Positions 1-59,595 of a DNA stretch of 59,595 nt are shown piece by piece. The stretch comes from Myxococcota bacterium (GTDB lineage: Bacteria > Myxococcota > B64-G9). Every line of letters starts with the position of its first letter. Position 1 is the first letter of the stretch. The position numbers and the translations under genes are program-made. The notes below the pieces were generated by a model. It made no database searches. It was given only the letters and a program-made list of their open reading frames with translations, and had not been told where the DNA came from. The stretch is taken from assembly GCA_041560255.1 (NCBI GenBank), contig JBFFBT010000002.1, forward strand, positions 1 through 59,595. The letters are read 5' to 3'.

Positions 1-3000
1 GATAGCAGCCTGCAGCAGATGAATGACATTTTGCCGATTGAAAGCATAAAAATCTTCGAACACACAAACTACCCATTAACGCTTGTTGTCCAACCTGGTG
101 AATCTCTTTCCATACGTCTCAGCTATCGGACTGATCTATTTGATGCAGAATCGATTATAAGAATGCTCGGGCATTTGCAGATCGTATTCCAAAGCATTCT
201 GCAAGATCCTGAGGGACTCGTCTCGGATGTACAATGGGTGACAGAGAAGGAGTTGCACCAGATGTTGGTGGAGTGGAATGATACTTTGGTTGAGTATCCC
301 AAGAACAAATGCGTGCATGAGCTGTTCGTAGAACAGGCGGAGAGTACTCCGGATGCTATCGCATTGGTGTTTGAAAATGAGGAGATGAGTTATCGAGAAC
401 TCGATGAGAGATCTAATCAGGTAGGACATTATCTGAAAGGACTTGGAGTAGGCCCCGAGGTGCGAGTGGGGATCTGTGTGGATCGGTCCTTGGAGATGGT
501 GGTGGGGCTTTTGGGAATATTGAAAGCAGGTGGAGCGTATGTACCTATGGACCCAACTTATCCCGAAGAGCGATTGTCATTTATGATCGATGATGCTTGT
601 GTGCCAGTATTATTAAGCCAACAAGTATTTCTAGATAAGTTTGCAAATCAACGGATAAAGAAAGTGTGCTTTGATACAGATCGAAAGGAAATAGCCGAGC
701 AGTCAAGAGTAGCCTTGGACAGTTTGGTGAAAGCGAACAATATTGCTTATGTTATTTATACATCGGGTTCAACCGGAATACCAAAAGGAGTAGAGATTAC
801 ACATCAATCGATTAACAGGCTAATAAGAAACAATGATTATATCTCAGTATTCCAAGATGACGTATTCCTACAGTTTGCTCCGCTTTCTTTTGACGCATCT
901 ACATTTGAACTATGGTCATCCTTGTCCAACGGTTCCCGACTAATCATCCCACCACCGGGACATCTGTCGCTCATTCACCTTGGAAAATTAATAGATCAGC
1001 AGAAGGTCTCAGTTCTCTTTTTGACTACAGCACTCTTTCAACAGATGGTCGAGCATGGACTTAGAGATTTGGCAAAGCTAAGGGTCTTGTTGACAGGAGG
1101 GGATACAGCCAATCCTTTAACGATGGCGCGTTTCTTTGAGGTGGCTGAGAAAGTTGTTCTTATTCATTGTTACGGGCCCACGGAGAACACAACATTCTCT
1201 TCAAGCTATCAAATGAGTTCATTTCCTTCGAGCGAGGAAAGTATGGTCTCGATTGGGCGCCCTATAAAGAATACATACATTTATATACTCGGTGCCGATC
1301 TTACGCCGGTTCCAATAGGAGTATCTGGAGAGTTGTATGTAGGAGGTGCAGGTGTAGCGAGAGGCTATGTGGATCGGCCCGAATTGACAGCCGAAAAATT
1401 TGTACCGGATCCATTCAGTACTGGTCCGGGAGCTCGAATGTATCGGACAGGTGATTCATGCCGATGGCGTCCTGATGGCAATATTGAATTCTTGGGTCGT
1501 AAAGATCATCAGGTTAAAGTGAGAGGATTTCGTATTGAGCTGGGGGAGGTAGAGTCTGCGCTGGGAGTCTTGGAAGAAGTTTCTCAAAGTGTGGTTGTTG
1601 TACATGAAACGGTCGAACGTCATAAACAACTGGTTGCATATGTTGTACCGAATGCAGAGCACAAGCCGAGTATCAGTGATCTTCGACAGAAACTATTGAG
1701 ATCAATCCCAGAATACATGGTGCCGAGTGTATTTGTGGTTCTTGAGGAATTGCCACTGAATTCGAATGGTAAAGTAGAACGCAAACTATTACCGTCTCCG
1801 GATGCACGAAGACCGGAGTTATCCGAGGAGTACGTGGCACCTCAAGCTGAAACTGAAATTATACTAGCAAAAATATGGTCAGACGTTCTTGGTGTTGAAC
1901 AAGTGGGCGTGCACGATAACTTTTTTGATATAGGTGGAGATTCCATTCTTAGCCTTCAGGTGGTTGGCAGAATGCATCTAGCAGGATTGGCTCTAACAAT
2001 GAGAGATCTATTTGAACACCAGACCATCGCGGGACAAGCAAAGATTGTTACCAAGCAACGATCCAGAGATACAATTCCCCAGCAGCCAGAATCTGGAGAG
2101 GCTCCGTTGACACCAATACAACAATGGTTTTTCGAAAAGAAGTTTGTCGATCCTCATCATTGGAACCAGGCGGCACTATTGAGAATGCGTAAGCCCATTG
2201 AGCCTAAACACCTTAAGCAGGCTCTGCAAGCTGTCTATGACCAGCACGACGGTTTGCGCTTGAGGTACCATCATGATGGATTAGGTTGGCGACAAGTGTA
2301 CAGTGTACCTTATGAAGAGGTGTCATTTGTCCATATTGACTTAGGCAATTTGCCGGACAGTATCCAAGATAAAAGATTAAAAAGGCAAGCCGATGAGCTG
2401 CAGGCCAGTCTTTCGCTCATTAACGGACCGTTGCTCCAGGTTGCACTTTTTGATTTGGGTTCTCAGCGTGGCCAACGGTTGCTTGCGATTATTCATCATC
2501 TAGTTGTTGACGGTGTATCATGGAGGATTTTATTAGACGATCTCGATGTAGCCATAAGGCAGATCGAGCGTGGAGATGATATCCAACTAGGTCCCCGCAC
2601 GACGTCATTCAGACAATGGGCAGAGAAGCAGCGGAATGACGTGTTAGGAGGTAGGCTTGACGGAGAGGTGGCATATTGGCTAGAAGCCTGTACTAATGAT
2701 TTGCCAAAATTTCCTATTGATCGCAAAAATGGGTCAAAAAACATAGCCACGGCCAAATCGGTGACAATAGTTTTTAGTGCTGTTGAGACTGAGAAGTTAT
2801 TGCATGCATCTAAGCGTGTTTATTGTGCCAAGCCTGAGGAGTTGATGATAGCAGCATTGGCTAAGACTCTGACAGAATGGACGAGACAAAAACATGTATG
2901 GATAGATCTCGAAGGTCACGGTCGTGAATCAGATGATAACAGCATTGATTTGTCGCGAACAGTTGGTTGGTTTTCCACGATGTACCCAGTGAAATTGAAA

Positions 3001-4347
3001 AATGAATCTACCGAAGGAGTAGCTGCATTAATTAGATCCGTCAAAAAGACGGTTCGTCATGTACCGCGACGTGGGATCGGTTATGGATTGCTTCGCTATT
3101 TACATCCTGATAGCTTACTTCGTGAAGACTTAGCGCGGATTGCTCCAAATATTGTTTTTAACTTTTTGGGTCAATTTGACGCTGTAATAAGAGACAACAA
3201 ACTTTGGACCGTAGCAGAAGAATATTCTGGTCTGCAATACAGTCCCCAAGCCGAGCTCACCCATTTGCTCGAAGTCACAGGAATGGTGGTTGAGAACGAG
3301 TTACGGATGACTTGGACTTTTAGTCGTAATCAGTACAAAGTAAGCACAATACGTAGTTTGGCAAAACGATACAAGCAGGTACTTCAAGATATTCTTCGAG
3401 ATGAAGAAGGAACTTCTGATGTTTCGATATTCGACAAACGATCGTCGCAATTGGAAATTCGATCTTGGTCGGAATCACCAATTGTAACCCTGAACAATGG
3501 AACAAGGACTCCCTTCTTTTGTGTTCACCCAAGTTGGGGTGTTATTGAAGGTCTATTGAATCTTGCGAAAGCCATAGAACCAGACAGACCCTTTGTTGCG
3601 CTACGCGCTCGCGGTCTTGAGGTAGGTGAAAAGCCATTTTATAAGGTTGAAGAAATGGCTCGTTACTATATCGCTGCTATACGACGGGTACAAAATGAAG
3701 GTCCCTACCTGATAGGTGGTTGGTCTTTTGGTGGAGGAGTGGCATTCGAAATAGCGCGGCAGCTTCAATCTGTAGGTGAGAAAGTTGCGATATTGGTTAT
3801 GATGGATTTTAGCTTTTCAAATTGGCATCAGATCAAATCCGTTCCTATTGGTGATGAATATTTTTCACTTGCTAGACTTGTCAATGACTTTGCTGAGCTA
3901 ACAGGTGGAGAATTTGTCAATGTTAATGACTATTCGGAGGATCTTCGCGGGATTGGGATGGATGAAGCTATTAAGTTAGCTGTATGTAGACTTATAAAAA
4001 TGGGCCTAAAAATCCAAGAAGATACTGCGACAGGTATGATTAAGGGTGCTTTGGTTGCTGGCGAAGCGCATGAGCATGCATGCCGTAAATACACTGTGTC
4101 AACTATGCCAGTTTCTTTGGCCCTAATAAAGCCAGAAGAAAGTATTATCATCCATGCTGATCCAAACCATCCTGATCCAACATGTGGATTTTCAGATCTA
4201 GTCAGTAATGTAGAAGTTCATACTGTCCCTGGAGGACATGTCAGCATGATGCGTAAACCTCATGTGATCGAAGTAGGGCGTATACTCAATGACATTCTTG
4301 AGCAAGCCGACCCATCAACAAGCAGTCAGCTTCACAAGGTGCACTAG
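1..4347 (+). CDS. Non-ribosomal peptide synthetase, terminal module, 5'-truncated: (C)-A-T-E-TE
   Basis: The frame is open from nt 1, with no stop before the listed Met at 19. It begins with the tail of a condensation domain. Adenylation cores: YTSGSTGIPKG, YGPTENTT, YRTGD, NGKVERK. PCP motif FFDIGGDSI (Ser codon 1942-1944). Epimerization signatures PLTPIQQWFF and HHLVVDGVSWRIL (HH codons 2494-2499). Thioesterase GGWSFGG. Stop TAG at 4345-4347. Confidence 0.93.
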   Translation, partial: DSSLQQMNDILPIESIKIFEHTNYPLTLVVQPGESLSIRLSYRTDLFDAESIIRMLGHLQIVFQSILQDPEGLVSDVQWVTEKELHQMLVEWNDTLVEYPKNKCVHELFVEQAESTPDAIALVFENEEMSYRELDERSNQVGHYLKGLGVGPEVRVGICVDRSLEMVVGLLGILKAGGAYVPMDPTYPEERLSFMIDDACVPVLLSQQVFLDKFANQRIKKVCFDTDRKEIAEQSRVALDSLVKANNIAYVIYTSGSTGIPKGVEITHQSINRLIRNNDYISVFQDDVFLQFAPLSFDASTFELWSSLSNGSRLIIPPPGHLSLIHLGKLIDQQKVSVLFLTTALFQQMVEHGLRDLAKLRVLLTGGDTANPLTMARFFEVAEKVVLIHCYGPTENTTFSSSYQMSSFPSSEESMVSIGRPIKNTYIYILGADLTPVPIGVSGELYVGGAGVARGYVDRPELTAEKFVPDPFSTGPGARMYRTGDSCRWRPDGNIEFLGRKDHQVKVRGFRIELGEVESALGVLEEVSQSVVVVHETVERHKQLVAYVVPNAEHKPSISDLRQKLLRSIPEYMVPSVFVVLEELPLNSNGKVERKLLPSPDARRPELSEEYVAPQAETEIILAKIWSDVLGVEQVGVHDNFFDIGGDSILSLQVVGRMHLAGLALTMRDLFEHQTIAGQAKIVTKQRSRDTIPQQPESGEAPLTPIQQWFFEKKFVDPHHWNQAALLRMRKPIEPKHLKQALQAVYDQHDGLRLRYHHDGLGWRQVYSVPYEEVSFVHIDLGNLPDSIQDKRLKRQADELQASLSLINGPLLQVALFDLGSQRGQRLLAIIHHLVVDGVSWRILLDDLDVAIRQIERGDDIQLGPRTTSFRQWAEKQRNDVLGGRLDGEVAYWLEACTNDLPKFPIDRKNGSKNIATAKSVTIVFSAVETEKLLHASKRVYCAKPEELMIAALAKTLTEWTRQKHVWIDLEGHGRESDDNSIDLSRTVGWFSTMYPVKLKNESTEGVAALIRSVKKTVRHVPRRGIGYGLLRYLHPDSLLREDLARIAPNIVFNFLGQFDAVIRDNKLWTVAEEYSGLQYSPQAELTHLLEVTGMVVENELRMTWTFSRNQYKVSTIRSLAKRYKQVLQDILRDEEGTSDVSIFDKRSSQLEIRSWSESPIVTLNNGTRTPFFCVHPSWGVIEGLLNLAKAIEPDRPFVALRARGLEVGEKPFYKVEEMARYYIAAIRRVQNEGPYLIGGWSFGGGVAFEIARQLQSVGEKVAILVMMDFSFSNWHQIKSVPIGDEYFSLARLVNDFAELTGGEFVNVNDYSEDLRGIGMDEAIKLAVCRLIKMGLKIQEDTATGMIKGALVAGEAHEHACRKYTVSTMPVSLALIKPEESIIIHADPNHPDPTCGFSDLVSNVEVHTVPGGHVSMMRKPHVIEVGRILNDILEQADPSTSSQLHKVH

Positions 4348-4349
4348 AC

Positions 4350-5717
4350 GTGCCAAACTTTGTCGCAATATTAATTGCCCAAATCGCATCACTGGTCGGT
4401 ACGCAGCTTACCGGCTTTGGACTGGGTGTGTGGGTTTTCCAGCGCACGGGTTCCACAACCTTGTATGGATTCGTCACTGCGGCTGTTTTAATACCTCGAT
4501 TTCTCTTGTCACCCTTGGTTGGAGTCTGGATTGACAGCTGTGATCGGCGCAAGATCCTCATGGGTGTGCATGCTGGTGCCGGTTTGTGTTCTTTTGGCTT
4601 AGTAATATTTTGCATTCTCGGATTGCTCAATGTTTGGATCATTATTGCCTTTAGCGCCCTCGCATCGCTTTGTTACGCAGCAGACCGACCGGTGTTTGCC
4701 GCCATCACGACCGCTCTCATTCCTAAAGCACAATTGGGCCGAGCTAATGGAATGTTTGAGCTTGGTGTGGGTATCTCGATGATTGTGGGTCCTGCATTGG
4801 CTGGTTTTCTTTTTGGACGCTTTGGTCTAGGTGTCATTCTGATTGTGGATATAGCTACGTTTATGCTTGCTATGATCGTGTTGGCTTCCGTACGAATCCC
4901 ATCAGTAGCAATCGAGTCCAGAAAATTCATGACAGGGTCAATCGTTCAAGAAGCACGCTATGCGTGGTGTTATCTTCGCTCTCAAACTGGTTTGGTAGCG
5001 TTATTGATATTGTTTGCAGTGTACAATTTTTTAGCAGGTCTTGCAGTTGTGTTGTTCACTCCATTGGTGCTCGGTTTTGCTGACGTGCAGGAATTAGGCG
5101 GCGTGCTCGCATTCGGTGGACTTGGCATGTTGGCAGGTGGTGGATTGATTGCGATCTGGGGAGGTCCGAAAAGACCCATGGAAGGTGTGTTTGGATTTAT
5201 GCTAGTTAGTGGTTTGGTATTGTTGCTGGGTGCTTACCAACCATCATTGAAGTTGGTTAGTATTGCAGCTTTTCTTTTCTTGTTTGCAACCCCAGTGGTG
5301 GCGAGTTGTAACCAAACGATTTGGCAACGTACCGTGATGCCCGATCTGCAGGGCCGCGTGTTTGGGCTAAAGGAGGCGTTGTCCACCTTGCCATTGCCGA
5401 TCGCTTATTTGGCAGCTGGACCCTTGGTTGATTGGGTGTTCGAACCGATGATGGCCAGTGACGGATTGTTACGTGATAGCTTGGGCATAGTGATTGGAGT
5501 CGGTCTTGGACGTGGAGTGGCATTAGTTTTTTGTCTGGCCGGAACACTCATGATCATTATGGTATTGTTTGCATACCTGTTTCTGTTAAGGCATCTGCGT
5601 AACGAACAATCTGTTGAACATGTCGAGTTTCCAAATATAGCGTTGTGGACAGTGGGGAATGCCGGAAAGAAACCGGTTAAAGATATGAATCAAGCACATT
5701 CCATGAAGGAGAGCTAA
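4350..5717 (+). CDS. MFS transporter (probable product exporter)
   Basis: 455 aa and almost entirely hydrophobic, with about 12 predicted helices. The N-terminus (AILIAQIASLVGTQLTGFGLGVWV) is typical of the enterobactin/macrolide-exporter-like MFS branch. GTG start lies 3 nt after the NRPS stop. Confidence 0.85.
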   Translation: MPNFVAILIAQIASLVGTQLTGFGLGVWVFQRTGSTTLYGFVTAAVLIPRFLLSPLVGVWIDSCDRRKILMGVHAGAGLCSFGLVIFCILGLLNVWIIIAFSALASLCYAADRPVFAAITTALIPKAQLGRANGMFELGVGISMIVGPALAGFLFGRFGLGVILIVDIATFMLAMIVLASVRIPSVAIESRKFMTGSIVQEARYAWCYLRSQTGLVALLILFAVYNFLAGLAVVLFTPLVLGFADVQELGGVLAFGGLGMLAGGGLIAIWGGPKRPMEGVFGFMLVSGLVLLLGAYQPSLKLVSIAAFLFLFATPVVASCNQTIWQRTVMPDLQGRVFGLKEALSTLPLPIAYLAAGPLVDWVFEPMMASDGLLRDSLGIVIGVGLGRGVALVFCLAGTLMIIMVLFAYLFLLRHLRNEQSVEHVEFPNIALWTVGNAGKKPVKDMNQAHSMKES

Positions 5718-5790
5718 CAATGGATTCATTCATTATGTATACAAAATAGAAAATAAATGCCATGCAATGTAATTTGCTCAAGCATATTGA

Positions 5791-6678
5791 GTGTATTGGA
5801 GGGAAACCTTGTCTCAGGATATCAAAACTAATCAATTGGTTGGTGTTGTTGGTGTTGGTAACATTGGTACAACTGTATGTGCCGATCTTTTGTTCTGGGG
5901 ATATGGAGTGATAGGTGTAGACATGAATGACAGTCAGCTTGAGCTTGCACGCACAGCAATTGGGCGTGCGATTCGATTTGCTCCGGCATTGCGGCCCCAA
6001 CTTCCAAGCATTGGTCTTGACGAAGCGTTTAGTCGTTTGGAGATGACCACGGATCTCGAAGCCGTAAGCGGTTGTGACTTTATTGTTGAAAATGTTCCTG
6101 AGAAGTGGGAAGCAAAACAAAAAGTCTACCAACGTCTAGATTGTATTTCGACCGGCATTTTGGCCGCCAACACCTCCTGTATCTCGATCACCAGGCTAGG
6201 GGCTTTACTTGCCGATCCTTGTCGTGTTGTTGGGCTGCATTTTATGAACCCGGCCTATCTTAGCGAAGCAGTCGAGGTGGTTATTGGCCGGCATACCTCT
6301 CAGAATACGTTGAAACGTTGTAAAGATCTGGTGAGATCCCTAGGAAAAGAAGCCGTAGTCGTAGAGGATCTTCCAGGCTTTGCATCCAACCGGGTCTCAC
6401 ATCTGTTTATGAACGAAGCAGCCTGGATTGTGCATGATGGAGTTGCCACACCGGAGGCGGTTGATCGACTTTTTTGTAAAGGATTTGGCCACCGCATGGG
6501 TCCGCTGGCAACAGCGGATCTAATCGGTCTTGACACAATCGTCAATACCCTCGATATGCTGGCGGAATCCTATGGTGATCCAAAATTCCGATGTTGCCCA
6601 CTATTACGTAAGATGGTCGATGCTGGTGATTTGGGTCGCAAATCCTGTAAGGGTTTTTTTGAATATCCATCTTCGTAA
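5791..6678 (+). CDS. 3-hydroxyacyl-CoA dehydrogenase family protein (ZmaG/FkbK-like)
   Basis: N-terminal Rossmann motif VGVVGVGNIGTT and a C-terminal 3HCDH-type helical domain (GFASNRV, GPLATADLIGLD). The real start may be TTG 5809, which sits 5 nt after GGAGGG at 5798-5803. Confidence 0.85.
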   Translation: MYWRETLSQDIKTNQLVGVVGVGNIGTTVCADLLFWGYGVIGVDMNDSQLELARTAIGRAIRFAPALRPQLPSIGLDEAFSRLEMTTDLEAVSGCDFIVENVPEKWEAKQKVYQRLDCISTGILAANTSCISITRLGALLADPCRVVGLHFMNPAYLSEAVEVVIGRHTSQNTLKRCKDLVRSLGKEAVVVEDLPGFASNRVSHLFMNEAAWIVHDGVATPEAVDRLFCKGFGHRMGPLATADLIGLDTIVNTLDMLAESYGDPKFRCCPLLRKMVDAGDLGRKSCKGFFEYPSS

Positions 6679-6698
6679 GGCCACAAGGAGGAATACAT

Positions 6699-6995
6699 AT
6701 GTCACAGAATATTGAAAAGATTGTATCAGATTTCTTGAAACAGCGCACGGCGGTTACTCGGATCGATCGAACCAAGCACCTTTTCGAGTCTGGTATCGTG
6801 AATTCTTTGTTTTTACTTGAGCTTCTTTCTTTTCTAGAATCGCGTTTTCATATCGAGGTATCCATGGCCGATCTGGATTTGGAAAGATTTTCAACCATTG
6901 AACGGATCGTATATTTTGTTGTCGAGAAACAGCAAAAAGCAAATGAAACAACTGAAGAGCACACAAACCAAAGGCAGCAGACATGCATACAATAG
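6699..6995 (+). CDS. Stand-alone acyl carrier protein
   Basis: 98 aa. Helix-II motif ESGIVNSLFLLELLSFLE (Ser in an N-S-L context). Strong SD AAGGAGG at 6683-6689. It lies between two dehydrogenases and upstream of a free A domain. Confidence 0.8.
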   Translation: MSQNIEKIVSDFLKQRTAVTRIDRTKHLFESGIVNSLFLLELLSFLESRFHIEVSMADLDLERFSTIERIVYFVVEKQQKANETTEEHTNQRQQTCIQ

Positions 6996-8092
6996 CCAAA
7001 GAGCTTGAGCAGCGATTTTTTACCGTTGCGACTGAATGGGATAGAGCTCAGCAGTTGCCGGAAGACGCTCTTCAATGGTGTGCAGAAAAAGGTCTCTTTG
7101 GAGCTTGTTTGCCTGAGAGTTATGCTGGCATAGAGTGCAACAACGAACAGCTGCAGGTGTTGTTTGAAAGCCTTGGAGTCGTTGGCGGATCTCTCGGTTC
7201 TGTGATCAATGTGCAGCATATGGTAATTCGGGCACTAATGTGTGGTGCTAGTGAGGATCAAAAGATCGGGCTCTTACCTGCATTGGCGCAAGGCCGCGAA
7301 ATCGCATCTTTTTGTTTGACAGAGCCCGATGTCGGTAGTGACATTGGTCAAATAAAGGCAGTCTGTGAATCGACACAATCCGGATTGAGACTACGCGGTA
7401 CCAAGCGCTGGATCACCACAGGGGAACGCGCTACTGTCTATTTGGTATTTGCAAAAAGACAAAATGATACTGCAGTAGCCTTGCTGGTTCCACGCAATAA
7501 TCCGGGTGTAGAAGTAACTCCCATTCGAGATTTACTGGGTTTGAGATCGGCGCATTTGGCGCAGATCGATTTTAATTGTGAACTTCCTGAATCAGCAATG
7601 GTCGGAAAACCTGGATTTGCCCTTAATTATGTCGCCGCTCAGGGCCTGTTGTATGGTCGGATGAACGTGACTTGGATGGCCTGTGGTATGTTAAGATCAA
7701 CCCTCGAGGGGTTGGCTCAACGGGTAGTGAACAGAGAGTTGTTTGGAACTCGGCTTCTCGATAAGGGACAGATCAGATCGACTTTGACCCAAATGGGAGT
7801 GGACCTGGCGGCAGGCCGTGCACTTGCCTTTCAAGCCGCAGAGGCGATAAAGAACAAAGATGTGGCCATGAGTGACCGAGTCATCACGGCCAAGTATTTC
7901 TGTACACGCGCCGCGGCCAAACACGCGGCAACAGCGGTGCGTATGTGCGGTGCGGTTGGCTGTCATGAACCCAACGGCTTAGCCAGGTACTATCGCGATG
8001 CCAAGATATTTGAAGTCGTGGAAGGTGCCAACGAGGTGATTGAAATGCTTCTTGGTGCAGCATTTGCTCGGGAGTACACTGATGTTGCATGA
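6983..8092 (+). CDS. Acyl-CoA dehydrogenase family protein (ZmaI/FkbI-like, probable acyl-ACP dehydrogenase)
   Basis: ACAD motifs CLTEPDVGSDIG and KIFEVVEGANEV (catalytic Glu context). It overlaps the ACP gene by 13 nt. Confidence 0.88.
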   Translation: MHTIAKELEQRFFTVATEWDRAQQLPEDALQWCAEKGLFGACLPESYAGIECNNEQLQVLFESLGVVGGSLGSVINVQHMVIRALMCGASEDQKIGLLPALAQGREIASFCLTEPDVGSDIGQIKAVCESTQSGLRLRGTKRWITTGERATVYLVFAKRQNDTAVALLVPRNNPGVEVTPIRDLLGLRSAHLAQIDFNCELPESAMVGKPGFALNYVAAQGLLYGRMNVTWMACGMLRSTLEGLAQRVVNRELFGTRLLDKGQIRSTLTQMGVDLAAGRALAFQAAEAIKNKDVAMSDRVITAKYFCTRAAAKHAATAVRMCGAVGCHEPNGLARYYRDAKIFEVVEGANEVIEMLLGAAFAREYTDVA

Positions 8093-10208
8093 GAAGCAGA
8101 TCTGCATTCAATATATTGATCTACTTGATGTTGCAAAACAAAGAGATGTGGATGTTGATTTGCTTATTGCTGTACTTTGGGGTCTGGTTATTTATTTTCG
8201 CACTGGTGACACAGAACCTCGATTAGAGCTTTGCAGATCGAGCCACTGTGTGGTTGAAACCATCACGGTTCATGTTGTCGAGGATGCCAGCATCTGGCAA
8301 CTGGTTCGAAATCTTTCCATGACAAATGCAGTAGAGGGAATAAAACATCGATTGGTGTTTGGTAAGTGTAACTTTGATGAACCGCATAGGCACGTAGAGG
8401 TGATGGTAAACAACGCTTCCAATTGTGCAAGCGAGTTGATTTGCCGTTGGAACGATGATTTCATGGATCCATTCGAGGGTCATGCCCTGTGTAGCATATA
8501 TTCGCGACTATGTGCTTGGTTTTCCAAAAATCTAGATGATACCATTGCATCCATCGAGCTACTGAATTCTGAGGAAGCAAGAAAAGCCATGGTATGTGGG
8601 CCAAAGGTCGAATTTGACAGATTGGCGACTCTTCATAGTCAGATGTATGCATCAGCCGAGGCTCACCCAAACCGTATAGCTATTCGAACAGCTGAAAGCA
8701 CTATGACCTATGCTGAGTTGTCGGCCCGGACTCGAGTGGTCGCTCAGCAACTCAGGGTTGCTGGAGTTCGACGTGGCGATCGGATCGGCATTATTGCTCA
8801 GCGCAGCTTATATATGCCGATCGGTTTGTTTGGTATTTTAGCGGCTGGTGCAGCATATGTGCCGCTAGACCTTAAATGCCCTACAGCGCGGCTGCATGAC
8901 ATGATACGCATTGCACGCGTATCCATGATCCTTAGTAGCGGATCAATCCCAGAGCTCGATACAGCAATAACGGATTTGAGTGAATTGCTTCCAAACACGG
9001 GACTTAAACTTGTCAAAGTTGGATCAAGTTGCAAACCAATGAAATCAGCGACACAGTTGTTGGGTGACGAGGTGATGGGGAATTGGATTAACGAAAGCAA
9101 ATCTGAAGACTTGTGCTACATCATTTTTACCTCAGGCAGCACAGGGGTTCCCAAGGGAGTCATGGTATCCCACCGCTCGGTGAATAACCGACTACATTGG
9201 ATGCAAGGGCGTTATCCCATTACTCCAGAGGAGATTGTCTTGCAGAAAACACCGGCGGTATTTGACGTCTCTGTATGGGAGCTTTTTTGGTGGTCACAGG
9301 TTGGTGCTTCCGTTTACTTGATCCCACCAGGACACGAAAGGTTTCCGCTGGCCATTATCGAGGCAATTGCAAAATCTAGGGCAACGGTAGCTCATTTTAT
9401 CCCCTCGGTCATTGATCCATTCTTGATATACCTCGAGCGACATGGTGGACAACAACGAATTCTCAGTCTACGCCGTGTTTTCTGCAGTGGCGAAGCACTG
9501 TCTTGCGCAACCGTGAGTCGATTTTGGCGTATTTTCGGGGTCGATAGGATTGGATTAACCAACCTCTATGGTCCTACCGAGGCTACTGTGGATGTAACCT
9601 ACTATGATTGCATGCCCCAGGAAAGACCACAATCACGCATACCCATTGGTTTGCCGATTCAAAATACTCGACTACATGTTCTGCGGCATGGATACCCGGT
9701 GCCAGTTGGGGCAACAGGCACATTGTTTGTTGCAGGCGAATGCTTAGCCCGTGGTTATGCCAATGCTCCTGAACAGACCAAGGCGGCTTTTGTTCCAGAA
9801 ATTTACGGTAAAGAGGTGATGTATAATACAGGTGATCAAGTCCGGTGGAATGATGAAGGTCAACTTGAGTTCCTTGGTCGTTGCGATGGGCAAATAAAGA
9901 TCTCGGGTATGCGGGTCGAGCCAGAGGAGATAGAGCAGATTGGACGCGAACATCCTATTGTGGAAGATTGTGCCATTGCGATATCAGGTTATGGCTCCAA
10001 CTTAGTAAGACTCACTGCCATTGTGGTTGCAAAAGAGCAAATTGCAGGTATGCAATTGCGGGATCACTTTGCCTCCCGATTACCACCACACATGGTACCG
10101 ATAGAATGCCGATTGGCCAAGACGCTGCCACGAACCTTGTCTGGAAAAATTGATCGTCTCCACCTTGCCGATCCCACGTACCTGGAAGACCATACAACAC
10201 AAATGTGA
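8082..10208 (+). CDS. Stand-alone adenylation-domain protein with a truncated condensation-like N-terminus and no carrier domain
   Basis: A-domain cores: FTSGSTGVPKG, FDVSVWE, NLYGPTEATVDVT, YNTGDQVRW, SGKIDR. The first roughly 190 aa look like the C-terminal half of a C domain. ATG 8082 is preferred over the track's TTG 8040 and gives an 11-nt overlap with the upstream stop. Confidence 0.88.
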   Translation: MLHEKQICIQYIDLLDVAKQRDVDVDLLIAVLWGLVIYFRTGDTEPRLELCRSSHCVVETITVHVVEDASIWQLVRNLSMTNAVEGIKHRLVFGKCNFDEPHRHVEVMVNNASNCASELICRWNDDFMDPFEGHALCSIYSRLCAWFSKNLDDTIASIELLNSEEARKAMVCGPKVEFDRLATLHSQMYASAEAHPNRIAIRTAESTMTYAELSARTRVVAQQLRVAGVRRGDRIGIIAQRSLYMPIGLFGILAAGAAYVPLDLKCPTARLHDMIRIARVSMILSSGSIPELDTAITDLSELLPNTGLKLVKVGSSCKPMKSATQLLGDEVMGNWINESKSEDLCYIIFTSGSTGVPKGVMVSHRSVNNRLHWMQGRYPITPEEIVLQKTPAVFDVSVWELFWWSQVGASVYLIPPGHERFPLAIIEAIAKSRATVAHFIPSVIDPFLIYLERHGGQQRILSLRRVFCSGEALSCATVSRFWRIFGVDRIGLTNLYGPTEATVDVTYYDCMPQERPQSRIPIGLPIQNTRLHVLRHGYPVPVGATGTLFVAGECLARGYANAPEQTKAAFVPEIYGKEVMYNTGDQVRWNDEGQLEFLGRCDGQIKISGMRVEPEEIEQIGREHPIVEDCAIAISGYGSNLVRLTAIVVAKEQIAGMQLRDHFASRLPPHMVPIECRLAKTLPRTLSGKIDRLHLADPTYLEDHTTQM

Positions 10209-10244
10209 TGGCTATGGAGTGCTTCACAAAGAGGGGATCCAAAC

Positions 10245-10409
10245 ATGACATATAGAATATCAATAGACAATGATGATTCCTATGGCGCATCTATTTCAAA
10301 CCAAGAGGACTACGGTAATCATTTCAGTGAAAGAAACCATGGGCATCAACTCCGCTTTGTCTACCCTGTATGGTTTGTATATGGACATGACACAGGAGTT
10401 GATTTATGA
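10245..10409 (+). CDS. Hypothetical 54-aa protein (below the ORF-track size cutoff)
   Basis: ATG 10245 lies 8 nt after GAGGGG (10231-10236). Translation: MTYRISIDNDDSYGASISNQEDYGNHFSERNHGHQLRFVYPVWFVYGHDTGVDL. Its TGA (10407-10409) overlaps the thioesterase ATG (10406) in an ATGA coupling. Confidence 0.3.
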   Translation: MTYRISIDNDDSYGASISNQEDYGNHFSERNHGHQLRFVYPVWFVYGHDTGVDL

Positions 10410-11197
10410 ACGAGTTGTCAAGACGAGGTAATTTATTGAATTATGGTCCATGGTTTTTTGTCCCTGGATCGCCCTTCTTTCAACTTCGGTTGTTTTGTTT
10501 TACGTACGCCGGAGGTAGTTGTAATTTCTACTGTTTCTGGGCAAAACGGTTTCTTGGACGAATAGAGTTATGGGCATTTCAACCGCCTGGCCGTGGTAAT
10601 CGAATGAAGGAAAAGCCCATCCGACGACTCGATGAGTTGGTCGAGGTTATTGTGACATCTATCGATGGTTTCCTAGACTTGCCATTTGTGTTTTTTGGAC
10701 ACAGCCTGGGCTCCCTGATTGCTTTTGAGCTGACTCGACGATTGCGCCTGCGCAATGCAAGACTGCCAGAGCACTTGTTTGTCTCGGCATGTTCTGCACC
10801 ACATTTGGCTCGCAAGCGAAAATCCATACATCTATTGGGTGACGAGGAACTCATTGAATGTATACGAAGCTATGGAGGTACACCTCAGGAAGTGATTGGT
10901 GATCCCGAAATGCTGAAGCTTGTATTACCACTTATCAGGGCCGATTTTGAAGTCTATGAAACATGGAACTATTGTCATGAGACTCCTCTTTCAGTTCCAA
11001 TTACGGTTTTTGGTGGTACTGAGGATGAAATAGCAACAACTGATCTAGCCGCATGGCGTGAGCAGACAAATGTTAAATTTTCAAAGCATATGCTGCCAGG
11101 TGGCCATTTTTTCATTCATTCTGCCGAAAAGCAACTGATTGATATTCTCCAGATGGAAATGAGTGTTTACACAGCCGATATAAAAATCGATAGGTAA
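10406..11197 (+). CDS. Type II (editing) thioesterase
   Basis: RLFCFTYAGGS near the N-terminus, nucleophile elbow GHSLGS, C-terminal GGHFF. About 260 aa, typical of GrsT/TEII proteins in NRPS clusters. Confidence 0.9.
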   Translation: MNELSRRGNLLNYGPWFFVPGSPFFQLRLFCFTYAGGSCNFYCFWAKRFLGRIELWAFQPPGRGNRMKEKPIRRLDELVEVIVTSIDGFLDLPFVFFGHSLGSLIAFELTRRLRLRNARLPEHLFVSACSAPHLARKRKSIHLLGDEELIECIRSYGGTPQEVIGDPEMLKLVLPLIRADFEVYETWNYCHETPLSVPITVFGGTEDEIATTDLAAWREQTNVKFSKHMLPGGHFFIHSAEKQLIDILQMEMSVYTADIKIDR

Positions 11198-11241
11198 ACA
11201 AGACACAACGACCGCCATTAATAAAAGGAAGGAGGTAGTCA

Positions 11242-11496
11242 ATGAGTTATTCAGAAGAAGATACAGCCGTTTACAATGTTGTAGTAAATCACGAAGAGCA
11301 ATATTCGATCTGGCCTGATTACAAAGATATTCCGAATGGTTGGCGTGCAGTTGGTAGAAAAGGCACCAAAGAAGAGTGTCTAGCCTACATTGATCAGGTA
11401 TGGTCGGACATGCGGCCGCTCAGCCTACGCAAACGTATGGAAGAAATGAAATCAGCAACATCAGATTCGCGTTTGGATAAAGATAATCAAAAATAG
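11242..11496 (+). CDS. MbtH-like protein
   Basis: VVVNHEEQYSIWPDYKDIPNGWRAVGRKGTKEECLAYIDQVWSDMRPLSLR carries the three conserved Trp of the MbtH signature. SD GGAGG lies upstream. Confidence 0.93.
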   Translation: MSYSEEDTAVYNVVVNHEEQYSIWPDYKDIPNGWRAVGRKGTKEECLAYIDQVWSDMRPLSLRKRMEEMKSATSDSRLDKDNQK

Positions 11497-11892
11497 AAAA
11501 CGCGATCGAAGTTCTCTGTACTCATCCAACAGATTGCATCTTGGTAGTATCCATTCGGTTGGCGCTATTGATGAATATGATTAGAACAATAAAATTAGTT
11601 CTAGGTTTTATCTCGTCAAATCAGAACTCTTGTTTGATGGAATTGATGTTGATGTTTTGAATTCCGAAAAATAACAATTTTTGTTACTTTTTCATTCGAT
11701 CAATATCATTATCATTGTTGTCCAAAATAAATTGAGATGCATGATTATTACGAAACAACTTGTTGAAATTGAAGCATGTCATGATGACAAAGAATTGTGA
11801 CTCTGAAAACCTATTTTGGACAAGCGTGGATTAATATCATCCTTTTTTCGAAATGATTTTAGGTTGTGTTGATATGCACTTTTTAGCTATTC

Positions 11893-11937
11893 AAGGAGGT
11901 GTTTTACATGTATAGATATGTAAATAGAAAATATTAA
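11893..11937 (+). promoter_or_regulatory. Strong Shine-Dalgarno plus 9-codon mini-ORF (MYRYVNRKY) in the AT-rich leader of the downstream PLP-enzyme gene
   Basis: AAGGAGG at 11893-11899. ATG at 11908, 8 nt later. TAA at 11935-11937, which is 37 nt before the ATG at 11975. Confidence 0.3.
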
Positions 11938-11974
11938 GTGTTTTTACAAAATAGTTGAAACACATAGACTGAAA

Positions 11975-13255
11975 ATGGGTAGTGGGATAAAAAGGCGGAT
12001 ATTACTTCTTATATTTTGTTTCGGGGCTGCTGCTGTCATATGGTTTAAGCCCTCCGATATTGGTGGTCCTTATCCTAAGAAGTTTGCTATGTGGAACGAG
12101 AGGTTACGCAGACAATCTCTGGGTGGTGATGTAGCAATTTTGGACTTGGATGCTGTTGACCGAAATATCGAGCTCGTACGTAAAAAAGTCGATCGACGAT
12201 TTGCTTTGCGATTGGTTACCAAATCACTTCCTTCGAAAAACCTCATTAGATATCTGATGGATAAATTGGATACAACGAGACTTATGGTCTTTTCGGAGAG
12301 AAACCTGGTTACCCTGCTTGGTTTGGAGGAACCAATCGATATCATGCTTGGAGTGCCGCTTCCGGTTGCAACGGCCCATAAAATACTGAAGTCAAAACCT
12401 TTAGCTGAGCAGGTAAAATGGTTGATCGATACGCCACGGAGATTGAACGAATATCTTGCGGTTGCATTGCAGATGGATATCAAGCTGAACATCGTCATTG
12501 AGATCGATGTTGGACTGAGAAAGGGAGGGGTCGAGAGCCACAAAGAGCTATGCAAACTGCTTCAGATAATTACAGAAAATCCACAAGAATTGTCTTTTTG
12601 CGGACTGATGGGCTACGATGGCCATGTTCCATTTGCACCATTTTTTATCAGTGAAGATGGTGAGTTTCAAGAAGTACACGAGCGGTACAAGCAAATGGTG
12701 AAGGCTTCTAGGTCTGCATTTCCACGGATTTTTCATTCTGGATTGGTGTTTAATAGCGGAGGCAGTCGGACATATGTTCGTTACGACGCAAGTTTGGTGA
12801 ATACACCGGTGAACGATATTGCATTGGGATCGGTTTTTCTCGCACCTAATTCATTTGATGAACTCATTAACATCGGACATCGACCGGCATCTTTTTTGGC
12901 TTCCGTGGTGCTTAAGAAAAAAACCAGGGGTAAAACTTCTTTTGTCGAGTCGATACAAGACGTTATGGCGATTTGGAATCCTAACCTCCGAGTTTCTTAT
13001 CATTTACAAAGGGGTGGGTTTCCGGGTAAGGTGATCGCGCCGCCCGGGTTGGTGGATAATCCATTGATTCGTAGATCTTCTGGTATTCGAGGGCTTTTCT
13101 GCAATCAGCAGCTTTTATGTGGATCAACCAGTATACGTTTGGAAGAAGGTGATTTTGTGTTTTTTCATCCATGGGAGGCAGATGGATTGCTTTGGTTGGA
13201 CAATATACATGTATTCCGGGGAAGCAGCCTGCTTGATCAATGGAAGACCATTTGA
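11975..13255 (+). CDS. Fold-type III PLP enzyme (alanine-racemase-N-domain / DSD1-like), N-terminally membrane-anchored
   Basis: N-terminal TM segment RRILLLIFCFGAAAVIWF. Barrel-like pattern with candidate PLP Lys in RLVTKSLPS, IEIDVGLRKGG and GLMGYDGH. C-terminal EEGDFVFFHP resembles the small beta-domain of the family. Assignment is by motif only. Confidence 0.6.
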   Translation: MGSGIKRRILLLIFCFGAAAVIWFKPSDIGGPYPKKFAMWNERLRRQSLGGDVAILDLDAVDRNIELVRKKVDRRFALRLVTKSLPSKNLIRYLMDKLDTTRLMVFSERNLVTLLGLEEPIDIMLGVPLPVATAHKILKSKPLAEQVKWLIDTPRRLNEYLAVALQMDIKLNIVIEIDVGLRKGGVESHKELCKLLQIITENPQELSFCGLMGYDGHVPFAPFFISEDGEFQEVHERYKQMVKASRSAFPRIFHSGLVFNSGGSRTYVRYDASLVNTPVNDIALGSVFLAPNSFDELINIGHRPASFLASVVLKKKTRGKTSFVESIQDVMAIWNPNLRVSYHLQRGGFPGKVIAPPGLVDNPLIRRSSGIRGLFCNQQLLCGSTSIRLEEGDFVFFHPWEADGLLWLDNIHVFRGSSLLDQWKTI

Positions 13256-13330
13256 AGATCCGAACGTACTCCTCATGGTTTTTTCAACGGTGTATCCAAA
13301 AAACGCAGTGGGTTTAAATCAGTCTCGAAA

Positions 13331-13564
13331 CTAGGTTTCTTTATCCGGATTGTCTTGTCCCTGGGATGTGGCGGCAATTTCTTCCGGATCGTTTTGATCT
13401 GGCTTTTCGAGGGCGGCTTTCTTTTGAGCATCGATCTCCCGTAAGCGTTTTTGGATCCGATCGAGTTCTTTTGAGCGTTTGTCTTTACTTTTCTGCATTT
13501 CGACCAGGTAGTAGCCGATGGGTATGACAAATATCAAAACGACAATCCATAACAACATCCGCAT
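13331..13564 (-). CDS. Small single-pass membrane protein with a charged coiled tail (hypothetical)
   Basis: 77 aa: MRMLLWIVVLIFVIPIGYYLV followed by a K/E/D-rich tail. No family recognised. Confidence 0.4.
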   Translation of the reverse strand: MRMLLWIVVLIFVIPIGYYLVEMQKSKDKRSKELDRIQKRLREIDAQKKAALEKPDQNDPEEIAATSQGQDNPDKET

Positions 13565-13715
13565 GCTCCTTTCAGGTTGCTTGATCGTAGGCGGTTTTTG
13601 CCAGGCTTGTCACGTAAAAAGCGGTTTTTGATCATCACCATTGAAAGCCGGATTTTTCTCGCATACATTGTCCATGGTCGTTTGGTTGGATAAAAATCCC
13701 GCCCAAGGAGATGCT

Positions 13716-14825
13716 ATGTTTACAACCCCGACACTTTTGTTGGATGAGGCCAAATGCAAAGCCAACATTCAAAGAATGGCTGAAAAAGCCCAAAAGCACC
13801 ATATCGGCTTCAGGCCGCATTTTAAAACCCATCAATCCCTGGATGTCGGTCAATGGTTCAAGCAGGCCGGTGTGACCCAGATCACGGTATCGTCTTTCGA
13901 GATGGCCCATTATTTCTCTTCTCAATGGAAGGATATCACGGTTGCCTTCCCGGTCAATGTTTTGGAGATTGATAGGATCAACGCATTGGCAAAAAGGATC
14001 AAGCTCAATGTGTTGGTCGAATCCCTAGAAAGCGTCGATTTTCTCAAAACTCACCTGGATGCCGAGATTGGATTTTTTATCAAGATCGATGTGGGATACC
14101 ATCGTACCGGAGTCCAGCCTGACGACACCGATCTGTTGGACACAATACTGCAGGCGGCCGATGGGGCGGACCGATTGCGTTTCTGCGGTTTTTTAGGACA
14201 TGCCGGCCATGCTTACAAGTGTACCCACAGGGATGATGTCATGGCGATACATAAACAGAGTCAACAAATCATGATCGCACTGAAAAAAAGATATAACGAG
14301 CGCTATCCCGGATTGGCGATCTCGTTGGGAGATACGCCTACCTGCAGCCTGGCGGATGATTTTACGGGCATTGACGAGATTCGTCCGGGCAACTTTGCTT
14401 TATATGATCTCATGCAGCATCAGATCGGATCGTGTGAAATCGAAAACATTGCTGTGGCGATGAGGTGCCCGATTGTGGCCCTGCATCCCGAGCGCCGCGA
14501 CATGGTGATCTACGGCGGGGGAGTTCACTTTTCCAAAGAACAGTTGAAAACCCTCCAGGATACAGTAGTGTTCGGCCGGGTGGTCGAATCATTGGACAGT
14601 GGGGGATGGGGCGATGTGGTCAAAGACATGTATGTAAAAAACCTGTCTCAAGAGCATGGGATTGTAACGGGTCCGACGGTGGAGCTACAAAAGTACAAGG
14701 TTGGAGACCGAATCACGGTATTACCCGTGCATGCTTGTTTGACGGCCGATTTGATGAAACGGTATGTTTTGACGGGCGATCTCGAGGCCATCTTCATGAT
14801 GGGCTCCAAACACCAATGTCTTTGA
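13716..14825 (+). CDS. D-TA/DSD1-family fold-type III PLP enzyme (D-serine dehydratase / D-threonine aldolase-like)
   Basis: GFRPHFKTHQS (PLP-Lys motif), IKIDVGYHRTG, GFLGHAGH, and C-terminal GDRITVLPVHACLT. ATG 13716 lies 5 nt after AAGGAG (13705-13710) and is preferred over the track start at 13641. Confidence 0.8.
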   Translation: MFTTPTLLLDEAKCKANIQRMAEKAQKHHIGFRPHFKTHQSLDVGQWFKQAGVTQITVSSFEMAHYFSSQWKDITVAFPVNVLEIDRINALAKRIKLNVLVESLESVDFLKTHLDAEIGFFIKIDVGYHRTGVQPDDTDLLDTILQAADGADRLRFCGFLGHAGHAYKCTHRDDVMAIHKQSQQIMIALKKRYNERYPGLAISLGDTPTCSLADDFTGIDEIRPGNFALYDLMQHQIGSCEIENIAVAMRCPIVALHPERRDMVIYGGGVHFSKEQLKTLQDTVVFGRVVESLDSGGWGDVVKDMYVKNLSQEHGIVTGPTVELQKYKVGDRITVLPVHACLTADLMKRYVLTGDLEAIFMMGSKHQCL

Positions 14826-14839
14826 GATGCCGGTGGCTG

Positions 14840-14868
14840 GTAAGCGTATACCCCGGGTGCACGCTTAC
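14840..14868. terminator. Hairpin between convergent genes (candidate bidirectional terminator)
   Basis: GTAAGCGT (14840-14847) pairs with ACGCTTAC (14861-14868) across a 13-nt loop. It lies between the stops at 14825 (+) and 14874 (-). There is no clear U-tract. Confidence 0.3.
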
Positions 14869-14873
14869 GGCGG

Positions 14874-15683
14874 CTATATCCTGACCAGCGTGATGCACAA
14901 ATTGTGCTTATTCAAGATCGTCCACCAAACCGGGATGGTTTGTTGCCTGATCACGGCTTGGATTTGGTTCCAACGGTTGCCGGGTTGAGATACGTCCTCA
15001 TTGGGGATCAACCGGATGATTTTGGTGTTTTCCATCAGGCCGGTTTTGATGGCTTTCAGGATGGACTCTTTGGCGCTCCATATGAGGGTGGCGGTCAAGG
15101 CTTGGTGGGGGCTTGCTTGTGATTGAATCCAATTCCGTTCTTCGGGGGTATAAAAGTCTTCCAACATGGATGCGTTTTTGGGCGCTATGATCTCGATGTC
15201 GGCTCCCAGGTTGCCAAGGTTGTCGCGGCAAACGGCCGAAAAAGCCAACTCATCCCTATGGGAGATGGTCAGGGATACGGGTAGGTTTCGGCCGTGTCTG
15301 TCTTGTAGCTGCGGCCAGCCGTTGGGATTTCTGAGGATCTCGAAATCATTGGATGCTTGGATCGAAAGGTCGAGGGGAGTTGCGCGTTGCATGAGCAAAT
15401 ACTTGGCGGTCGCCCTGCCCAGCATCCATTGACGATGGCGTTCCGGGTGCCGATAGCGACGCCCGGATTGAATTTCTGTTGCGGTGAGATAACAACCCGA
15501 GGCAAGCCCGGGTCCGGCTTGGGTCAACACCCAATGGATATCGTCCGGCGGGTCGTTCGGGGTGGCTTCCGGGTGATGCTCTAGGATGGTGACTGCCGCT
15601 TGTAGAGCATTGTCGATACCACCGATCGGGTGATTCACCCGATCGGTGGCTTCGAGCAGGTTCGGTTTATACGATTTGGACAT
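14874..15683 (-). CDS. Sfp-type 4'-phosphopantetheinyl transferase
   Basis: LGADIEII and WSAKESILKA motifs. ATG 15683 (MSKSYKPN...) lies 1 nt after the PKS stop. The longer track ORF to 15911 would overlap the PKS C-terminus. Confidence 0.88.
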   Translation of the reverse strand: MSKSYKPNLLEATDRVNHPIGGIDNALQAAVTILEHHPEATPNDPPDDIHWVLTQAGPGLASGCYLTATEIQSGRRYRHPERHRQWMLGRATAKYLLMQRATPLDLSIQASNDFEILRNPNGWPQLQDRHGRNLPVSLTISHRDELAFSAVCRDNLGNLGADIEIIAPKNASMLEDFYTPEERNWIQSQASPHQALTATLIWSAKESILKAIKTGLMENTKIIRLIPNEDVSQPGNRWNQIQAVIRQQTIPVWWTILNKHNLCITLVRI

Positions 15684-15684
15684 C

Positions 15685-18600
15685 CTATTTGTTTTCGGAT
15701 TCGGGCACCAGCTCTTTGCGGACGTCTTCGGGTAACTTGTTGGGCAGCGGCGAGGTTTGGTATCCGTTGAGCTCCAAAAGCACAAATCCGCGCTCGTCCA
15801 CGACCTGGATGCCGTATTGGGTATGACCGTTGATCCGCTCGGGCACCACCCAGGCAGCGATTCTGCCCGTAGTCCCTTCGGGCAGCTTGTGCAACTTGAG
15901 CTTACGAACACCCGCCGGCAGGCCGAGCTTTTGGCTCTTTTGAGCTTCTACGATTCCGGCTGCCTGGAATGCCAACTCGGTAAACATGGGATGTGCAGAC
16001 AGTTCGCCCGGATTGGCCATGGGAGGCACCTCCGTACCGGACTGCATCCAGCCGGCCATACGTCCGTCTTGGCTCTGAGTTACCTTTTCGAGCACCTGGA
16101 AGCTGGGTCCGTGGAAGTATGCTTGGTAAATGGCTTCCTTACGAATACCTTTGCTGATTCCGTCTCCGGGAGGCTCGGTCTTGACGATCACCGAGTCTTG
16201 ATCCAATCGGATTTTTCCGTGGAAGTGTCTGGTCACCTGGACTTTACCCACCACCAAATTGCGTTGGGTTTCCATGGTGGCAAGAAACACTCTGCCCAGA
16301 TCATCCCAAGTGGGCAGCAGCCTTACTGTAGCAGTTCGAGGCTCGTTTCGGTAAAACTTGAGAGGAGCTTCAAACGCCAAATCTTCTACCTCCACCACGG
16401 CAAGATCCGGACGTAGGAGGCTGGCTGCTTCGGCGAAGGTTTCCACCGCCATGACGCCCGGTAATACCGCCGTACCGTCGATGCGGTGATCCTCGAGAAA
16501 ACGATCCCGATTTGGATCGAAGGTCACTTCGAGCCTGAGACCGTCTGCGATGGTCCAGTCGATTGCTTTTCCGAGCAATGGGTATCGTGCGGGATTTTCG
16601 GCGAGCCGATCATGGAGTATCTGTAGGTCGGCGCCTTCCGCCACCAGTCCTTTGTACAGGATTCCCAAAGAGCGGGCGACAACCAGCTCTCCACTGAAAC
16701 CCGATGCAAATACGCGCCGGACCGAGGTGCAGCCTTCCTCGAGCGGGATCAAATTGATGCCGGCCGCGGCCAGCTGCGCCGGTACCGAGCCGCGTGTCGC
16801 CATGCCTCGCCCGGCCCATCCACTATATGCCAGGGTAAATACCTGCAAGCCCGGGCGGGCCTTTTTGAGATAGGTCGAACACTTGCTCATAAAATCATTG
16901 GCCGCCGAGTAATCCGTTTGTCCCAGGTTTCCAAATCTGCCTGCCACCGATCCGAACAGCATCAATCCTTTGAGCGCAACATTGGTGGTTGCAGCCAAGA
17001 GAGTGTTCAAGCCGATCGATTTCACTCCAAAGATGAGATCAAATGATTCTGGTTTTTTGCGGGCAATACCCTGGCTGTGTTCCAATCCGGCAGCGTGCAT
17101 AATGAGGTCGATACGCCCGTGCGCCTGCATAATCTTGTTGATGGCTTCATCGACAGCTTGTTGGTTCGTGACATCCAGGCTTACGTGATGGGCCTGTGCG
17201 CCGGTGTTGCGGATGGTGTGTAGCGCTTCGAGCGCGGCGCTTTTTCTTTCCACTTCTCGGATGGCTTTGTCCACCAACACCGGAGTCACCCGTTCGCCCT
17301 GTTCACGAAGCCGGTTCGTGAGGTTGGCTTTCAAGGTCTCCCGATCGGTGGTGAGCAGTATAATGTCCGGATCATCATTGGAAGGAGTCGGGGTGAGATC
17401 CGCCAAATAATAGGTACCGCCTATGTTTTTTGCAAGATCCGTAACGATTTTACCAACGATGTCGCCTGCGCCTCCGGTAACCAAAACCACGGGATCTTTT
17501 TCCGGAAGGCTGCCGATTCCGGATAACGCCTGGTCGGCTTCAATGGGCTTGTATTCGCTCAAACCCACCGCCCAACGACGTTCACCGACTCTGCCTACTT
17601 CAACAACACCTCGGTCGCTTTCAACTTCTTCAATCAGGGCGGAAGCTATGGTTTGTGCTTCGGCGTCGACCGGGAAATCGACGACTTTACATAAAGTCTC
17701 CGGCCACTCTTGGGCCAAGGTTTTGACAAACCCGGTGGTGGCGCCGCTGGCGGGATCCTGCGAGCCTACTCCGGGCCGCAATCCGAGATGGCCTCCCATT
17801 TGGGTGGCGGCTACAAAATAGGTGCCCGGTTGGTTGGACAGCACTCCGTCGAGTGCTTTGGCGACCCTAAACGGAAGGCGCGCGCGCAAATCGAGTGCTC
17901 GTTTCCATGCGGCTTTATCCCGGGTTTCCGGCAAGACCGCTTTTTGGCAAGCCGTAAGCAGCCAAACACCTTTGGGCGCCTGTTGGGAGGCAAGCTCGGC
18001 GATTTGCGAGGTCACCGAATCCGGGTCACCGGACGCGTCGATCCATACGGGCTGGGCACCTCGGTGTTTGAGTGCGGATTCGAGCGCCTGGACTACGGGT
18101 GATGGTTCGGACACGATGAAACATTGGCTTCGTACTTCCACGCCGGTCGGCAGACAGTCGCCGGCTGCCGGCCTTCCCACCAGTACAGAGGCAAGATAAC
18201 GCACCGATTCGGATTCGACCGGAATGCTGGATAAGGGCAACACGTGGTCTTCACCCGCTTCCTCTTCGGTTGCATCCTGAGATTCGGCCATTGGAGTGTT
18301 TTGGGCTTGGGCGGTTTGGGCTTGGGTGGCGTGCGCGGCCGATTTTTCCTCCGCAAAACGGATGATGTGAGCCAGGGTGGGATAATCCGAAAGCTTGAGA
18401 TCATCCTGTTTTGGGATGTTGAAAGAAGTCCTGATCTCCGAAAACAGCTCGGCCTGTTTGACCGTGTCGATGCCCAGGTCGGCTTCCAGGTCGAGGTTGA
18501 CGTCCAACATGTCGGAGGGATAGCCGGTTTTTTCAGAGACGAGAGAAAGGATCTTAGCTGTGATGTCATCGAGGCTCATCTGCGAAGGCACCTGGACGGG

Positions 18601-21600
18601 AGCCTGAGCAGGCGGCGCTACCACGGCCGTTTGGGAGACGGGTTGCACCTGTTCTGGCTGAGCTGTCTGGGCTGCCTCCGGTTGTATAGCTGTGGCTGCC
18701 GGTTGAGGTCGGGATACTTCGGGCTCTACATCTTTTGTTTTTGGCGCGGGCGCAACCACGCCTTGCCGGGCTATGAGCTCGGATTTGGTTGCGGGCGCGG
18801 ATTCGATGAATGCATCATCGCTTTTTACTCTCAAGGTGTTGTGGATCACTTCCAGCTCGGCTTGGGGTTGGTTCGCAATCCCTTCGATCCAAGCTTGGTA
18901 CACGGCCTGATCATGAATACGGCTTGCGCCGTTTTCGATTCTCTCTGAGACGGTCATGGCCACCTGAGATCCGAATCCGGCCGACAATCGCACCGCATAG
19001 CGGACATTTTGCCGGCCTCCTTTTGACAGGTTGAGTTTTCCCAAATCCGGGTCTTCTTCTCGATGGTTGGGGATGGGCGGGATGACTTGGCGCTCCAACA
19101 TCCGTACGCCCAAAGCATCTTCGATGCCCACACCCATGGGGTGACCGGTGTATCCCTTGGTATTGGCGATCACAATATCGTTCACCTGTTGCCCGAACGT
19201 CTTCCGTAACGCATGTACTTCAGCCGCCGCGCTGCCGCCGCGGGCAGGAGTGTAGGTTTCATGCGAGATGAAGACGGTTTCCTTGGCCATCTGGGTTCTG
19301 TCTATACCGTAGTCGGTTTCGACCTGTTTGATCATGTTATCCATGCAGTTGCTGATGTGATCCACGTCCAGGCGCGTGCCGTGGAAAGCGCTGTTTGCAA
19401 TCACGGTGCCTAAAATCCTGGTCAAGCCATGCATACCCCGTTTTTTGGTCTCTTGTGCGTCCTCTACGACCAAACCGACTGCGCCCATGCCGGTAATCAT
19501 ACCGTTTCTTCGCCGATCGAAAGGAATGGCGGCCTTGGTGAGATCGGATTCGTTGGTTACCGCTCCGGTGGCGAACAATCCGCCAACCAGCCAAGGAGCC
19601 AGGTTTTCGTTGGTGATATCGTCCGATCCGACCACCAAGACTCTGCGGCAACGGCCCAATCGGATCCAGTCGGTAGCCAGAGCGAGGGCCAATGTGGTCG
19701 AAGCGCATGCGCTGTTGACACCGACATTCGGTCCCCGGGCTCCGATCAGCTCGGCCAATTGGGCATGTCCCATGTTGAGCGCCCGGAAGATAAATTTGCG
19801 ATCCAAGCTGAAAGGCTCACCACGCTCTTGTTCGAGCGCTTCGATTCTTTCGCGTATGGCGTGCAAAGGTCCGATGCTGTCGGCCAGGTGTTTGAGCTCC
19901 GCAATGCGTGACGCGTAAATCTCGTCTCGGTTGTACCGGTTGATTTCTTGTACGAACTGATCGTATCCAGGGAAAGCCGATGCGAAGATGATACCGGTTT
20001 CATCGGCGATTTGGGCCGGAAGCCTAAATCCGATCGGCAACTTTTTGCCCGAAGATACGGTCTTGTGGTTCATGACCAAAGGAATTCCGGCATCTTTGAG
20101 AGCCAGCAACCCGGCGCCGATGGCCAATTGGGTGGTGATGTCCAAGCTGCGGACTTTTTCGTCCGGAATACCGAACTCTTGTGTCAGATCGAAACGCCCC
20201 CTGCGGGCCGAAAGCCGCACTACTTGATCGGGGTCGTCGATCACTTCGAAATAGGGTCCGCCCGGCGCATCTTTGATGAGTCGTACGATTCGTTGGCCTG
20301 CCAAACGCCGGCGGTTTTCCTCCGGGATACTATCGATGCCGATGGCTCCGTTGAGGATGTTGTCGATGTTGGCGTCGTCGAACACGGCATGATTGGTGCC
20401 CGGCAGACCGAGGCTGGCTCCACTGATGACCAAATCGACAGGCTTAGCTTTGGTTTGAGGCTCGGATACCGGCTCGATGGATGGAATCGATACCTGCGCC
20501 GCGGGCGGGTTGCTCTGCATGCTTCCCAGGGTTTTGCAGGCCGCCAAGGAGTTACAGAATGACGGCCAATCTCCGACTTTCGGATTGTTGGTGCATACCG
20601 ATATGACCCTCGGATCATCCAAAACATCCAACACCAGGTTGGCCAGCACCCTTTTGGCGCCCACTTCAACGAACAACCGCACACCGACTTTGTGCATTTC
20701 CTGCAGGGTCTCGACGAAACGAACCGGAGACGCCACTTGTTTGGCCAAACGATCCAGATTGGCCGAGATGGCGCTGGGACTTGGATCGTAGGGTTTTGCG
20801 TCCAGGTTGGCAATCAGCGGTATGCGCGGGGGGTGAAAATCAATCTTGGCCAGTAACGCCCGCAGTGGTTTGGTTGCGGGTGCCACAATATGCGAATGAA
20901 AAGCATGGGATACCTGCAGTTGAACCGCACGAATTCCCTTGTCCTTGAAACGCGCCATGGCTTCGTCCATGGCGACCGTGCCGCCGGCGATAACGGTTTG
21001 GTTGTGGCTGTTGAAATTGGCGGGCGCTACGTCTTGGATGTCTTGAATGACCTCCATGATTTTATCCAGCGGTGCAAGGACGGCAGCCATTTTACCGGGA
21101 TCCCGAACGTTGACGGAAGACATCTCTCTTGCCCGGGCGCTGGCTGCATGGATGGCTTCTTTAAATGACAGCATACCGGCTACCACCAGGGCGGAGTATT
21201 CACCCAGGCTGTGTCCTGCTACCATATCCGGGACCACTCCGTGATGTTCGAGCAACCTTGCGATGGCGATATCCGCCGCCAGCATGGCGGGCTGGCAGAT
21301 GTTGGTGTCCCTGAGCTTCTCGACGTTTTCGGGCGTATCGTCGGTGTAAATATAATCGGTCAGAGGCTTGCCCAAGAGGGGTGCCATGTATTCGTCGGCT
21401 TCAGCGAAGGTATCGGCCACGATCGGTTCGGTGGCCCGAAGCTCTTTGAGCATATCGATATACTGCGAACCTTGACCCGGTAGCAAGAATGCGATCTTGA
21501 CCGGATCCGAATCACGGTAAAAAACCCCTTGGGCCGCCATGGCGCGCCAGGGTTTGTATCCATCCGATGCGAGAGCCACAAGTGCGCGTTTACCACGTTC

Positions 21601-23268
21601 TTGCCGCTCGGTTTCGCTTCCGTATTCGATGACCAGACATTGGGGTTTCGAACGCACCTCGTCCTGAGGTGTCTCGGGATCTTGCTCGCCTAAAGCCGCC
21701 AATTTCGCTTCCAGGGCCTTTCGGATTTCTTCCCGGTTGTTGCCGCCGACTGCAAGCATGCGGCGATCGGGACGGTTGGTTTGCATCTCAACAGAAGAAG
21801 TTTGCATGTTGTTGCCTTTCGGGACGTCGAATACCTTGGATTTGTTTCCATTGGGTCGGTATTCGGTAAGCAATGCATGAAAATTGGTACCACCAAATCC
21901 AAACGAGGATACGGCAGCGGTTCTGGGGGTGCCGTTATGTAATTCCCACGGAACGGCCTGGGTGGGTACATACAGAGGAGAATCGTCAAAAGGAATGTTT
22001 GGATTCGGGGTTTCAAAATTGATCGATCCCGGAATGGTTTTGGTGCTGAGGGCAAAAACGGTTTTCAACAAAGAAGCCGCGCCCGCAGCGCTTTTGAGGT
22101 GACCGATTTGGGACTTGATGGACCCCATGGCGATGGATTTGTTTTTGGCTCCGGCGGCCTTGAAGAACTCGTTCGCCAAATTACCTTCCACCCGGTCTCC
22201 CGCGATGGTCGAGGTCCCGTGGGCCTCCAGCAAGGTGACGTCACAAGGGGAGATTCCGGCGCTCTCATAGGCGCGGCGCATGGCCAGGCGTTGCCCTTCC
22301 GGGTTGGGGGCGGTGATGCCTTTGCCCTTGCCGTCGCTGGAGCTGCCGATACTTTTCAGTACGGCATAAATCTTGTCACCGTCTCTTTCAGCGTCTTCCA
22401 AACGTTTCAACAAGAGGATTCCGCAACCTTCACCCATCACGAACCCATTGGCGCGTTTGTCGAACGGACAGCTGAGATCTCCGGACAGCGCGCCGATCTT
22501 GCAGAACTTGACGAAGCTGTGGGGTGACATGGAGGAATCCGAGCCGCCGGTAAGCACCATGTCATAGCGATGTTCAATCAAGCCGGTTACTGCCATTTCT
22601 AAGGCGGCCAATGATGACGCGCAGGCAGCGTCCGCAGTGTAGTTGGGTCCCCTGAGTCCGAAAACATTGGCAACCCGCCCGGCGATGACATTGGATAACT
22701 CACCGGGCATGCTGTCTTCAGTAATGGGAGGCAGCTCTTCGATGACGGTCGTGGTAAACTCTTTGATGATTCGATTTCCAGCTTCTTCGGAAAGAGCTTG
22801 AAATGCCGGGGTTGATTTGAGCTGTCGAATATAGCGGGGAAGATAAACCCGGTGATTGGTAATAAACTGCAACTCACCCGCCATGGCATTGCCGATGATG
22901 ACGGCCATGCGATCGCGATCGAACTCTTTTTGATCGTATTGGGCGTCCTGGATGGCTTGGCGCGAAGCTTCGACCGCCCATTTTTGAACGTTGTCCATGG
23001 ACTGGGATGTCTTTGGAGGAATACGGTATTTCAAACAATCGAATTGGAAGTCGGTGATCCAGGATCCGATTTTGGAATAGGTCTTGTCCGGCGCCTTGGG
23101 ATCAGGATCATAATGATCTTCCGTTTTCCATCGGTTTTCAGGTACTTCCCGGATACTGTTTTTGCCTGAAAGGATGTTTTGCCAGAAACTCTTGGCGTCA
23201 TTGGCGTCGGGCATTACAGCGCCCAGTCCGATTATCGCCACTCCTGTGTGGTTGTTTTTCGTACTCAT
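15685..23268 (-). CDS. Type I polyketide/secondary-lipid synthase, single polypeptide KS-AT-KS-ACP-KR-DH (PfaA-like KS1)
   Basis: RBS GGAG at 23275-23278 and ATG at 23268. Residue numbers below follow the 2535-aa track translation. KS1 aa 17-478 (nt 21859-23244): DAACASS Cys224, EAHGTST, GHLKSAAG, and a PfaA-style PGELSNVIAGRVANVF segment. AT aa 598-890 (nt 20623-21501): GHSLGE, HAFH. KS2 aa 952-1452 (nt 18937-20439): NSACAST with Cys codon 19705-19707, SHETYTP, GHPMGVG. A P/A/Q-rich linker follows. ACP-like aa 1573-1650 (nt 18343-18576): DLGIDTVKQAEL. KR (nt 16798-17496): TGGAGDIVG, YSAAN. PKS-type DH (nt 15748-16575): LEDHRIDGTAVLPG, YFHGPSFQ. Stop TAG at 15685-15687. No TE or R domain. Confidence 0.95.
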   Translation of the reverse strand: MSTKNNHTGVAIIGLGAVMPDANDAKSFWQNILSGKNSIREVPENRWKTEDHYDPDPKAPDKTYSKIGSWITDFQFDCLKYRIPPKTSQSMDNVQKWAVEASRQAIQDAQYDQKEFDRDRMAVIIGNAMAGELQFITNHRVYLPRYIRQLKSTPAFQALSEEAGNRIIKEFTTTVIEELPPITEDSMPGELSNVIAGRVANVFGLRGPNYTADAACASSLAALEMAVTGLIEHRYDMVLTGGSDSSMSPHSFVKFCKIGALSGDLSCPFDKRANGFVMGEGCGILLLKRLEDAERDGDKIYAVLKSIGSSSDGKGKGITAPNPEGQRLAMRRAYESAGISPCDVTLLEAHGTSTIAGDRVEGNLANEFFKAAGAKNKSIAMGSIKSQIGHLKSAAGAASLLKTVFALSTKTIPGSINFETPNPNIPFDDSPLYVPTQAVPWELHNGTPRTAAVSSFGFGGTNFHALLTEYRPNGNKSKVFDVPKGNNMQTSSVEMQTNRPDRRMLAVGGNNREEIRKALEAKLAALGEQDPETPQDEVRSKPQCLVIEYGSETERQERGKRALVALASDGYKPWRAMAAQGVFYRDSDPVKIAFLLPGQGSQYIDMLKELRATEPIVADTFAEADEYMAPLLGKPLTDYIYTDDTPENVEKLRDTNICQPAMLAADIAIARLLEHHGVVPDMVAGHSLGEYSALVVAGMLSFKEAIHAASARAREMSSVNVRDPGKMAAVLAPLDKIMEVIQDIQDVAPANFNSHNQTVIAGGTVAMDEAMARFKDKGIRAVQLQVSHAFHSHIVAPATKPLRALLAKIDFHPPRIPLIANLDAKPYDPSPSAISANLDRLAKQVASPVRFVETLQEMHKVGVRLFVEVGAKRVLANLVLDVLDDPRVISVCTNNPKVGDWPSFCNSLAACKTLGSMQSNPPAAQVSIPSIEPVSEPQTKAKPVDLVISGASLGLPGTNHAVFDDANIDNILNGAIGIDSIPEENRRRLAGQRIVRLIKDAPGGPYFEVIDDPDQVVRLSARRGRFDLTQEFGIPDEKVRSLDITTQLAIGAGLLALKDAGIPLVMNHKTVSSGKKLPIGFRLPAQIADETGIIFASAFPGYDQFVQEINRYNRDEIYASRIAELKHLADSIGPLHAIRERIEALEQERGEPFSLDRKFIFRALNMGHAQLAELIGARGPNVGVNSACASTTLALALATDWIRLGRCRRVLVVGSDDITNENLAPWLVGGLFATGAVTNESDLTKAAIPFDRRRNGMITGMGAVGLVVEDAQETKKRGMHGLTRILGTVIANSAFHGTRLDVDHISNCMDNMIKQVETDYGIDRTQMAKETVFISHETYTPARGGSAAAEVHALRKTFGQQVNDIVIANTKGYTGHPMGVGIEDALGVRMLERQVIPPIPNHREEDPDLGKLNLSKGGRQNVRYAVRLSAGFGSQVAMTVSERIENGASRIHDQAVYQAWIEGIANQPQAELEVIHNTLRVKSDDAFIESAPATKSELIARQGVVAPAPKTKDVEPEVSRPQPAATAIQPEAAQTAQPEQVQPVSQTAVVAPPAQAPVQVPSQMSLDDITAKILSLVSEKTGYPSDMLDVNLDLEADLGIDTVKQAELFSEIRTSFNIPKQDDLKLSDYPTLAHIIRFAEEKSAAHATQAQTAQAQNTPMAESQDATEEEAGEDHVLPLSSIPVESESVRYLASVLVGRPAAGDCLPTGVEVRSQCFIVSEPSPVVQALESALKHRGAQPVWIDASGDPDSVTSQIAELASQQAPKGVWLLTACQKAVLPETRDKAAWKRALDLRARLPFRVAKALDGVLSNQPGTYFVAATQMGGHLGLRPGVGSQDPASGATTGFVKTLAQEWPETLCKVVDFPVDAEAQTIASALIEEVESDRGVVEVGRVGERRWAVGLSEYKPIEADQALSGIGSLPEKDPVVLVTGGAGDIVGKIVTDLAKNIGGTYYLADLTPTPSNDDPDIILLTTDRETLKANLTNRLREQGERVTPVLVDKAIREVERKSAALEALHTIRNTGAQAHHVSLDVTNQQAVDEAINKIMQAHGRIDLIMHAAGLEHSQGIARKKPESFDLIFGVKSIGLNTLLAATTNVALKGLMLFGSVAGRFGNLGQTDYSAANDFMSKCSTYLKKARPGLQVFTLAYSGWAGRGMATRGSVPAQLAAAGINLIPLEEGCTSVRRVFASGFSGELVVARSLGILYKGLVAEGADLQILHDRLAENPARYPLLGKAIDWTIADGLRLEVTFDPNRDRFLEDHRIDGTAVLPGVMAVETFAEAASLLRPDLAVVEVEDLAFEAPLKFYRNEPRTATVRLLPTWDDLGRVFLATMETQRNLVVGKVQVTRHFHGKIRLDQDSVIVKTEPPGDGISKGIRKEAIYQAYFHGPSFQVLEKVTQSQDGRMAGWMQSGTEVPPMANPGELSAHPMFTELAFQAAGIVEAQKSQKLGLPAGVRKLKLHKLPEGTTGRIAAWVVPERINGHTQYGIQVVDERGFVLLELNGYQTSPLPNKLPEDVRKELVPESENK

Positions 23269-23278
23269 GCCGATCTCC

Positions 23279-24931
23279 TCAATTCGTTGCAACGGTTTGT
23301 GCTACAGAGTTCAGGTCGTCAAGCATTCCAACCATGCAGTCGTTGATGCCGGTGAGATTGATGTTTTGTTCGAAACTCCTGAGTGAACCGTCGGTCAGCG
23401 GGCTCCCGTTTGCCTGGGCTCCTGCTGCCAAAAACATGCTTTGTGCGCTGATCTCTTGTGCGGTCTGCCGGGCCCAAAGGCGGCTCATGGATGTGAGTGT
23501 CTGGATATCATATCGGGATGAGTCCGGATTGCCCTTGGACACTTTACGGCAAAAGGATGCGGCCACTTCGAGATGCGCGATCAACAGCCCCAGGGTGAAC
23601 AACACATGCTGGTTGCGGGTCAGTTTGGCCTTACGGCAGACTTCCATGAATTCGGCGAGCGCCCAAGCGGCACGTGCACAGGTTTTGGCGCCCGTACCAG
23701 GGGTTTTTTGTTCCAATTCTTCCATCTCGCGGGCGAGATTTTTAAAGTGCTCGCCCCGGCTCAATAGATGGGATCGCCAGCGATCTTGAGCGATGGTGCG
23801 TTGGCATATTTCAGAAGTGCCTTCGTAGATGCAGGTGATACGAACGTCTCGTTTGAGCTTTTCCACTTCGTATGCGTTGATATATCCATAGCCTCCGTGG
23901 GCTTGGATGGCCGCTTCGGCGGCTGCATTGCCTGCTTCGGTGGCGGTCAATTTGGCCACCGCACCGTCTACGGCCAAATCCAAACCACCCTGGTCGAGTT
24001 GATCGGATACGAATTCGATATGAGACCGGGCGGCTTCGAGAGCCACCGCGTGCGGAGCAATGAGTTTATGGGTCCAACCGGGCTTTTCACACAGCAAAGA
24101 GCCTCCTTGGTAACGCTCTTTGCCGTAGAGAATGGCCTTATTCAACGCGCTGTTTCCACAACCCAAACCAAAGGCTGCTACCATGACCCGGGTGTAGCCG
24201 AAAACCTTGGCGGCCTGAGAAAGACCTTGTCCTTCGACTCCACCGATGAGGTTTTCCACCGGGATGCGGACGCTCTCTAATGATATCGGGGTTGTATTGG
24301 ATGCCCGGATTCCGTGTTTGACCTCATGCGCGCCCGGAACGAATCCCTCGGTGCCGCGTTCGACCACAAAAAACGAGGGGCCTCCGGGTGTTACCGCCAG
24401 AACCGTATACAAATCGGCAATGCCTCCGTTGGTGATGAACTGTTTGTTGCCGTTGATTTCATAGGCTACGGTTTTGCCGTTTTCGATTATCGGATTGGCC
24501 TTGGTGCGGATGTGGGCCAGGTCGGAGCCGGCCGAAGGTTCCGTCACCGCGTAAGCCACCACCAGGCCCTCCTCTGCGACTCTTCTCATCCAGCGGTTTT
24601 TTTGCTCTTCGGTTCCGCCAACCCGCAAGGGATCGGTTCCGAGAGATACGCCCAACAAGGAAGTTGCGATACCAAGGTCTACCGATGCGACAGCTTCTGA
24701 AATCCTGAATATATCTTTGGCCCCTCCGCCCAAACCTCCATATGCGGTGGGTATAAAAGCCAAGTGTATGCCGATCTCGGGGCCCAGTAACTCTCGGATG
24801 AGATCCTCGGGGCAGTTGTCTTCATGATCGTTGCCGAGAAGGGTGTCGAGATCCATACGGCGTTTGGCGAAACTTTTCAGGGTGGATAGAATGAGCTCGA
24901 GCTCTTCTTGACTCATTTCTGGTTGTATCAT
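23279..24931 (-). CDS. Acyl-CoA dehydrogenase, long form with a C-terminal helical extension of roughly 170 aa
   Basis: AVTEPSAGSDL and IYEGTSEICQRTIA (catalytic Glu context). ATG 24931 (MIQPEMSQ...) lies 9 nt after AGGAGG (complement of 24941-24946). The track start at 25135 adds an implausible basic leader. Stop TGA at 23279-23281, 10 nt before the PKS ATG. Confidence 0.88.
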   Translation of the reverse strand: MIQPEMSQEELELILSTLKSFAKRRMDLDTLLGNDHEDNCPEDLIRELLGPEIGIHLAFIPTAYGGLGGGAKDIFRISEAVASVDLGIATSLLGVSLGTDPLRVGGTEEQKNRWMRRVAEEGLVVAYAVTEPSAGSDLAHIRTKANPIIENGKTVAYEINGNKQFITNGGIADLYTVLAVTPGGPSFFVVERGTEGFVPGAHEVKHGIRASNTTPISLESVRIPVENLIGGVEGQGLSQAAKVFGYTRVMVAAFGLGCGNSALNKAILYGKERYQGGSLLCEKPGWTHKLIAPHAVALEAARSHIEFVSDQLDQGGLDLAVDGAVAKLTATEAGNAAAEAAIQAHGGYGYINAYEVEKLKRDVRITCIYEGTSEICQRTIAQDRWRSHLLSRGEHFKNLAREMEELEQKTPGTGAKTCARAAWALAEFMEVCRKAKLTRNQHVLFTLGLLIAHLEVAASFCRKVSKGNPDSSRYDIQTLTSMSRLWARQTAQEISAQSMFLAAGAQANGSPLTDGSLRSFEQNINLTGINDCMVGMLDDLNSVAQTVATN

Positions 24932-25263
24932 TTGATTGTGCCTCCTAAGTTTGTTTGAACATTCAGCTCGATTGCGCTCCAATCGGCTGAGTTTTGTATG
25001 CGATTGATTCGATTCGGGGTGAATTCTGAGTGTGCCGTGTATTGCGTCATAGTATTTCCTCTGCCTTCCCCGATAAGATATGTATCTTTCTCGCTTCCCA
25101 TGTGGGTGCATCCCTAGATGCAAATACCTTGCCAAATTTGTAACTTATTGATTTGTATGATTGTAATTGTGCGTCATGAAGAGTTTAGCTCAGAACATGC
25201 CAATAAAAGTGCGTATTTGATTTTGCTGGTGCAAGCAGCAAAGATCGGCAGTTGTACAAAAAT

Positions 25264-25284
25264 AATCAATTATTACAATTGATT
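25264..25284. promoter_or_regulatory. Perfect inverted repeat AATCAATT-N5-AATTGATT (candidate operator) in a divergent intergenic region
   Basis: Read directly: 25264-25271 and 25277-25284 are exact reverse complements. The site lies about 330 bp upstream of the ACAD-PKS-PPTase operon start. Confidence 0.3.
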
Positions 25285-25580
25285 ACAAAATATCTGATCG
25301 TCACTTGAGGGTGTTGTAGGGCGCTTGCAGGTCAAGGGTCAGGTGCGAAAAAGAAGTGGCATATGTAACTATATAATATTGAATGATTATTGTTTTTTCT
25401 GGGATTGTGTGGGCCGTGCGGGTTACATCTGTTCCTGGAGATACCTCTCAGGGGCCAGCCTCACCCAGAGGAGATTGAACCCATACTATGGTCTTTACCT
25501 CGTGTAAGCGTTCACTCGGCTACATATTTTCGATTTTGTGCCGTCTATATGTTTAGAGGGGGAAATGTTGGGAGAAAGCC

Positions 25581-27434
25581 GTGGGAAGTGTTCAAAATCC
25601 AGGTAGCGACCCGGGACGAAAACCAAGACGAATCGAGCTGAGATTTTTTACAATCTTGGTGGGATTGGTTTTTGTAGCACCGCAGGAAGGATTATCAAAA
25701 ACCGTAGAGGTACGCCGGGTGGGTAAGCCGCAGATCGAGCGGGAAAACGAGGCGGTTGACGCTCGGTCCAGGTTGATAAAAAAACTATCGAACGGGAGAT
25801 TGCAGGTAACCAGAAGCGGCTTCGACCAAGCCGGGATAGTCACGGTGGTGTCCGGGTTTGTGTGCCGGAAATTTCAAGCAGCTTGTAGGCATATCAACGC
25901 GGGCAACTTCGACGAGGCGGCTTACTATTTTCGGATGCATTCTGAGAAATGGGTCGGTTCGGCGGACCATTTGTGTGGATGGGCCAATGTATTGTTTCTA
26001 CAAGGCAGGTTGGATGAAGCCTTTCAGGTCTACCGAAAGGCTCTGCAGAACGACTCCCTCCATCCGGGATCTCTGCTCGGAATGATGAATATCTATACGC
26101 AACGAAACAATCTCGATCATGCAAAAGAGCTATTTGTACTGTTGATAGAAAATCAATCTCAGGCGGCTTTGGCCCACAACAACCTGGGCAATGCATACCG
26201 GGCTTCAGGTCTCTTTTATGAAGCCCTTGTTCATTATGGCATGGCGTTGCAGATCGAGCCCGAATTGACGGCCGGTGAATACAACCGAGGGGGGATATTC
26301 TTGTCGATGGGAGAGTTCGATCGAGCAGCTCGATCTTTTCGATCTGCCGCCCAAAGTGCCCCGGGGTTTGCGGACGCATATTTGTATGAAGGTCTTTCGC
26401 ATCTTAGAGCCAACCGTAGTGTGATGGCGACAGTCGCTTTGTACCGGGTTTTGGAGCTGGGGATCGATGGTCAAGTCGTTCAGTTGGCTTTAGGGGTGGC
26501 CCTTCAATCGTTACATCTCGATCGAAGCGCGGTGATGCATTTGAGAAAAGCCGGAGAGCTCGATCAACCCGACGAGCGGATCAACTCCCTGCTCTCTACG
26601 AGTTTTGTCAGGCTTGGGGAGTTGAAACAGGCAGCGCAAGTCATGCTACAGGATTTTGATACGGGTCCGAAAGACGCCGAGGCGCATTTCAAAATCGGAT
26701 TGAAGCTTTTTTTATGCGAACAATACACCCTGTCTGCTTCCTACTTGAAAAAGGCGGTCGACTTGGGACGCCGGGACACCGATACTTACTTTGCATTGGG
26801 CCAAGCGCTGATGGAAAGTGGTGATTTCGATTCGGCTCTGGATGTGCTTGCCTATGCATCCAATCTCACACCACAATCCGCCAGGATACATTTTTCTATG
26901 GGGATCGCTCATTTTCATCGCGGTGAAATCGTATCGGCTATCCGGGAGATGGAGGCGGCCGCGCGACTCAATCCCGAGGACGATGACGCCAAAATTGTCT
27001 TGATGGATCTATTTCGTCAAGTAGCCGATTTCGAAGCCTGCGCCCGCACGGGACGATTGGTGGTCAATCGCAATCCCGAGCTGGTTCCACCCAGATTTGA
27101 AACCGCCTATTGCCAAGCCATGACGGGGGATCTCGACAAAGCCGTAGAAATGTTGGAAGTGGCGTTGGATCAAGATACCGAAGGTAGTCAGGTGCATCGA
27201 GTATGGAAAATGCTCGTACAGCAGACCTCCGCTCGCAGTCGAGTGCCTGGGATGTACTTACTTTTGGGTATGATTCAAGAGAGACGGGGTGACTGGAAAG
27301 ACGCCGTGCGATCATATCGGCGGTTCATTTCACTTTCACCATCGACACATTGGATTCAGAAGATTTCAAGGACGCTGCATCAATTGGATCGCCATTCGAA
27401 AAAATCAGATCCAGCTTTTTCCGGTGTGCCGTAA
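25581..27434 (+). CDS. Tetratricopeptide-repeat protein with N-terminal signal/anchor
   Basis: Hydrophobic FFTILVGLVFVAPQ near the N-terminus. More than 10 TPR-like 34-aa units follow (e.g. AHNNLGNAYRASGLFYEALVHYGMALQIEP). GTG start lies 5 nt after GGAGA. Confidence 0.8.
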   Translation: MGSVQNPGSDPGRKPRRIELRFFTILVGLVFVAPQEGLSKTVEVRRVGKPQIERENEAVDARSRLIKKLSNGRLQVTRSGFDQAGIVTVVSGFVCRKFQAACRHINAGNFDEAAYYFRMHSEKWVGSADHLCGWANVLFLQGRLDEAFQVYRKALQNDSLHPGSLLGMMNIYTQRNNLDHAKELFVLLIENQSQAALAHNNLGNAYRASGLFYEALVHYGMALQIEPELTAGEYNRGGIFLSMGEFDRAARSFRSAAQSAPGFADAYLYEGLSHLRANRSVMATVALYRVLELGIDGQVVQLALGVALQSLHLDRSAVMHLRKAGELDQPDERINSLLSTSFVRLGELKQAAQVMLQDFDTGPKDAEAHFKIGLKLFLCEQYTLSASYLKKAVDLGRRDTDTYFALGQALMESGDFDSALDVLAYASNLTPQSARIHFSMGIAHFHRGEIVSAIREMEAAARLNPEDDDAKIVLMDLFRQVADFEACARTGRLVVNRNPELVPPRFETAYCQAMTGDLDKAVEMLEVALDQDTEGSQVHRVWKMLVQQTSARSRVPGMYLLLGMIQERRGDWKDAVRSYRRFISLSPSTHWIQKISRTLHQLDRHSKKSDPAFSGVP

Positions 27435-28485
27435 AGGCTGCCAGGTTGTTTTCTTTGAGACTTTTTTTGGTGGATTTGTGAAATTGAAACGGATTGAGTT
27501 GGCGGCCGTTGGATGCGCGCAGCTCATAGTGCAGGTGAGCCGCGGTGGATCTACCCGTGTTTCCGCTTTCTGCCACCTGCATACCGGATTCGATCACCTT
27601 GCCGGGCGTTATGCCCGGTAATATTTTATTCAAGTGAAGGTATATGGCGGTTACCCCGGAATCTAGAAACCCGAGCTCGAGGCAGTTTCCGTTTCTACGG
27701 GTATTCCAGTTGCGGCGCATTACCCGGGCTTTGAAGGGTGTCGAGACCGAAGTGCCCACATCGCATTTGAAATCCACACCATTGTGGCGCCTTCCGGCCA
27801 AATCCATGATTTCGGTGATTTGTTCGTATTCGTCGATGGGGCCGTTTTGCAGACGTTCTTCGATCTCCTTGCCCTCGGAATCATAGAAACGTGTATAGAT
27901 CGCCGCAGGAGGTTTGAAAGCATAAGCTGAAAACGTCTGATTCAATTTGGTGCTGGTGTAGCGAACCGCCAGGATCGAAAACTCGTTGTCGTTTTGGGTT
28001 GCGCGATAGATTACCTGTATGCGGTCATTCTTCAATACATCGCGGCACAGGTCGATCCACCAAACCAGAATGCGGCCGAGCTGTGCGTTGAGCACGTCGG
28101 CCTGCCGGTTTTCGAGGTGGCTTCTGAGTGTGTCGAAAAGAGATTTCTTGATGGATACATTCAGGGTGAGCAAGTCTTGAGAGGGTGGCTTCTCGTTCGA
28201 CTCCGGGGCCGGAGTCTCAATGGATGTGGTTTCAGAAGCAATTCGGGCAGCAGCCTCCTCGGATGAGGGCTCGACTGCCTGGCCGTTGATAGGCGACTCG
28301 GGTGGTTGCCCGCCGGATCGATCGGCGGCAAAGTATCCAACCAAGACACCCAAACATAAACCGATGACAAACGTGAATAACAAAGCGCGGTAGTTGGTCG
28401 ATGATCGATTCCCAAATGATTTTCCATATGGTTGCAAATGCACGGGTTGCCTCACATATTTATTGTTTTGGTTTGAGATAGGCAA
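27325..28485 (-). CDS. M23-family metallopeptidase (peptidoglycan DD-endopeptidase-like), membrane-anchored
   Basis: HNGVDFKCDVGTSV and SGNTGRSTAAHLHYEL (HxxxD and HxH Zn motifs). TM segment ALLFTFVIGLCLGVLVGYF. The start is uncertain: TTG 28485 or GTG 28455, the latter 4 nt after the upstream stop. Confidence 0.85.
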   Translation of the reverse strand: MPISNQNNKYVRQPVHLQPYGKSFGNRSSTNYRALLFTFVIGLCLGVLVGYFAADRSGGQPPESPINGQAVEPSSEEAAARIASETTSIETPAPESNEKPPSQDLLTLNVSIKKSLFDTLRSHLENRQADVLNAQLGRILVWWIDLCRDVLKNDRIQVIYRATQNDNEFSILAVRYTSTKLNQTFSAYAFKPPAAIYTRFYDSEGKEIEERLQNGPIDEYEQITEIMDLAGRRHNGVDFKCDVGTSVSTPFKARVMRRNWNTRRNGNCLELGFLDSGVTAIYLHLNKILPGITPGKVIESGMQVAESGNTGRSTAAHLHYELRASNGRQLNPFQFHKSTKKSLKENNLAAFTAHRKKLDLIFSNGDPIDAASLKSSESNVSMVKVK

Positions 28486-29650
28486 GCTTGTCGGCAGGTT
28501 GTCGTTTTGCCAGGTCGAGCACCTTATCCGCCATGGATGCGACCCTTGGTCTACTTAAATCACAGGCCGGGAGGCTTCCGAGAGCCCCGCTGATTTGAAT
28601 CCTTGTTGGGGTCACGTCTGCGCTCTGCAATTGGGTCAATTCTTGAATCAATTTTTGTCCTACTACCATGGTGTTTTCCACGCTGGCTCCGCCCGTCAAT
28701 AAAATGAGAAAATCGGCCCGGCCGAATCGTACAATCATGTCTTCTGAGCGTACGCCTTTTTTGAGAGATTCGGCCAGCGTTTTCATGAGTTTAGCGGAAT
28801 GATACCATCCCAGATCTTGGTGGAGCCGGTTTGCATTGTGAAGGTGAAATGCCAACAAAGAGAGTGGTTTGCCCGCTTTCTCCGCCCGGTCTATCTCCAA
28901 ATCCAAGCTGGCTTCGAAATGTTGCCGACTGTAGGCGCCGGTTACACCGTCGAGTTGGGTGCTCTCTTCGAGCTTTTTGTTGAGATAGGAGCTTTCGATG
29001 GCTGTGACGAACAGATTTGCCATTACATCCAGCCCGATCAAATCGATCTCGCCGATTTCGCGCTGGTTAAAAAAGTTGTCCACCATCAAAACCCCCAGAA
29101 AATCATCTCTCGATTTCAGGGGCAAGGCGGCCAGGCGCTCAAACTTGAGAATTTCTTTTCCGAATGCCGGAGGCGGTTCAAATACCGCTTTGACATTGTT
29201 GGAGTAATATGGTTTGCGGTTGAAAGCGCACTTTCCGATCACGACCTGTAGAGGCACCTGAACATCTGTCTCGATAAAATCGGTTACCCCCAGCCCGATG
29301 GGCAACACAAAACCTCCCAAATACTCGTTCCAGGCATTTGAAACGGGTGGAAGCAAGTGGGTCTCGATAAGCTTGACTGTTTCGAGATCTTCAGGTCCGG
29401 TTGGTGTGGTCTGCTCCATGGTGTCGATACGATTGATGGGTCCTTTTGCCGCTTTGAGCCTCAAGGTATGGCTTTGTGGATCGATCAAAAACAAAAGCGC
29501 CCGATCGTAGCCGAGACCCGCCGGGTGGGTAATAATGCCCAAAAAGAGTTGGGGTATACGGTCACGTTCCTTTGTTTGGTTGAGCACTTGGGATGCCATA
29601 CGGCAGGACTCGAGCTGTAAAAACAAAGGATTGTCTTTCGTTTTCGGCAT
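28460..29650 (-). CDS. GAF-domain protein with a degenerate GGDEF domain (GRADF) and a retained RxxD I-site
   Basis: DGVTGAYSRQHFE marks the start of the GGDEF fold. The sequence VRSEDMIVRFGRADFLILL has RSED exactly 5 residues before the position of GG(D/E)EF, which reads GRADF. ATG 29650 (MPKTKDNP...) is preferred over the track start at 29800. Confidence 0.8.
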   Translation of the reverse strand: MPKTKDNPLFLQLESCRMASQVLNQTKERDRIPQLFLGIITHPAGLGYDRALLFLIDPQSHTLRLKAAKGPINRIDTMEQTTPTGPEDLETVKLIETHLLPPVSNAWNEYLGGFVLPIGLGVTDFIETDVQVPLQVVIGKCAFNRKPYYSNNVKAVFEPPPAFGKEILKFERLAALPLKSRDDFLGVLMVDNFFNQREIGEIDLIGLDVMANLFVTAIESSYLNKKLEESTQLDGVTGAYSRQHFEASLDLEIDRAEKAGKPLSLLAFHLHNANRLHQDLGWYHSAKLMKTLAESLKKGVRSEDMIVRFGRADFLILLTGGASVENTMVVGQKLIQELTQLQSADVTPTRIQISGALGSLPACDLSRPRVASMADKVLDLAKRQPADKLAYLKPKQ

Positions 29651-29981
29651 GGTATATCTCTCAAGCGTATTCACATTTGGAAGAATAACGATCTGTGTGG
29701 GATTTGTCCAGTCTGCGGCGGAAAACATCCTACCTGGATTGTTTGGTTTGCGAGGTGGGACGCCGGGTGGATTTTTTGATACCAGTATGATGGGAAGCAA
29801 CGCCGGCTGGTATACCGGAGCGGATTTACAGGCGGCCCAATCCGGATTGCTTGCAAGATGTACTTGGGGAAGTATTTGAAATATAAAGAATAATTATTAC
29901 TTTTCGGGTGGCGGGTGCGTTTTTTTGAAACCTTGATGCTGGTTGGCGGATACATCCTAATAGAACCGTATCGAGTGGGGC

Positions 29982-30557
29982 ATGGCTTCAGAGAGGATGA
30001 ATGATGGCGAGTTGGTTGAAAAATGCAAACGGGGTGACTCACGGGCATGGAAAATCATGGTCGCGCGGCTCACGCCCCAAGTATATAGGCTGTCTATGCG
30101 GATGTTGGGAAGCGGGAGGGATGTCGAAGATGCCTGCCAAGAGGTATTTTTGAGAATGATCCGATCTTTGCATGCATTCGATGTGGAAAGGCCGCTGAGA
30201 CCTTGGGTGTATCGTATCGCTTATCATGTATGTCTTCGAAAATTGGGGAAAATGTCCGAAAAAATGAGCCTGCCTACTGAGCCCGGGCAACTTGCATTGG
30301 TACAAGAGATGGATCGGCCCAACCCTGAGCAGTCCGCAGCGAGCAAGGAGACCGACAAGCTTCTTCTCGATGCATTGGATAGCTTGTCGGTCCAGGATAG
30401 AGCGCTCGTGGAATTGAGATATCGGGCAGGGCTGTCGGAGAACGAAGTTGCTGAAGTTGCCGATATGCCGGTCAATACGGTCAAAACCCGTCTGCATCGA
30501 GCGAGAGCGCGCCTGAAACAGAAGCTGAGTAAGATTTTTCAAAGTGAGACGGCATGA
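29982..30557 (+). CDS. ECF-type RNA polymerase sigma-70 family factor
   Basis: Region 2 (DVEDACQEVFLRMIRSLHAFDVERPLRPWVYRIAYHVCL) and region 4 (LSENEVAEVADMPVNTVKTRLHRARARLK). Confidence 0.9.
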   Translation: MASERMNDGELVEKCKRGDSRAWKIMVARLTPQVYRLSMRMLGSGRDVEDACQEVFLRMIRSLHAFDVERPLRPWVYRIAYHVCLRKLGKMSEKMSLPTEPGQLALVQEMDRPNPEQSAASKETDKLLLDALDSLSVQDRALVELRYRAGLSENEVAEVADMPVNTVKTRLHRARARLKQKLSKIFQSETA

Positions 30558-31039
30558 GCATAGAGCTTGAAGAAATGATCGAAGCCTATTTGGAAGGCGG
30601 ATTGGACGAAGAGCAGGCTTTGGCGTTTGAGCTTTCGTTGTCCGATCCTCAAACCTCCCGGGCTTTTTCCGAGGCGATAATGTTGAGGGATTTGTTGACC
30701 CATCTGCCTCCCGACCAGCCACCCTGGGAACTTATCTTAAAGATTGAGTCTTCTGTGCAGGATCAAATCAAGACCTCCAAAGCGATGAATACACGGGACG
30801 AGAAAACACCGGCCTTTCGCAACACGGCGATTCGAGCAGTATTGCGAGGCACCGGATGGTCTCTCAGAGGTCCTGCCATGGTACTTTGCGGTATGCCGAA
30901 AGTGGATCGCAGGATCAGAAAAGCCGTCTCGATAAGGACGATTTGGGGTTCTGCCGGCCGACTGGCCCGTACATTGGGTCAAATGGGCCAAAAGCGAAAA
31001 CGACCTTGGTGGAAAAGAGCCATCGAAAGGGTGAGTTGA
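30554..31039 (+). CDS. Putative anti-sigma factor (assigned by position)
   Basis: Overlaps the sigma gene by 4 nt. The N-terminus MIEAYLEGGLDEEQALAFELSL is typical of anti-sigma N-terminal helices. No HxxxCxxC zinc motif and no clear TM segment. Confidence 0.5.
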   Translation: MSIELEEMIEAYLEGGLDEEQALAFELSLSDPQTSRAFSEAIMLRDLLTHLPPDQPPWELILKIESSVQDQIKTSKAMNTRDEKTPAFRNTAIRAVLRGTGWSLRGPAMVLCGMPKVDRRIRKAVSIRTIWGSAGRLARTLGQMGQKRKRPWWKRAIERVS

Positions 31040-31040
31040 T

Positions 31041-31670
31041 GTGATGGCGGTTTTGGTGACATTGCTCGTGTGGTTGTTCTGGTTGTTGTTGGTTGTCTTG
31101 GCCATAGTGTTGCTTGTGCCCATACGCATGAAGGTACGGGGTGAGCTGAGTAATGACGGAGTTGATTTTGAGGCGAATGGTGTATGGGGATTTGGATTGC
31201 TTCGAGCCAGGTTTGCCAGCCAAGCCGAATCCGGGCTGTGGTTGCTGGGGTTTCGCCTGCGCATAGAATCATGGAAACCCATGGGTAGGACCAGAAAAGG
31301 TCTTCGAAGCTTGAAGCAGGAGCTCCGGGGCAACTTTCGCTTGGGCCGGCTGTGGAAGCAAAAACAAAGAGGCTTTTTTAATGTGCGGGCGTTTGTGTCG
31401 GTATTGAATCTTCGAGGTGCCTTGAAGGGATCAATCGGGTTTGCGGATCCGGCCGATACAGCCTTGCTCGAGATCATTTTGCGCGCCGCCAAAGGCTGGT
31501 TGCCCCGTATGCGGTTGTCGGTTCGTCCCGTATATATGCAGGAATGTATCGATTTGATGGGTTTTGTCGGGTCTACCGTATGGCCCGTTATGGTCGTATG
31601 GGTAATGATCCGAATGTTTTTGGCAAAACAAATTCGAAAATTACCGATTGAAAGATTTTCAAATCCTTGA
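31041..31670 (+). CDS. DUF2953 (YtfI-like) membrane protein
   Basis: N-terminal TM VLVTLLVWLFWLLLVVLAIVLLVPI is followed by IRMKVRGEL... and WGFGLLRARF. This matches my recollection of YtfI-type proteins that precede ytfJ. Assigned from memory of the family, not a search. Confidence 0.5.
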   Translation: MMAVLVTLLVWLFWLLLVVLAIVLLVPIRMKVRGELSNDGVDFEANGVWGFGLLRARFASQAESGLWLLGFRLRIESWKPMGRTRKGLRSLKQELRGNFRLGRLWKQKQRGFFNVRAFVSVLNLRGALKGSIGFADPADTALLEIILRAAKGWLPRMRLSVRPVYMQECIDLMGFVGSTVWPVMVVWVMIRMFLAKQIRKLPIERFSNP

Positions 31671-31682
31671 GGAGGTTCAAAG

Positions 31683-31979
31683 ATGAAACCAGTAACAAGC
31701 CTGCTTGCTTCGGTCAAAGAGCATTTGGTGACTCTCGCCAAAGGAAATGTGGTGGTGGCCAATAAGATCAGCGTGGGTGACAGGCACGTTATTCCACTGT
31801 GCTCTGTACGCTTTGGCTTTGGTGCGGGGGGCGGTAGTGGGGAGGGAGAAATTCACAAAATGGACGAAGGCTCGGGTCAGGGCATGGGCGCCGGAGCGGG
31901 TGTCGGGCTCAAGGTGAGTCCGCAAGCGGTTATCGTAGTGGAAGGTGATCAGGTAAGGCTCGAGAACTTGGTCGAGTAG
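31683..31979 (+). CDS. GerW/YtfJ-family protein (paralogue 1)
   Basis: VVANKISVGDRHVIPLCSVRFGFGAGGGSGEGE is the hallmark beta-hairpin plus Gly-rich loop of the Spore_YtfJ family. SD GAGGAGG lies upstream. Confidence 0.75.
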   Translation: MKPVTSLLASVKEHLVTLAKGNVVVANKISVGDRHVIPLCSVRFGFGAGGGSGEGEIHKMDEGSGQGMGAGAGVGLKVSPQAVIVVEGDQVRLENLVE

Positions 31980-31997
31980 AGGCATGGGAGGCCTGTT

Positions 31998-32390
31998 ATG
32001 GAACACGTCATCGAATTGTTGAACCTCATTACTGAGGATGTCGATAGGTTTGTGAGCAGTGATGTCGTCATGGGAGAGCCCATTCGAATGGGAGACATCA
32101 CTTTGGTAACCTTATCCAAGATCAGTGTCGGTCTGGGGGCGGGGGGAGGTGAGGGAGAGGGCCACCATTCGGATGGATCCGGCAAGCACAAATGTCATCC
32201 AATGGGAAAAGGCAGCGGAGTAGGTACGGGTGGAGGCGCGCGAATTCAACCCGTTGGTGTGGTGGTGTTTTCAAAGCAAGGGGTGGAAGTCAAGTTGGTC
32301 AAAGCCTCCAGGGGACCCTTACAGAAATTGTTCGATAAACTTCCTGAGATGGCCGAATGGTTTAAAAAGAATCAGAAAGAGAACGGATAG
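31998..32390 (+). CDS. GerW/YtfJ-family protein (paralogue 2)
   Basis: VVMGEPIRMGDITLVTLSKISVGLGAGGGEGEG, followed by ARIQPVGVVVF. SD GGGAGG lies upstream. Confidence 0.75.
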   Translation: MEHVIELLNLITEDVDRFVSSDVVMGEPIRMGDITLVTLSKISVGLGAGGGEGEGHHSDGSGKHKCHPMGKGSGVGTGGGARIQPVGVVVFSKQGVEVKLVKASRGPLQKLFDKLPEMAEWFKKNQKENG

Positions 32391-32424
32391 CAAGCTTTCG
32401 GTTGGTTTTTCGGTCGGAGATGAA

Positions 32425-33372
32425 CTAGATTTCCACCAGCGTGTATTGGTATGGGTTGAGGAATAAAAGCATATACGCACCGCTTACCACCGGATATCCC
32501 TTATTGACCCATGCGGTGATGCCGCCTTCCATGTGTACGGCGTCGGTAAATCCCAGGTTGAGCATTTTCTGCAAGGCCTGGCCGCTGCGGTTGCCGCTTC
32601 GACAATACACCAGGTATTTCTTATGTTTATCCAATTTTTGAAGCTGGGTTTCAAAATCCGACGCATAAAAATCGATGTTGATGGATTTGGCAATGCGTTG
32701 TTCCTTGAATTCGGTCGGGGTGCGTACATCTAAAATGACGAAATTGGGATTCGATTGGTTATCCTGAATCATCTGGTAGGCTTCATCGACCGATACCGCA
32801 TTGTCGGGCACTGGTGTGGGAGAAGGTTGCGGCGTGGGGGTCGGGGTGGGTTGGGGAGTCGGGGTGGGCGTCGGCTGAGGAGTCGGAGTTGGAGTGGGTT
32901 GCGGGTTGTCGCATACTTGTTTCTTATCGGAACAGCAATCGCCGTATTGTTCGCACAAGTTGTCACACCAGCATCCGCCCGGAGCCTTTTTGCCGCAATA
33001 CCCAACACAAGAATTGTTGGGTTGAGGAGTCGGTGAAGGCTGCGGTGTGGGGGTCGGGGTGGGCGTCGGCTGAGGAGTCGGAGTTGGAGTGGGTTGCGGG
33101 TTGTCGCAAACCTGTTTTTTGTCTTCACAGCAGTCATTGTACTGGGCGCACAAGCTGTCGCACCAACATCCGTCCGGGGACTTTTTACCGCAATAATCAC
33201 CTCCCGAGCTGTTTGCGCAAGATCCGGGAGCCAGTATCGGGACCTCATCCCGTTCTTCCACCTCCGGTTGGCTGGAACCATCATTCTGAGAGTTTACATC
33301 CTGAAGCGGCCCGCATCCGATGGTAAAGACGGCCGCGGCAAAAAGCCCGAACATTTTGGAAAAGAGCTTCAT
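32425..33372 (-). CDS. Lipoprotein: two somatomedin-B-like 8-Cys modules, Pro/Thr linkers and a C-terminal rhodanese domain
   Basis: Signal peptide with lipobox FTIGC (Cys20). Module 1 aa 52-89 (nt 33106-33219). Module 2 aa 122-154 (nt 32911-33009). (PTPTPQ)n linkers. Rhodanese aa ~195-295 (nt 32488-32790) with active-site loop CRSGNRS. Confidence 0.85.
   Translation of the reverse strand: MKLFSKMFGLFAAAVFTIGCGPLQDVNSQNDGSSQPEVEERDEVPILAPGSCANSSGGDYCGKKSPDGCWCDSLCAQYNDCCEDKKQVCDNPQPTPTPTPQPTPTPTPTPQPSPTPQPNNSCVGYCGKKAPGGCWCDNLCEQYGDCCSDKKQVCDNPQPTPTPTPQPTPTPTPQPTPTPTPQPSPTPVPDNAVSVDEAYQMIQDNQSNPNFVILDVRTPTEFKEQRIAKSINIDFYASDFETQLQKLDKHKKYLVYCRSGNRSGQALQKMLNLGFTDAVHMEGGITAWVNKGYPVVSGAYMLLFLNPYQYTLVEI
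32859..32913. repeat. 55-bp perfect direct repeat, copy 1 (inside the lipoprotein gene)
   Basis: tcggggtgggcgtcggctgaggagtcggagttggagtgggttgcgggttgtcgca is identical at 33054-33108, an offset of 195 bp (65 codons). Confidence 0.9.
33054..33108. repeat. 55-bp perfect direct repeat, copy 2
   Basis: Identical to 32859-32913. It encodes the CDNPQPTPTPTPQPTP segment following each Cys module. Confidence 0.9.
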
Positions 33373-33495
33373 TTTGGTGTCCCTCCTTCAGTGATTGATA
33401 TTTTCTCGCTGCATGGATCTTGCCGCAATCCGTTGTGTTTTGCAACCGTAAATTATTAGGGGAAAGTGAGCATGATTCGTATAAGAGACATGTGT

Positions 33496-34341
33496 CTATC
33501 GGGAACGGCTCGTATGTTCTGGTAATGTATATTTTTTTAGGATGCTGTCCACCACCAGGCATTGTGCCATCCCGGCTGAAAAGTCCAAACCGGAAGAGAT
33601 GTTTTGCGTGGCGCCGAAAAGAATGTCGAGGGTTTGGGGTGCGAAATTCATCGTGGGCGCAATCGTGATCGAGAAATCGTAAAAAAGCCATCCACCTAAG
33701 GATGCCGTAAAGAAGATCCAGGGCCAGCTGAGCAAACCTCCCCGCAGCGCCAAAGCGGTAAGCAGCAAAGGAGCGATCATGCCGAGGCTTACAATATCTC
33801 CAAAGGCGGAACCCACACCCAACAACGACATGGCCATGTCTTGACCCGCCAAGGCACTCCGAAATGCATGGTACGCTCCCGGCCCGGCGGCTGCAATGGC
33901 TATGGAAAATGCGGCGATCCGGATGACGAAGCGAATCTGCTTGGAGCCCGGCAACTCCAATCCCGCCACGAGCCAGGCGCGGGCAAACATGACTGTGCCG
34001 ATAACCGCCAGAATATTTGCAAGCACTGCTAAAGAACCCTGCGCAATTTCGACTTCATAACCGATGGAAGGTGCGAAATATGTCACAAGCGGCCCGAGTT
34101 CATACCATAGAAAAAGAAAAGGACAGGCTCCAAAAAACAACCAGGCTCTTCTCAAGTATTCTCCTTTTTCAAATTTCAAGGCGGCCGCTAAACAACCCGT
34201 CAACCATAGCATTTCCGAGATCGGACTCTGAAGGATTTGCAACAGCTTGGTGGCCCCCGGTTGGTGGTAAAAGATCAAGCTCAGGGTAAGGTACAACAAC
34301 ATCCATCCGACCGGTATGATGATTAGAGTCCGAAACTTCAT
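33496..34341 (-). CDS. Polytopic membrane protein (hypothetical)
   Basis: 281 aa with about 7-8 hydrophobic helices. No family motif recognised. Confidence 0.6.
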   Translation of the reverse strand: MKFRTLIIIPVGWMLLYLTLSLIFYHQPGATKLLQILQSPISEMLWLTGCLAAALKFEKGEYLRRAWLFFGACPFLFLWYELGPLVTYFAPSIGYEVEIAQGSLAVLANILAVIGTVMFARAWLVAGLELPGSKQIRFVIRIAAFSIAIAAAGPGAYHAFRSALAGQDMAMSLLGVGSAFGDIVSLGMIAPLLLTALALRGGLLSWPWIFFTASLGGWLFYDFSITIAPTMNFAPQTLDILFGATQNISSGLDFSAGMAQCLVVDSILKKYTLPEHTSRSR

Positions 34342-34574
34342 GGGTCCCTCTTTTCGCTTTCTGCGTGGATCTGGGTGTCAAGTTACGTGTGGATCGGAAT
34401 ATGCCGGATGCAACCGTACGACCCACCGTACAACCCGATGATAGCATGTATGTATTTGATTGGGCTATGATGAAGGCATGTTGTGTGGAAAAAAACAGCC
34501 TGCCGGTGCCGGGCAGGAGGTTTGTCGCAATGAGCCTTGACAAGCAACTTGGTGGTTGATAGGCGGATATCCCT

Positions 34575-34600
34575 AACCCCGTTGTCGGGGTTTTTCTTTA
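34575..34600 (+). terminator. Rho-independent-terminator-like hairpin in the region upstream of the ADH gene
   Basis: AACCCCG (34575-34581), loop TTGT, CGGGGTT (34586-34592), followed by TTTCTTTAT. The U-tract occurs only in the plus orientation. Confidence 0.4.
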
Positions 34601-34626
34601 TCGTCTGAGTACGTTGAGGGTGAGTT

Positions 34627-35601
34627 ATGGACATGCAGTGTATTTTGGTCGAGCAGATTGGATCATTTCGTACAACCCGTCGTCCGGTGCCCCGACCGGG
34701 AGACGGGCAGGTACTGATCAAAGTCAAGGTGGCGGGCCTGTGCCGCACGGATCTCAAGTTGATTCGCTTTGGGCACCGTGATTTGGTATTGCCGCGAATT
34801 CCGGCTGAGGAGGTGGTCGGAGAAGTGATGTTGTCCGGCAGAGGGGTTCAACATTTCAAGCCTGGTGATAGGGTGTATGTGTATCCGGGAGTATGGTGCA
34901 ACGACTGTCCGGCCTGCAGAATGGGTGCAGAAAATCTTTGTCGCGCCATGCGGATTATGGGTTTCCATCGTGATGGTGGTTTCGCTGAGTATGTGCTTGC
35001 GGATGAGATGAGCCTCATTCGGTTGCCCGACGGCTTGGCCTATGAAGATGCAATTTTTGCAGAGCCTTTGTCTTGTTGCCTCAATACAGTCGAGCTTGCG
35101 GGTGTCAAAGAGGGCATGTCGGTCGGGATCTGGGGGGCCGGTCCGGCCGGCAATCTGTTGGGCCGCTTGTGTACCCATTTGGGTGCTTCGATCTACCACA
35201 TCGAACCGAATCCCAATCGCAGGGACAGGGTTTCAGGGGCTGTCTCAGCAGAAGGTAAAATGTTTGACGTATGCATTGTTGCGGTAGGCGAAGCCGATGC
35301 ATACCGTCAAGCCCTGAATTGTCTCGGGCCGCGAGGCTGCCTGGCGGTATTTTCAGGGTTGTTGCCCGAGCACGATCAAATGGTGGTTTCACTCAACCAG
35401 CTTCATTATCACGAACAAAGGATTGTCGGGGCCTATGGTTGCAGCCATCGTCACGGAAAAGTTGCCATCGATCTTATTGCACAAAGCTCGGTTTTGGTGC
35501 AAGACTTGGTCTCGCACGATATGTCTCTATGGGACTTGGGGCGTGCGCTTGATATGGTGGCGGATCGAAGTGGGATGAAAATATTGCTTCGGCCCTATTG
35601 A
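34627..35601 (+). CDS. Zinc-dependent medium-chain alcohol/polyol dehydrogenase
   Basis: Catalytic-Zn region GLCRTDLKL, structural-Zn Cys cluster CNDCPACRMGAENLC, and nucleotide fold GIWGAGPAG. Confidence 0.88.
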   Translation: MDMQCILVEQIGSFRTTRRPVPRPGDGQVLIKVKVAGLCRTDLKLIRFGHRDLVLPRIPAEEVVGEVMLSGRGVQHFKPGDRVYVYPGVWCNDCPACRMGAENLCRAMRIMGFHRDGGFAEYVLADEMSLIRLPDGLAYEDAIFAEPLSCCLNTVELAGVKEGMSVGIWGAGPAGNLLGRLCTHLGASIYHIEPNPNRRDRVSGAVSAEGKMFDVCIVAVGEADAYRQALNCLGPRGCLAVFSGLLPEHDQMVVSLNQLHYHEQRIVGAYGCSHRHGKVAIDLIAQSSVLVQDLVSHDMSLWDLGRALDMVADRSGMKILLRPY

Positions 35602-35619
35602 AAGGGGAGGTGGGTAATT

Positions 35620-36750
35620 ATGATAGCCAGTGAAAAATCCCTTCGTGAATTCGGAACTTACATTCAAAAATTGATCGATAAACAGGATTTGTCGCGTCAG
35701 ACCAGTTATGAGTTGTTTTGTCAGCTGCTCGAGGATCGTCAGCCCGATTTGCAGCAGGGGGCGTTTCTGGCCGCTCTGACATCGAAACGCGAAACCTCTT
35801 TGGAGCTTGCCGGGGCGTGGCAGGCCATTTTCGATCTGGATACCGTGCATGTATCCCAAGATCTGGGAACGCCTTTGGTGGAAAACTCCGGTACCGGGAT
35901 GGACTTGCTGCGCACATTCAATGTAAGCACCGCCGGAGGTATTGTAGCCGCCGCTGCCGGTGTCCGCATGGCCAGGCATGGATCTCGGGCGTTGAGCTCG
36001 ACCTGTGGTACCGTTGATCTTCTCGAAGCTTTGGGTGTTTATGTGGATTGTGAGATTGCCGGGGTGGAAAAGAGCATACGGGAGACCAACATCGGTTTAT
36101 TCAACGGAATGAGCCCCAAAGTGCATCCCAGATCGCTCAGTCGCATACTGGGTCAAATCAGGTTCGGTTCTACACTCAACATTGCGGCTTCTTTGGCCAG
36201 TCCTTGCAAGCCTACCCATGCGCTTCGGGGTGTGTACTCGAAAGATGTGATCCCCGAAGTCGTGGGTTTGATGCACGAGATCGGTTTTGTACGTGCGATG
36301 GTGGTGCATGGTTTCGACGCGGCTTGCGAAAACGGTATGGATGAATTATCCATTTTGGGTGAGAGCATCGTGTGTGAGGTCTTTGAAAACGGGGATCACC
36401 ATGCCTACATTCTGACTCCTGAGGATGTCGGATTGTCTCGGTGTTCGTATGAAGAAATTCGCTCCATGCAATCCCTCGAACAAGAAGCGGTCAGGCTCGT
36501 GCAGGTGCTGGCTGGATCGCAGCACCGGGCTTGTCAGGATTTTACTTGTTTGAATGCCGGAGCCGTCATGTACCTGGTGGGTAAGACCGCCACAATTTCC
36601 GAAGGGGTATCATGGGCGAGAGAAACCATCCAGAATGGTTCTGCAATCCGCAAATTGGTGGAATGGGTGGGTGTGCAGTGCGACGATCCGGAAAGTGGTT
36701 TGGATCGCTTGAACCGCATAGCCGGATTGGCCGGAGTGACCTTGGAATAG
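35620..36750 (+). CDS. Anthranilate phosphoribosyltransferase-like (glycosyltransferase family 3 / TrpD-family) protein
   Basis: NSGTGMD...FNVSTAGGIVAAAAGVRMARHGSRALSSTCGTVDLLEALG matches the TrpD PRPP-binding core (GTGGD variant GTGMD). No other trp genes are nearby. Confidence 0.8.
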   Translation: MIASEKSLREFGTYIQKLIDKQDLSRQTSYELFCQLLEDRQPDLQQGAFLAALTSKRETSLELAGAWQAIFDLDTVHVSQDLGTPLVENSGTGMDLLRTFNVSTAGGIVAAAAGVRMARHGSRALSSTCGTVDLLEALGVYVDCEIAGVEKSIRETNIGLFNGMSPKVHPRSLSRILGQIRFGSTLNIAASLASPCKPTHALRGVYSKDVIPEVVGLMHEIGFVRAMVVHGFDAACENGMDELSILGESIVCEVFENGDHHAYILTPEDVGLSRCSYEEIRSMQSLEQEAVRLVQVLAGSQHRACQDFTCLNAGAVMYLVGKTATISEGVSWARETIQNGSAIRKLVEWVGVQCDDPESGLDRLNRIAGLAGVTLE

Positions 36751-36763
36751 CGCTGCAATGTTT

Positions 36764-37234
36764 CTAGCGGCGCAATGTGGCGATCAATCGTTTTGGATAC
36801 ACAAGCAGCTCGAGGGCCTCTTTGGCCGATCTGCACACCACGTCGGCACGCTGGAGGGTCCGGATGCACGCTCCTTCCGCCTGAATCAGGCAGATCCCCA
36901 GGGCCGCATGCTCGAGCATGAGCATGTCGTTGTGTCCGTTTCCTATTGCAACCACACGGTTAGTTTGTAGATTTTTGATGTAGTCCAATTTGGCTTGCAC
37001 CTGGTTGAAAGCAGGGAGTACGGATAGCTTTACAGGCAATTCCTTTAGCTGCTCACCGGCCATACCGAACGTATCGGCGGTCACGACATGGAACTTGATT
37101 CGCTTTGCAAGCGACATGATGATCGGTATCACTTCGGCAGGCAGCCGGCCGTCTTGGGCCAATGTTCCGTTGTAGTCACACACCGCATGCTCGAGACAAT
37201 ATGTTTGATGTCCCGGAATTTCAACCTCTATCAT
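36764..37234 (-). CDS. HAD-superfamily hydrolase (small 'soluble P-type ATPase'-like)
   Basis: AVCDYNGTLA (motif I variant), VVTADT, and GNGHNDMLML (motif IV-like). ATG 37234 lies 6 nt after AGGAG (complement of 37241-37245). Confidence 0.75.
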   Translation of the reverse strand: MIEVEIPGHQTYCLEHAVCDYNGTLAQDGRLPAEVIPIIMSLAKRIKFHVVTADTFGMAGEQLKELPVKLSVLPAFNQVQAKLDYIKNLQTNRVVAIGNGHNDMLMLEHAALGICLIQAEGACIRTLQRADVVCRSAKEALELLVYPKRLIATLRR

Positions 37235-37454
37235 GATGATCTCCTTTCGATGCAATCAATTGCGTTTGAATCCCGCAGAAGGCACCGGATCCAAGCAGTA
37301 CGAAGATTCCTCCAGGCCAAGCAATCGTTTTGCAAGCAAAGATTGAGATGGAAAATGGAATATATGGGGTTGTTTGAAAGTTGTAAAGCAAAACGTTTTC
37401 TGTTTGCATGGGTTTTCAAATTGCTCCAAAAGAGGGCGAACCAGGAGGAGGCAG

Positions 37455-38291
37455 ATGAAATCATTTTTTGTGGCACTCGGCTCAATAGCTATTTGTTGCT
37501 CGGGGTGTATGATGAAGAGCACCCATGAAGATCTCATGAGCAACATGAAAAAACAGATGACTGACGTTCAGATGGAGGTTACCCGCGAGAGGGACGAGCA
37601 GATTCGTCTCAAAGAGCATTGCGAAGAAAAAAACAAAAAACTATCCGCCGATTTGGCTGCTCGCAAGATAAAAATCAACCAATTGTTGGATGAGAAAGGC
37701 GCCTTGAACAAAGAAAGAGACGAGTTGAGCGAAGAGCAGGAAAAGCTTGCCCGGGAGCTCGAAGAGCTTAGAAAAATGAAGGCCGCTACCGAAAGACGCA
37801 ACGCGGACTATCGCACCCTATTGGAGAAACTGGCCGCGATGATCGATTCGGGTACCCTGGAGGTGAAAATTCGAAACGGACTCATGCAGGTACAGATGGC
37901 CTCCGATGTGGTGTTTCCGTCGGCCAGCGTGCAGATAAAGCCTCAGGCCAAGCAGGCTATCAAGGAGCTTGCCGCCACCATCAGCACCTTTGCAGGCCGA
38001 AGGTTTCAGGTCATGGGACATTGTGATCCCACCCCCATCAACACTGCCAGATTTCCGTCCAATTGGGAGTTGTCGACCCAGCGGGCGGTCGAAGTCGTGA
38101 AACTGATGATCGAGGCTGGTGTACCGCCCGAGATGATCAGTGCGGCGGGCGCGGCCCAATACGATCCGGTGACTGAAAACGAAACTCAAGAGGGCAAGAC
38201 CCAAAATCGGCGAGTGGAAATCATTTTCCTACCATCTATCGGGGAGTTGCCTGGTATCGAGAAGACCTTATCCAAACCCGATACCCAGTGA
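37455..38291 (+). CDS. OmpA/MotB-domain lipoprotein with a coiled-coil spacer
   Basis: MKSFFVALGSIAICCSGC lipoprotein signal after SD AGGAGGAG (37443-37450). Long heptad-rich E/K/L segment. C-terminal OmpA-like fold (NWELSTQRAVEV, NRRVEIIF). Confidence 0.85.
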   Translation: MKSFFVALGSIAICCSGCMMKSTHEDLMSNMKKQMTDVQMEVTRERDEQIRLKEHCEEKNKKLSADLAARKIKINQLLDEKGALNKERDELSEEQEKLARELEELRKMKAATERRNADYRTLLEKLAAMIDSGTLEVKIRNGLMQVQMASDVVFPSASVQIKPQAKQAIKELAATISTFAGRRFQVMGHCDPTPINTARFPSNWELSTQRAVEVVKLMIEAGVPPEMISAAGAAQYDPVTENETQEGKTQNRRVEIIFLPSIGELPGIEKTLSKPDTQ

Positions 38292-38429
38292 AAACCACAA
38301 ACGGCATATCATGGTTCGGATCCTGCAAAAATAAAACAAATCTCTGTATAATCAATGTATTGCTTGTTAGGAATAACTTGACGGCAATGTTTGGATGCGG
38401 TTATCCTACTCAAAAACCATTTGAATTGT

Positions 38430-41054
38430 ATGGTGGATGGGTTGAGAAAAACCGCAACGACTCTGATTGTTCTATGTATTGCACATCTGATGACGACTTC
38501 ATTTTCGTATGCGGGAAAATTCGAAATCGGCCCCATTGATGGCTGGATCAAGAAAATCGAATTGAGAACGAGTTGTGAGTTTCCCGATGCATCTCTCGCC
38601 GACGGCGTTTGTTATCTTTTGGTGGATCGGCAGTATCGGATTGCCAAGGACGTTTTTGAGCTGTATTCGCACTATGCCCAAAAAATCGTCAACACCGCCG
38701 GTGCCGAGACCTTCTCTCAAATTAATATCGATTACAATCCGTCGTACGAATCGGTGGTTTTTCATGAGGTTCATATTCGTCGCAACGGCGATGTTTTCAA
38801 TAGACTGAATCGAAGCAGAATTTCGTTGTTTCAACGAGAAAAGCGCCTCGAACATAGACTGTATGACGGCACACATACCCTACATCTAATCCTCGATGAC
38901 GTCAGAGTGGGTGATGTGGTCGAATACGCGTTTACCATTAAAGGAATCAACCCTGCATTGGAAGGGGCTTTTTTTGATGATGTCGGTTTGAGATGGCAGG
39001 TGCCCGTGCAGAAGTTCTATTATCGCCTCGTAACCTCCTCGGATATACAACTGCAATCCAAGATGTTTTTTACCCAACTGAAGCCGGAGGTGACGCAGCA
39101 TGCGTCTGGAAAAGAATATGAGTTGATGCAGGATCATGTTCTGCCTTTGGAAGTCGAACCAAACATACCGGCTTGGTATAATCCATATCCGAGGATTCAG
39201 TTTTCCAATCTTGACAATTGGGGCTCGGTAGCGCGATGGGGGGCAAAGCTCTATCCGATTACCGATAGATTGTCCGCTGATCTAAAGGCCGAGATCAGAA
39301 AGATCGCACGTTCTTCGAGCGATTCGGGCCAACGGGTGGCCGCGGCGCTTCGATTCGTGCAAGACGAGATTCGCTATCTGGGCATAGAAGTTGGCGAGGG
39401 ATCGTTTGTTCCTTCGCACCCGTCGTTGGTTTTAAAAAGAAGGTTCGGGGATTGCAAGGACAAATCCTATCTGTTGGTCACCCTGTTGCATAAATTGGAT
39501 GTGGAGGCATATCCGGCGCTGGTCAGCACGGTTTGGTTGCATCGACTCGACGAGATGCTGCCGTCTCCTTTGGTGTTTAACCACGTGATTGTAGCGGCGA
39601 AGCTGCGAGACGAACTTGTTTGGATGGATCCAGCCCAAGCATCCCAAAATGGAACCCTCGAGGATATGTACTTGCCCGATTACGGGAGAGCTCTGATTCT
39701 GGAGGATGGGGTGACACGGCTTCGGGTCATCGAGCCTCGTGTAATCCAGGGCCCTACTAAAATCGTAAAAGAACGATTCGATTTAACCGCCGGTGCCGAG
39801 AACGGAGTGTCTTTTGGGGTTGAGACTACCCTTATCGGCGAAAATGCAGTTCGGTTTGTAGAGAGATTGAAGACCACCAGCCGGGACGAGCTGAAAAGAC
39901 AATATCTGGAGTTCTATCGAACGGATTATTCGGGAATCACACCGGTCGCGCCGCTTGAGATGGATGTATCAGACGATGAAAATCGAGTGGTGATTCGGGA
40001 AGAATATCGGATCGATGAGTTTTGGTCGTTTATCAAAGAAAGACAAGAAGATCAAGGTGTCATTTTCCCAAGAGAAATTTATTTGATGGTGGAGCCCGGC
40101 ACCGTACAAGCCCGCAAGATGCCGTTGGCGGTGTCCTACCCGGTCGACCATATGCATGAAATTCGAATCAAGTTGCCTGAAAACATGAGCATGCGCATGG
40201 TGGATGAGCGGATTGAAGACGCCACGTTTTTCTTTCATCACGAAGTAACCCGTGAGGATAACGTATTCAGCCTGGTGTATCGCTATAAGACCAAGCGGGA
40301 TCATGTGCCTGCGCGCGAGGCCAAGGATCACCTGACCAAGCGGGCGCAGCTCGTATCAAAACTTGGTTATACCTTTCACAACAGTGACGAGAGCAAAATA
40401 TCCTGGTCACAGCATTTGAAAAAGCATCTCATGCCGGTGGCAATGATGATGATTGTAACGGCTTTTTGTTTGGTTGCGGGCATCTATGTTGCTTTGAGAA
40501 TCTATAAATATGATCCGGAGCCCAGATTGATTGCGATGCATTCCGAGATAGCACCCGGTATCAAGGGGTGGTTGATTCTTTTTTCCATATCCGTTGTAAT
40601 TGCGCCGATTTACGCATTTTCGGGGTTGTTCGAGTTGTTGAAGGCATTTTCTTTTGTAAACTTGTCTTACTTTGTCGATCATGCTTCGGATGGGTACAAC
40701 GCTTTCTGGGCCCCCGTAGTGTTGTTTGAGACGGCCGCCAACCTGCTCAACCTGATCTTCTCGATTTTGTTGTTGATTTTGTTTTTCAAAAAGCGTCAAA
40801 TCTTTCCGTTGGTTTTTGTTGGTTCCCGGGTGGTTTGGCTGGCGATTGTGGTGGGGGACAACCTGGTGGCCGAAAGTCTTTTGGATATCGGAATAGAGTC
40901 TAATGATATTAACGCGTTAATACGGGATGTTGTCTATACTCTCGTGTGGTCTGCCTATCTATGGTTGTCGCAAAGGGCTTCTGTTACTTTCCGGCAGCGC
41001 CTGACATCGAAGGATCGGGTTGTGGTCGACCCCCATCTTATTGCGCAGGGTTGA
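38430..41054 (+). CDS. DUF3857 / transglutaminase-like cysteine protease-fold protein fused to a C-terminal polytopic membrane domain
   Basis: Signal-like TTLIVLCIAHLMTTSFSYAG. Transglutaminase core RRFGDCKDKSYLLVTLL. The C-terminal ~230 aa contain about 5 TM helices ending in AYLWLSQRASVTF, which is DUF2569-like from memory. Confidence 0.8.
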   Translation: MVDGLRKTATTLIVLCIAHLMTTSFSYAGKFEIGPIDGWIKKIELRTSCEFPDASLADGVCYLLVDRQYRIAKDVFELYSHYAQKIVNTAGAETFSQINIDYNPSYESVVFHEVHIRRNGDVFNRLNRSRISLFQREKRLEHRLYDGTHTLHLILDDVRVGDVVEYAFTIKGINPALEGAFFDDVGLRWQVPVQKFYYRLVTSSDIQLQSKMFFTQLKPEVTQHASGKEYELMQDHVLPLEVEPNIPAWYNPYPRIQFSNLDNWGSVARWGAKLYPITDRLSADLKAEIRKIARSSSDSGQRVAAALRFVQDEIRYLGIEVGEGSFVPSHPSLVLKRRFGDCKDKSYLLVTLLHKLDVEAYPALVSTVWLHRLDEMLPSPLVFNHVIVAAKLRDELVWMDPAQASQNGTLEDMYLPDYGRALILEDGVTRLRVIEPRVIQGPTKIVKERFDLTAGAENGVSFGVETTLIGENAVRFVERLKTTSRDELKRQYLEFYRTDYSGITPVAPLEMDVSDDENRVVIREEYRIDEFWSFIKERQEDQGVIFPREIYLMVEPGTVQARKMPLAVSYPVDHMHEIRIKLPENMSMRMVDERIEDATFFFHHEVTREDNVFSLVYRYKTKRDHVPAREAKDHLTKRAQLVSKLGYTFHNSDESKISWSQHLKKHLMPVAMMMIVTAFCLVAGIYVALRIYKYDPEPRLIAMHSEIAPGIKGWLILFSISVVIAPIYAFSGLFELLKAFSFVNLSYFVDHASDGYNAFWAPVVLFETAANLLNLIFSILLLILFFKKRQIFPLVFVGSRVVWLAIVVGDNLVAESLLDIGIESNDINALIRDVVYTLVWSAYLWLSQRASVTFRQRLTSKDRVVVDPHLIAQG

Positions 41055-42118
41055 TGGAGACATTGACGGGGATGTTCGAGCGGGCTGGCGATCCGGGGTG
41101 GTTTTGTGGTATGGGGACGAAGGAGGAGTCGGGAATGGGAGCTTGTCAAAAGCCTACCGATGGAGAGTTTGCACACAAACCCAAAGTCGGAATCAGCACT
41201 TGTTTGCTTGGTGAGAGGGTGCGGTACGACGGTGGACATAAACGAGATCGGTTTTTGACTGATACGTTGGGGCGTTTTGTCACCTGGGTTCCGGTATGTC
41301 CGGAAGTGGAGTGCGGACTGGGGGTTCCAAGAGAGTCGATGCATCTCGAGGGAGAGGTCGAAAATCCCAGGTTGATTACAACTCGAACAAGGCAGGATTG
41401 CACCAATCGCATGTCGAACTGGGCTGCTGGAAGGGTTAGGGAGCTTGAAAGAGAAGACTTGGTCGGGTTTGTGTTCAAAAGCAAATCGCCCAGCTCCGGG
41501 ATGGAGCGGATACCTGTTTGGGATCAGAGCAAAATGCCGCGCAAGGTCGGTGTAGGGGTTTTTGCACGGGCATTCATGCGGCATTTTCCATTGATTCCGG
41601 CAGAAGAAGACGGCCGACTGCACGATCTGGGGCTTCGGGAAAATTTCATCGAGCGGATTTTTTGCCTGAGCAGGTACCGTACTCAGGTGCACCCGAGACC
41701 GACGCTGGGAAAGTTGGTTGCATTTCACGCTCGGCACAAGCTGCAGCTCATGTCGCATAGTCCAAAAATATTGAAAGAGATGGGTAACCTGGTTGCACAT
41801 GGCAAACAGCTCACCCCGCGAGAGCTTTGCGGGCGGTATGAAAGACATTTGCTCGATGCACTGAAGCTGCATGCTACCGTTGCGAAACATGTCAACGTGC
41901 TCGATCATATGTCCGGATATTTCAAACGCGATCTGGATGCGACCGACAAGATCGAGCTGAGGGAGATCATTCGGCGTTATCGTTGTGGGTTGGTGCCGCT
42001 CATGGTGCCTTTGACCCTCTTGATGCATTATGTGAACAGGTTCGACAGTTCGTACTTGAGAGACCAGACATACCTCAATCCCCATCCTTGGGAGCTCAAA
42101 CTCAGAAATCATGCCTGA
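41054..42118 (+). CDS. DUF523 + DUF1722 (YbgA-like) protein
   Basis: VGISTCLLGERVRYDGGHK (DUF523 core), followed by a helical C-terminal half with YLRDQTYLNPHP (DUF1722-like). ATG 41054 overlaps the upstream TGA (TGATG). Confidence 0.78.
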   Translation: METLTGMFERAGDPGWFCGMGTKEESGMGACQKPTDGEFAHKPKVGISTCLLGERVRYDGGHKRDRFLTDTLGRFVTWVPVCPEVECGLGVPRESMHLEGEVENPRLITTRTRQDCTNRMSNWAAGRVRELEREDLVGFVFKSKSPSSGMERIPVWDQSKMPRKVGVGVFARAFMRHFPLIPAEEDGRLHDLGLRENFIERIFCLSRYRTQVHPRPTLGKLVAFHARHKLQLMSHSPKILKEMGNLVAHGKQLTPRELCGRYERHLLDALKLHATVAKHVNVLDHMSGYFKRDLDATDKIELREIIRRYRCGLVPLMVPLTLLMHYVNRFDSSYLRDQTYLNPHPWELKLRNHA

Positions 42119-42136
42119 AAGACCGAAACCGGTTGA

Positions 42137-43192
42137 ATGCTTGCCGTAAAGGAACCTGAAATCATGCGAAAAGATATTTCCTGTTTGGGTGAGTTCGGCA
42201 TCATCGATTTGTTCAAACAGAAGGATATAAAAGCCCACGACTGGGTCATGGCAGGTATGGGTGATGATTGCGCGGTGTTGGATCTGGGCTTGAATATATG
42301 CTTGGTGGTGACCACCGACATGTTGGCCGAAGGATCGCATTTCGATTTGAAGTGGATATCGACGCGTCAATTGGGTTACAGGTGCCTGATGGTCAATCTT
42401 TCGGATATCGCTGCCATGGGTGCAGTGCCCAAGGCTTTCTTTTTGTCTATGGGATTGCCCAAGTTCTGGGATGAGCAAGGTTTGCTTGGATTTCGTGACG
42501 GCCTTTTCGACTGCGCAGCGCGATATGATCTGAATCTTTTAGGTGGAGATACGATTGCCGTGCAGGAGCGTGCGGTTTTCAGCTTGACCCTTCTGGGTCG
42601 ATCTACCAAGGACTGCTTGGTATACCGATCCGGAGCTCAACCCGGCGATCGAATCATGGTGGCAGGATCGTTGGGCGACAGCGCGGGTGGTTTGTACCTG
42701 CTGCAAAAACAATTCTACCGGCTTGGGGATGAAGATTGTGCAAACCTGACAAATGCCCATCTCAGGCCGGCTGCACAACTGGAGCTGGGGCGCATGTTGG
42801 CGGCTCAGCGGTTCGCGAAAGCCATGATCGATCTGAGCGATGGATTGGTGCAGGATCTCGGACATATCTGTGCCCGTAGTCGGGTAGGCGCCATTGTAGA
42901 CGCGGACTTGGTGCCTGTGTCGAAATCATTGCGCGCCTTGGCTGATTGTGCTGGTTTGGATCCGTTGGATTTCGCTTTGCATGGGGGTGAAGATTACGTA
43001 CTTTGTTTTTGCGTGCCGCCTGAACTCGAGACCCGAGTAATACAGACGTGCCGGACCCAGCTGCAGATCGAGATTACCAAAGTGGGTGAAATCGTTGCAG
43101 GTAGCGGGGTCAAGGTTCGCCAGGGAGGTGCATGGAGAAAGATTGCACATGAAGGTTTCAATCACTTTGGAATAACGAAAAGGTATCGGTGA
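42137..43192 (+). CDS. thiL: Thiamine-monophosphate kinase
   Basis: GEFGIIDLF, GDDCAVL, TTDMLAEGSHF, GGDT and DLSDGL are AIR-synthase-related ThiL motifs. The start could be ATG 42164. Confidence 0.88.
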   Translation: MLAVKEPEIMRKDISCLGEFGIIDLFKQKDIKAHDWVMAGMGDDCAVLDLGLNICLVVTTDMLAEGSHFDLKWISTRQLGYRCLMVNLSDIAAMGAVPKAFFLSMGLPKFWDEQGLLGFRDGLFDCAARYDLNLLGGDTIAVQERAVFSLTLLGRSTKDCLVYRSGAQPGDRIMVAGSLGDSAGGLYLLQKQFYRLGDEDCANLTNAHLRPAAQLELGRMLAAQRFAKAMIDLSDGLVQDLGHICARSRVGAIVDADLVPVSKSLRALADCAGLDPLDFALHGGEDYVLCFCVPPELETRVIQTCRTQLQIEITKVGEIVAGSGVKVRQGGAWRKIAHEGFNHFGITKRYR

Positions 43193-43251
43193 CCCTGGGG
43201 ACCTGTTACAATGACCGGCATGTAAACGTAGACCCGACAGGAAATTCAATC

Positions 43252-44457
43252 ATGTGTAAAGCAAAAAAAGTATTTGTCATCGGTGGTTGTGGCCATGTAG
43301 GGCTTCCCTTGGCCATATTGTCTGCTTCCAAGGGTCACTCTACCACCATCTATGATATCGACAAACAAGCGCTGGAAAAGGTCAGAAGGGCCGAGATGCC
43401 GTTTCTCGAGCTCGATGCGGATCAGTTGTTGAAGGAAGTCCTCGATAACGGCATGCTCAGGGTTACGGGGCATCCCAAATCAATTCAGGATACCGACATC
43501 ATCATTTTGGTGGTGGGAACACCGGTTGATGAGCATCTCAACCCGAGAGTGGACATGATTTTCAAAGCGCTGGATCCTTGCCTGCCGTATTTTCGAGACG
43601 GGCAGGTCGTGATTCTCAGAAGTACGGTTTTTCCGGGGGTTAGCGCCAAGGTGCAGGATTTTTTCCACCGTAAAGGATTGAATATCGACGTTACCTTTTG
43701 CCCCGAACGTATCGTGCAGGGTTACGCCGTGCGGGAGATACAAAATCTTCCTCAGATTGTATCGGGATTTTCCAAAAAAGGCATGTCCACCGTTTGTGAG
43801 TATTTCTCATCGATTGTCCCCAAGGTCATCGAGCTTGAGCCCATGGAGGCCGAGCTCGCAAAGTTGTTTACCAACGCGTACCGTTACATCGAGTTCGCCA
43901 TCGCCAACCAGTTTTACATGGTCGCCGAAAGTGAAGGGGTGGATTATTTTAAAGTTCATAACGCCATCAAGAACGATTATCCCCGCATGGCCAATATTCC
44001 CTCGCCGGGTTTTACGGCGGGTCCCTGCCTCTTTAAAGACACCATGCAGCTTTCGGTATTTTACCATCATCATTTTTCCCTGGGGCTTTCTTCGGTTTGG
44101 ATCAATGAAGGTTTGGTGGACTTTGTGGTGGCGCGATTGAAAAAAGATCACAACCTGCGGGAAATGACGGTGGGGATTTTAGGCATGGCCTTCAAGGCCA
44201 ACAGCGATGATATCCGGGATTCCCTATCCTACAAGTTGCGCAGGTTGTTGTTGCTGGAAGCCAAAACCGTGTTGTGTCATGATCCCCTGGTTCGGGATCC
44301 GGACTTCGTGTCCTTGGAGTACATCTTTCAACATTGCAATGTCGTGATTGTCGGCGCTCCGCACGATCCCTATCGCGATCTCGATATCCCTGAAAACATT
44401 GTGGTTGTAGATATTTGGAATTGCGTGTCCGGACGAAGATCCGGCCGTACGGGTTGA
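43252..44457 (+). CDS. UDP-glucose/GDP-mannose dehydrogenase-family nucleotide-sugar dehydrogenase
   Basis: VFVIGGCGHVGLPLA Rossmann motif, catalytic-Cys region GFTAGPCLFKD, and C-terminal GMAFKANSDDIRDS. Confidence 0.88.
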   Translation: MCKAKKVFVIGGCGHVGLPLAILSASKGHSTTIYDIDKQALEKVRRAEMPFLELDADQLLKEVLDNGMLRVTGHPKSIQDTDIIILVVGTPVDEHLNPRVDMIFKALDPCLPYFRDGQVVILRSTVFPGVSAKVQDFFHRKGLNIDVTFCPERIVQGYAVREIQNLPQIVSGFSKKGMSTVCEYFSSIVPKVIELEPMEAELAKLFTNAYRYIEFAIANQFYMVAESEGVDYFKVHNAIKNDYPRMANIPSPGFTAGPCLFKDTMQLSVFYHHHFSLGLSSVWINEGLVDFVVARLKKDHNLREMTVGILGMAFKANSDDIRDSLSYKLRRLLLLEAKTVLCHDPLVRDPDFVSLEYIFQHCNVVIVGAPHDPYRDLDIPENIVVVDIWNCVSGRRSGRTG

Positions 44458-44470
44458 AGGAGACGAACTC

Positions 44471-59595: not shown

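What the first reader, a model, noticed from the sequence alone, without database searches (positions are those of the whole stretch)
15685..24931. ACAD -> KS-AT-KS-ACP-KR-DH megasynthase -> PPTase operon with a non-canonical, release-domain-less architecture
Seen in sequence:
- Three minus-strand genes are joined by 10-nt and 1-nt gaps: a long acyl-CoA dehydrogenase, a 2,527-aa synthase and an Sfp-type PPTase.
- The synthase has two full ketosynthase domains, each with an intact Cys-His-His set (C224/H358/H398 and C1196/H1344/H1384 in the track numbering).
- The two KS domains bracket a single malonyl-type AT (GHSLGE...HAFH).
- One carrier domain, a KR and a PKS-type DH follow. There is no ER, TE, reductase or condensation release domain.

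Established knowledge:
- KS1 carries the PGxLxNVIxGRxxN insert typical of PfaA / secondary-lipid synthases.
- PfaA is KS-MAT-ACPn-KR-DH. The KS-CLF pair sits on a separate protein, and that CLF lacks the Cys.
- Enediyne PKSE is KS-AT-ACP-KR-DH-PPT.
- None of these has AT followed by a second catalytically intact KS (with an unusual HETYT His motif).

Inference: this is an iterative secondary-lipid or polyene-type synthase of a family I cannot match to any characterised product. The ACAD may act in trans as an enoyl-reducing or desaturating partner.
Basis: partly seen in the sequence, partly recalled or inferred. Interest (0 to 1): 0.78.

Follow-up and report, generated by a model that had tools for sequence, protein, structure and literature searches.

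The report
Widespread PfaA-like lipid synthase operon
This is a real three-gene operon for a giant fatty-acid/polyketide-type enzyme of a family that was catalogued in 2011 and occurs in hundreds of bacterial species but whose product is still unknown; it is not a new architecture, yet every member carries two oddities worth testing: a threonine where all known carrier proteins have serine, and an acyl-CoA-dehydrogenase-type partner that seems to replace the usual enoyl reductase.

Summary
Three translationally coupled minus-strand genes encode a 550-aa VLCAD-like acyl-CoA dehydrogenase (ACAD), a 2,527-aa KS1-MAT-KS2-ACP-KR-DH synthase and a divergent Sfp-type PPTase. The novelty claim is not correct. 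This is the 'Type R' secondary-lipid synthase of Shulse & Allen 2011 (KS-MAT-'CLF'-ACPn-KR plus PPTase). I found it in at least 569 species genomes. No product was found in the searched literature.

New points:
- KS2 is not a CLF. Cys/His/Lys/His are invariant in 121/121 homologues, and its model matches FabF best.
- The ACAD sits directly upstream in 59/69 informative loci, sometimes preceded by EtfBA and an Fe-S oxidoreductase.
- The seven loci that lack the ACAD all carry a PfaD-type enoyl reductase instead, and none has both. The ACAD is therefore most likely the trans enoyl reductase.
- Acetyl-CoA carboxylase is often linked.
- Every carrier domain examined has Thr at the phosphopantetheine site (DLG[IV]DTVKQAE), with no conserved Ser in the domain. 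This plausibly explains the dedicated PPTase.

Best reading: a self-contained iterative reducing fatty-acyl synthase. The window holds a compact single-ACP member.

The parts
24941..24946 (-). Shine-Dalgarno AGGAGG, 9 nt before the ACAD ATG. The roughly 650-nt AT-rich intergenic region 24932-25580 upstream presumably holds the operon promoter, which was not mapped.
   Evidence: Read directly from the sequence. The sigma-70 consensus scan was not informative.
23279..24931 (-). VLCAD-like FAD acyl-thioester dehydrogenase (550 aa). The ACAD core is aa 9-382 (23786-24907). The catalytic-base motif YEGTSEI has E370 at 23822-23824. A C-terminal extension of about 170 aa follows. Proposed role: ETF-coupled trans enoyl-ACP reductase.
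   Evidence: Pfam ACAD N/M/C domains. PDB MCAD/Bcd-type hits at 1e-57 with YEGT aligned. NCBIfam Bacillus-FadE model covers 2-497. Directly upstream of the synthase in 59/69 informative loci. Mutually exclusive with a PfaD-type ER.
15685..23268 (-). 2,527-aa iterative synthase KS1-MAT-KS2-ACP-KR-DH, a Type R pfaA homologue.
21832..23241 (-). KS1, PfaA-type. C216 (22621-22623), H350, H390. PGELSNVIAGRVAN motif at 22666-22707.
   Evidence: Pfam ketoacyl-synt and Ketoacyl-synt_C. TIGR02813 covers 8-897. Motifs.
20578..21489 (-). Malonyl-type acyltransferase. GHSLGE at 21199-21216 and HAFH at 20896-20907.
   Evidence: Pfam Acyl_transf_1 and NCBIfam FabD. Motifs.
18934..20439 (-). KS2, a FabF-like second ketosynthase with a helical insertion of about 50 aa. 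C1188 (19705-19707), H1336 in the invariant HETYTPARGGSA (19228-19263), K1371, H1376 (19141-19143).
   Evidence: PDB FabF 1e-22. NCBIfam FabF 137 bits. Catalytic residues invariant in 121/121. AF2 model pLDDT 83.8. Foldseek top 50 are FabF, related KAS or mitochondrial KS, plus actinorhodin KS 1tqy_A at rank 46; no CLF chain.
18355..18555 (-). Single carrier (ACP) domain. The attachment-site motif DLGIDTVKQAE is at 18448-18480, with Thr1602 (codon ACG, 18463-18465) in place of the canonical Ser.
   Evidence: Pfam PP-binding. Thr aligns to the DS(L/I) Ser of solved ACPs. Thr in 213/213 motifs in loci. Among 588 regex-selected motif hits giving 580 distinct ACP domains in the protein set, Thr is 100% and no Ser is conserved elsewhere in the domain.
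16816..17322 (-). Ketoreductase catalytic subdomain (YSAAN at 16897-16911). The structural subdomain lies upstream of it.
   Evidence: Pfam KR and adh_short. TIGR02813 positions 1995-2342 match.
15733..16581 (-). PKS-type double-hotdog dehydratase. HRIDGTAVLP at 16459-16488.
   Evidence: Pfam PKS_DH_N and PS-DH. Motif.
14874..15683 (-). Divergent two-lobed Sfp-type 4'-phosphopantetheinyl transferase (269 aa as called; homologues align from about aa 49). GADIE at 15192-15206 and WSAKES at 15063-15080.
   Evidence: Pfam ACPS. HetI scores only 42 bits against a cutoff of 370. No Sfp-type PDB hit at E<1. Found downstream of the synthase in 52/63 informative loci.

Best explanation
The locus is a compact, single-ACP member of the widespread but biochemically uncharacterised 'Type R' PfaA-like secondary-lipid synthase family. 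The three genes are translationally coupled.

Proposed mechanism:
1. The dedicated, divergent PPTase attaches phosphopantetheine to Thr1602 of the carrier domain. This is inferred. The family never has Ser there, and housekeeping AcpS-type enzymes are not expected to accept Thr.
2. The malonyl-specific AT loads malonyl units.
3. Two condensing domains extend the chain iteratively: the PfaA-type KS1 and the FabF-like KS2, both with intact catalytic residues. They probably divide the cycles by chain length or intermediate type, as the PfaA and PfaC KSs do in PUFA synthases. This division is inferred.
4. KR and DH give trans-2-enoyl-ACP.
5. The VLCAD-like flavoprotein encoded just upstream reduces the enoyl thioester in trans, with electrons delivered through ETF. 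It takes the place of the PfaD enoyl reductase. This is inferred from gene displacement and ETF linkage.

The product would be a long, largely saturated or only partly unsaturated fatty-acyl chain. No release enzyme is encoded in the operon, so the chain must be handed to an unlinked acyltransferase or thioesterase. The frequent linkage to acetyl-CoA carboxylase, and the tandem ACPs elsewhere in the family, point to a bulk lipid rather than a trace metabolite.
For: Anatomy and coupling.

Family identity:
- Thousands of homologues share the same order.
- KS2 scores 550-850 bits in all 120 listed homologues.
- At least 569 species genomes were found with KS2-specific patterns.
- The published description of Type R matches in domain order, downstream PPTase, ACC insertion and phyla.

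KS2 is active-like:
- C1188/H1336/K1371/H1376 are invariant in 121/121.
- Its closest sequence and structure matches are FabF, not CLF.

ACAD as enoyl reductase:
- It is directly upstream in 59/69 informative loci at 47-73% identity over its full length.
- The catalytic Glu is retained.
- EtfB-EtfA lies immediately upstream of it in 8-10 loci from Chloroflexota, Acidobacteriota and one Verrucomicrobiia MAG. A 4Fe-4S/CCG oxidoreductase accompanies them in 6 loci.
- All seven ACAD-less loci with downstream sequence carry a PfaD_N+NMO enoyl reductase beside the PPTase.
- Among 57 loci informative on both sides, 49 have the ACAD only, 7 have PfaD only, 0 have both and 1 has neither (Fisher p = 3e-8).

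ACC linkage: about 36 loci.

Thr carrier:
-.
- E. coli ACP S36T cannot be phosphopantetheinylated (PMC3340395).
- The NRPS carrier in the same window has a normal GGDSIL motif.
- The PPTase is very divergent.
Against: - No biochemical data exist for any family member in the literature I could search.
- The seven PfaD-type loci are all Anaerolineae. The displacement may therefore be a single evolutionary event, and the Fisher p overstates independence.
- ACADs normally run oxidatively. An Fe-S/CCG-ETF module is typical of beta-oxidation electron flow to quinone, so the direction of the reaction is not shown.
- The ETF could not be typed as bifurcating or not.
- No ETF genes lie in this window.
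- No release enzyme is identified.
- One locus (L056) has neither an ACAD nor PfaD nearby.
- Phosphopantetheinylation of Thr has no precedent that I know of or could find.
- KS2 has an altered HETYT...RGGSA motif in place of HGTGT...GD, so its chemistry may differ from ordinary elongation.
Confidence: 0.55

Rival explanations
1. Non-reducing (polyene-type) synthase. KS/KR/DH cycles run without enoyl reduction, as in enediyne PKSE or aryl-polyene systems. The ACAD is only a tailoring enzyme, for example a single desaturation or a hand-off step.
For: The megasynthase has no cis ER domain and carries a PKSE-like KS-AT-...-ACP-KR-DH order plus a PPTase. ACADs usually oxidise.
Against: A PfaD-type ER replaces the ACAD in the ACAD-less clade, which implies that an enoyl-reduction function is required. 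ACC linkage and tandem ACPs suggest a bulk fatty-acyl product. No PKSE-associated thioesterase or enediyne cassette is present.
Confidence: 0.12
2. The ACAD acts as a FabX-like 'backtracking' acyl-ACP dehydrogenase/isomerase. It introduces or repositions double bonds (2-enoyl to 3-enoyl), and electrons flow out through ETF and the Fe-S oxidoreductase to quinone. Enoyl reduction is done by a host ER.
For: The ETF plus Fe-S/CCG module upstream of the ACAD is the usual oxidative electron route. H. pylori FabX is a precedent for a flavoprotein dehydrogenase/isomerase acting on acyl-ACP in unsaturated fatty acid synthesis (PMC8626469, seen). The family lacks FabA-type DH/isomerase domains.
Against: Complementary distribution with PfaD, a reductase, argues for equivalence to an ER. 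The rival needs an unlinked ER able to act on a Thr-linked type I ACP.
Confidence: 0.15
3. KS2 is not an elongating KS. It serves as a chain-length or priming partner of KS1 (a CLF-like role despite keeping the Cys), as a malonyl decarboxylase, or as the chain-release or transfer catalyst in this TE-less system.
For: Shulse & Allen annotated it as CLF. The invariant HETYTPARGGSA differs from the canonical HGTGT..GD motif. No release domain is present.
Against: The Cys/His/Lys/His set is invariant in 121/121, whereas CLFs by definition lack the Cys. The nearest sequence and structure matches are elongating FabF enzymes. PUFA synthases already provide a precedent for two working KSs.
Confidence: 0.2
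4. The synthase supplies a lipid tail to the neighbouring NRPS cluster (window 19-11197), making a hybrid lipopeptide.
For: An NRPS A-T-C-TE gene lies within 4-15 kb, with MFS, 3-hydroxyacyl-CoA dehydrogenase, ACAD, AMP-ligase, type II TE and MbtH-like ORFs.
Against: The NRPS cluster is on the opposite strand and is separated by two unrelated PLP-enzyme genes. Its GC content differs (40-48% against 53-56%). The NRPS genes are absent beside the closest relatives L001, L002 and L007, which keep only the triad.
Confidence: 0.05
5. The Thr-bearing carrier domains are not phosphopantetheinylated, either because they are degenerate or because they work by another chemistry.
For: Ser to Thr blocks modification of E. 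coli ACP (PMC3340395). I found no report of a Thr-linked phosphopantetheine.
Against: These are the only carriers in the synthase, and their motif is under extreme conservation: 100% Thr in 580 distinct domains, using all four ACN codons that sit one mutation from Ser codons, yet never Ser. A PPTase gene is co-conserved next to them. The KS, AT, KR and DH domains all look active.
Confidence: 0.03

Closest known systems
Type R secondary lipid synthase (Shulse & Allen 2011, PLoS One 6:e20146; Koribacter, Solibacter, Elusimicrobium, Roseiflexus)
   Same: A single pfaA homologue with a KS-type domain between MAT and ACP. KR (and DH) lie at the C-terminus. A PPTase gene is directly downstream, and ACC is sometimes inserted. 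It is spread across Acidobacteria and Chloroflexi, and its product is unknown.
   Different: The window's protein has 1 ACP instead of 3-6, and its near relatives have 1-3. The paper calls the middle domain a CLF, but it keeps the full catalytic set. The paper does not mention the upstream ACAD, the ETF genes, the PfaD alternative or the Thr attachment site. I did not compare sequences directly with the five genomes named in the paper.
Canonical PUFA synthase PfaABCD(E)
   Same: KS1-MAT and KR-DH match the PfaA model. Both use an iterative mechanism, two KS activities acting on the same ACPs, a trans-acting enoyl reductase and a dedicated PPTase.
   Different: The second KS is fused into the PfaA-like protein and is FabF-like. 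There is no CLF, no PfaB and no FabA-type DH/isomerase domain. The ER is an ACAD/ETF flavoprotein in most members. The carrier site is Thr rather than Ser. TIGR02813 scores below its cutoff.
Enediyne PKSE (KS-AT-ACP-KR-DH-PPTase)
   Same: Iterative, TE-less KS-AT-...-ACP-KR-DH order with its own PPTase activity.
   Different: PKSE has no second KS, has the PPTase fused, makes an unreduced polyene and comes with a conserved thioesterase and enediyne cassette. None of these is seen here.
Reductive ACAD/ETF systems (butyryl-CoA dehydrogenase-EtfAB, caffeyl-CoA reductase CarCDE, acryloyl-CoA reductase)
   Same: An ACAD-fold flavoprotein reduces a 2-enoyl thioester with electrons from ETF. The window's ACAD scores best against the AcrC model and hits Bcd and CarC structures.
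   Different: Those enzymes act on free CoA thioesters in fermentations. Here the presumed substrate is tethered to a type I carrier domain, and the ACAD has a VLCAD-like C-terminal extension.

Membership tests
Type R secondary lipid synthase | One pfaA homologue with order KS-MAT-(KS-like 'CLF')-ACP-KR | tested here: met
   Pfam, NCBIfam and PDB domain mapping. The same order is seen in P0008, P0065 and P0070.
Type R secondary lipid synthase | 3-6 tandem ACP domains | tested here: not met
   The window has one ACP motif. Its closest relatives have 1-3, and the main family has 3-6. I read this as a reduced subclade rather than exclusion from the family.
Type R secondary lipid synthase | PPTase gene immediately downstream (ACC may intervene) | tested here: met
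   The gap in the window is 1 nt. A PPTase is found in 52/63 informative loci: 41 within 600 nt of the synthase, 10 after a fused ACC of about 5.5 kb, and 1 (L026) at 1.1 kb.
Type R secondary lipid synthase | Sequence or phylogenetic grouping with the named Type R genomes (Koribacter, Solibacter, Elusimicrobium, Roseiflexus) | not tested
   Those sequences were not retrieved. Relatives from the same phyla (Sulfotelmatobacter, Bryobacterales, Oscillochloris, Kouleothrix, Viridilinea) are 44-53% identical.
Canonical PUFA synthase (PfaA-D) | PfaA equivalog score at or above the TIGR02813 cutoff | tested here: not met
   895.5 bits against a cutoff of 1010.1.
Canonical PUFA synthase (PfaA-D) | PfaC with KS-CLF and FabA-type DH domains, plus PfaB and the PfaD ER in the cluster | tested here: not met
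   None is present in the window. A PfaD-type ER occurs only in the Anaerolineae subclade of the family.
Chain-length factor (CLF) | KS-fold domain lacking the active-site Cys | tested here: not met
   C1188 is invariant in 121/121, together with H1336, K1371 and H1376. No CLF chain appears among the top 50 structural matches.
Enediyne PKSE | KS-AT-ACP-KR-DH with a fused C-terminal PPTase and no second KS, plus an associated TE and enediyne cassette | tested here: not met
   A second KS is present, the PPTase is a separate gene and there are no cassette genes.
Carrier proteins (PP-binding, phosphopantetheine attachment site) | Conserved Ser in the (D/L)G(x)DS(L/I) motif at the start of helix II | tested here: not met
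   Thr1602 aligns to that Ser. Thr is 100% in 580 distinct family ACP domains, with no other conserved Ser. The fold and the rest of the motif are kept.
Acyl-CoA dehydrogenase superfamily | Three-domain ACAD fold with a catalytic Glu (YEGT motif) | tested here: met
   Pfam N/M/C domains. E370 in YEGTSEI aligns to the MCAD-type catalytic base. FAD binding and substrate were not testable.

The most novel reading that the evidence does not exclude
The carrier domains of this whole family are phosphopantetheinylated on threonine by their co-encoded, highly divergent PPTase. This would be a natural Thr-linked phosphopantetheine, making the system orthogonal to the cell's Ser-specific PPTases. The family would also be a self-contained type-I-like fatty-acyl synthase whose enoyl reductase is an ETF-dependent acyl-CoA-dehydrogenase-fold flavoprotein, interchangeable in evolution with PfaD.
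Probability: 0.45. Interest if true: 0.82.

Novelty: new member of a known kind. Interest (0 to 1): 0.6.

Why it matters
Type R synthases occur in hundreds of species of soil, sludge, sediment and hot-spring bacteria (Acidobacteriota, Chloroflexota, Myxococcota, Actinomycetota and others). Their lipid product has been an open question since 2011.

This window offers a minimal 10-kb version with one ACP and three genes, well suited to heterologous expression.

Two points would be of general interest if confirmed:
- A carrier protein that uses Thr instead of the universal Ser, together with a PPTase that accepts it. This bears on PPTase specificity, on orthogonal tagging tools and on annotation rules that require Ser.
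- An ACAD/ETF pair working as the enoyl reductase of a megasynthase. This would add a redox partner type to FAS/PKS enzymology and link lipid synthesis to the quinone/ETF pool.

The result also corrects the 'CLF' label for the second KS.

Tried and rejected
- The first AlphaFold run of KS2, with a 9-sequence alignment, gave pLDDT 53 and was discarded.
A 25-sequence alignment then worked.
- Typing the linked ETF as bifurcating or non-bifurcating by nearest PDB relatives was ambiguous. The alpha subunit is nearest C. difficile EtfA, and the beta subunit is nearest Methylophilus ETF.
- The sigma-70 promoter and terminator scan was uninformative.
- No tRNA or Rfam features are present.
- Ten literature searches found only Shulse & Allen 2011 for this domain order. 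They found no characterised product and no report of a Thr attachment site. Subscription-only papers are not covered.
- The hybrid PKS-NRPS-PUFA preprint (10.1101/2025.10.24.682833) concerns other architectures, whose ACPs have the conserved Ser.
- A link to the adjacent NRPS cluster was considered and rejected because the adjacency is not conserved.
- A proper KS2 phylogeny against PfaC KS/CLF and HglC/D was not possible, because those sequences could not be fetched. I relied on catalytic residues, HMM matches and fold matches instead.
- The window's organism could not be named. Its nearest relatives are Myxococcales/'Deltaproteobacteria' MAGs at about 65% identity.

Full report
**1. Observation**

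The window carries three tightly packed minus-strand genes.
- An ACAD at 23279-24931. Its ATG is preceded by AGGAGG.
- A 2,527-aa synthase at 15685-23268. Its ATG lies 10 nt after the ACAD stop codon, and the gap contains GGAG.
- A PPTase at 14874-15683. Its ATG lies 1 nt after the synthase stop codon.

Pfam and NCBIfam place the synthase domains as KS1 (10-479), a malonyl-type AT (594-897; GHSLGE and HAFH), one carrier domain (1572-1638), KR (1983-2151) and a PKS-type DH (2230-2512). No ER, TE, R or C domain is found.

The region 944-1445 is a second KS.
- Pfam barely sees it.
- It matches FabF structures at 1e-22.
- It matches the FabF equivalog at 137 bits.

In 2,527-aa numbering the sets are C216/H350/H390 for KS1 and C1188/H1336/H1376 for KS2.

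**2. The architecture is not unique**

A protein search returned thousands of homologues.
- The closest are 55-66% identical and 2,400-2,680 aa long.
- A large family of about 3,000-3,200 aa is 44-48% identical through KS1-AT-KS2-ACP.
- KS2 is present at 550-850 bits in all 120 listed homologues.

- They fall in Chloroflexota, Acidobacteriota, Myxococcota, Actinomycetota (Acidimicrobiia), Gemmatimonadota and other phyla.
- A cultured actinomycete, Nonomuraea gerenzanensis, has ACAD-synthase-ACC-PPTase.

Shulse & Allen 2011 described this family as the 'Type R' secondary lipid synthase.
- It is one pfaA homologue, KS-MAT-CLF-ACP(3-6)-KR, followed by a PPTase.
- ACC lies between the two genes in Koribacter.
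- The product was unknown (PMC3098273).

Searching for the domain-order strings returned only that paper. None of ten searches found a characterised product. The 'no characterised product' claim stands as far as I could check.

**3. KS2 is not a CLF**

- Across 121 sequences, C1188, H1336, K1371 and H1376 are invariant. H1336 sits inside an invariant SHETYTPARGGSA.
- A good AlphaFold model was obtained (pLDDT 83.8).
- Its top structural matches are FabF and related KAS or mitochondrial KS enzymes (TM about 0.8 on the target).
- The actinorhodin KS is the first type II PKS hit (1tqy_A, rank 46).
- No CLF chain appears in the top 50.
- The model shows an inserted helical hairpin.
- Two working KSs acting on shared ACPs is what PUFA synthases do (established knowledge). 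The altered His motif leaves room for a different role.

**4. The ACAD**

It is a complete ACAD fold.
- It keeps the MCAD-type catalytic Glu (YEGTSEI, E370).
- It has a VLCAD/Bacillus-FadE-like C-terminal extension.

In 85 related loci:
- It lies directly upstream of the synthase in 59 of 69 informative cases.
- In 8-10 loci from at least two phyla, EtfB and EtfA sit immediately upstream of it.
- A 4Fe-4S/CCG oxidoreductase precedes them in six loci.

The ACAD-less loci are the telling case.
- All seven with downstream sequence are Anaerolineae.
- All seven carry a PfaD-type enoyl reductase (PfaD_N + NMO) next to the PPTase.
- Among 57 loci informative on both sides, 49 have the ACAD only, 7 have PfaD only, none has both and one has neither (Fisher p = 3e-8).

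The PfaD set may reflect a single evolutionary event, so the statistic overstates independence. Even so, complementary distribution is the classic signature of non-orthologous displacement. I therefore take the ACAD, working with ETF, to be the system's trans enoyl reductase. The direction of catalysis is inferred, not shown. ACADs do run reductively in Bcd-Etf, CarCDE and acryloyl-CoA reductase (established knowledge).

**5. Acetyl-CoA carboxylase**

ACC, either split or as a fused 1,880-aa protein, is linked in about 36 loci. Most members also have 3-6 tandem ACPs. Both features suggest a high-flux fatty-acyl product.

**6. Threonine carrier site**

The window's ACP motif is DLGIDTVKQAE. Thr1602 aligns to the phosphopantetheinylated Ser of solved ACPs.

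Thr is universal in the family.
- A broad motif scan of the protein set gave 587 Thr, 8 Ala and 3 Ser. At least some of the non-Thr hits lie outside ACP domains.
- A stricter motif scan of the genome loci gave 213/213 Thr, using all four ACN codons.
- In 580 distinct ACP domains, Thr is 100% at this position, and no Ser is conserved anywhere in the domain.

Supporting context:
- The NRPS carrier in the same window has the usual GGDSIL.
- E. coli ACP S36T cannot be modified (PMC3340395).
- The co-conserved PPTase is so divergent that no Sfp-type structure matches it at E<1.
- I found no report of such carriers.

The simplest reading is a Thr-linked phosphopantetheine installed by a dedicated PPTase. 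This also explains why that gene travels with the synthase. It is inference and needs mass spectrometry.

**7. Context and rivals**

The neighbouring NRPS cluster (19-11197, plus strand) is not conserved next to relatives and differs in GC content, so a hybrid pathway is unlikely.

The remaining rivals are:
- a polyene synthase;
- a FabX-like dehydrogenase/isomerase role for the ACAD;
- a non-elongating KS2.

Each is less well supported than the main model but not excluded. No release enzyme is conserved near the cassette.

**8. Verdict**

This is a real, intact operon and a compact member of a known but uncharacterised family. Interest is moderate to high because of the family-wide Thr carrier site and the ACAD/PfaD displacement, not because of the architecture itself.

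Noticed in passing
window 18463-18465 (Thr1602 codon) and all family loci: The carrier domain has Thr instead of the universal Ser at the phosphopantetheine site. This holds for every ACP of every family member examined.
   Followed up: yes
L037:15874-17532(-), L053:16267-17961(-), also L019, L033, L049, L052, L055: Anaerolineae members of the family lack the upstream ACAD and carry a PfaD-type enoyl reductase next to the PPTase instead. The two are mutually exclusive.
   Followed up: yes
L062:1169-5154(+), likewise L029, L039, L043, L046, L063, L068, L071, L075, L076: EtfB-EtfA genes sit directly upstream of the ACAD, and in six loci a 700-aa 4Fe-4S/CCG oxidoreductase precedes them. Whether the ETF is of the bifurcating type could not be decided.
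   Followed up: partly
window 19-11197 (+): A separate NRPS cluster runs off the window start. It comprises A-T-C-TE (1442 aa), an MFS exporter, a 3-hydroxyacyl-CoA dehydrogenase, a small carrier-protein ORF in about 6680-6983, a second ACAD (6983-8092), an AMP-ligase (8040-10208) and a type II thioesterase (10406-11197). From memory, the dehydrogenase/ACAD/carrier set resembles hydroxymalonyl- or aminomalonyl-ACP extender-unit cassettes.
   Followed up: partly
window about 11200-11500 (+): An unannotated short ORF has an MbtH-like sequence (…[26 protein letters not shown]…) just after the type II thioesterase.
   Followed up: no
window 11975-13255 and 13641-14825 (+): Two paralogous alanine-racemase-N / D-serine-dehydratase-like PLP enzymes lie between the NRPS cluster and the PPTase.
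   Followed up: no
window 32425-33372 (-): A protein combines a Somatomedin-B domain with a rhodanese domain, an unusual pairing for a bacterium.
   Followed up: no
window 14000-24000 versus flanks: The synthase operon is 53-56% GC. The NRPS side is 40-48% and the other side about 50%. This is a compositional step consistent with, but not proof of, horizontal acquisition.
   Followed up: no
L086 (NZ_LT559118.1 5987732-6013372): Nonomuraea gerenzanensis carries ACAD-synthase (one Thr-ACP)-fused ACC-PPTase. The record is filed as 'plasmid I' in PLSDB but is 11.85 Mb, so it is evidently the chromosome, and it is almost unannotated there.
   Followed up: partly
L044 (JBFKTF010000024.1), L022, L038: Family members sit on contigs binned as Thermoplasmatota archaeon, Acidithiobacillales and Burkholderiaceae. 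These are short contigs and probably mis-binned rather than true hosts.
   Followed up: no
L056 (uncultured Myxococcales): This is the only informative locus with neither an ACAD nor a PfaD-type reductase within 10 kb of the synthase.
   Followed up: no

What the first reader, a model, noticed from the sequence alone, without database searches (positions are those of the whole stretch)
18343..18576. The only carrier domain of the PKS has Thr where the phosphopantetheinylated Ser should be
Seen in sequence:
- The helix-II motif reads DLEADLGIDTVKQAELF.
- The codon at 18463-18465 (minus strand) is ACG, which is Thr. This was verified by hand from the plus-strand text ...accgtgtcgatgcc...

Established knowledge:
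- ACP/PCP domains carry the 4'-phosphopantetheine arm on the Ser of (D/H/N)S(L/I).
- The NRPS PCP and the free ACP in this same window both have that Ser.

There is no second carrier domain in the synthase, yet a dedicated PPTase is translationally coupled to it. I see three possibilities. Thr may be modified, which I do not know to be established chemistry. The domain may be a non-covalent or structural carrier with a discrete ACP encoded elsewhere. Or the locus may be inactivated by a single T/A-to-A/T change (TCG <-> ACG).
Basis: partly seen in the sequence, partly recalled or inferred. Interest (0 to 1): 0.68.

Follow-up and report, generated by a model that had tools for sequence, protein, structure and literature searches.

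The report
Carrier domains with threonine, not serine
The threonine at the cofactor-attachment site of this synthase's carrier domain is not a mutation or sequencing error but an invariant feature of a large, multi-phylum enzyme family that always travels with its own cofactor-loading enzyme, so the cofactor arm is probably attached to threonine, a chemistry I could not find described.

Summary
The 2527-aa synthase (23268→15685, minus strand) has one carrier domain (PF00550). Its helix-II motif reads DLEADLGIDTVKQAELF, with ACG (Thr1602) at 18463-18465.

The pseudogene or sequencing-error reading is refuted:
- All 120 listed protein homologues carry Thr at this site.
- All 257 motif copies in 82 related genomic loci carry Thr, using all four Thr codons and no Ser codon.
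- The loci span Myxococcota, Chloroflexota, Acidobacteriota, Actinomycetota, Gemmatimonadota, Verrucomicrobiota, Calditrichota and an archaeon.

The domain has no other conserved Ser or Cys. An AlphaFold model (pLDDT 86) is a canonical ACP fold in which helix II starts at the Thr.

An Sfp-type PPTase with intact catalytic motifs follows the synthase in most loci long enough to show it. Related PfaA-type domains carry Ser at the same column, so motif-intact copies alternate only between Ser and Thr.

The family matches the "Type R secondary lipid synthase" cluster of Shulse & Allen (2011). Its product is unknown and the paper does not mention the Thr.

Best explanation (about 0.65): Thr is the phosphopantetheine acceptor, loaded by the cluster's own PPTase. 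This is inferred and needs mass spectrometry.

The parts
23279..25135 (-). Acyl-CoA dehydrogenase-family gene (618-aa ORF as listed). It is the first gene of the operon and the proposed trans-acting enoyl reductase.
   Evidence: Pfam Acyl-CoA_dh_N/M/1. Its TGA stop lies 10 nt before the synthase ATG, with GGAG between them. A homologue lies immediately upstream of the synthase in most related loci.
15685..23268 (-). Synthase of 2527 aa: KS1-AT-KS'-ACP(Thr)-KR-DH.
   Evidence: Pfam. The best NCBIfam match is the PfaA subfamily, below its cut-off. Start and stop were read.
21832..23241 (-). KS1 domain (active-site DAACASS, EAHGTST, GHLKSAAG).
   Evidence: PF00109/PF02801; motifs located.
20578..21489 (-). 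Acyltransferase domain (GHSLGE).
   Evidence: PF00698, 161.7 bits.
18814..20451 (-). Second ketosynthase-like domain KS' (the 'CLF' of Shulse & Allen). It retains Cys (NSACAST), His (SHETYTP) and His (TGHPMG).
   Evidence: Weak PF00109, PF08545 and PF00108 hits. C254, H402 and H442 are invariant in the 29-sequence alignment A1..
18355..18555 (-). Carrier (ACP) domain with Thr at the attachment position.
   Evidence: PF00550, 21.8 bits. AlphaFold model pLDDT 86 with helix II beginning at the Thr. Foldseek to solved ACPs gives TM 0.76/0.89 and rmsd 1.5 A.
18463..18465 (-). ACG codon for Thr1602, at the position of the pantetheinylated Ser.
   Evidence: The site is invariant Thr in 257 of 257 copies in 82 loci, with codons ACG 116, ACC 112, ACT 16 and ACA 13.
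16816..17322 (-). Ketoreductase domain.
   Evidence: PF08659, 79.6 bits.
15733..16581 (-). PKS-type dehydratase domain.
   Evidence: PF21089 and PF14765.
14874..15683 (-). Sfp-type 4'-phosphopantetheinyl transferase of 269 aa. Its start lies 1 nt after the synthase stop.
   Evidence: PF01648, 57.4 bits; HetI model 42.5 bits, below its cut-off. The motifs LGADIE and WSAKESILKA are present. G, D, E, W, K, E and K are invariant in 41 cluster-linked PPTases, a set selected by the presence of these two motifs.

Best explanation
The Thr is the native 4'-phosphopantetheine acceptor of this carrier domain. The operon (acyl-CoA dehydrogenase, then KS-AT-KS'-ACP-KR-DH synthase, then PPTase) is a minimal member of a very widespread, uncharacterised family of iterative fatty-acid/polyketide-like synthases. 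This is the 'Type R secondary lipid synthase' architecture.

In this family every functional carrier copy reads LDLEADLG(I/V)DTVKQAE. The cluster's own Sfp-type PPTase transfers the phosphopantetheine arm from CoA onto the Thr hydroxyl at the N-terminus of helix II. This is the same reaction ordinary PPTases perform on Ser. The holo-domain then shuttles malonyl and acyl thioesters between AT, the two ketosynthases, KR and DH, and probably the adjacent acyl-CoA-dehydrogenase-like enzyme acting as enoyl reductase.

Shown here:
- The Thr is at the Ser position of a canonical ACP fold.
- The Thr is invariant under purifying selection across phyla.
- A catalytically intact PPTase co-occurs with the synthase.
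- Motif-intact copies alternate only between Ser and Thr at this column.

Inferred:
- The covalent modification itself.
- That the cognate PPTase is specialised for Thr.
- The enoyl-reductase role of the dehydrogenase.
For: 1. Position. phmmer aligns the Thr with the pantetheinylated Ser of solved ACPs. In the AlphaFold model (pLDDT 86) helix II spans residues 46-60 and T46 is its first residue. The best Foldseek matches are all ACPs.

2. Selection. All 120 listed homologues carry DTVKQ, often in 2-6 tandem copies. In the 82 loci analysed (80 kept from that scan plus two from protein look-ups), 257 of 257 motif copies have Thr, using all four Thr codons and no Ser codon.

3. No alternative nucleophile. 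No Ser, Cys or other candidate column is conserved in 257 unique domain sequences. The invariant residues are T25, Y27, D45, T46, V47, K48, Q49, A50, E51, R57 and T75.

4. Partner enzyme. A PPTase homologue follows the synthase, directly or after an acetyl-CoA carboxylase gene, in most loci long enough to show it. Its Mg-binding GxDxE and catalytic WSxKE(A/S)xxK motifs are invariant in 41 copies selected by those motifs. In the window it is 1 nt from the synthase stop. A different T-type architecture (L093) also has a PPTase next door.

5. No other carrier. No further ACP-like ORF was found in 82 loci, at a sensitivity that does detect the window's own free ACP. Pfam tables of L001, L002 and L091 list none.

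6. Ser/Thr-only alternation. Among the top 147 representative proteins, 94 are all-Thr and 33 all-Ser; the all-Ser group includes a tandem array with the classical PfaA-type motif LGIDSIKRVEIL. P0211 reads S,T,T. P0209 has the same KS-AT-KS'-ACPn-KR-DH architecture with Ser. Most of the copies with another residue at the site that were inspected have also lost the VKQAE helix-II motif.
Against: - No experiment shows phosphopantetheine on Thr in any protein that I could find.
- In E. coli, ACP S36T cannot be modified and is non-functional (PMC3340395), so Thr is not a generic PPTase substrate.
- The PF00550 score of the window's single domain is only just above the cut-off.
- One large T-type synthase (L094) shows no PPTase within 10 kb.
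- The PPTase shows no clear-cut, well-sampled sequence signature of altered specificity. There is only a weak G-[A/C]-D tendency.
Confidence: 0.65

Rival explanations
1. The Thr domains are not pantetheinylated. They act as structural spacers, docking modules or non-covalent binders. The chemistry runs on CoA thioesters, which fits the acyl-CoA dehydrogenase neighbour, or on a discrete ACP encoded elsewhere. The PPTase would then serve that other carrier.
For: - Ser-to-Thr abolishes modification in E. coli ACP (PMC3340395).
- The conserved neighbour belongs to a family that normally uses acyl-CoA.
- The window contains a free Ser-ACP 8 kb away, at 6663-6992.
- L094 has no PPTase within 10 kb.
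Against: - A structural role does not explain an invariant hydroxyl residue at the exact attachment column, with only Ser as an alternative.
- It does not explain arrays of up to six tandem copies, as in productive PUFA synthases.
- No free ACP was detected in the 82 related loci, so the PPTase would have no conserved in-cluster substrate.
- The window's free ACP belongs to a separate plus-strand NRPS-type cluster that is absent from the relatives.
Confidence: 0.2
2. The Thr carries a different modification or a direct acyl ester. Examples are a CoA-derived group other than plain 4'-phosphopantetheine, or O-acyl intermediates. The neighbouring ACPS-family enzyme would install that group.
For: - The strict DTVKQAE signature differs from every canonical carrier motif.
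- The cluster PPTases are remote from solved PPTases, with a best PDB E-value of 0.003.
Against: - The PPTase keeps the canonical Mg-binding and catalytic-base motifs of CoA-using PPTases.
- Homologous PfaA-type domains share the same surrounding motif with Ser; phosphopantetheine on Ser in classical PfaA ACPs rests on established knowledge, not tested here.
- Ketosynthase chemistry needs a thioester.
Confidence: 0.08
3. The Thr is a private point mutation, sequencing error or pseudogene, as in the reader's third option.
For: ACG is one base from TCG.
Against: - Thr occurs in every one of about 520 motif-matching copies from more than 200 homologues and loci, encoded by four different codons.
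- The ORF is intact over 2527 codons with all catalytic motifs.
Confidence: 0.01

Closest known systems
Type R secondary lipid synthase cluster (Shulse & Allen 2011, PMC3098273), reported in Koribacter versatilis, Solibacter usitatus, Elusimicrobium minutum and Roseiflexus
   Same: - One pfaA-like gene with KS-MAT-'CLF'-ACPn-KR, followed by a PPTase gene.
- An acetyl-CoA carboxylase gene sometimes lies between them. The same layout appears in the window and in the related loci.
- The product is unknown.
   Different: - The paper never mentions Ser or Thr.
- It calls the middle domain a chain-length factor, whereas that domain keeps an invariant Cys-His-His here.
- It reports 3-6 ACPs; the window has one.
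- It does not describe the conserved upstream acyl-CoA dehydrogenase.
- I did not check the Thr in those named isolates.
Tandem ACP domains of PfaA in PUFA synthases (motif LGIDSIKRVEIL)
   Same: The domains are homologous. They share the frame KTGY..DM(I/L)..D.DLE.DLGID-x-(I/V)K..E, occur as tandem arrays after an AT domain and before KR-DH, and have a PPTase gene nearby.
   Different: - PfaA has Ser; this family has Thr.
- PfaA lacks KS' and works with PfaB, PfaC and PfaD, which are not seen in the window.
- The TIGR02813 score of 895.5 is below the 1010.1 cut-off.
- Mean identity is 42% between Thr and Ser domains, against 66% among Thr domains.
E. coli AcpP S36T mutant
   Same: Thr replaces the attachment Ser at the N-terminus of helix II.
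   Different: The engineered mutant cannot be pantetheinylated and cannot support growth (PMC3340395). Here Thr is the naturally selected state and is accompanied by a dedicated PPTase.
Sfp/HetI/PfaE-type (group II) phosphopantetheinyl transferases
   Same: - Two-lobed protein of about 230-270 aa.
- PF01648 match, plus GxDxE and W-S-x-K-E-(A/S)-x-x-K motifs.
- Encoded next to its synthase.
   Different: - It is far below the HetI equivalog cut-off (42.5 against 370 bits) and barely detectable against solved PPTases.
- 34 of 41 cluster copies have Ala or Cys in G-x-D, where canonical enzymes have Ile or Val (from memory of the published motif). The two Ser-type sister clusters have Ile.

Membership tests
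Carrier protein / PP-binding domain (PF00550) | Profile match above the curated threshold | tested here: met
   21.8 bits against a cut-off of 20.8 for the window's single copy. Tandem homologues score 101-111 bits.
Carrier protein / PP-binding domain (PF00550) | Small helical-bundle ACP fold, with the attachment residue at the N-terminus of helix II | tested here: met
   AlphaFold pLDDT 86 with helices at 10-25, 46-60 and 76-92; T46 begins helix II. Foldseek to T. maritima ACP gives TM 0.76/0.89 and rmsd 1.5 A.
Carrier protein / PP-binding domain (PF00550) | Ser in the (D/H/N)-S-(L/I/V) motif as phosphopantetheine acceptor | tested here: not met
   Thr in the window and in 257 of 257 copies in related loci.
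Carrier protein / PP-binding domain (PF00550) | Covalent 4'-phosphopantetheine on the domain | not testable with these tools
   Requires mass spectrometry of the expressed protein.
Type R secondary lipid synthase (Shulse & Allen 2011) | Single pfaA-like gene with KS-MAT-(second KS-like)-ACPn-KR, with a PPTase gene downstream | tested here: met
   Domain order. The PPTase starts 1 nt downstream. The definition is read from PMC3098273. The ACP number is 1 rather than 3-6.
Type R secondary lipid synthase (Shulse & Allen 2011) | Proximal KS falls in the Type R clade of their KS tree | not tested
Relatives at 45-60% KS1-AT identity share the architecture.
PUFA synthase PfaA (TIGR02813) | Whole-protein score above the NCBIfam cut-off | tested here: not met
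   895.5 against 1010.1 bits; the best stretch covers only KS-AT.
PUFA synthase PfaA (TIGR02813) | Partner genes pfaB, pfaC and pfaD in the cluster | tested here: not met
   The window's neighbours are an acyl-CoA dehydrogenase and a PPTase only. The flanks hold TPR, M23 peptidase and PLP enzymes.
Sfp-type PPTase (downstream gene) | PF01648 match plus the Mg-binding GxDxE and catalytic W/F-x-x-K-E-(A/S)-x-x-K motifs | tested here: met
   57.4 bits. LGADIE and WSAKESILKA are present. Both motifs are invariant in the 41 cluster homologues, which were selected by their presence.
Sfp-type PPTase (downstream gene) | Transfers phosphopantetheine to the adjacent synthase's carrier | not testable with these tools
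   Requires an in vitro or co-expression assay.

The most novel reading that the evidence does not exclude
O-(4'-phosphopantetheinyl)-threonine is a real, natural post-translational modification. It is used by a large, multi-phylum superfamily of fatty-acid/polyketide-like synthases. It is installed by a co-evolved PPTase clade and forms a carrier/PPTase pair orthogonal to the cell's Ser-based systems.
Probability: 0.55. Interest if true: 0.85.

Novelty: new variant of a known kind. Interest (0 to 1): 0.75.

Why it matters
The serine acceptor is treated as a universal rule of carrier-protein biochemistry. Annotation pipelines, PROSITE PS00012 and engineering work all assume it, and Ser-to-Thr is used as a 'dead' control in E. 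coli.

This family appears to break that rule systematically:
- 599 confirmed stretches in species-representative genomes.
- 4446 representative proteins match the domain profile at E<=1e-10, Ser-type relatives included.
- About two thirds of the best-matching proteins are all-Thr.

If Thr is loaded, three things follow. It adds a new modification to the catalogue. It predicts a PPTase clade with altered acceptor specificity, a potentially orthogonal tagging pair for biotechnology. It also gives a handle on a very common but product-unknown lipid or polyketide pathway of soil, sludge and sediment bacteria.

If Thr is not loaded, these would be megasynthases working without a covalent carrier, which would be at least as surprising.

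Tried and rejected
- **Literature.** They covered motif strings (DTVKQAE, LGIDT and others), phrases for threonine phosphopantetheinylation, Thr-ACP, and the cluster's gene content. Nothing relevant turned up except Shulse & Allen 2011 and the E. coli S36T papers.
- **PROSITE PS00012 as a free-ACP detector in 82 loci.** It missed the window's own free ACP, so it is insensitive. I used an HMM with filters off instead.
- **Specificity determinants in the PPTase.** I compared Thr-type with Ser-type clusters but recovered only two Ser-type PPTases. The G-[A/C]-D tendency is therefore a lead, not a result. WS-A-KE is not discriminating, because the yeast FAS PPTase has it too.
- **First regex to read the site residue from HMM hits.** It picked up linker G-x-D matches and was discarded. 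It was replaced by an HMM-column read-out.
- **Context of the Ser-bearing Type-R-like synthase P0209.** The contig ends just after the gene, so its PPTase could not be seen.
- **Looking for a cultured carrier via long contigs.** P0039, P0085 and P0096 were all metagenome bins.
- **Not run.** A structure prediction of the PPTase: a monomer model would not decide acceptor specificity.
Full report
**1. The observation**

On the minus strand the window reads gac ctg ggc atc gac acg gtc, that is D-L-G-I-D-T-V. The ACG codon is at 18465-18463.

The enclosing ORF starts at ATG 23268 and stops at TAG 15687-15685, giving 2527 aa. Its Pfam domains run KS, AT, a second KS-like domain, one PP-binding domain, KR and a PKS-type DH. 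The PP-binding domain spans aa 1573-1639 of the query and scores 21.8 bits against a cut-off of 20.8. The Thr is residue 1602.

The gene upstream is an acyl-CoA dehydrogenase homologue. Its TGA lies 10 nt before the synthase ATG, with GGAG between them. The gene downstream is a PF01648 PPTase whose ATG lies 1 nt after the synthase stop.

The window's two other carriers have Ser. The NRPS PCP reads GGDSIL and the free ACP at 6663-6992 reads VNSL.

**2. Is the Thr really at the attachment position?**

phmmer against all PDB sequences aligns DLGIDT with DLGADS, DLGVDS and DLGIDS of solved ACPs, Thr opposite the pantetheinylated Ser.

An AlphaFold model was built on an alignment of 28 family domains. 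It has mean pLDDT 86 and helices at 10-25, 46-60 and 76-92, so T46 is the first residue of helix II. Foldseek against the PDB returns only acyl carrier proteins at the top, the best with TM 0.76/0.89 and rmsd 1.5 A.

This fails. In 257 unique domain sequences no Ser or Cys column is conserved, and the family consensus there is FAAIRE. The invariant residues are T25, Y27, D45, T46, V47, K48, Q49, A50, E51, R57 and T75.

**3. Private mutation or family trait?**

I searched with KS' plus the ACP against the 5.8-billion-protein collection. This gave 761 hits at E<=1e-10. All 120 listed carry LDLEADLG(I/V)DTVKQAE, often in 2-6 tandem copies.

To avoid bias towards the motif, I then scanned the species-representative genome collection with an alignment of KS' only. 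The patterns used were NSA[FY]HG[TS]RL and SHET[YF]TPAR. The 80 loci kept span Myxococcota, Chloroflexota, Acidobacteriota, Actinomycetota, Gemmatimonadota, Verrucomicrobiota, Calditrichota and a Thermoplasmatota archaeon. The window's closest relative is an uncultured Myxococcales bin at 61% identity.

In these loci plus two others, a pattern that allows any residue at the site found 257 copies. All are Thr, encoded by ACG (116), ACC (112), ACT (16) and ACA (13), with no Ser codon. That is purifying selection for Thr. The pseudogene or sequencing-error reading is excluded.

**4. The conserved neighbourhood**

tblastn across the loci shows one layout almost everywhere the contig is long enough. 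An acyl-CoA dehydrogenase homologue comes first, then the synthase, then the PPTase. In many Acidobacteriota, Actinomycetota and Myxococcota a eukaryote-like single-chain acetyl-CoA carboxylase (about 1800-1900 aa) sits before the PPTase. An Fe-S/CCG protein and ETF beta/alpha often lie further upstream.

I then took the 41 cluster-linked PPTases that carry both catalytic motifs. In them the G, D and E of GxDxE and the W, K, E and K of W-S-x-K-E-(A/S)-x-x-K are invariant. The window's enzyme reads LGADIE and WSAKESILKA. The PPTase is therefore a maintained, apparently active enzyme.

An HMM search of all six-frame ORFs of the 82 loci, with filters off, found no carrier other than the Thr domains. 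The same search does detect the window's own free ACP. The Pfam tables of three loci agree. The only conserved in-cluster substrate for the PPTase is the Thr domain.

**5. Ser relatives and the pattern of substitution**

A metagenome scan for the Ser version (EADLG[IV]D-TCN-VKQAE) found only eight stretches. They lie in PfaA-like synthases in which the AT is followed directly by the Ser-ACPs, with no room for KS'. Several have related PPTases nearby. Their domains form a separate neighbour-joining clade. Identity is 66% among Thr domains and 42% between Thr and Ser domains.

A profile of the Thr domain was searched against 1.84 billion representative proteins. It hit 7132 at E<=1e-3, 4446 at E<=1e-10 and 1637 at E<=1e-30. 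I read the site in the top 147:
- 94 proteins are all-Thr.
- 33 are all-Ser. These include a nine-ACP array with the classical PfaA-type motif LGIDSIKRVEIL.
- P0211 reads S,T,T.
- P0209 has the full KS-AT-KS'-ACPn-KR-DH architecture with Ser.
- Most of the inspected copies with another residue at the site have also lost the VKQAE helix-II motif and look like degenerate pseudo-domains; P0141's seventh copy (GIDAVKQ) keeps part of it.

Thr goes with KS' in almost every full-length protein, and Ser goes with its absence. Thr domains also occur in other mega-architectures:
- KS-KS-AT-ACP4 with a PPTase next door (L093).
- A 4019-aa NMO-KS-KS-AT-KS'-ACP6-KR protein followed by biotin ligase, a single-chain carboxylase and BioY (L094).

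A column that tolerates only the two hydroxyl amino acids is what an attachment site looks like. Its loss goes with decay of the recognition helix.

**6. Mechanism**

The most economical reading is that Thr1602 is the phosphopantetheine acceptor and that the cluster's PPTase loads it. The holo-domain would then serve AT, both ketosynthases, KR and DH in an iterative cycle. KS' keeps an invariant Cys-His-His and so is not a decarboxylase-type chain-length factor. The acyl-CoA-dehydrogenase homologue is the likely enoyl reductase, with ETF and the Fe-S protein as electron path where present. The carboxylase would supply malonyl-CoA.

Fold, position, selection, synteny and intact PPTase motifs are shown. 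The covalent modification, any Thr specialisation of the PPTase, and the reductase role are inferred.

Why Thr rather than Ser is open. Possibilities are insulation from the host's Ser-specific PPTases and hydrolases, greater resistance of a Thr phosphodiester to beta-elimination, or restriction of arm geometry. These are speculation and none was tested.

One weak lead: 34 of 41 cluster PPTases have Ala or Cys in G-x-D. The published canonical motif (from memory) and the two Ser-type sister enzymes have Ile or Val there.

**7. Against the best reading**

In E. coli, ACP S36T cannot be modified and cannot support growth (PMC3340395). No paper in the searchable library reports phosphopantetheine on Thr. 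The main rival is that these domains are not loaded and the chemistry runs on CoA esters or a remote ACP. It keeps about 0.2. It must explain away the conserved PPTase, the tandem arrays and the Ser/Thr-only column.

**8. Comparison with what is known**

The architecture matches the 'Type R' cluster of Shulse & Allen (2011). That cluster is KS-MAT-CLF-ACP(3-6)-KR plus a downstream PPTase, with an ACC gene between them in Koribacter, and its product is unknown. The paper contains neither 'serine' nor 'threonine'. I did not verify the Thr in its named isolates.

The synthase is not a PfaA by NCBIfam's cut-off (895.5 against 1010.1 bits) and lacks pfaB, pfaC and pfaD partners. The domain is a carrier domain by fold and profile but fails the defining Ser. 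It works like an ACP while being a variant of the kind.

**9. Verdict**

The finding is real and is not an artefact. It generalises from one codon to a family-wide rule. It is a new variant of a known kind, and the decisive experiment is simple. Interest 0.75.

Noticed in passing
window 18814-20451 (-); alignment A1: The middle KS-like domain, called a chain-length factor in the 2011 description of Type R clusters, keeps Cys (NSACAST), His (SHETYTP) and His (TGHPMG). These are invariant in 29 family members, so the synthase probably has two active ketosynthases.
   Followed up: partly
window 23279-25135 (-); L001, L002, L039, L046, L048, L054, L057, L072, L080, L082: An acyl-CoA-dehydrogenase homologue of about 560-620 aa precedes the synthase in most related loci. 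In several phyla an Fe-S/CCG protein, ETF beta/alpha and a eukaryote-like single-chain acetyl-CoA carboxylase join the cluster. This looks like a self-contained fatty-acid-type system with a flavin/ETF-linked enoyl reductase. The window has only the minimal three genes and no ETF or carboxylase.
   Followed up: partly
L083-L090; P0209 (L092); P0211: Ser-bearing sister domains with the same surrounding motif occur in PfaA-like synthases without KS'. One protein (P0209) has the full KS-AT-KS'-ACPn-KR-DH layout with Ser. P0211 mixes S,T,T. These are natural comparators for the Thr state.
   Followed up: partly
PPTase, window 15206-15220 (LGADIE); 41 cluster PPTases: The residue between Gly and the Mg-binding Asp is Ala (19), Cys (15), Val (4), Ile (2) or Leu (1) in Thr-type clusters. 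It is Ile in the two Ser-type sister PPTases. This may be a pocket-size correlate of Thr acceptance, but the sample is too small to say.
   Followed up: partly
P0156 / L094 10001-22060; P0212 / L093: Thr-type carriers also sit in other megasynthases. One is a 4019-aa NMO(ER)-KS-KS-AT-KS'-ACP6-KR protein followed by biotin ligase, a single-chain carboxylase and BioY. Another is a KS-KS-AT-ACP4 protein followed by a KS-KS-KR-DH protein and a PPTase.
   Followed up: no
P0150, P0170, P0204, P0218, P0224, P0228, P0233, P0235, P0255: Some family members carry extra Thr-type carrier copies in unusual places, before KS1 or between KS1 and AT. Others contain one degenerate pseudo-ACP copy that has lost the DTVKQAE motif (P0147, P0157, P0163, P0227, P0161).
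   Followed up: no
window 19-14825 (+): A separate plus-strand cluster lies here. It holds an NRPS (A-PCP-C-TE), an MFS transporter, a 3-hydroxyacyl-CoA dehydrogenase, a free Ser-ACP, an acyl-CoA dehydrogenase, an acyl-AMP ligase, a type II thioesterase and two alanine-racemase-fold PLP enzymes. It looks like a small lipo-amino-acid or lipopeptide pathway. It is not found next to the synthase in relatives.
   Followed up: partly
window 32425-33372 (-): This ORF combines a rhodanese domain with a match to the Somatomedin B domain (E 2.6e-8), a domain usually seen in animal extracellular proteins.
   Followed up: no
L001, L002, L091 and many P-hits: In long-read metagenome bins the synthase gene is split by the gene caller into several ORFs of 500-1300 aa, probably through frameshift errors. 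This is why all 120 listed protein hits are at most 1350 aa long although the intact gene encodes 2500-3300 aa.
   Followed up: no

Follow-up and report, generated by a model that had tools for sequence, protein, structure and literature searches.

The two Cys-rich modules of a bacterial lipoprotein ending in a rhodanese are, judged by sequence and predicted structure, genuine somatomedin B (SMB) domains and not convergent knottins. The SMB fold is spread through the Myxococcota, and in one genome it has become the dominant tag of exported proteins, riding mainly on peptidases. On balance, we favor the reading that the SMB modules, on their Pro/Thr (PT) stalks, form a portable cassette, probably a generic disulfide-knotted module for binding or docking, which in the protein described here would carry a lipid-anchored extracytoplasmic sulfurtransferase. 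These findings raise the questions of what the ligand of bacterial SMB domains is, how hundreds of disulfides are kept up in a sulfide-producing anaerobe, and from where the animal SMB domains originated. They also point to SMB as a very small, well-predicted and modular scaffold, putatively for binding, of which about 120 natural variants are available to structural studies and engineering.

Gene and protein architecture

The gene lies on the reverse strand of the window, the whole stretch of 59,595 nucleotides that was analyzed, and all protein features below are encoded on this strand. Its open reading frame (ORF P0001, 32425..33372) begins with ATG and encodes 315 amino acids, followed by a stop codon. 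The first 20 residues (MKLFSKMFGLFAAAVFTIGC, 33313..33372) form a signal peptide fitting the lipobox rule that we applied, [LIVMFWSTAG]2-[LIVMFYSTAGCQ]-[AGS]-C, which we take to come from PROSITE PS51257, and Cys20 is the predicted lipidated residue. From the lipid anchor, an acidic or polar spacer of 31 residues (aa 21-51, 33220..33312) leads to the first module, SMB1 (aa 52-89, 33106..33219, CANSSGGDYCGKKSPDGCWCDSLCAQYNDCCEDKKQVC). A Pro/Thr(Gln) linker of 32 residues (aa 90-121, 33010..33105) connects it to the second, SMB2 (aa 122-154, 32911..33009, CVGYCGKKAPGGCWCDNLCEQYGDCCSDKKQVC), and another linker of the same (PTPTPQ)-like sequence, 40 residues long (aa 155-194, 32791..32910), connects SMB2 to a single rhodanese domain (aa 195-297, 32482..32790). 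The catalytic loop of the rhodanese, CRSGNRS (aa 257-263, 32584..32604), includes Cys257 as the predicted persulfide carrier. Past the rhodanese fold there is a C-terminal tail of 18 residues (GAYMLLFLNPYQYTLVEI, 32428..32481), for which the profile and PDB searches returned no match.

Together, the two modules cover positions 32911-33219. There are eight Cys per module, and the spacing C-x-C-x3-C-x5-CC-x6-C closes both. SMB1 is of a long-loop subtype (C-x8-C-x7-C-x-C-x3-C-x5-CC-x6-C), and SMB2 has a canonical-type spacing (C-x3-C-x7-C-x-C-x3-C-x5-CC-x6-C). An exact direct repeat of 56 bp, with a period of 195 bp, is found after each module, with copy 1 (32858..32913) encoding the ...CDNPQPTPTPTPQPTPTP junction after SMB2, and copy 2 (33053..33108) located after SMB1. 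An earlier note on this DNA had given the coordinates, sequences, Cys count and shared terminal spacing of the modules, all of which were reproduced in this ORF. Its account of the lipobox, the PT linkers and the rhodanese, whose CRSGNRS loop is intact, was equally accurate, as indicated by the lipobox expression, PF00581 and alignment with PDB sequences.

No functional tie to sulfur metabolism was found in the genes around the ORF. The neighbors, an upstream membrane protein of 281 aa and GerW/YtfJ-like, GGDEF, M23 and TPR proteins, had no family match or were unrelated. Promoter and terminator scans at the locus stayed at background level.

Identity of the SMB modules

Against the Pfam profile PF01033, the whole protein scored 34.5 bits over two stretches, with a gathering cutoff of 23.1. 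Taken alone, SMB2 reached 28.8 bits (HMM positions 2-39 of 40), and SMB1 reached 22.5 bits, just under the cutoff. None of the 14 control genomes had a PF01033 match. A phmmer search with the 315-aa protein retrieved the tandem SMB of human EndoU (9ftw_A, E-value 3.7e-6), to which SMB1 aligned. The reciprocal search, with a profile built only from the bacterial modules of this genome, gave 36 PDB sequences, all of them SMB domains of vitronectin, ENPP1/2 or EndoU. The alignments with vitronectin (3bt1_B, 1oc0_B), ENPP2 and ENPP1 ran end-to-end, with the eight Cys in register, as were the residues D, L, Y and D.

The AlphaFold (AF2) model of SMB2 had a pLDDT of 97.1. All 50 PDB matches listed by Foldseek for this model were SMB domains (ENPP2, ENPP1 and vitronectin), with a TMq of 0.69-0.79, an rmsd of 1.9-2.9 Å, an identity of 39-44% and a probability of 0.97-1.0. 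Owing to the short query of 35 residues, the E-values were just 0.05-0.2. A knottin, or inhibitor cystine knot, was considered and rejected, given the eight Cys of the modules, as opposed to a knotted core of six, and the absence of knottins among the 50 matches listed. As the earlier note had pointed out, both modules carry a Lys (CCEDKKQVC, CCSDKKQVC) at the [FY] position of the PROSITE pattern PS00524, presumably C-x-C-x(3)-C-x(5)-C-C-x-[DN]-[FY]-x(3)-C, and are therefore missed by it, but the same genome has 27 paralogous modules, spread over 19 proteins, that fit the pattern exactly.

Two alternatives had been put forward in that note, a bacterial SMB homolog and a convergent knottin-like module, along with a profile search and a structure prediction to decide between them. 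With both carried out, the first is the right one, because the Pfam score exceeds the cutoff, the reciprocal profile matches only SMB domains, and the predicted fold is that of SMB; on the same grounds the second was rejected. It is extremely unlikely that the modules are a Cys-rich fold without SMB kinship, or that the SMB contigs entered the bin as eukaryotic contamination: a domain of about 35 residues, a quarter of them Cys, yields modest scores (23-46 bits), and the [FY] residue is lacking in both modules, but the matches are exclusive and reciprocal, the exact PS00524 paralogs speak against convergence, the genes carry bacterial lipoboxes, and the SMB contigs, including the 59.6-kb contig of the window, equal the rest of the genome in GC content and tetranucleotide profile.

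Expansion in one genome

The genome (5.7 Mb) has 91 PF01033 matches and encodes about 120 SMB modules (119-121 motif copies), which are distributed over 63 ORFs. Most of these encode lipoproteins. The motif occurred 121 times in these 63 open frames and not once in 20,000 shuffled frames, a frequency far above chance. The true number may differ, and the cassette junctions with it, because 21 of the 63 ORFs are cut at contig edges inside PT-linker DNA. The long-loop subtype of SMB1 accounts for 39 modules. Besides the Cys, conservation reaches 90% or more among 97 modules at W15, D17, Y23, D25 and D29.

A lipobox of the ..GCGP type is present in 40 of the 63 ORFs, and a signal-like N-terminus in 15 others. 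Of the 39 ORFs that are complete, 26 carry a pair of modules. The cassette ends three or fewer residues from the stop codon in 24 of the 39, often as ...C-G*, follows the lipobox in five (the 315-aa protein among them) and is internal in ten. PT linkers always accompany the modules in this genome. For 75% of the modules the closest relative is found in a different protein, which indicates that cassettes are shuffled.

Most partner domains are peptidases: Peptidase_C1 with I42, S8 with I9, C25, C39_2/C70, M28, M14, M23 and trypsin (S1). Other partners are a GH18 chitinase with CBM5/12, PPC and PHP-like domains. The largest partner family, with 13 paralogs, had no Pfam match, and its AlphaFold model (pLDDT 50.7) was too low in confidence for use in a fold search.

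As disulfide machinery, the genome encodes a VKOR-thioredoxin fusion and five DsbA-like genes. A dsrA (588 bits) is also present, and the uncultured, Myxococcota-like organism is apparently an anaerobe that reduces sulfite/sulfate. Near sulfide, holding about 480 disulfides in the oxidized state is not obviously easy, a point that counts against reading the modules as binding cassettes.

Distribution and comparison with animal SMB domains

SMB is regarded in the literature as an animal extracellular protein-binding module, known from vitronectin, autotaxin and EndoU, and among the papers covered by our search none mentions bacterial SMB domains. The earlier note regarded such domains as essentially metazoan and a bacterial homolog as rare. 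At the sequence level neither assessment holds. In addition to the copies described above, PF01033 is present in 35 of the 301 sampled genomes of the phylum, and at least 108 motif-bearing stretches were found in other prokaryotic genomes, mostly Myxococcota metagenome-assembled genomes; this last figure is approximate, as it comes from a back-translated IUPAC motif scan that includes false positives, and the Pfam-based tally of the phylum is the cleaner one. A Sorangium locus (L097) was rejected as an SMB carrier, being an ankyrin protein with no PF01033 match. Relatives have zero to one SMB copies. Another genome, G047, has 15 hits. In other Myxococcota the pairing with peptidases occurs again (S8 and M57), and there the modules are found without PT linkers.

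The bacterial modules share with the PF01033 domains of vitronectin, ENPP1, ENPP2 (autotaxin) and EndoU/PP11 the same register of eight Cys, the core CxCD..LC..Y..CC.D, and a length of about 35-40 residues, and the predicted fold has a TM score of 0.7-0.8 to ENPP2, ENPP1 and vitronectin 3bt1_B. An extracellular context is common to both groups, and ENPP1-3 and EndoU also have tandem SMB domains at a protein terminus. Unlike the animal domains, the bacterial ones are found behind an N-terminal lipobox with PT linkers between the modules, reach about 120 copies in a single genome, and are combined with peptidases, chitinase and rhodanese instead of hemopexin, NPP and XendoU domains. They also differ in a second loop that is two residues shorter, in the additional subtype with an 8-residue first loop, in the nearly invariant Trp of CWC, and in the frequent Lys at the PROSITE [FY] position. 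The ligands of animal SMB domains, PAI-1, uPAR and integrins, are to our knowledge absent from bacteria.

The rhodanese domain

The rhodanese is well supported by PF00581 (71.3 bits with a cutoff of 22.2, E-value 1e-19, HMM positions 2-101 of 102) and by matches to the PDB entries 6mxv_A (8.9e-19), 3gk5_A (5.8e-14), Sud 1qxn_A (1.3e-7) and PspE 2jtq (1.6e-5). In the PDB alignments, CRSGNRS falls opposite the Cys loops CAHGNRS of 3gk5 and CGSGFRS of 6mxv. All NCBIfam rhodanese equivalogs were far under their cutoffs (PspE 31.9/126.3, GlpE 35.7/102, rhodanese_LYCAU 47.4/115, as well as ChrE and others), with the PspE model TIGR02981 giving a weak match of 1.3e-7. The nearest relatives, P0012 and P0018, are exported or membrane-anchored (signal-anchored) rhodaneses with a CRSGxRS loop, and no neighbor of the ORF described here recurs on the contig that holds the closest stand-alone rhodanese.

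Exported single-domain rhodaneses such as E. coli PspE and Wolinella succinogenes Sud (1qxn), with a GlpE-type fold, likewise have a domain of about 100 residues and a six-residue Cys loop, and like them the rhodanese of the 315-aa protein is predicted to be extracytoplasmic. It differs from them in its predicted lipid anchoring via a 175-residue PT/SMB stalk, in lacking a psp or psr/phs neighborhood, and in scoring below every equivalog cutoff. The fusion of SMB and rhodanese appears to be unique, as the two motifs did not occur together in the best 150 of 24,160 matches from 1.84 billion representatives, nor in any of the 69 matches of a word-indexed search.

Possible role of the cassette

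The gene product would be an exported and lipid-anchored single-domain rhodanese, positioned at the tip of an approximately 175-residue stalk, in which PT linkers are interrupted by two SMB domains of 33-38 residues with eight Cys each. The SMB pair and its linkers form a portable unit that this genome has attached to 63 or more exported proteins whose catalytic domains are unrelated, and the job of the cassette is therefore probably a generic one, not specific to sulfurtransferases. In the reading we favor, the compact, protease-resistant SMB pair would keep exported enzymes bound to a ligand or partner that they share, with the tandem arrangement providing avidity. The candidate ligand is either on the cell itself, in its surface or matrix, or a polymer or protein that is being targeted. 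In the 315-aa protein the cassette would position a sulfurtransferase that forms a persulfide on Cys257, either in the periplasm or at the cell surface, where it may handle the sulfane sulfur of thiosulfate or polysulfide in a sulfite/sulfate-respiring host. The earlier suggestion that the modules may tether a sulfurtransferase is not borne out as worded: tethering falls to the PT stalk and its lipid anchor, and the SMB pair, shared with dozens of unrelated exported enzymes, has a role that is not specific to the sulfurtransferase. Retention at the cell alone would not need SMB, because most carriers are already lipid-anchored, a point against the reading we favor.

A similar organization is known from secreted hydrolases of the CBM or dockerin type, in which a small, repeated, non-catalytic module is PT-linked to many exported catalytic domains, often C-terminally and in tandem. 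The likeness is one of organization only, with a different fold in the bacterial SMB proteins and partners that are mostly peptidases and not glycoside hydrolases.

It is rather unlikely that the modules are ligand-free and inert, i.e. protease-resistant rigid knots which act as structural spacers and stabilize long PT stalks where the secretome is rich in proteases. Their constant pairing with PT linkers in this genome would fit such a spacer, as would the prevalence of peptidases among the carriers, for which protease resistance would be useful, and the lipid anchor already present on 40 of the 63 carriers. However, a cassette located at the stop codon, as in 24 of the 39 complete proteins, spaces nothing, and surface residues (W15, D17, Y23, D25 and D29) are conserved beyond the Cys scaffold. 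The absence of PT linkers from the modules of other Myxococcota also argues against a spacer. Furthermore, every characterized SMB domain we know of, as in vitronectin and ENPP2, is a protein-binding module.

More far-reaching, and distinctly unlikely in our view, is that the tandem SMB/PT cassette serves a secretome-wide docking on a common receptor or polymer, comparable to dockerin and cohesin, with about 60 SMB-tagged proteins and the rhodanese as one cargo among them. The SMB domains of Myxococcota would also be the ancestral pool of the animal SMB domains, or the result of an ancient transfer in the reverse direction.

We regard it as very unlikely that, instead of binding, the cassette serves as a signal for export, sorting or attachment in the manner of C-terminal sorting domains. 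The frequent end of the last module within three residues of the stop codon, often as ...C-G*, and its occurrence on many unrelated exported hydrolases are features that sorting tags have, yet its position varies, including the five cassettes after a lipobox and the ten internal ones, and its copy number ranges from 1 to 3 here and is as high as 18 in P0071. In addition, the carriers already have Sec or lipoprotein signals, and a tight disulfide-bonded fold would arise after export and not before it.

Finally, we give very little credence to the idea that the rhodanese is coupled to the SMB secretome in a PspE-like manner, with a Cys sulfenate or persulfide feeding oxidizing equivalents into disulfide formation or repair, while its SMB pair would guide it to the other SMB modules. 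E. coli PspE, which is able to restore disulfide formation in dsbA mutants, offers a precedent, the weak match to the PspE model points in the same direction, and about 480 cysteine pairs would have to be oxidized in a dsrA-bearing organism. Against such a purely inferential coupling stand the single occurrence of the fusion, the lack of conserved partner genes, and the dedicated VKOR-Trx fusion and several DsbA-like genes of the genome.

Architecture and identity of the somatomedin-B modules

The gene under study encodes P0001, a 315-residue protein with an ATG start on the minus strand (32425..33372). Its translation gives an N-terminal signal peptide with the lipobox MKLFSKMFGLFAAAVFTIGC and a predicted lipidated Cys20, followed by a polar spacer of 31 residues. 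Further downstream are a first somatomedin-B (SMB) module (SMB1, aa 52-89), a (PTPTPQ)-type linker of 32 residues, a second module (SMB2, aa 122-154), a linker of 40 residues, a rhodanese domain (PF00581, aa 195-297, with CRSGNRS at 257-263) and a C-terminal tail of 18 residues. By cysteine spacing, SMB1 is of a C-x8-C subtype and SMB2 of the canonical C-x3-C subtype. An earlier note had described two such stretches, each with eight Cys and the ending C-x-C-x3-C-x5-CC-x6-C, together with the lipobox, the linkers and the rhodanese loop. All of these were read in P0001, and the two stretches map exactly to 32911-33219.

Four independent lines, drawn from sequence and predicted structure, agree in identifying the modules as genuine SMB domains. 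First, P0001 scored 34.5 bits against PF01033 (gathering cutoff 23.1), with SMB2 alone reaching 28.8 bits over HMM positions 2-39 of 40 and SMB1 alone 22.5 bits; none of 14 control genomes had a match. Second, in a phmmer search of PDB sequences, aa 66-158 matched the tandem SMB pair in human EndoU (9ftw_A, E 3.7e-6), and ENPP2 more weakly. Third, a profile built exclusively from 97 SMB modules of the same assembly (A1) was run against the PDB and picked up 36 distinct sequences at E <= 0.01, every one an SMB domain from ENPP2, vitronectin, ENPP1 or EndoU; the alignments span the whole module and keep the eight Cys, as well as the D, L, Y and D positions, in register. Fourth, the AlphaFold2 model of A1 (pLDDT 97.1) resembled SMB domains in all of the 50 Foldseek matches listed (TM 0.69-0.79, rmsd 1.9-2.9 Å, 39-44% identity, probability 0.97-1.0), the weak E-values (0.05-0.2) being due solely to the short query of 35 residues. 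HMM score, cysteine register and predicted fold place P0001 among SMB proteins, whereas the PROSITE pattern is missed by one residue, a Lys at the [FY] position of both modules, a deviation already pointed out in the earlier note. Elsewhere in the genome, 27 paralogous modules in 19 proteins match the strict pattern exactly.

The Pfam search and structure prediction had been proposed to separate a rare bacterial SMB homologue from a convergent knottin-like module. Homology holds, rarity does not, given about 120 copies in this genome, and convergence is rejected because Pfam, direct search, reciprocal profile and fold agree on SMB.

In the nucleotide sequence, the two units of module and linker form a direct repeat of 194 nt with 78% identity. 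In contrast to these diverged modules, the linker starts at the module-to-linker junctions carry an exact 56-bp direct repeat with a period of 195 bp (32858-32913 and 33053-33108), a pattern that points to recent gene conversion or to slippage within the linker DNA. Upstream lies a gene for a 281-residue multi-pass membrane protein without family match (33496-34341, minus strand). The convergent downstream gene (31998-32390, plus strand) encodes a GerW/YtfJ-like 'sporulation' protein, a type unusual outside Firmicutes.

Expansion of SMB cassettes within one genome

The assembly (5.7 Mb, 502 contigs, 96% complete) contains 91 PF01033 matches. The cysteine core occurs in 119-121 copies in 63 open frames, and in none of the shuffled frames; 72 modules are canonical and about 40 of the C-x8-C subtype. 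These numbers are lower bounds, because 21 of the 63 frames touch contig ends, many of these contigs stopping inside DNA coding for Pro/Thr (PT) linkers, whose repeats fragment the assembly. A lipobox, typically ..GCGP, is present in 40 of the 63, and the N-terminus of another 15 is signal-like. Among the 39 complete frames, 26 have two modules. In 24, the cassette of modules and PT linkers is followed by at most three residues before the stop codon; in five, P0001 included, it starts 21-31 residues past the lipobox Cys.

In 75% of cases, a module is most similar to one from a different protein (85% vs 73% identity), which indicates shuffling of whole cassettes among genes and not local duplication of single modules. 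Contamination as their source is ruled out by the GC content (0.497 on SMB contigs, 0.500 in the rest) and the same tetranucleotide profile.

The regions fused to the cassettes group into about 25 clusters by sequence. By Pfam, they include papain-type Peptidase_C1 with chagasin-like I42, S8 subtilases with I9, gingipain-type C25 with its propeptide, C39_2/C70-like cysteine peptidases, M28, M14 and M23 metallopeptidases, one trypsin-family S1 protease, GH18 with CBM5/12, PPC domains, PHP-like domains and ELW..DGT-repeat proteins. The commonest partner, a lipoprotein domain roughly 300 residues long with 13 paralogues (for example on contigs C81, C191, C219, C309, C413 and C463, and in proteins P0004, P0007 and P0009), has no Pfam match and gave a poor AlphaFold model (pLDDT 51). 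The His/Cys pair in its invariant WGRxGHGY...YANSC is reminiscent of clan-CD cysteine peptidases. Six SMB lipoproteins, encoded on contigs C60, C93, C135, C156 and C306 (two genes), end in a doubled CxxCH motif, as in ...CLDCHPNAHYPNSNCKSCHPNPH of P0002. No Pfam family matches this motif; it could represent a minimal di-haem tail on an SMB/PT stalk.

Distribution in other genomes and metagenomes

Two of 17 genomes of the same family have one PF01033 match each, the others none. Across the phylum (301 genomes, 137 genera, E <= 1e-5), matches were found in 35 genomes and 18 genera, almost always as a single copy, and one copy is conserved in several complete genomes of 10-12 Mb. The genome studied here has the highest copy number. 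G047, a genome from a different family, follows with 15 matches, some with scores (up to 45.8 bits) above any in our genome; it may represent an independent, smaller expansion.

A back-translated motif scan, covering one genome per prokaryotic species, found at least 108 stretches in other prokaryotes, mostly MAGs labelled Myxococcales, Myxococcota, Nannocystaceae, Polyangiaceae, Kofleriaceae, Bradymonadales or 'Deltaproteobacteria', with a few from Thermodesulfovibrionia, Thermoanaerobaculia, Hydrogenedentota and Woesearchaeota. Pfam confirmed PF01033 in eight of ten proteins scanned, including S8+I9 and M57 peptidases with C-terminal SMB; a Sorangium ankyrin protein had matched the motif falsely, and one further protein had no match. 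One homologue is labelled 'Deltaproteobacteria bacterium'. In a representative library, the metagenome proteins P0071, P0167, P0154 and P0086 carry 7-18 tandem modules. P0071, a bacterial lipoprotein of 1211 residues, exemplifies the upper end, and P0167 continues into C-terminal dockerin-like repeats. PT linkers beside SMB are rare outside our genome.

Such bacterial proteins already bear PF01033 tags in sequence databases, and the literature searched contained no mention of bacterial SMB domains. What is new is their context: a bacterial host, a lipoprotein carrier, PT-linked cassettes with mostly peptidase partners, an expansion to about 120 copies in one genome, and, within the matches examined, a unique fusion to a sulfurtransferase. 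PF01033 and PF00581 co-occurred solely in P0001 among the matches of a word-indexed search, and SMB core and rhodanese loop were together in none of the best 150 of 24,160 matches from a library of 1.84 billion representatives.

The rhodanese domain and the proposed function of the cassette

P0001 belongs to the rhodanese family by its PF00581 match (E 1e-19), and reached none of the NCBIfam equivalog cutoffs. By its sequence and what is established for the family, its six-residue Cys loop is of the sulfurtransferase and not the phosphatase type. Among solved structures, the best matches are 6mxv_A, 3gk5_A and Sud (1qxn_A, 1.3e-7), a periplasmic polysulfide-sulfur transferase; PspE matches more weakly. 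P0012 (55% identical) and P0018 are the closest homologues; likewise exported or membrane-anchored, they have CRSGNRSG but lack SMB. Their genes share no context with that of P0001, and no sulfur genes adjoin any of them.

As read from its sequence, P0001 is a predicted exported lipoprotein in which a long PT stalk with two SMB domains carries a catalytically intact rhodanese at its end, and the same cassette type recurs on dozens of unrelated, putatively exported enzymes of this genome. Since the cassette occurs whatever the catalytic domain, its task is probably generic. We favor binding or docking; to our knowledge, all characterized SMB domains bind proteins. Much less probably, the cassette is a sorting signal. 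As for the rhodanese, a PspE-like role in oxidative folding is an unlikely alternative. An inert spacer is less compatible with the conserved surface residues beyond the Cys scaffold, the tandem arrangement, and the terminal position in most carriers, where nothing is spaced. As a binding or docking module, the cassette would most likely place a sulfurtransferase, forming a persulfide at Cys257, at a defined extracytoplasmic site of a putatively sulfur-compound-respiring bacterium. The genome encodes dsrA (588 bits, above the NCBIfam cutoff), and anaerobic sulfate-reducing Myxococcota have been described (10.1101/2021.07.06.451402).

Judging from its gene content, the host could in principle make the SMB disulfides, and the genes for doing so may be connected with the SMB secretome. 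A VKOR-thioredoxin fusion (C127:6599-7885) is encoded 5 kb from an SMB-tagged M14 carboxypeptidase. There are five further DsbA-like Thioredoxin_4 proteins, and the gene for one of them (C306:3148-3621) lies directly behind two genes for CxxCH-tailed SMB lipoproteins.
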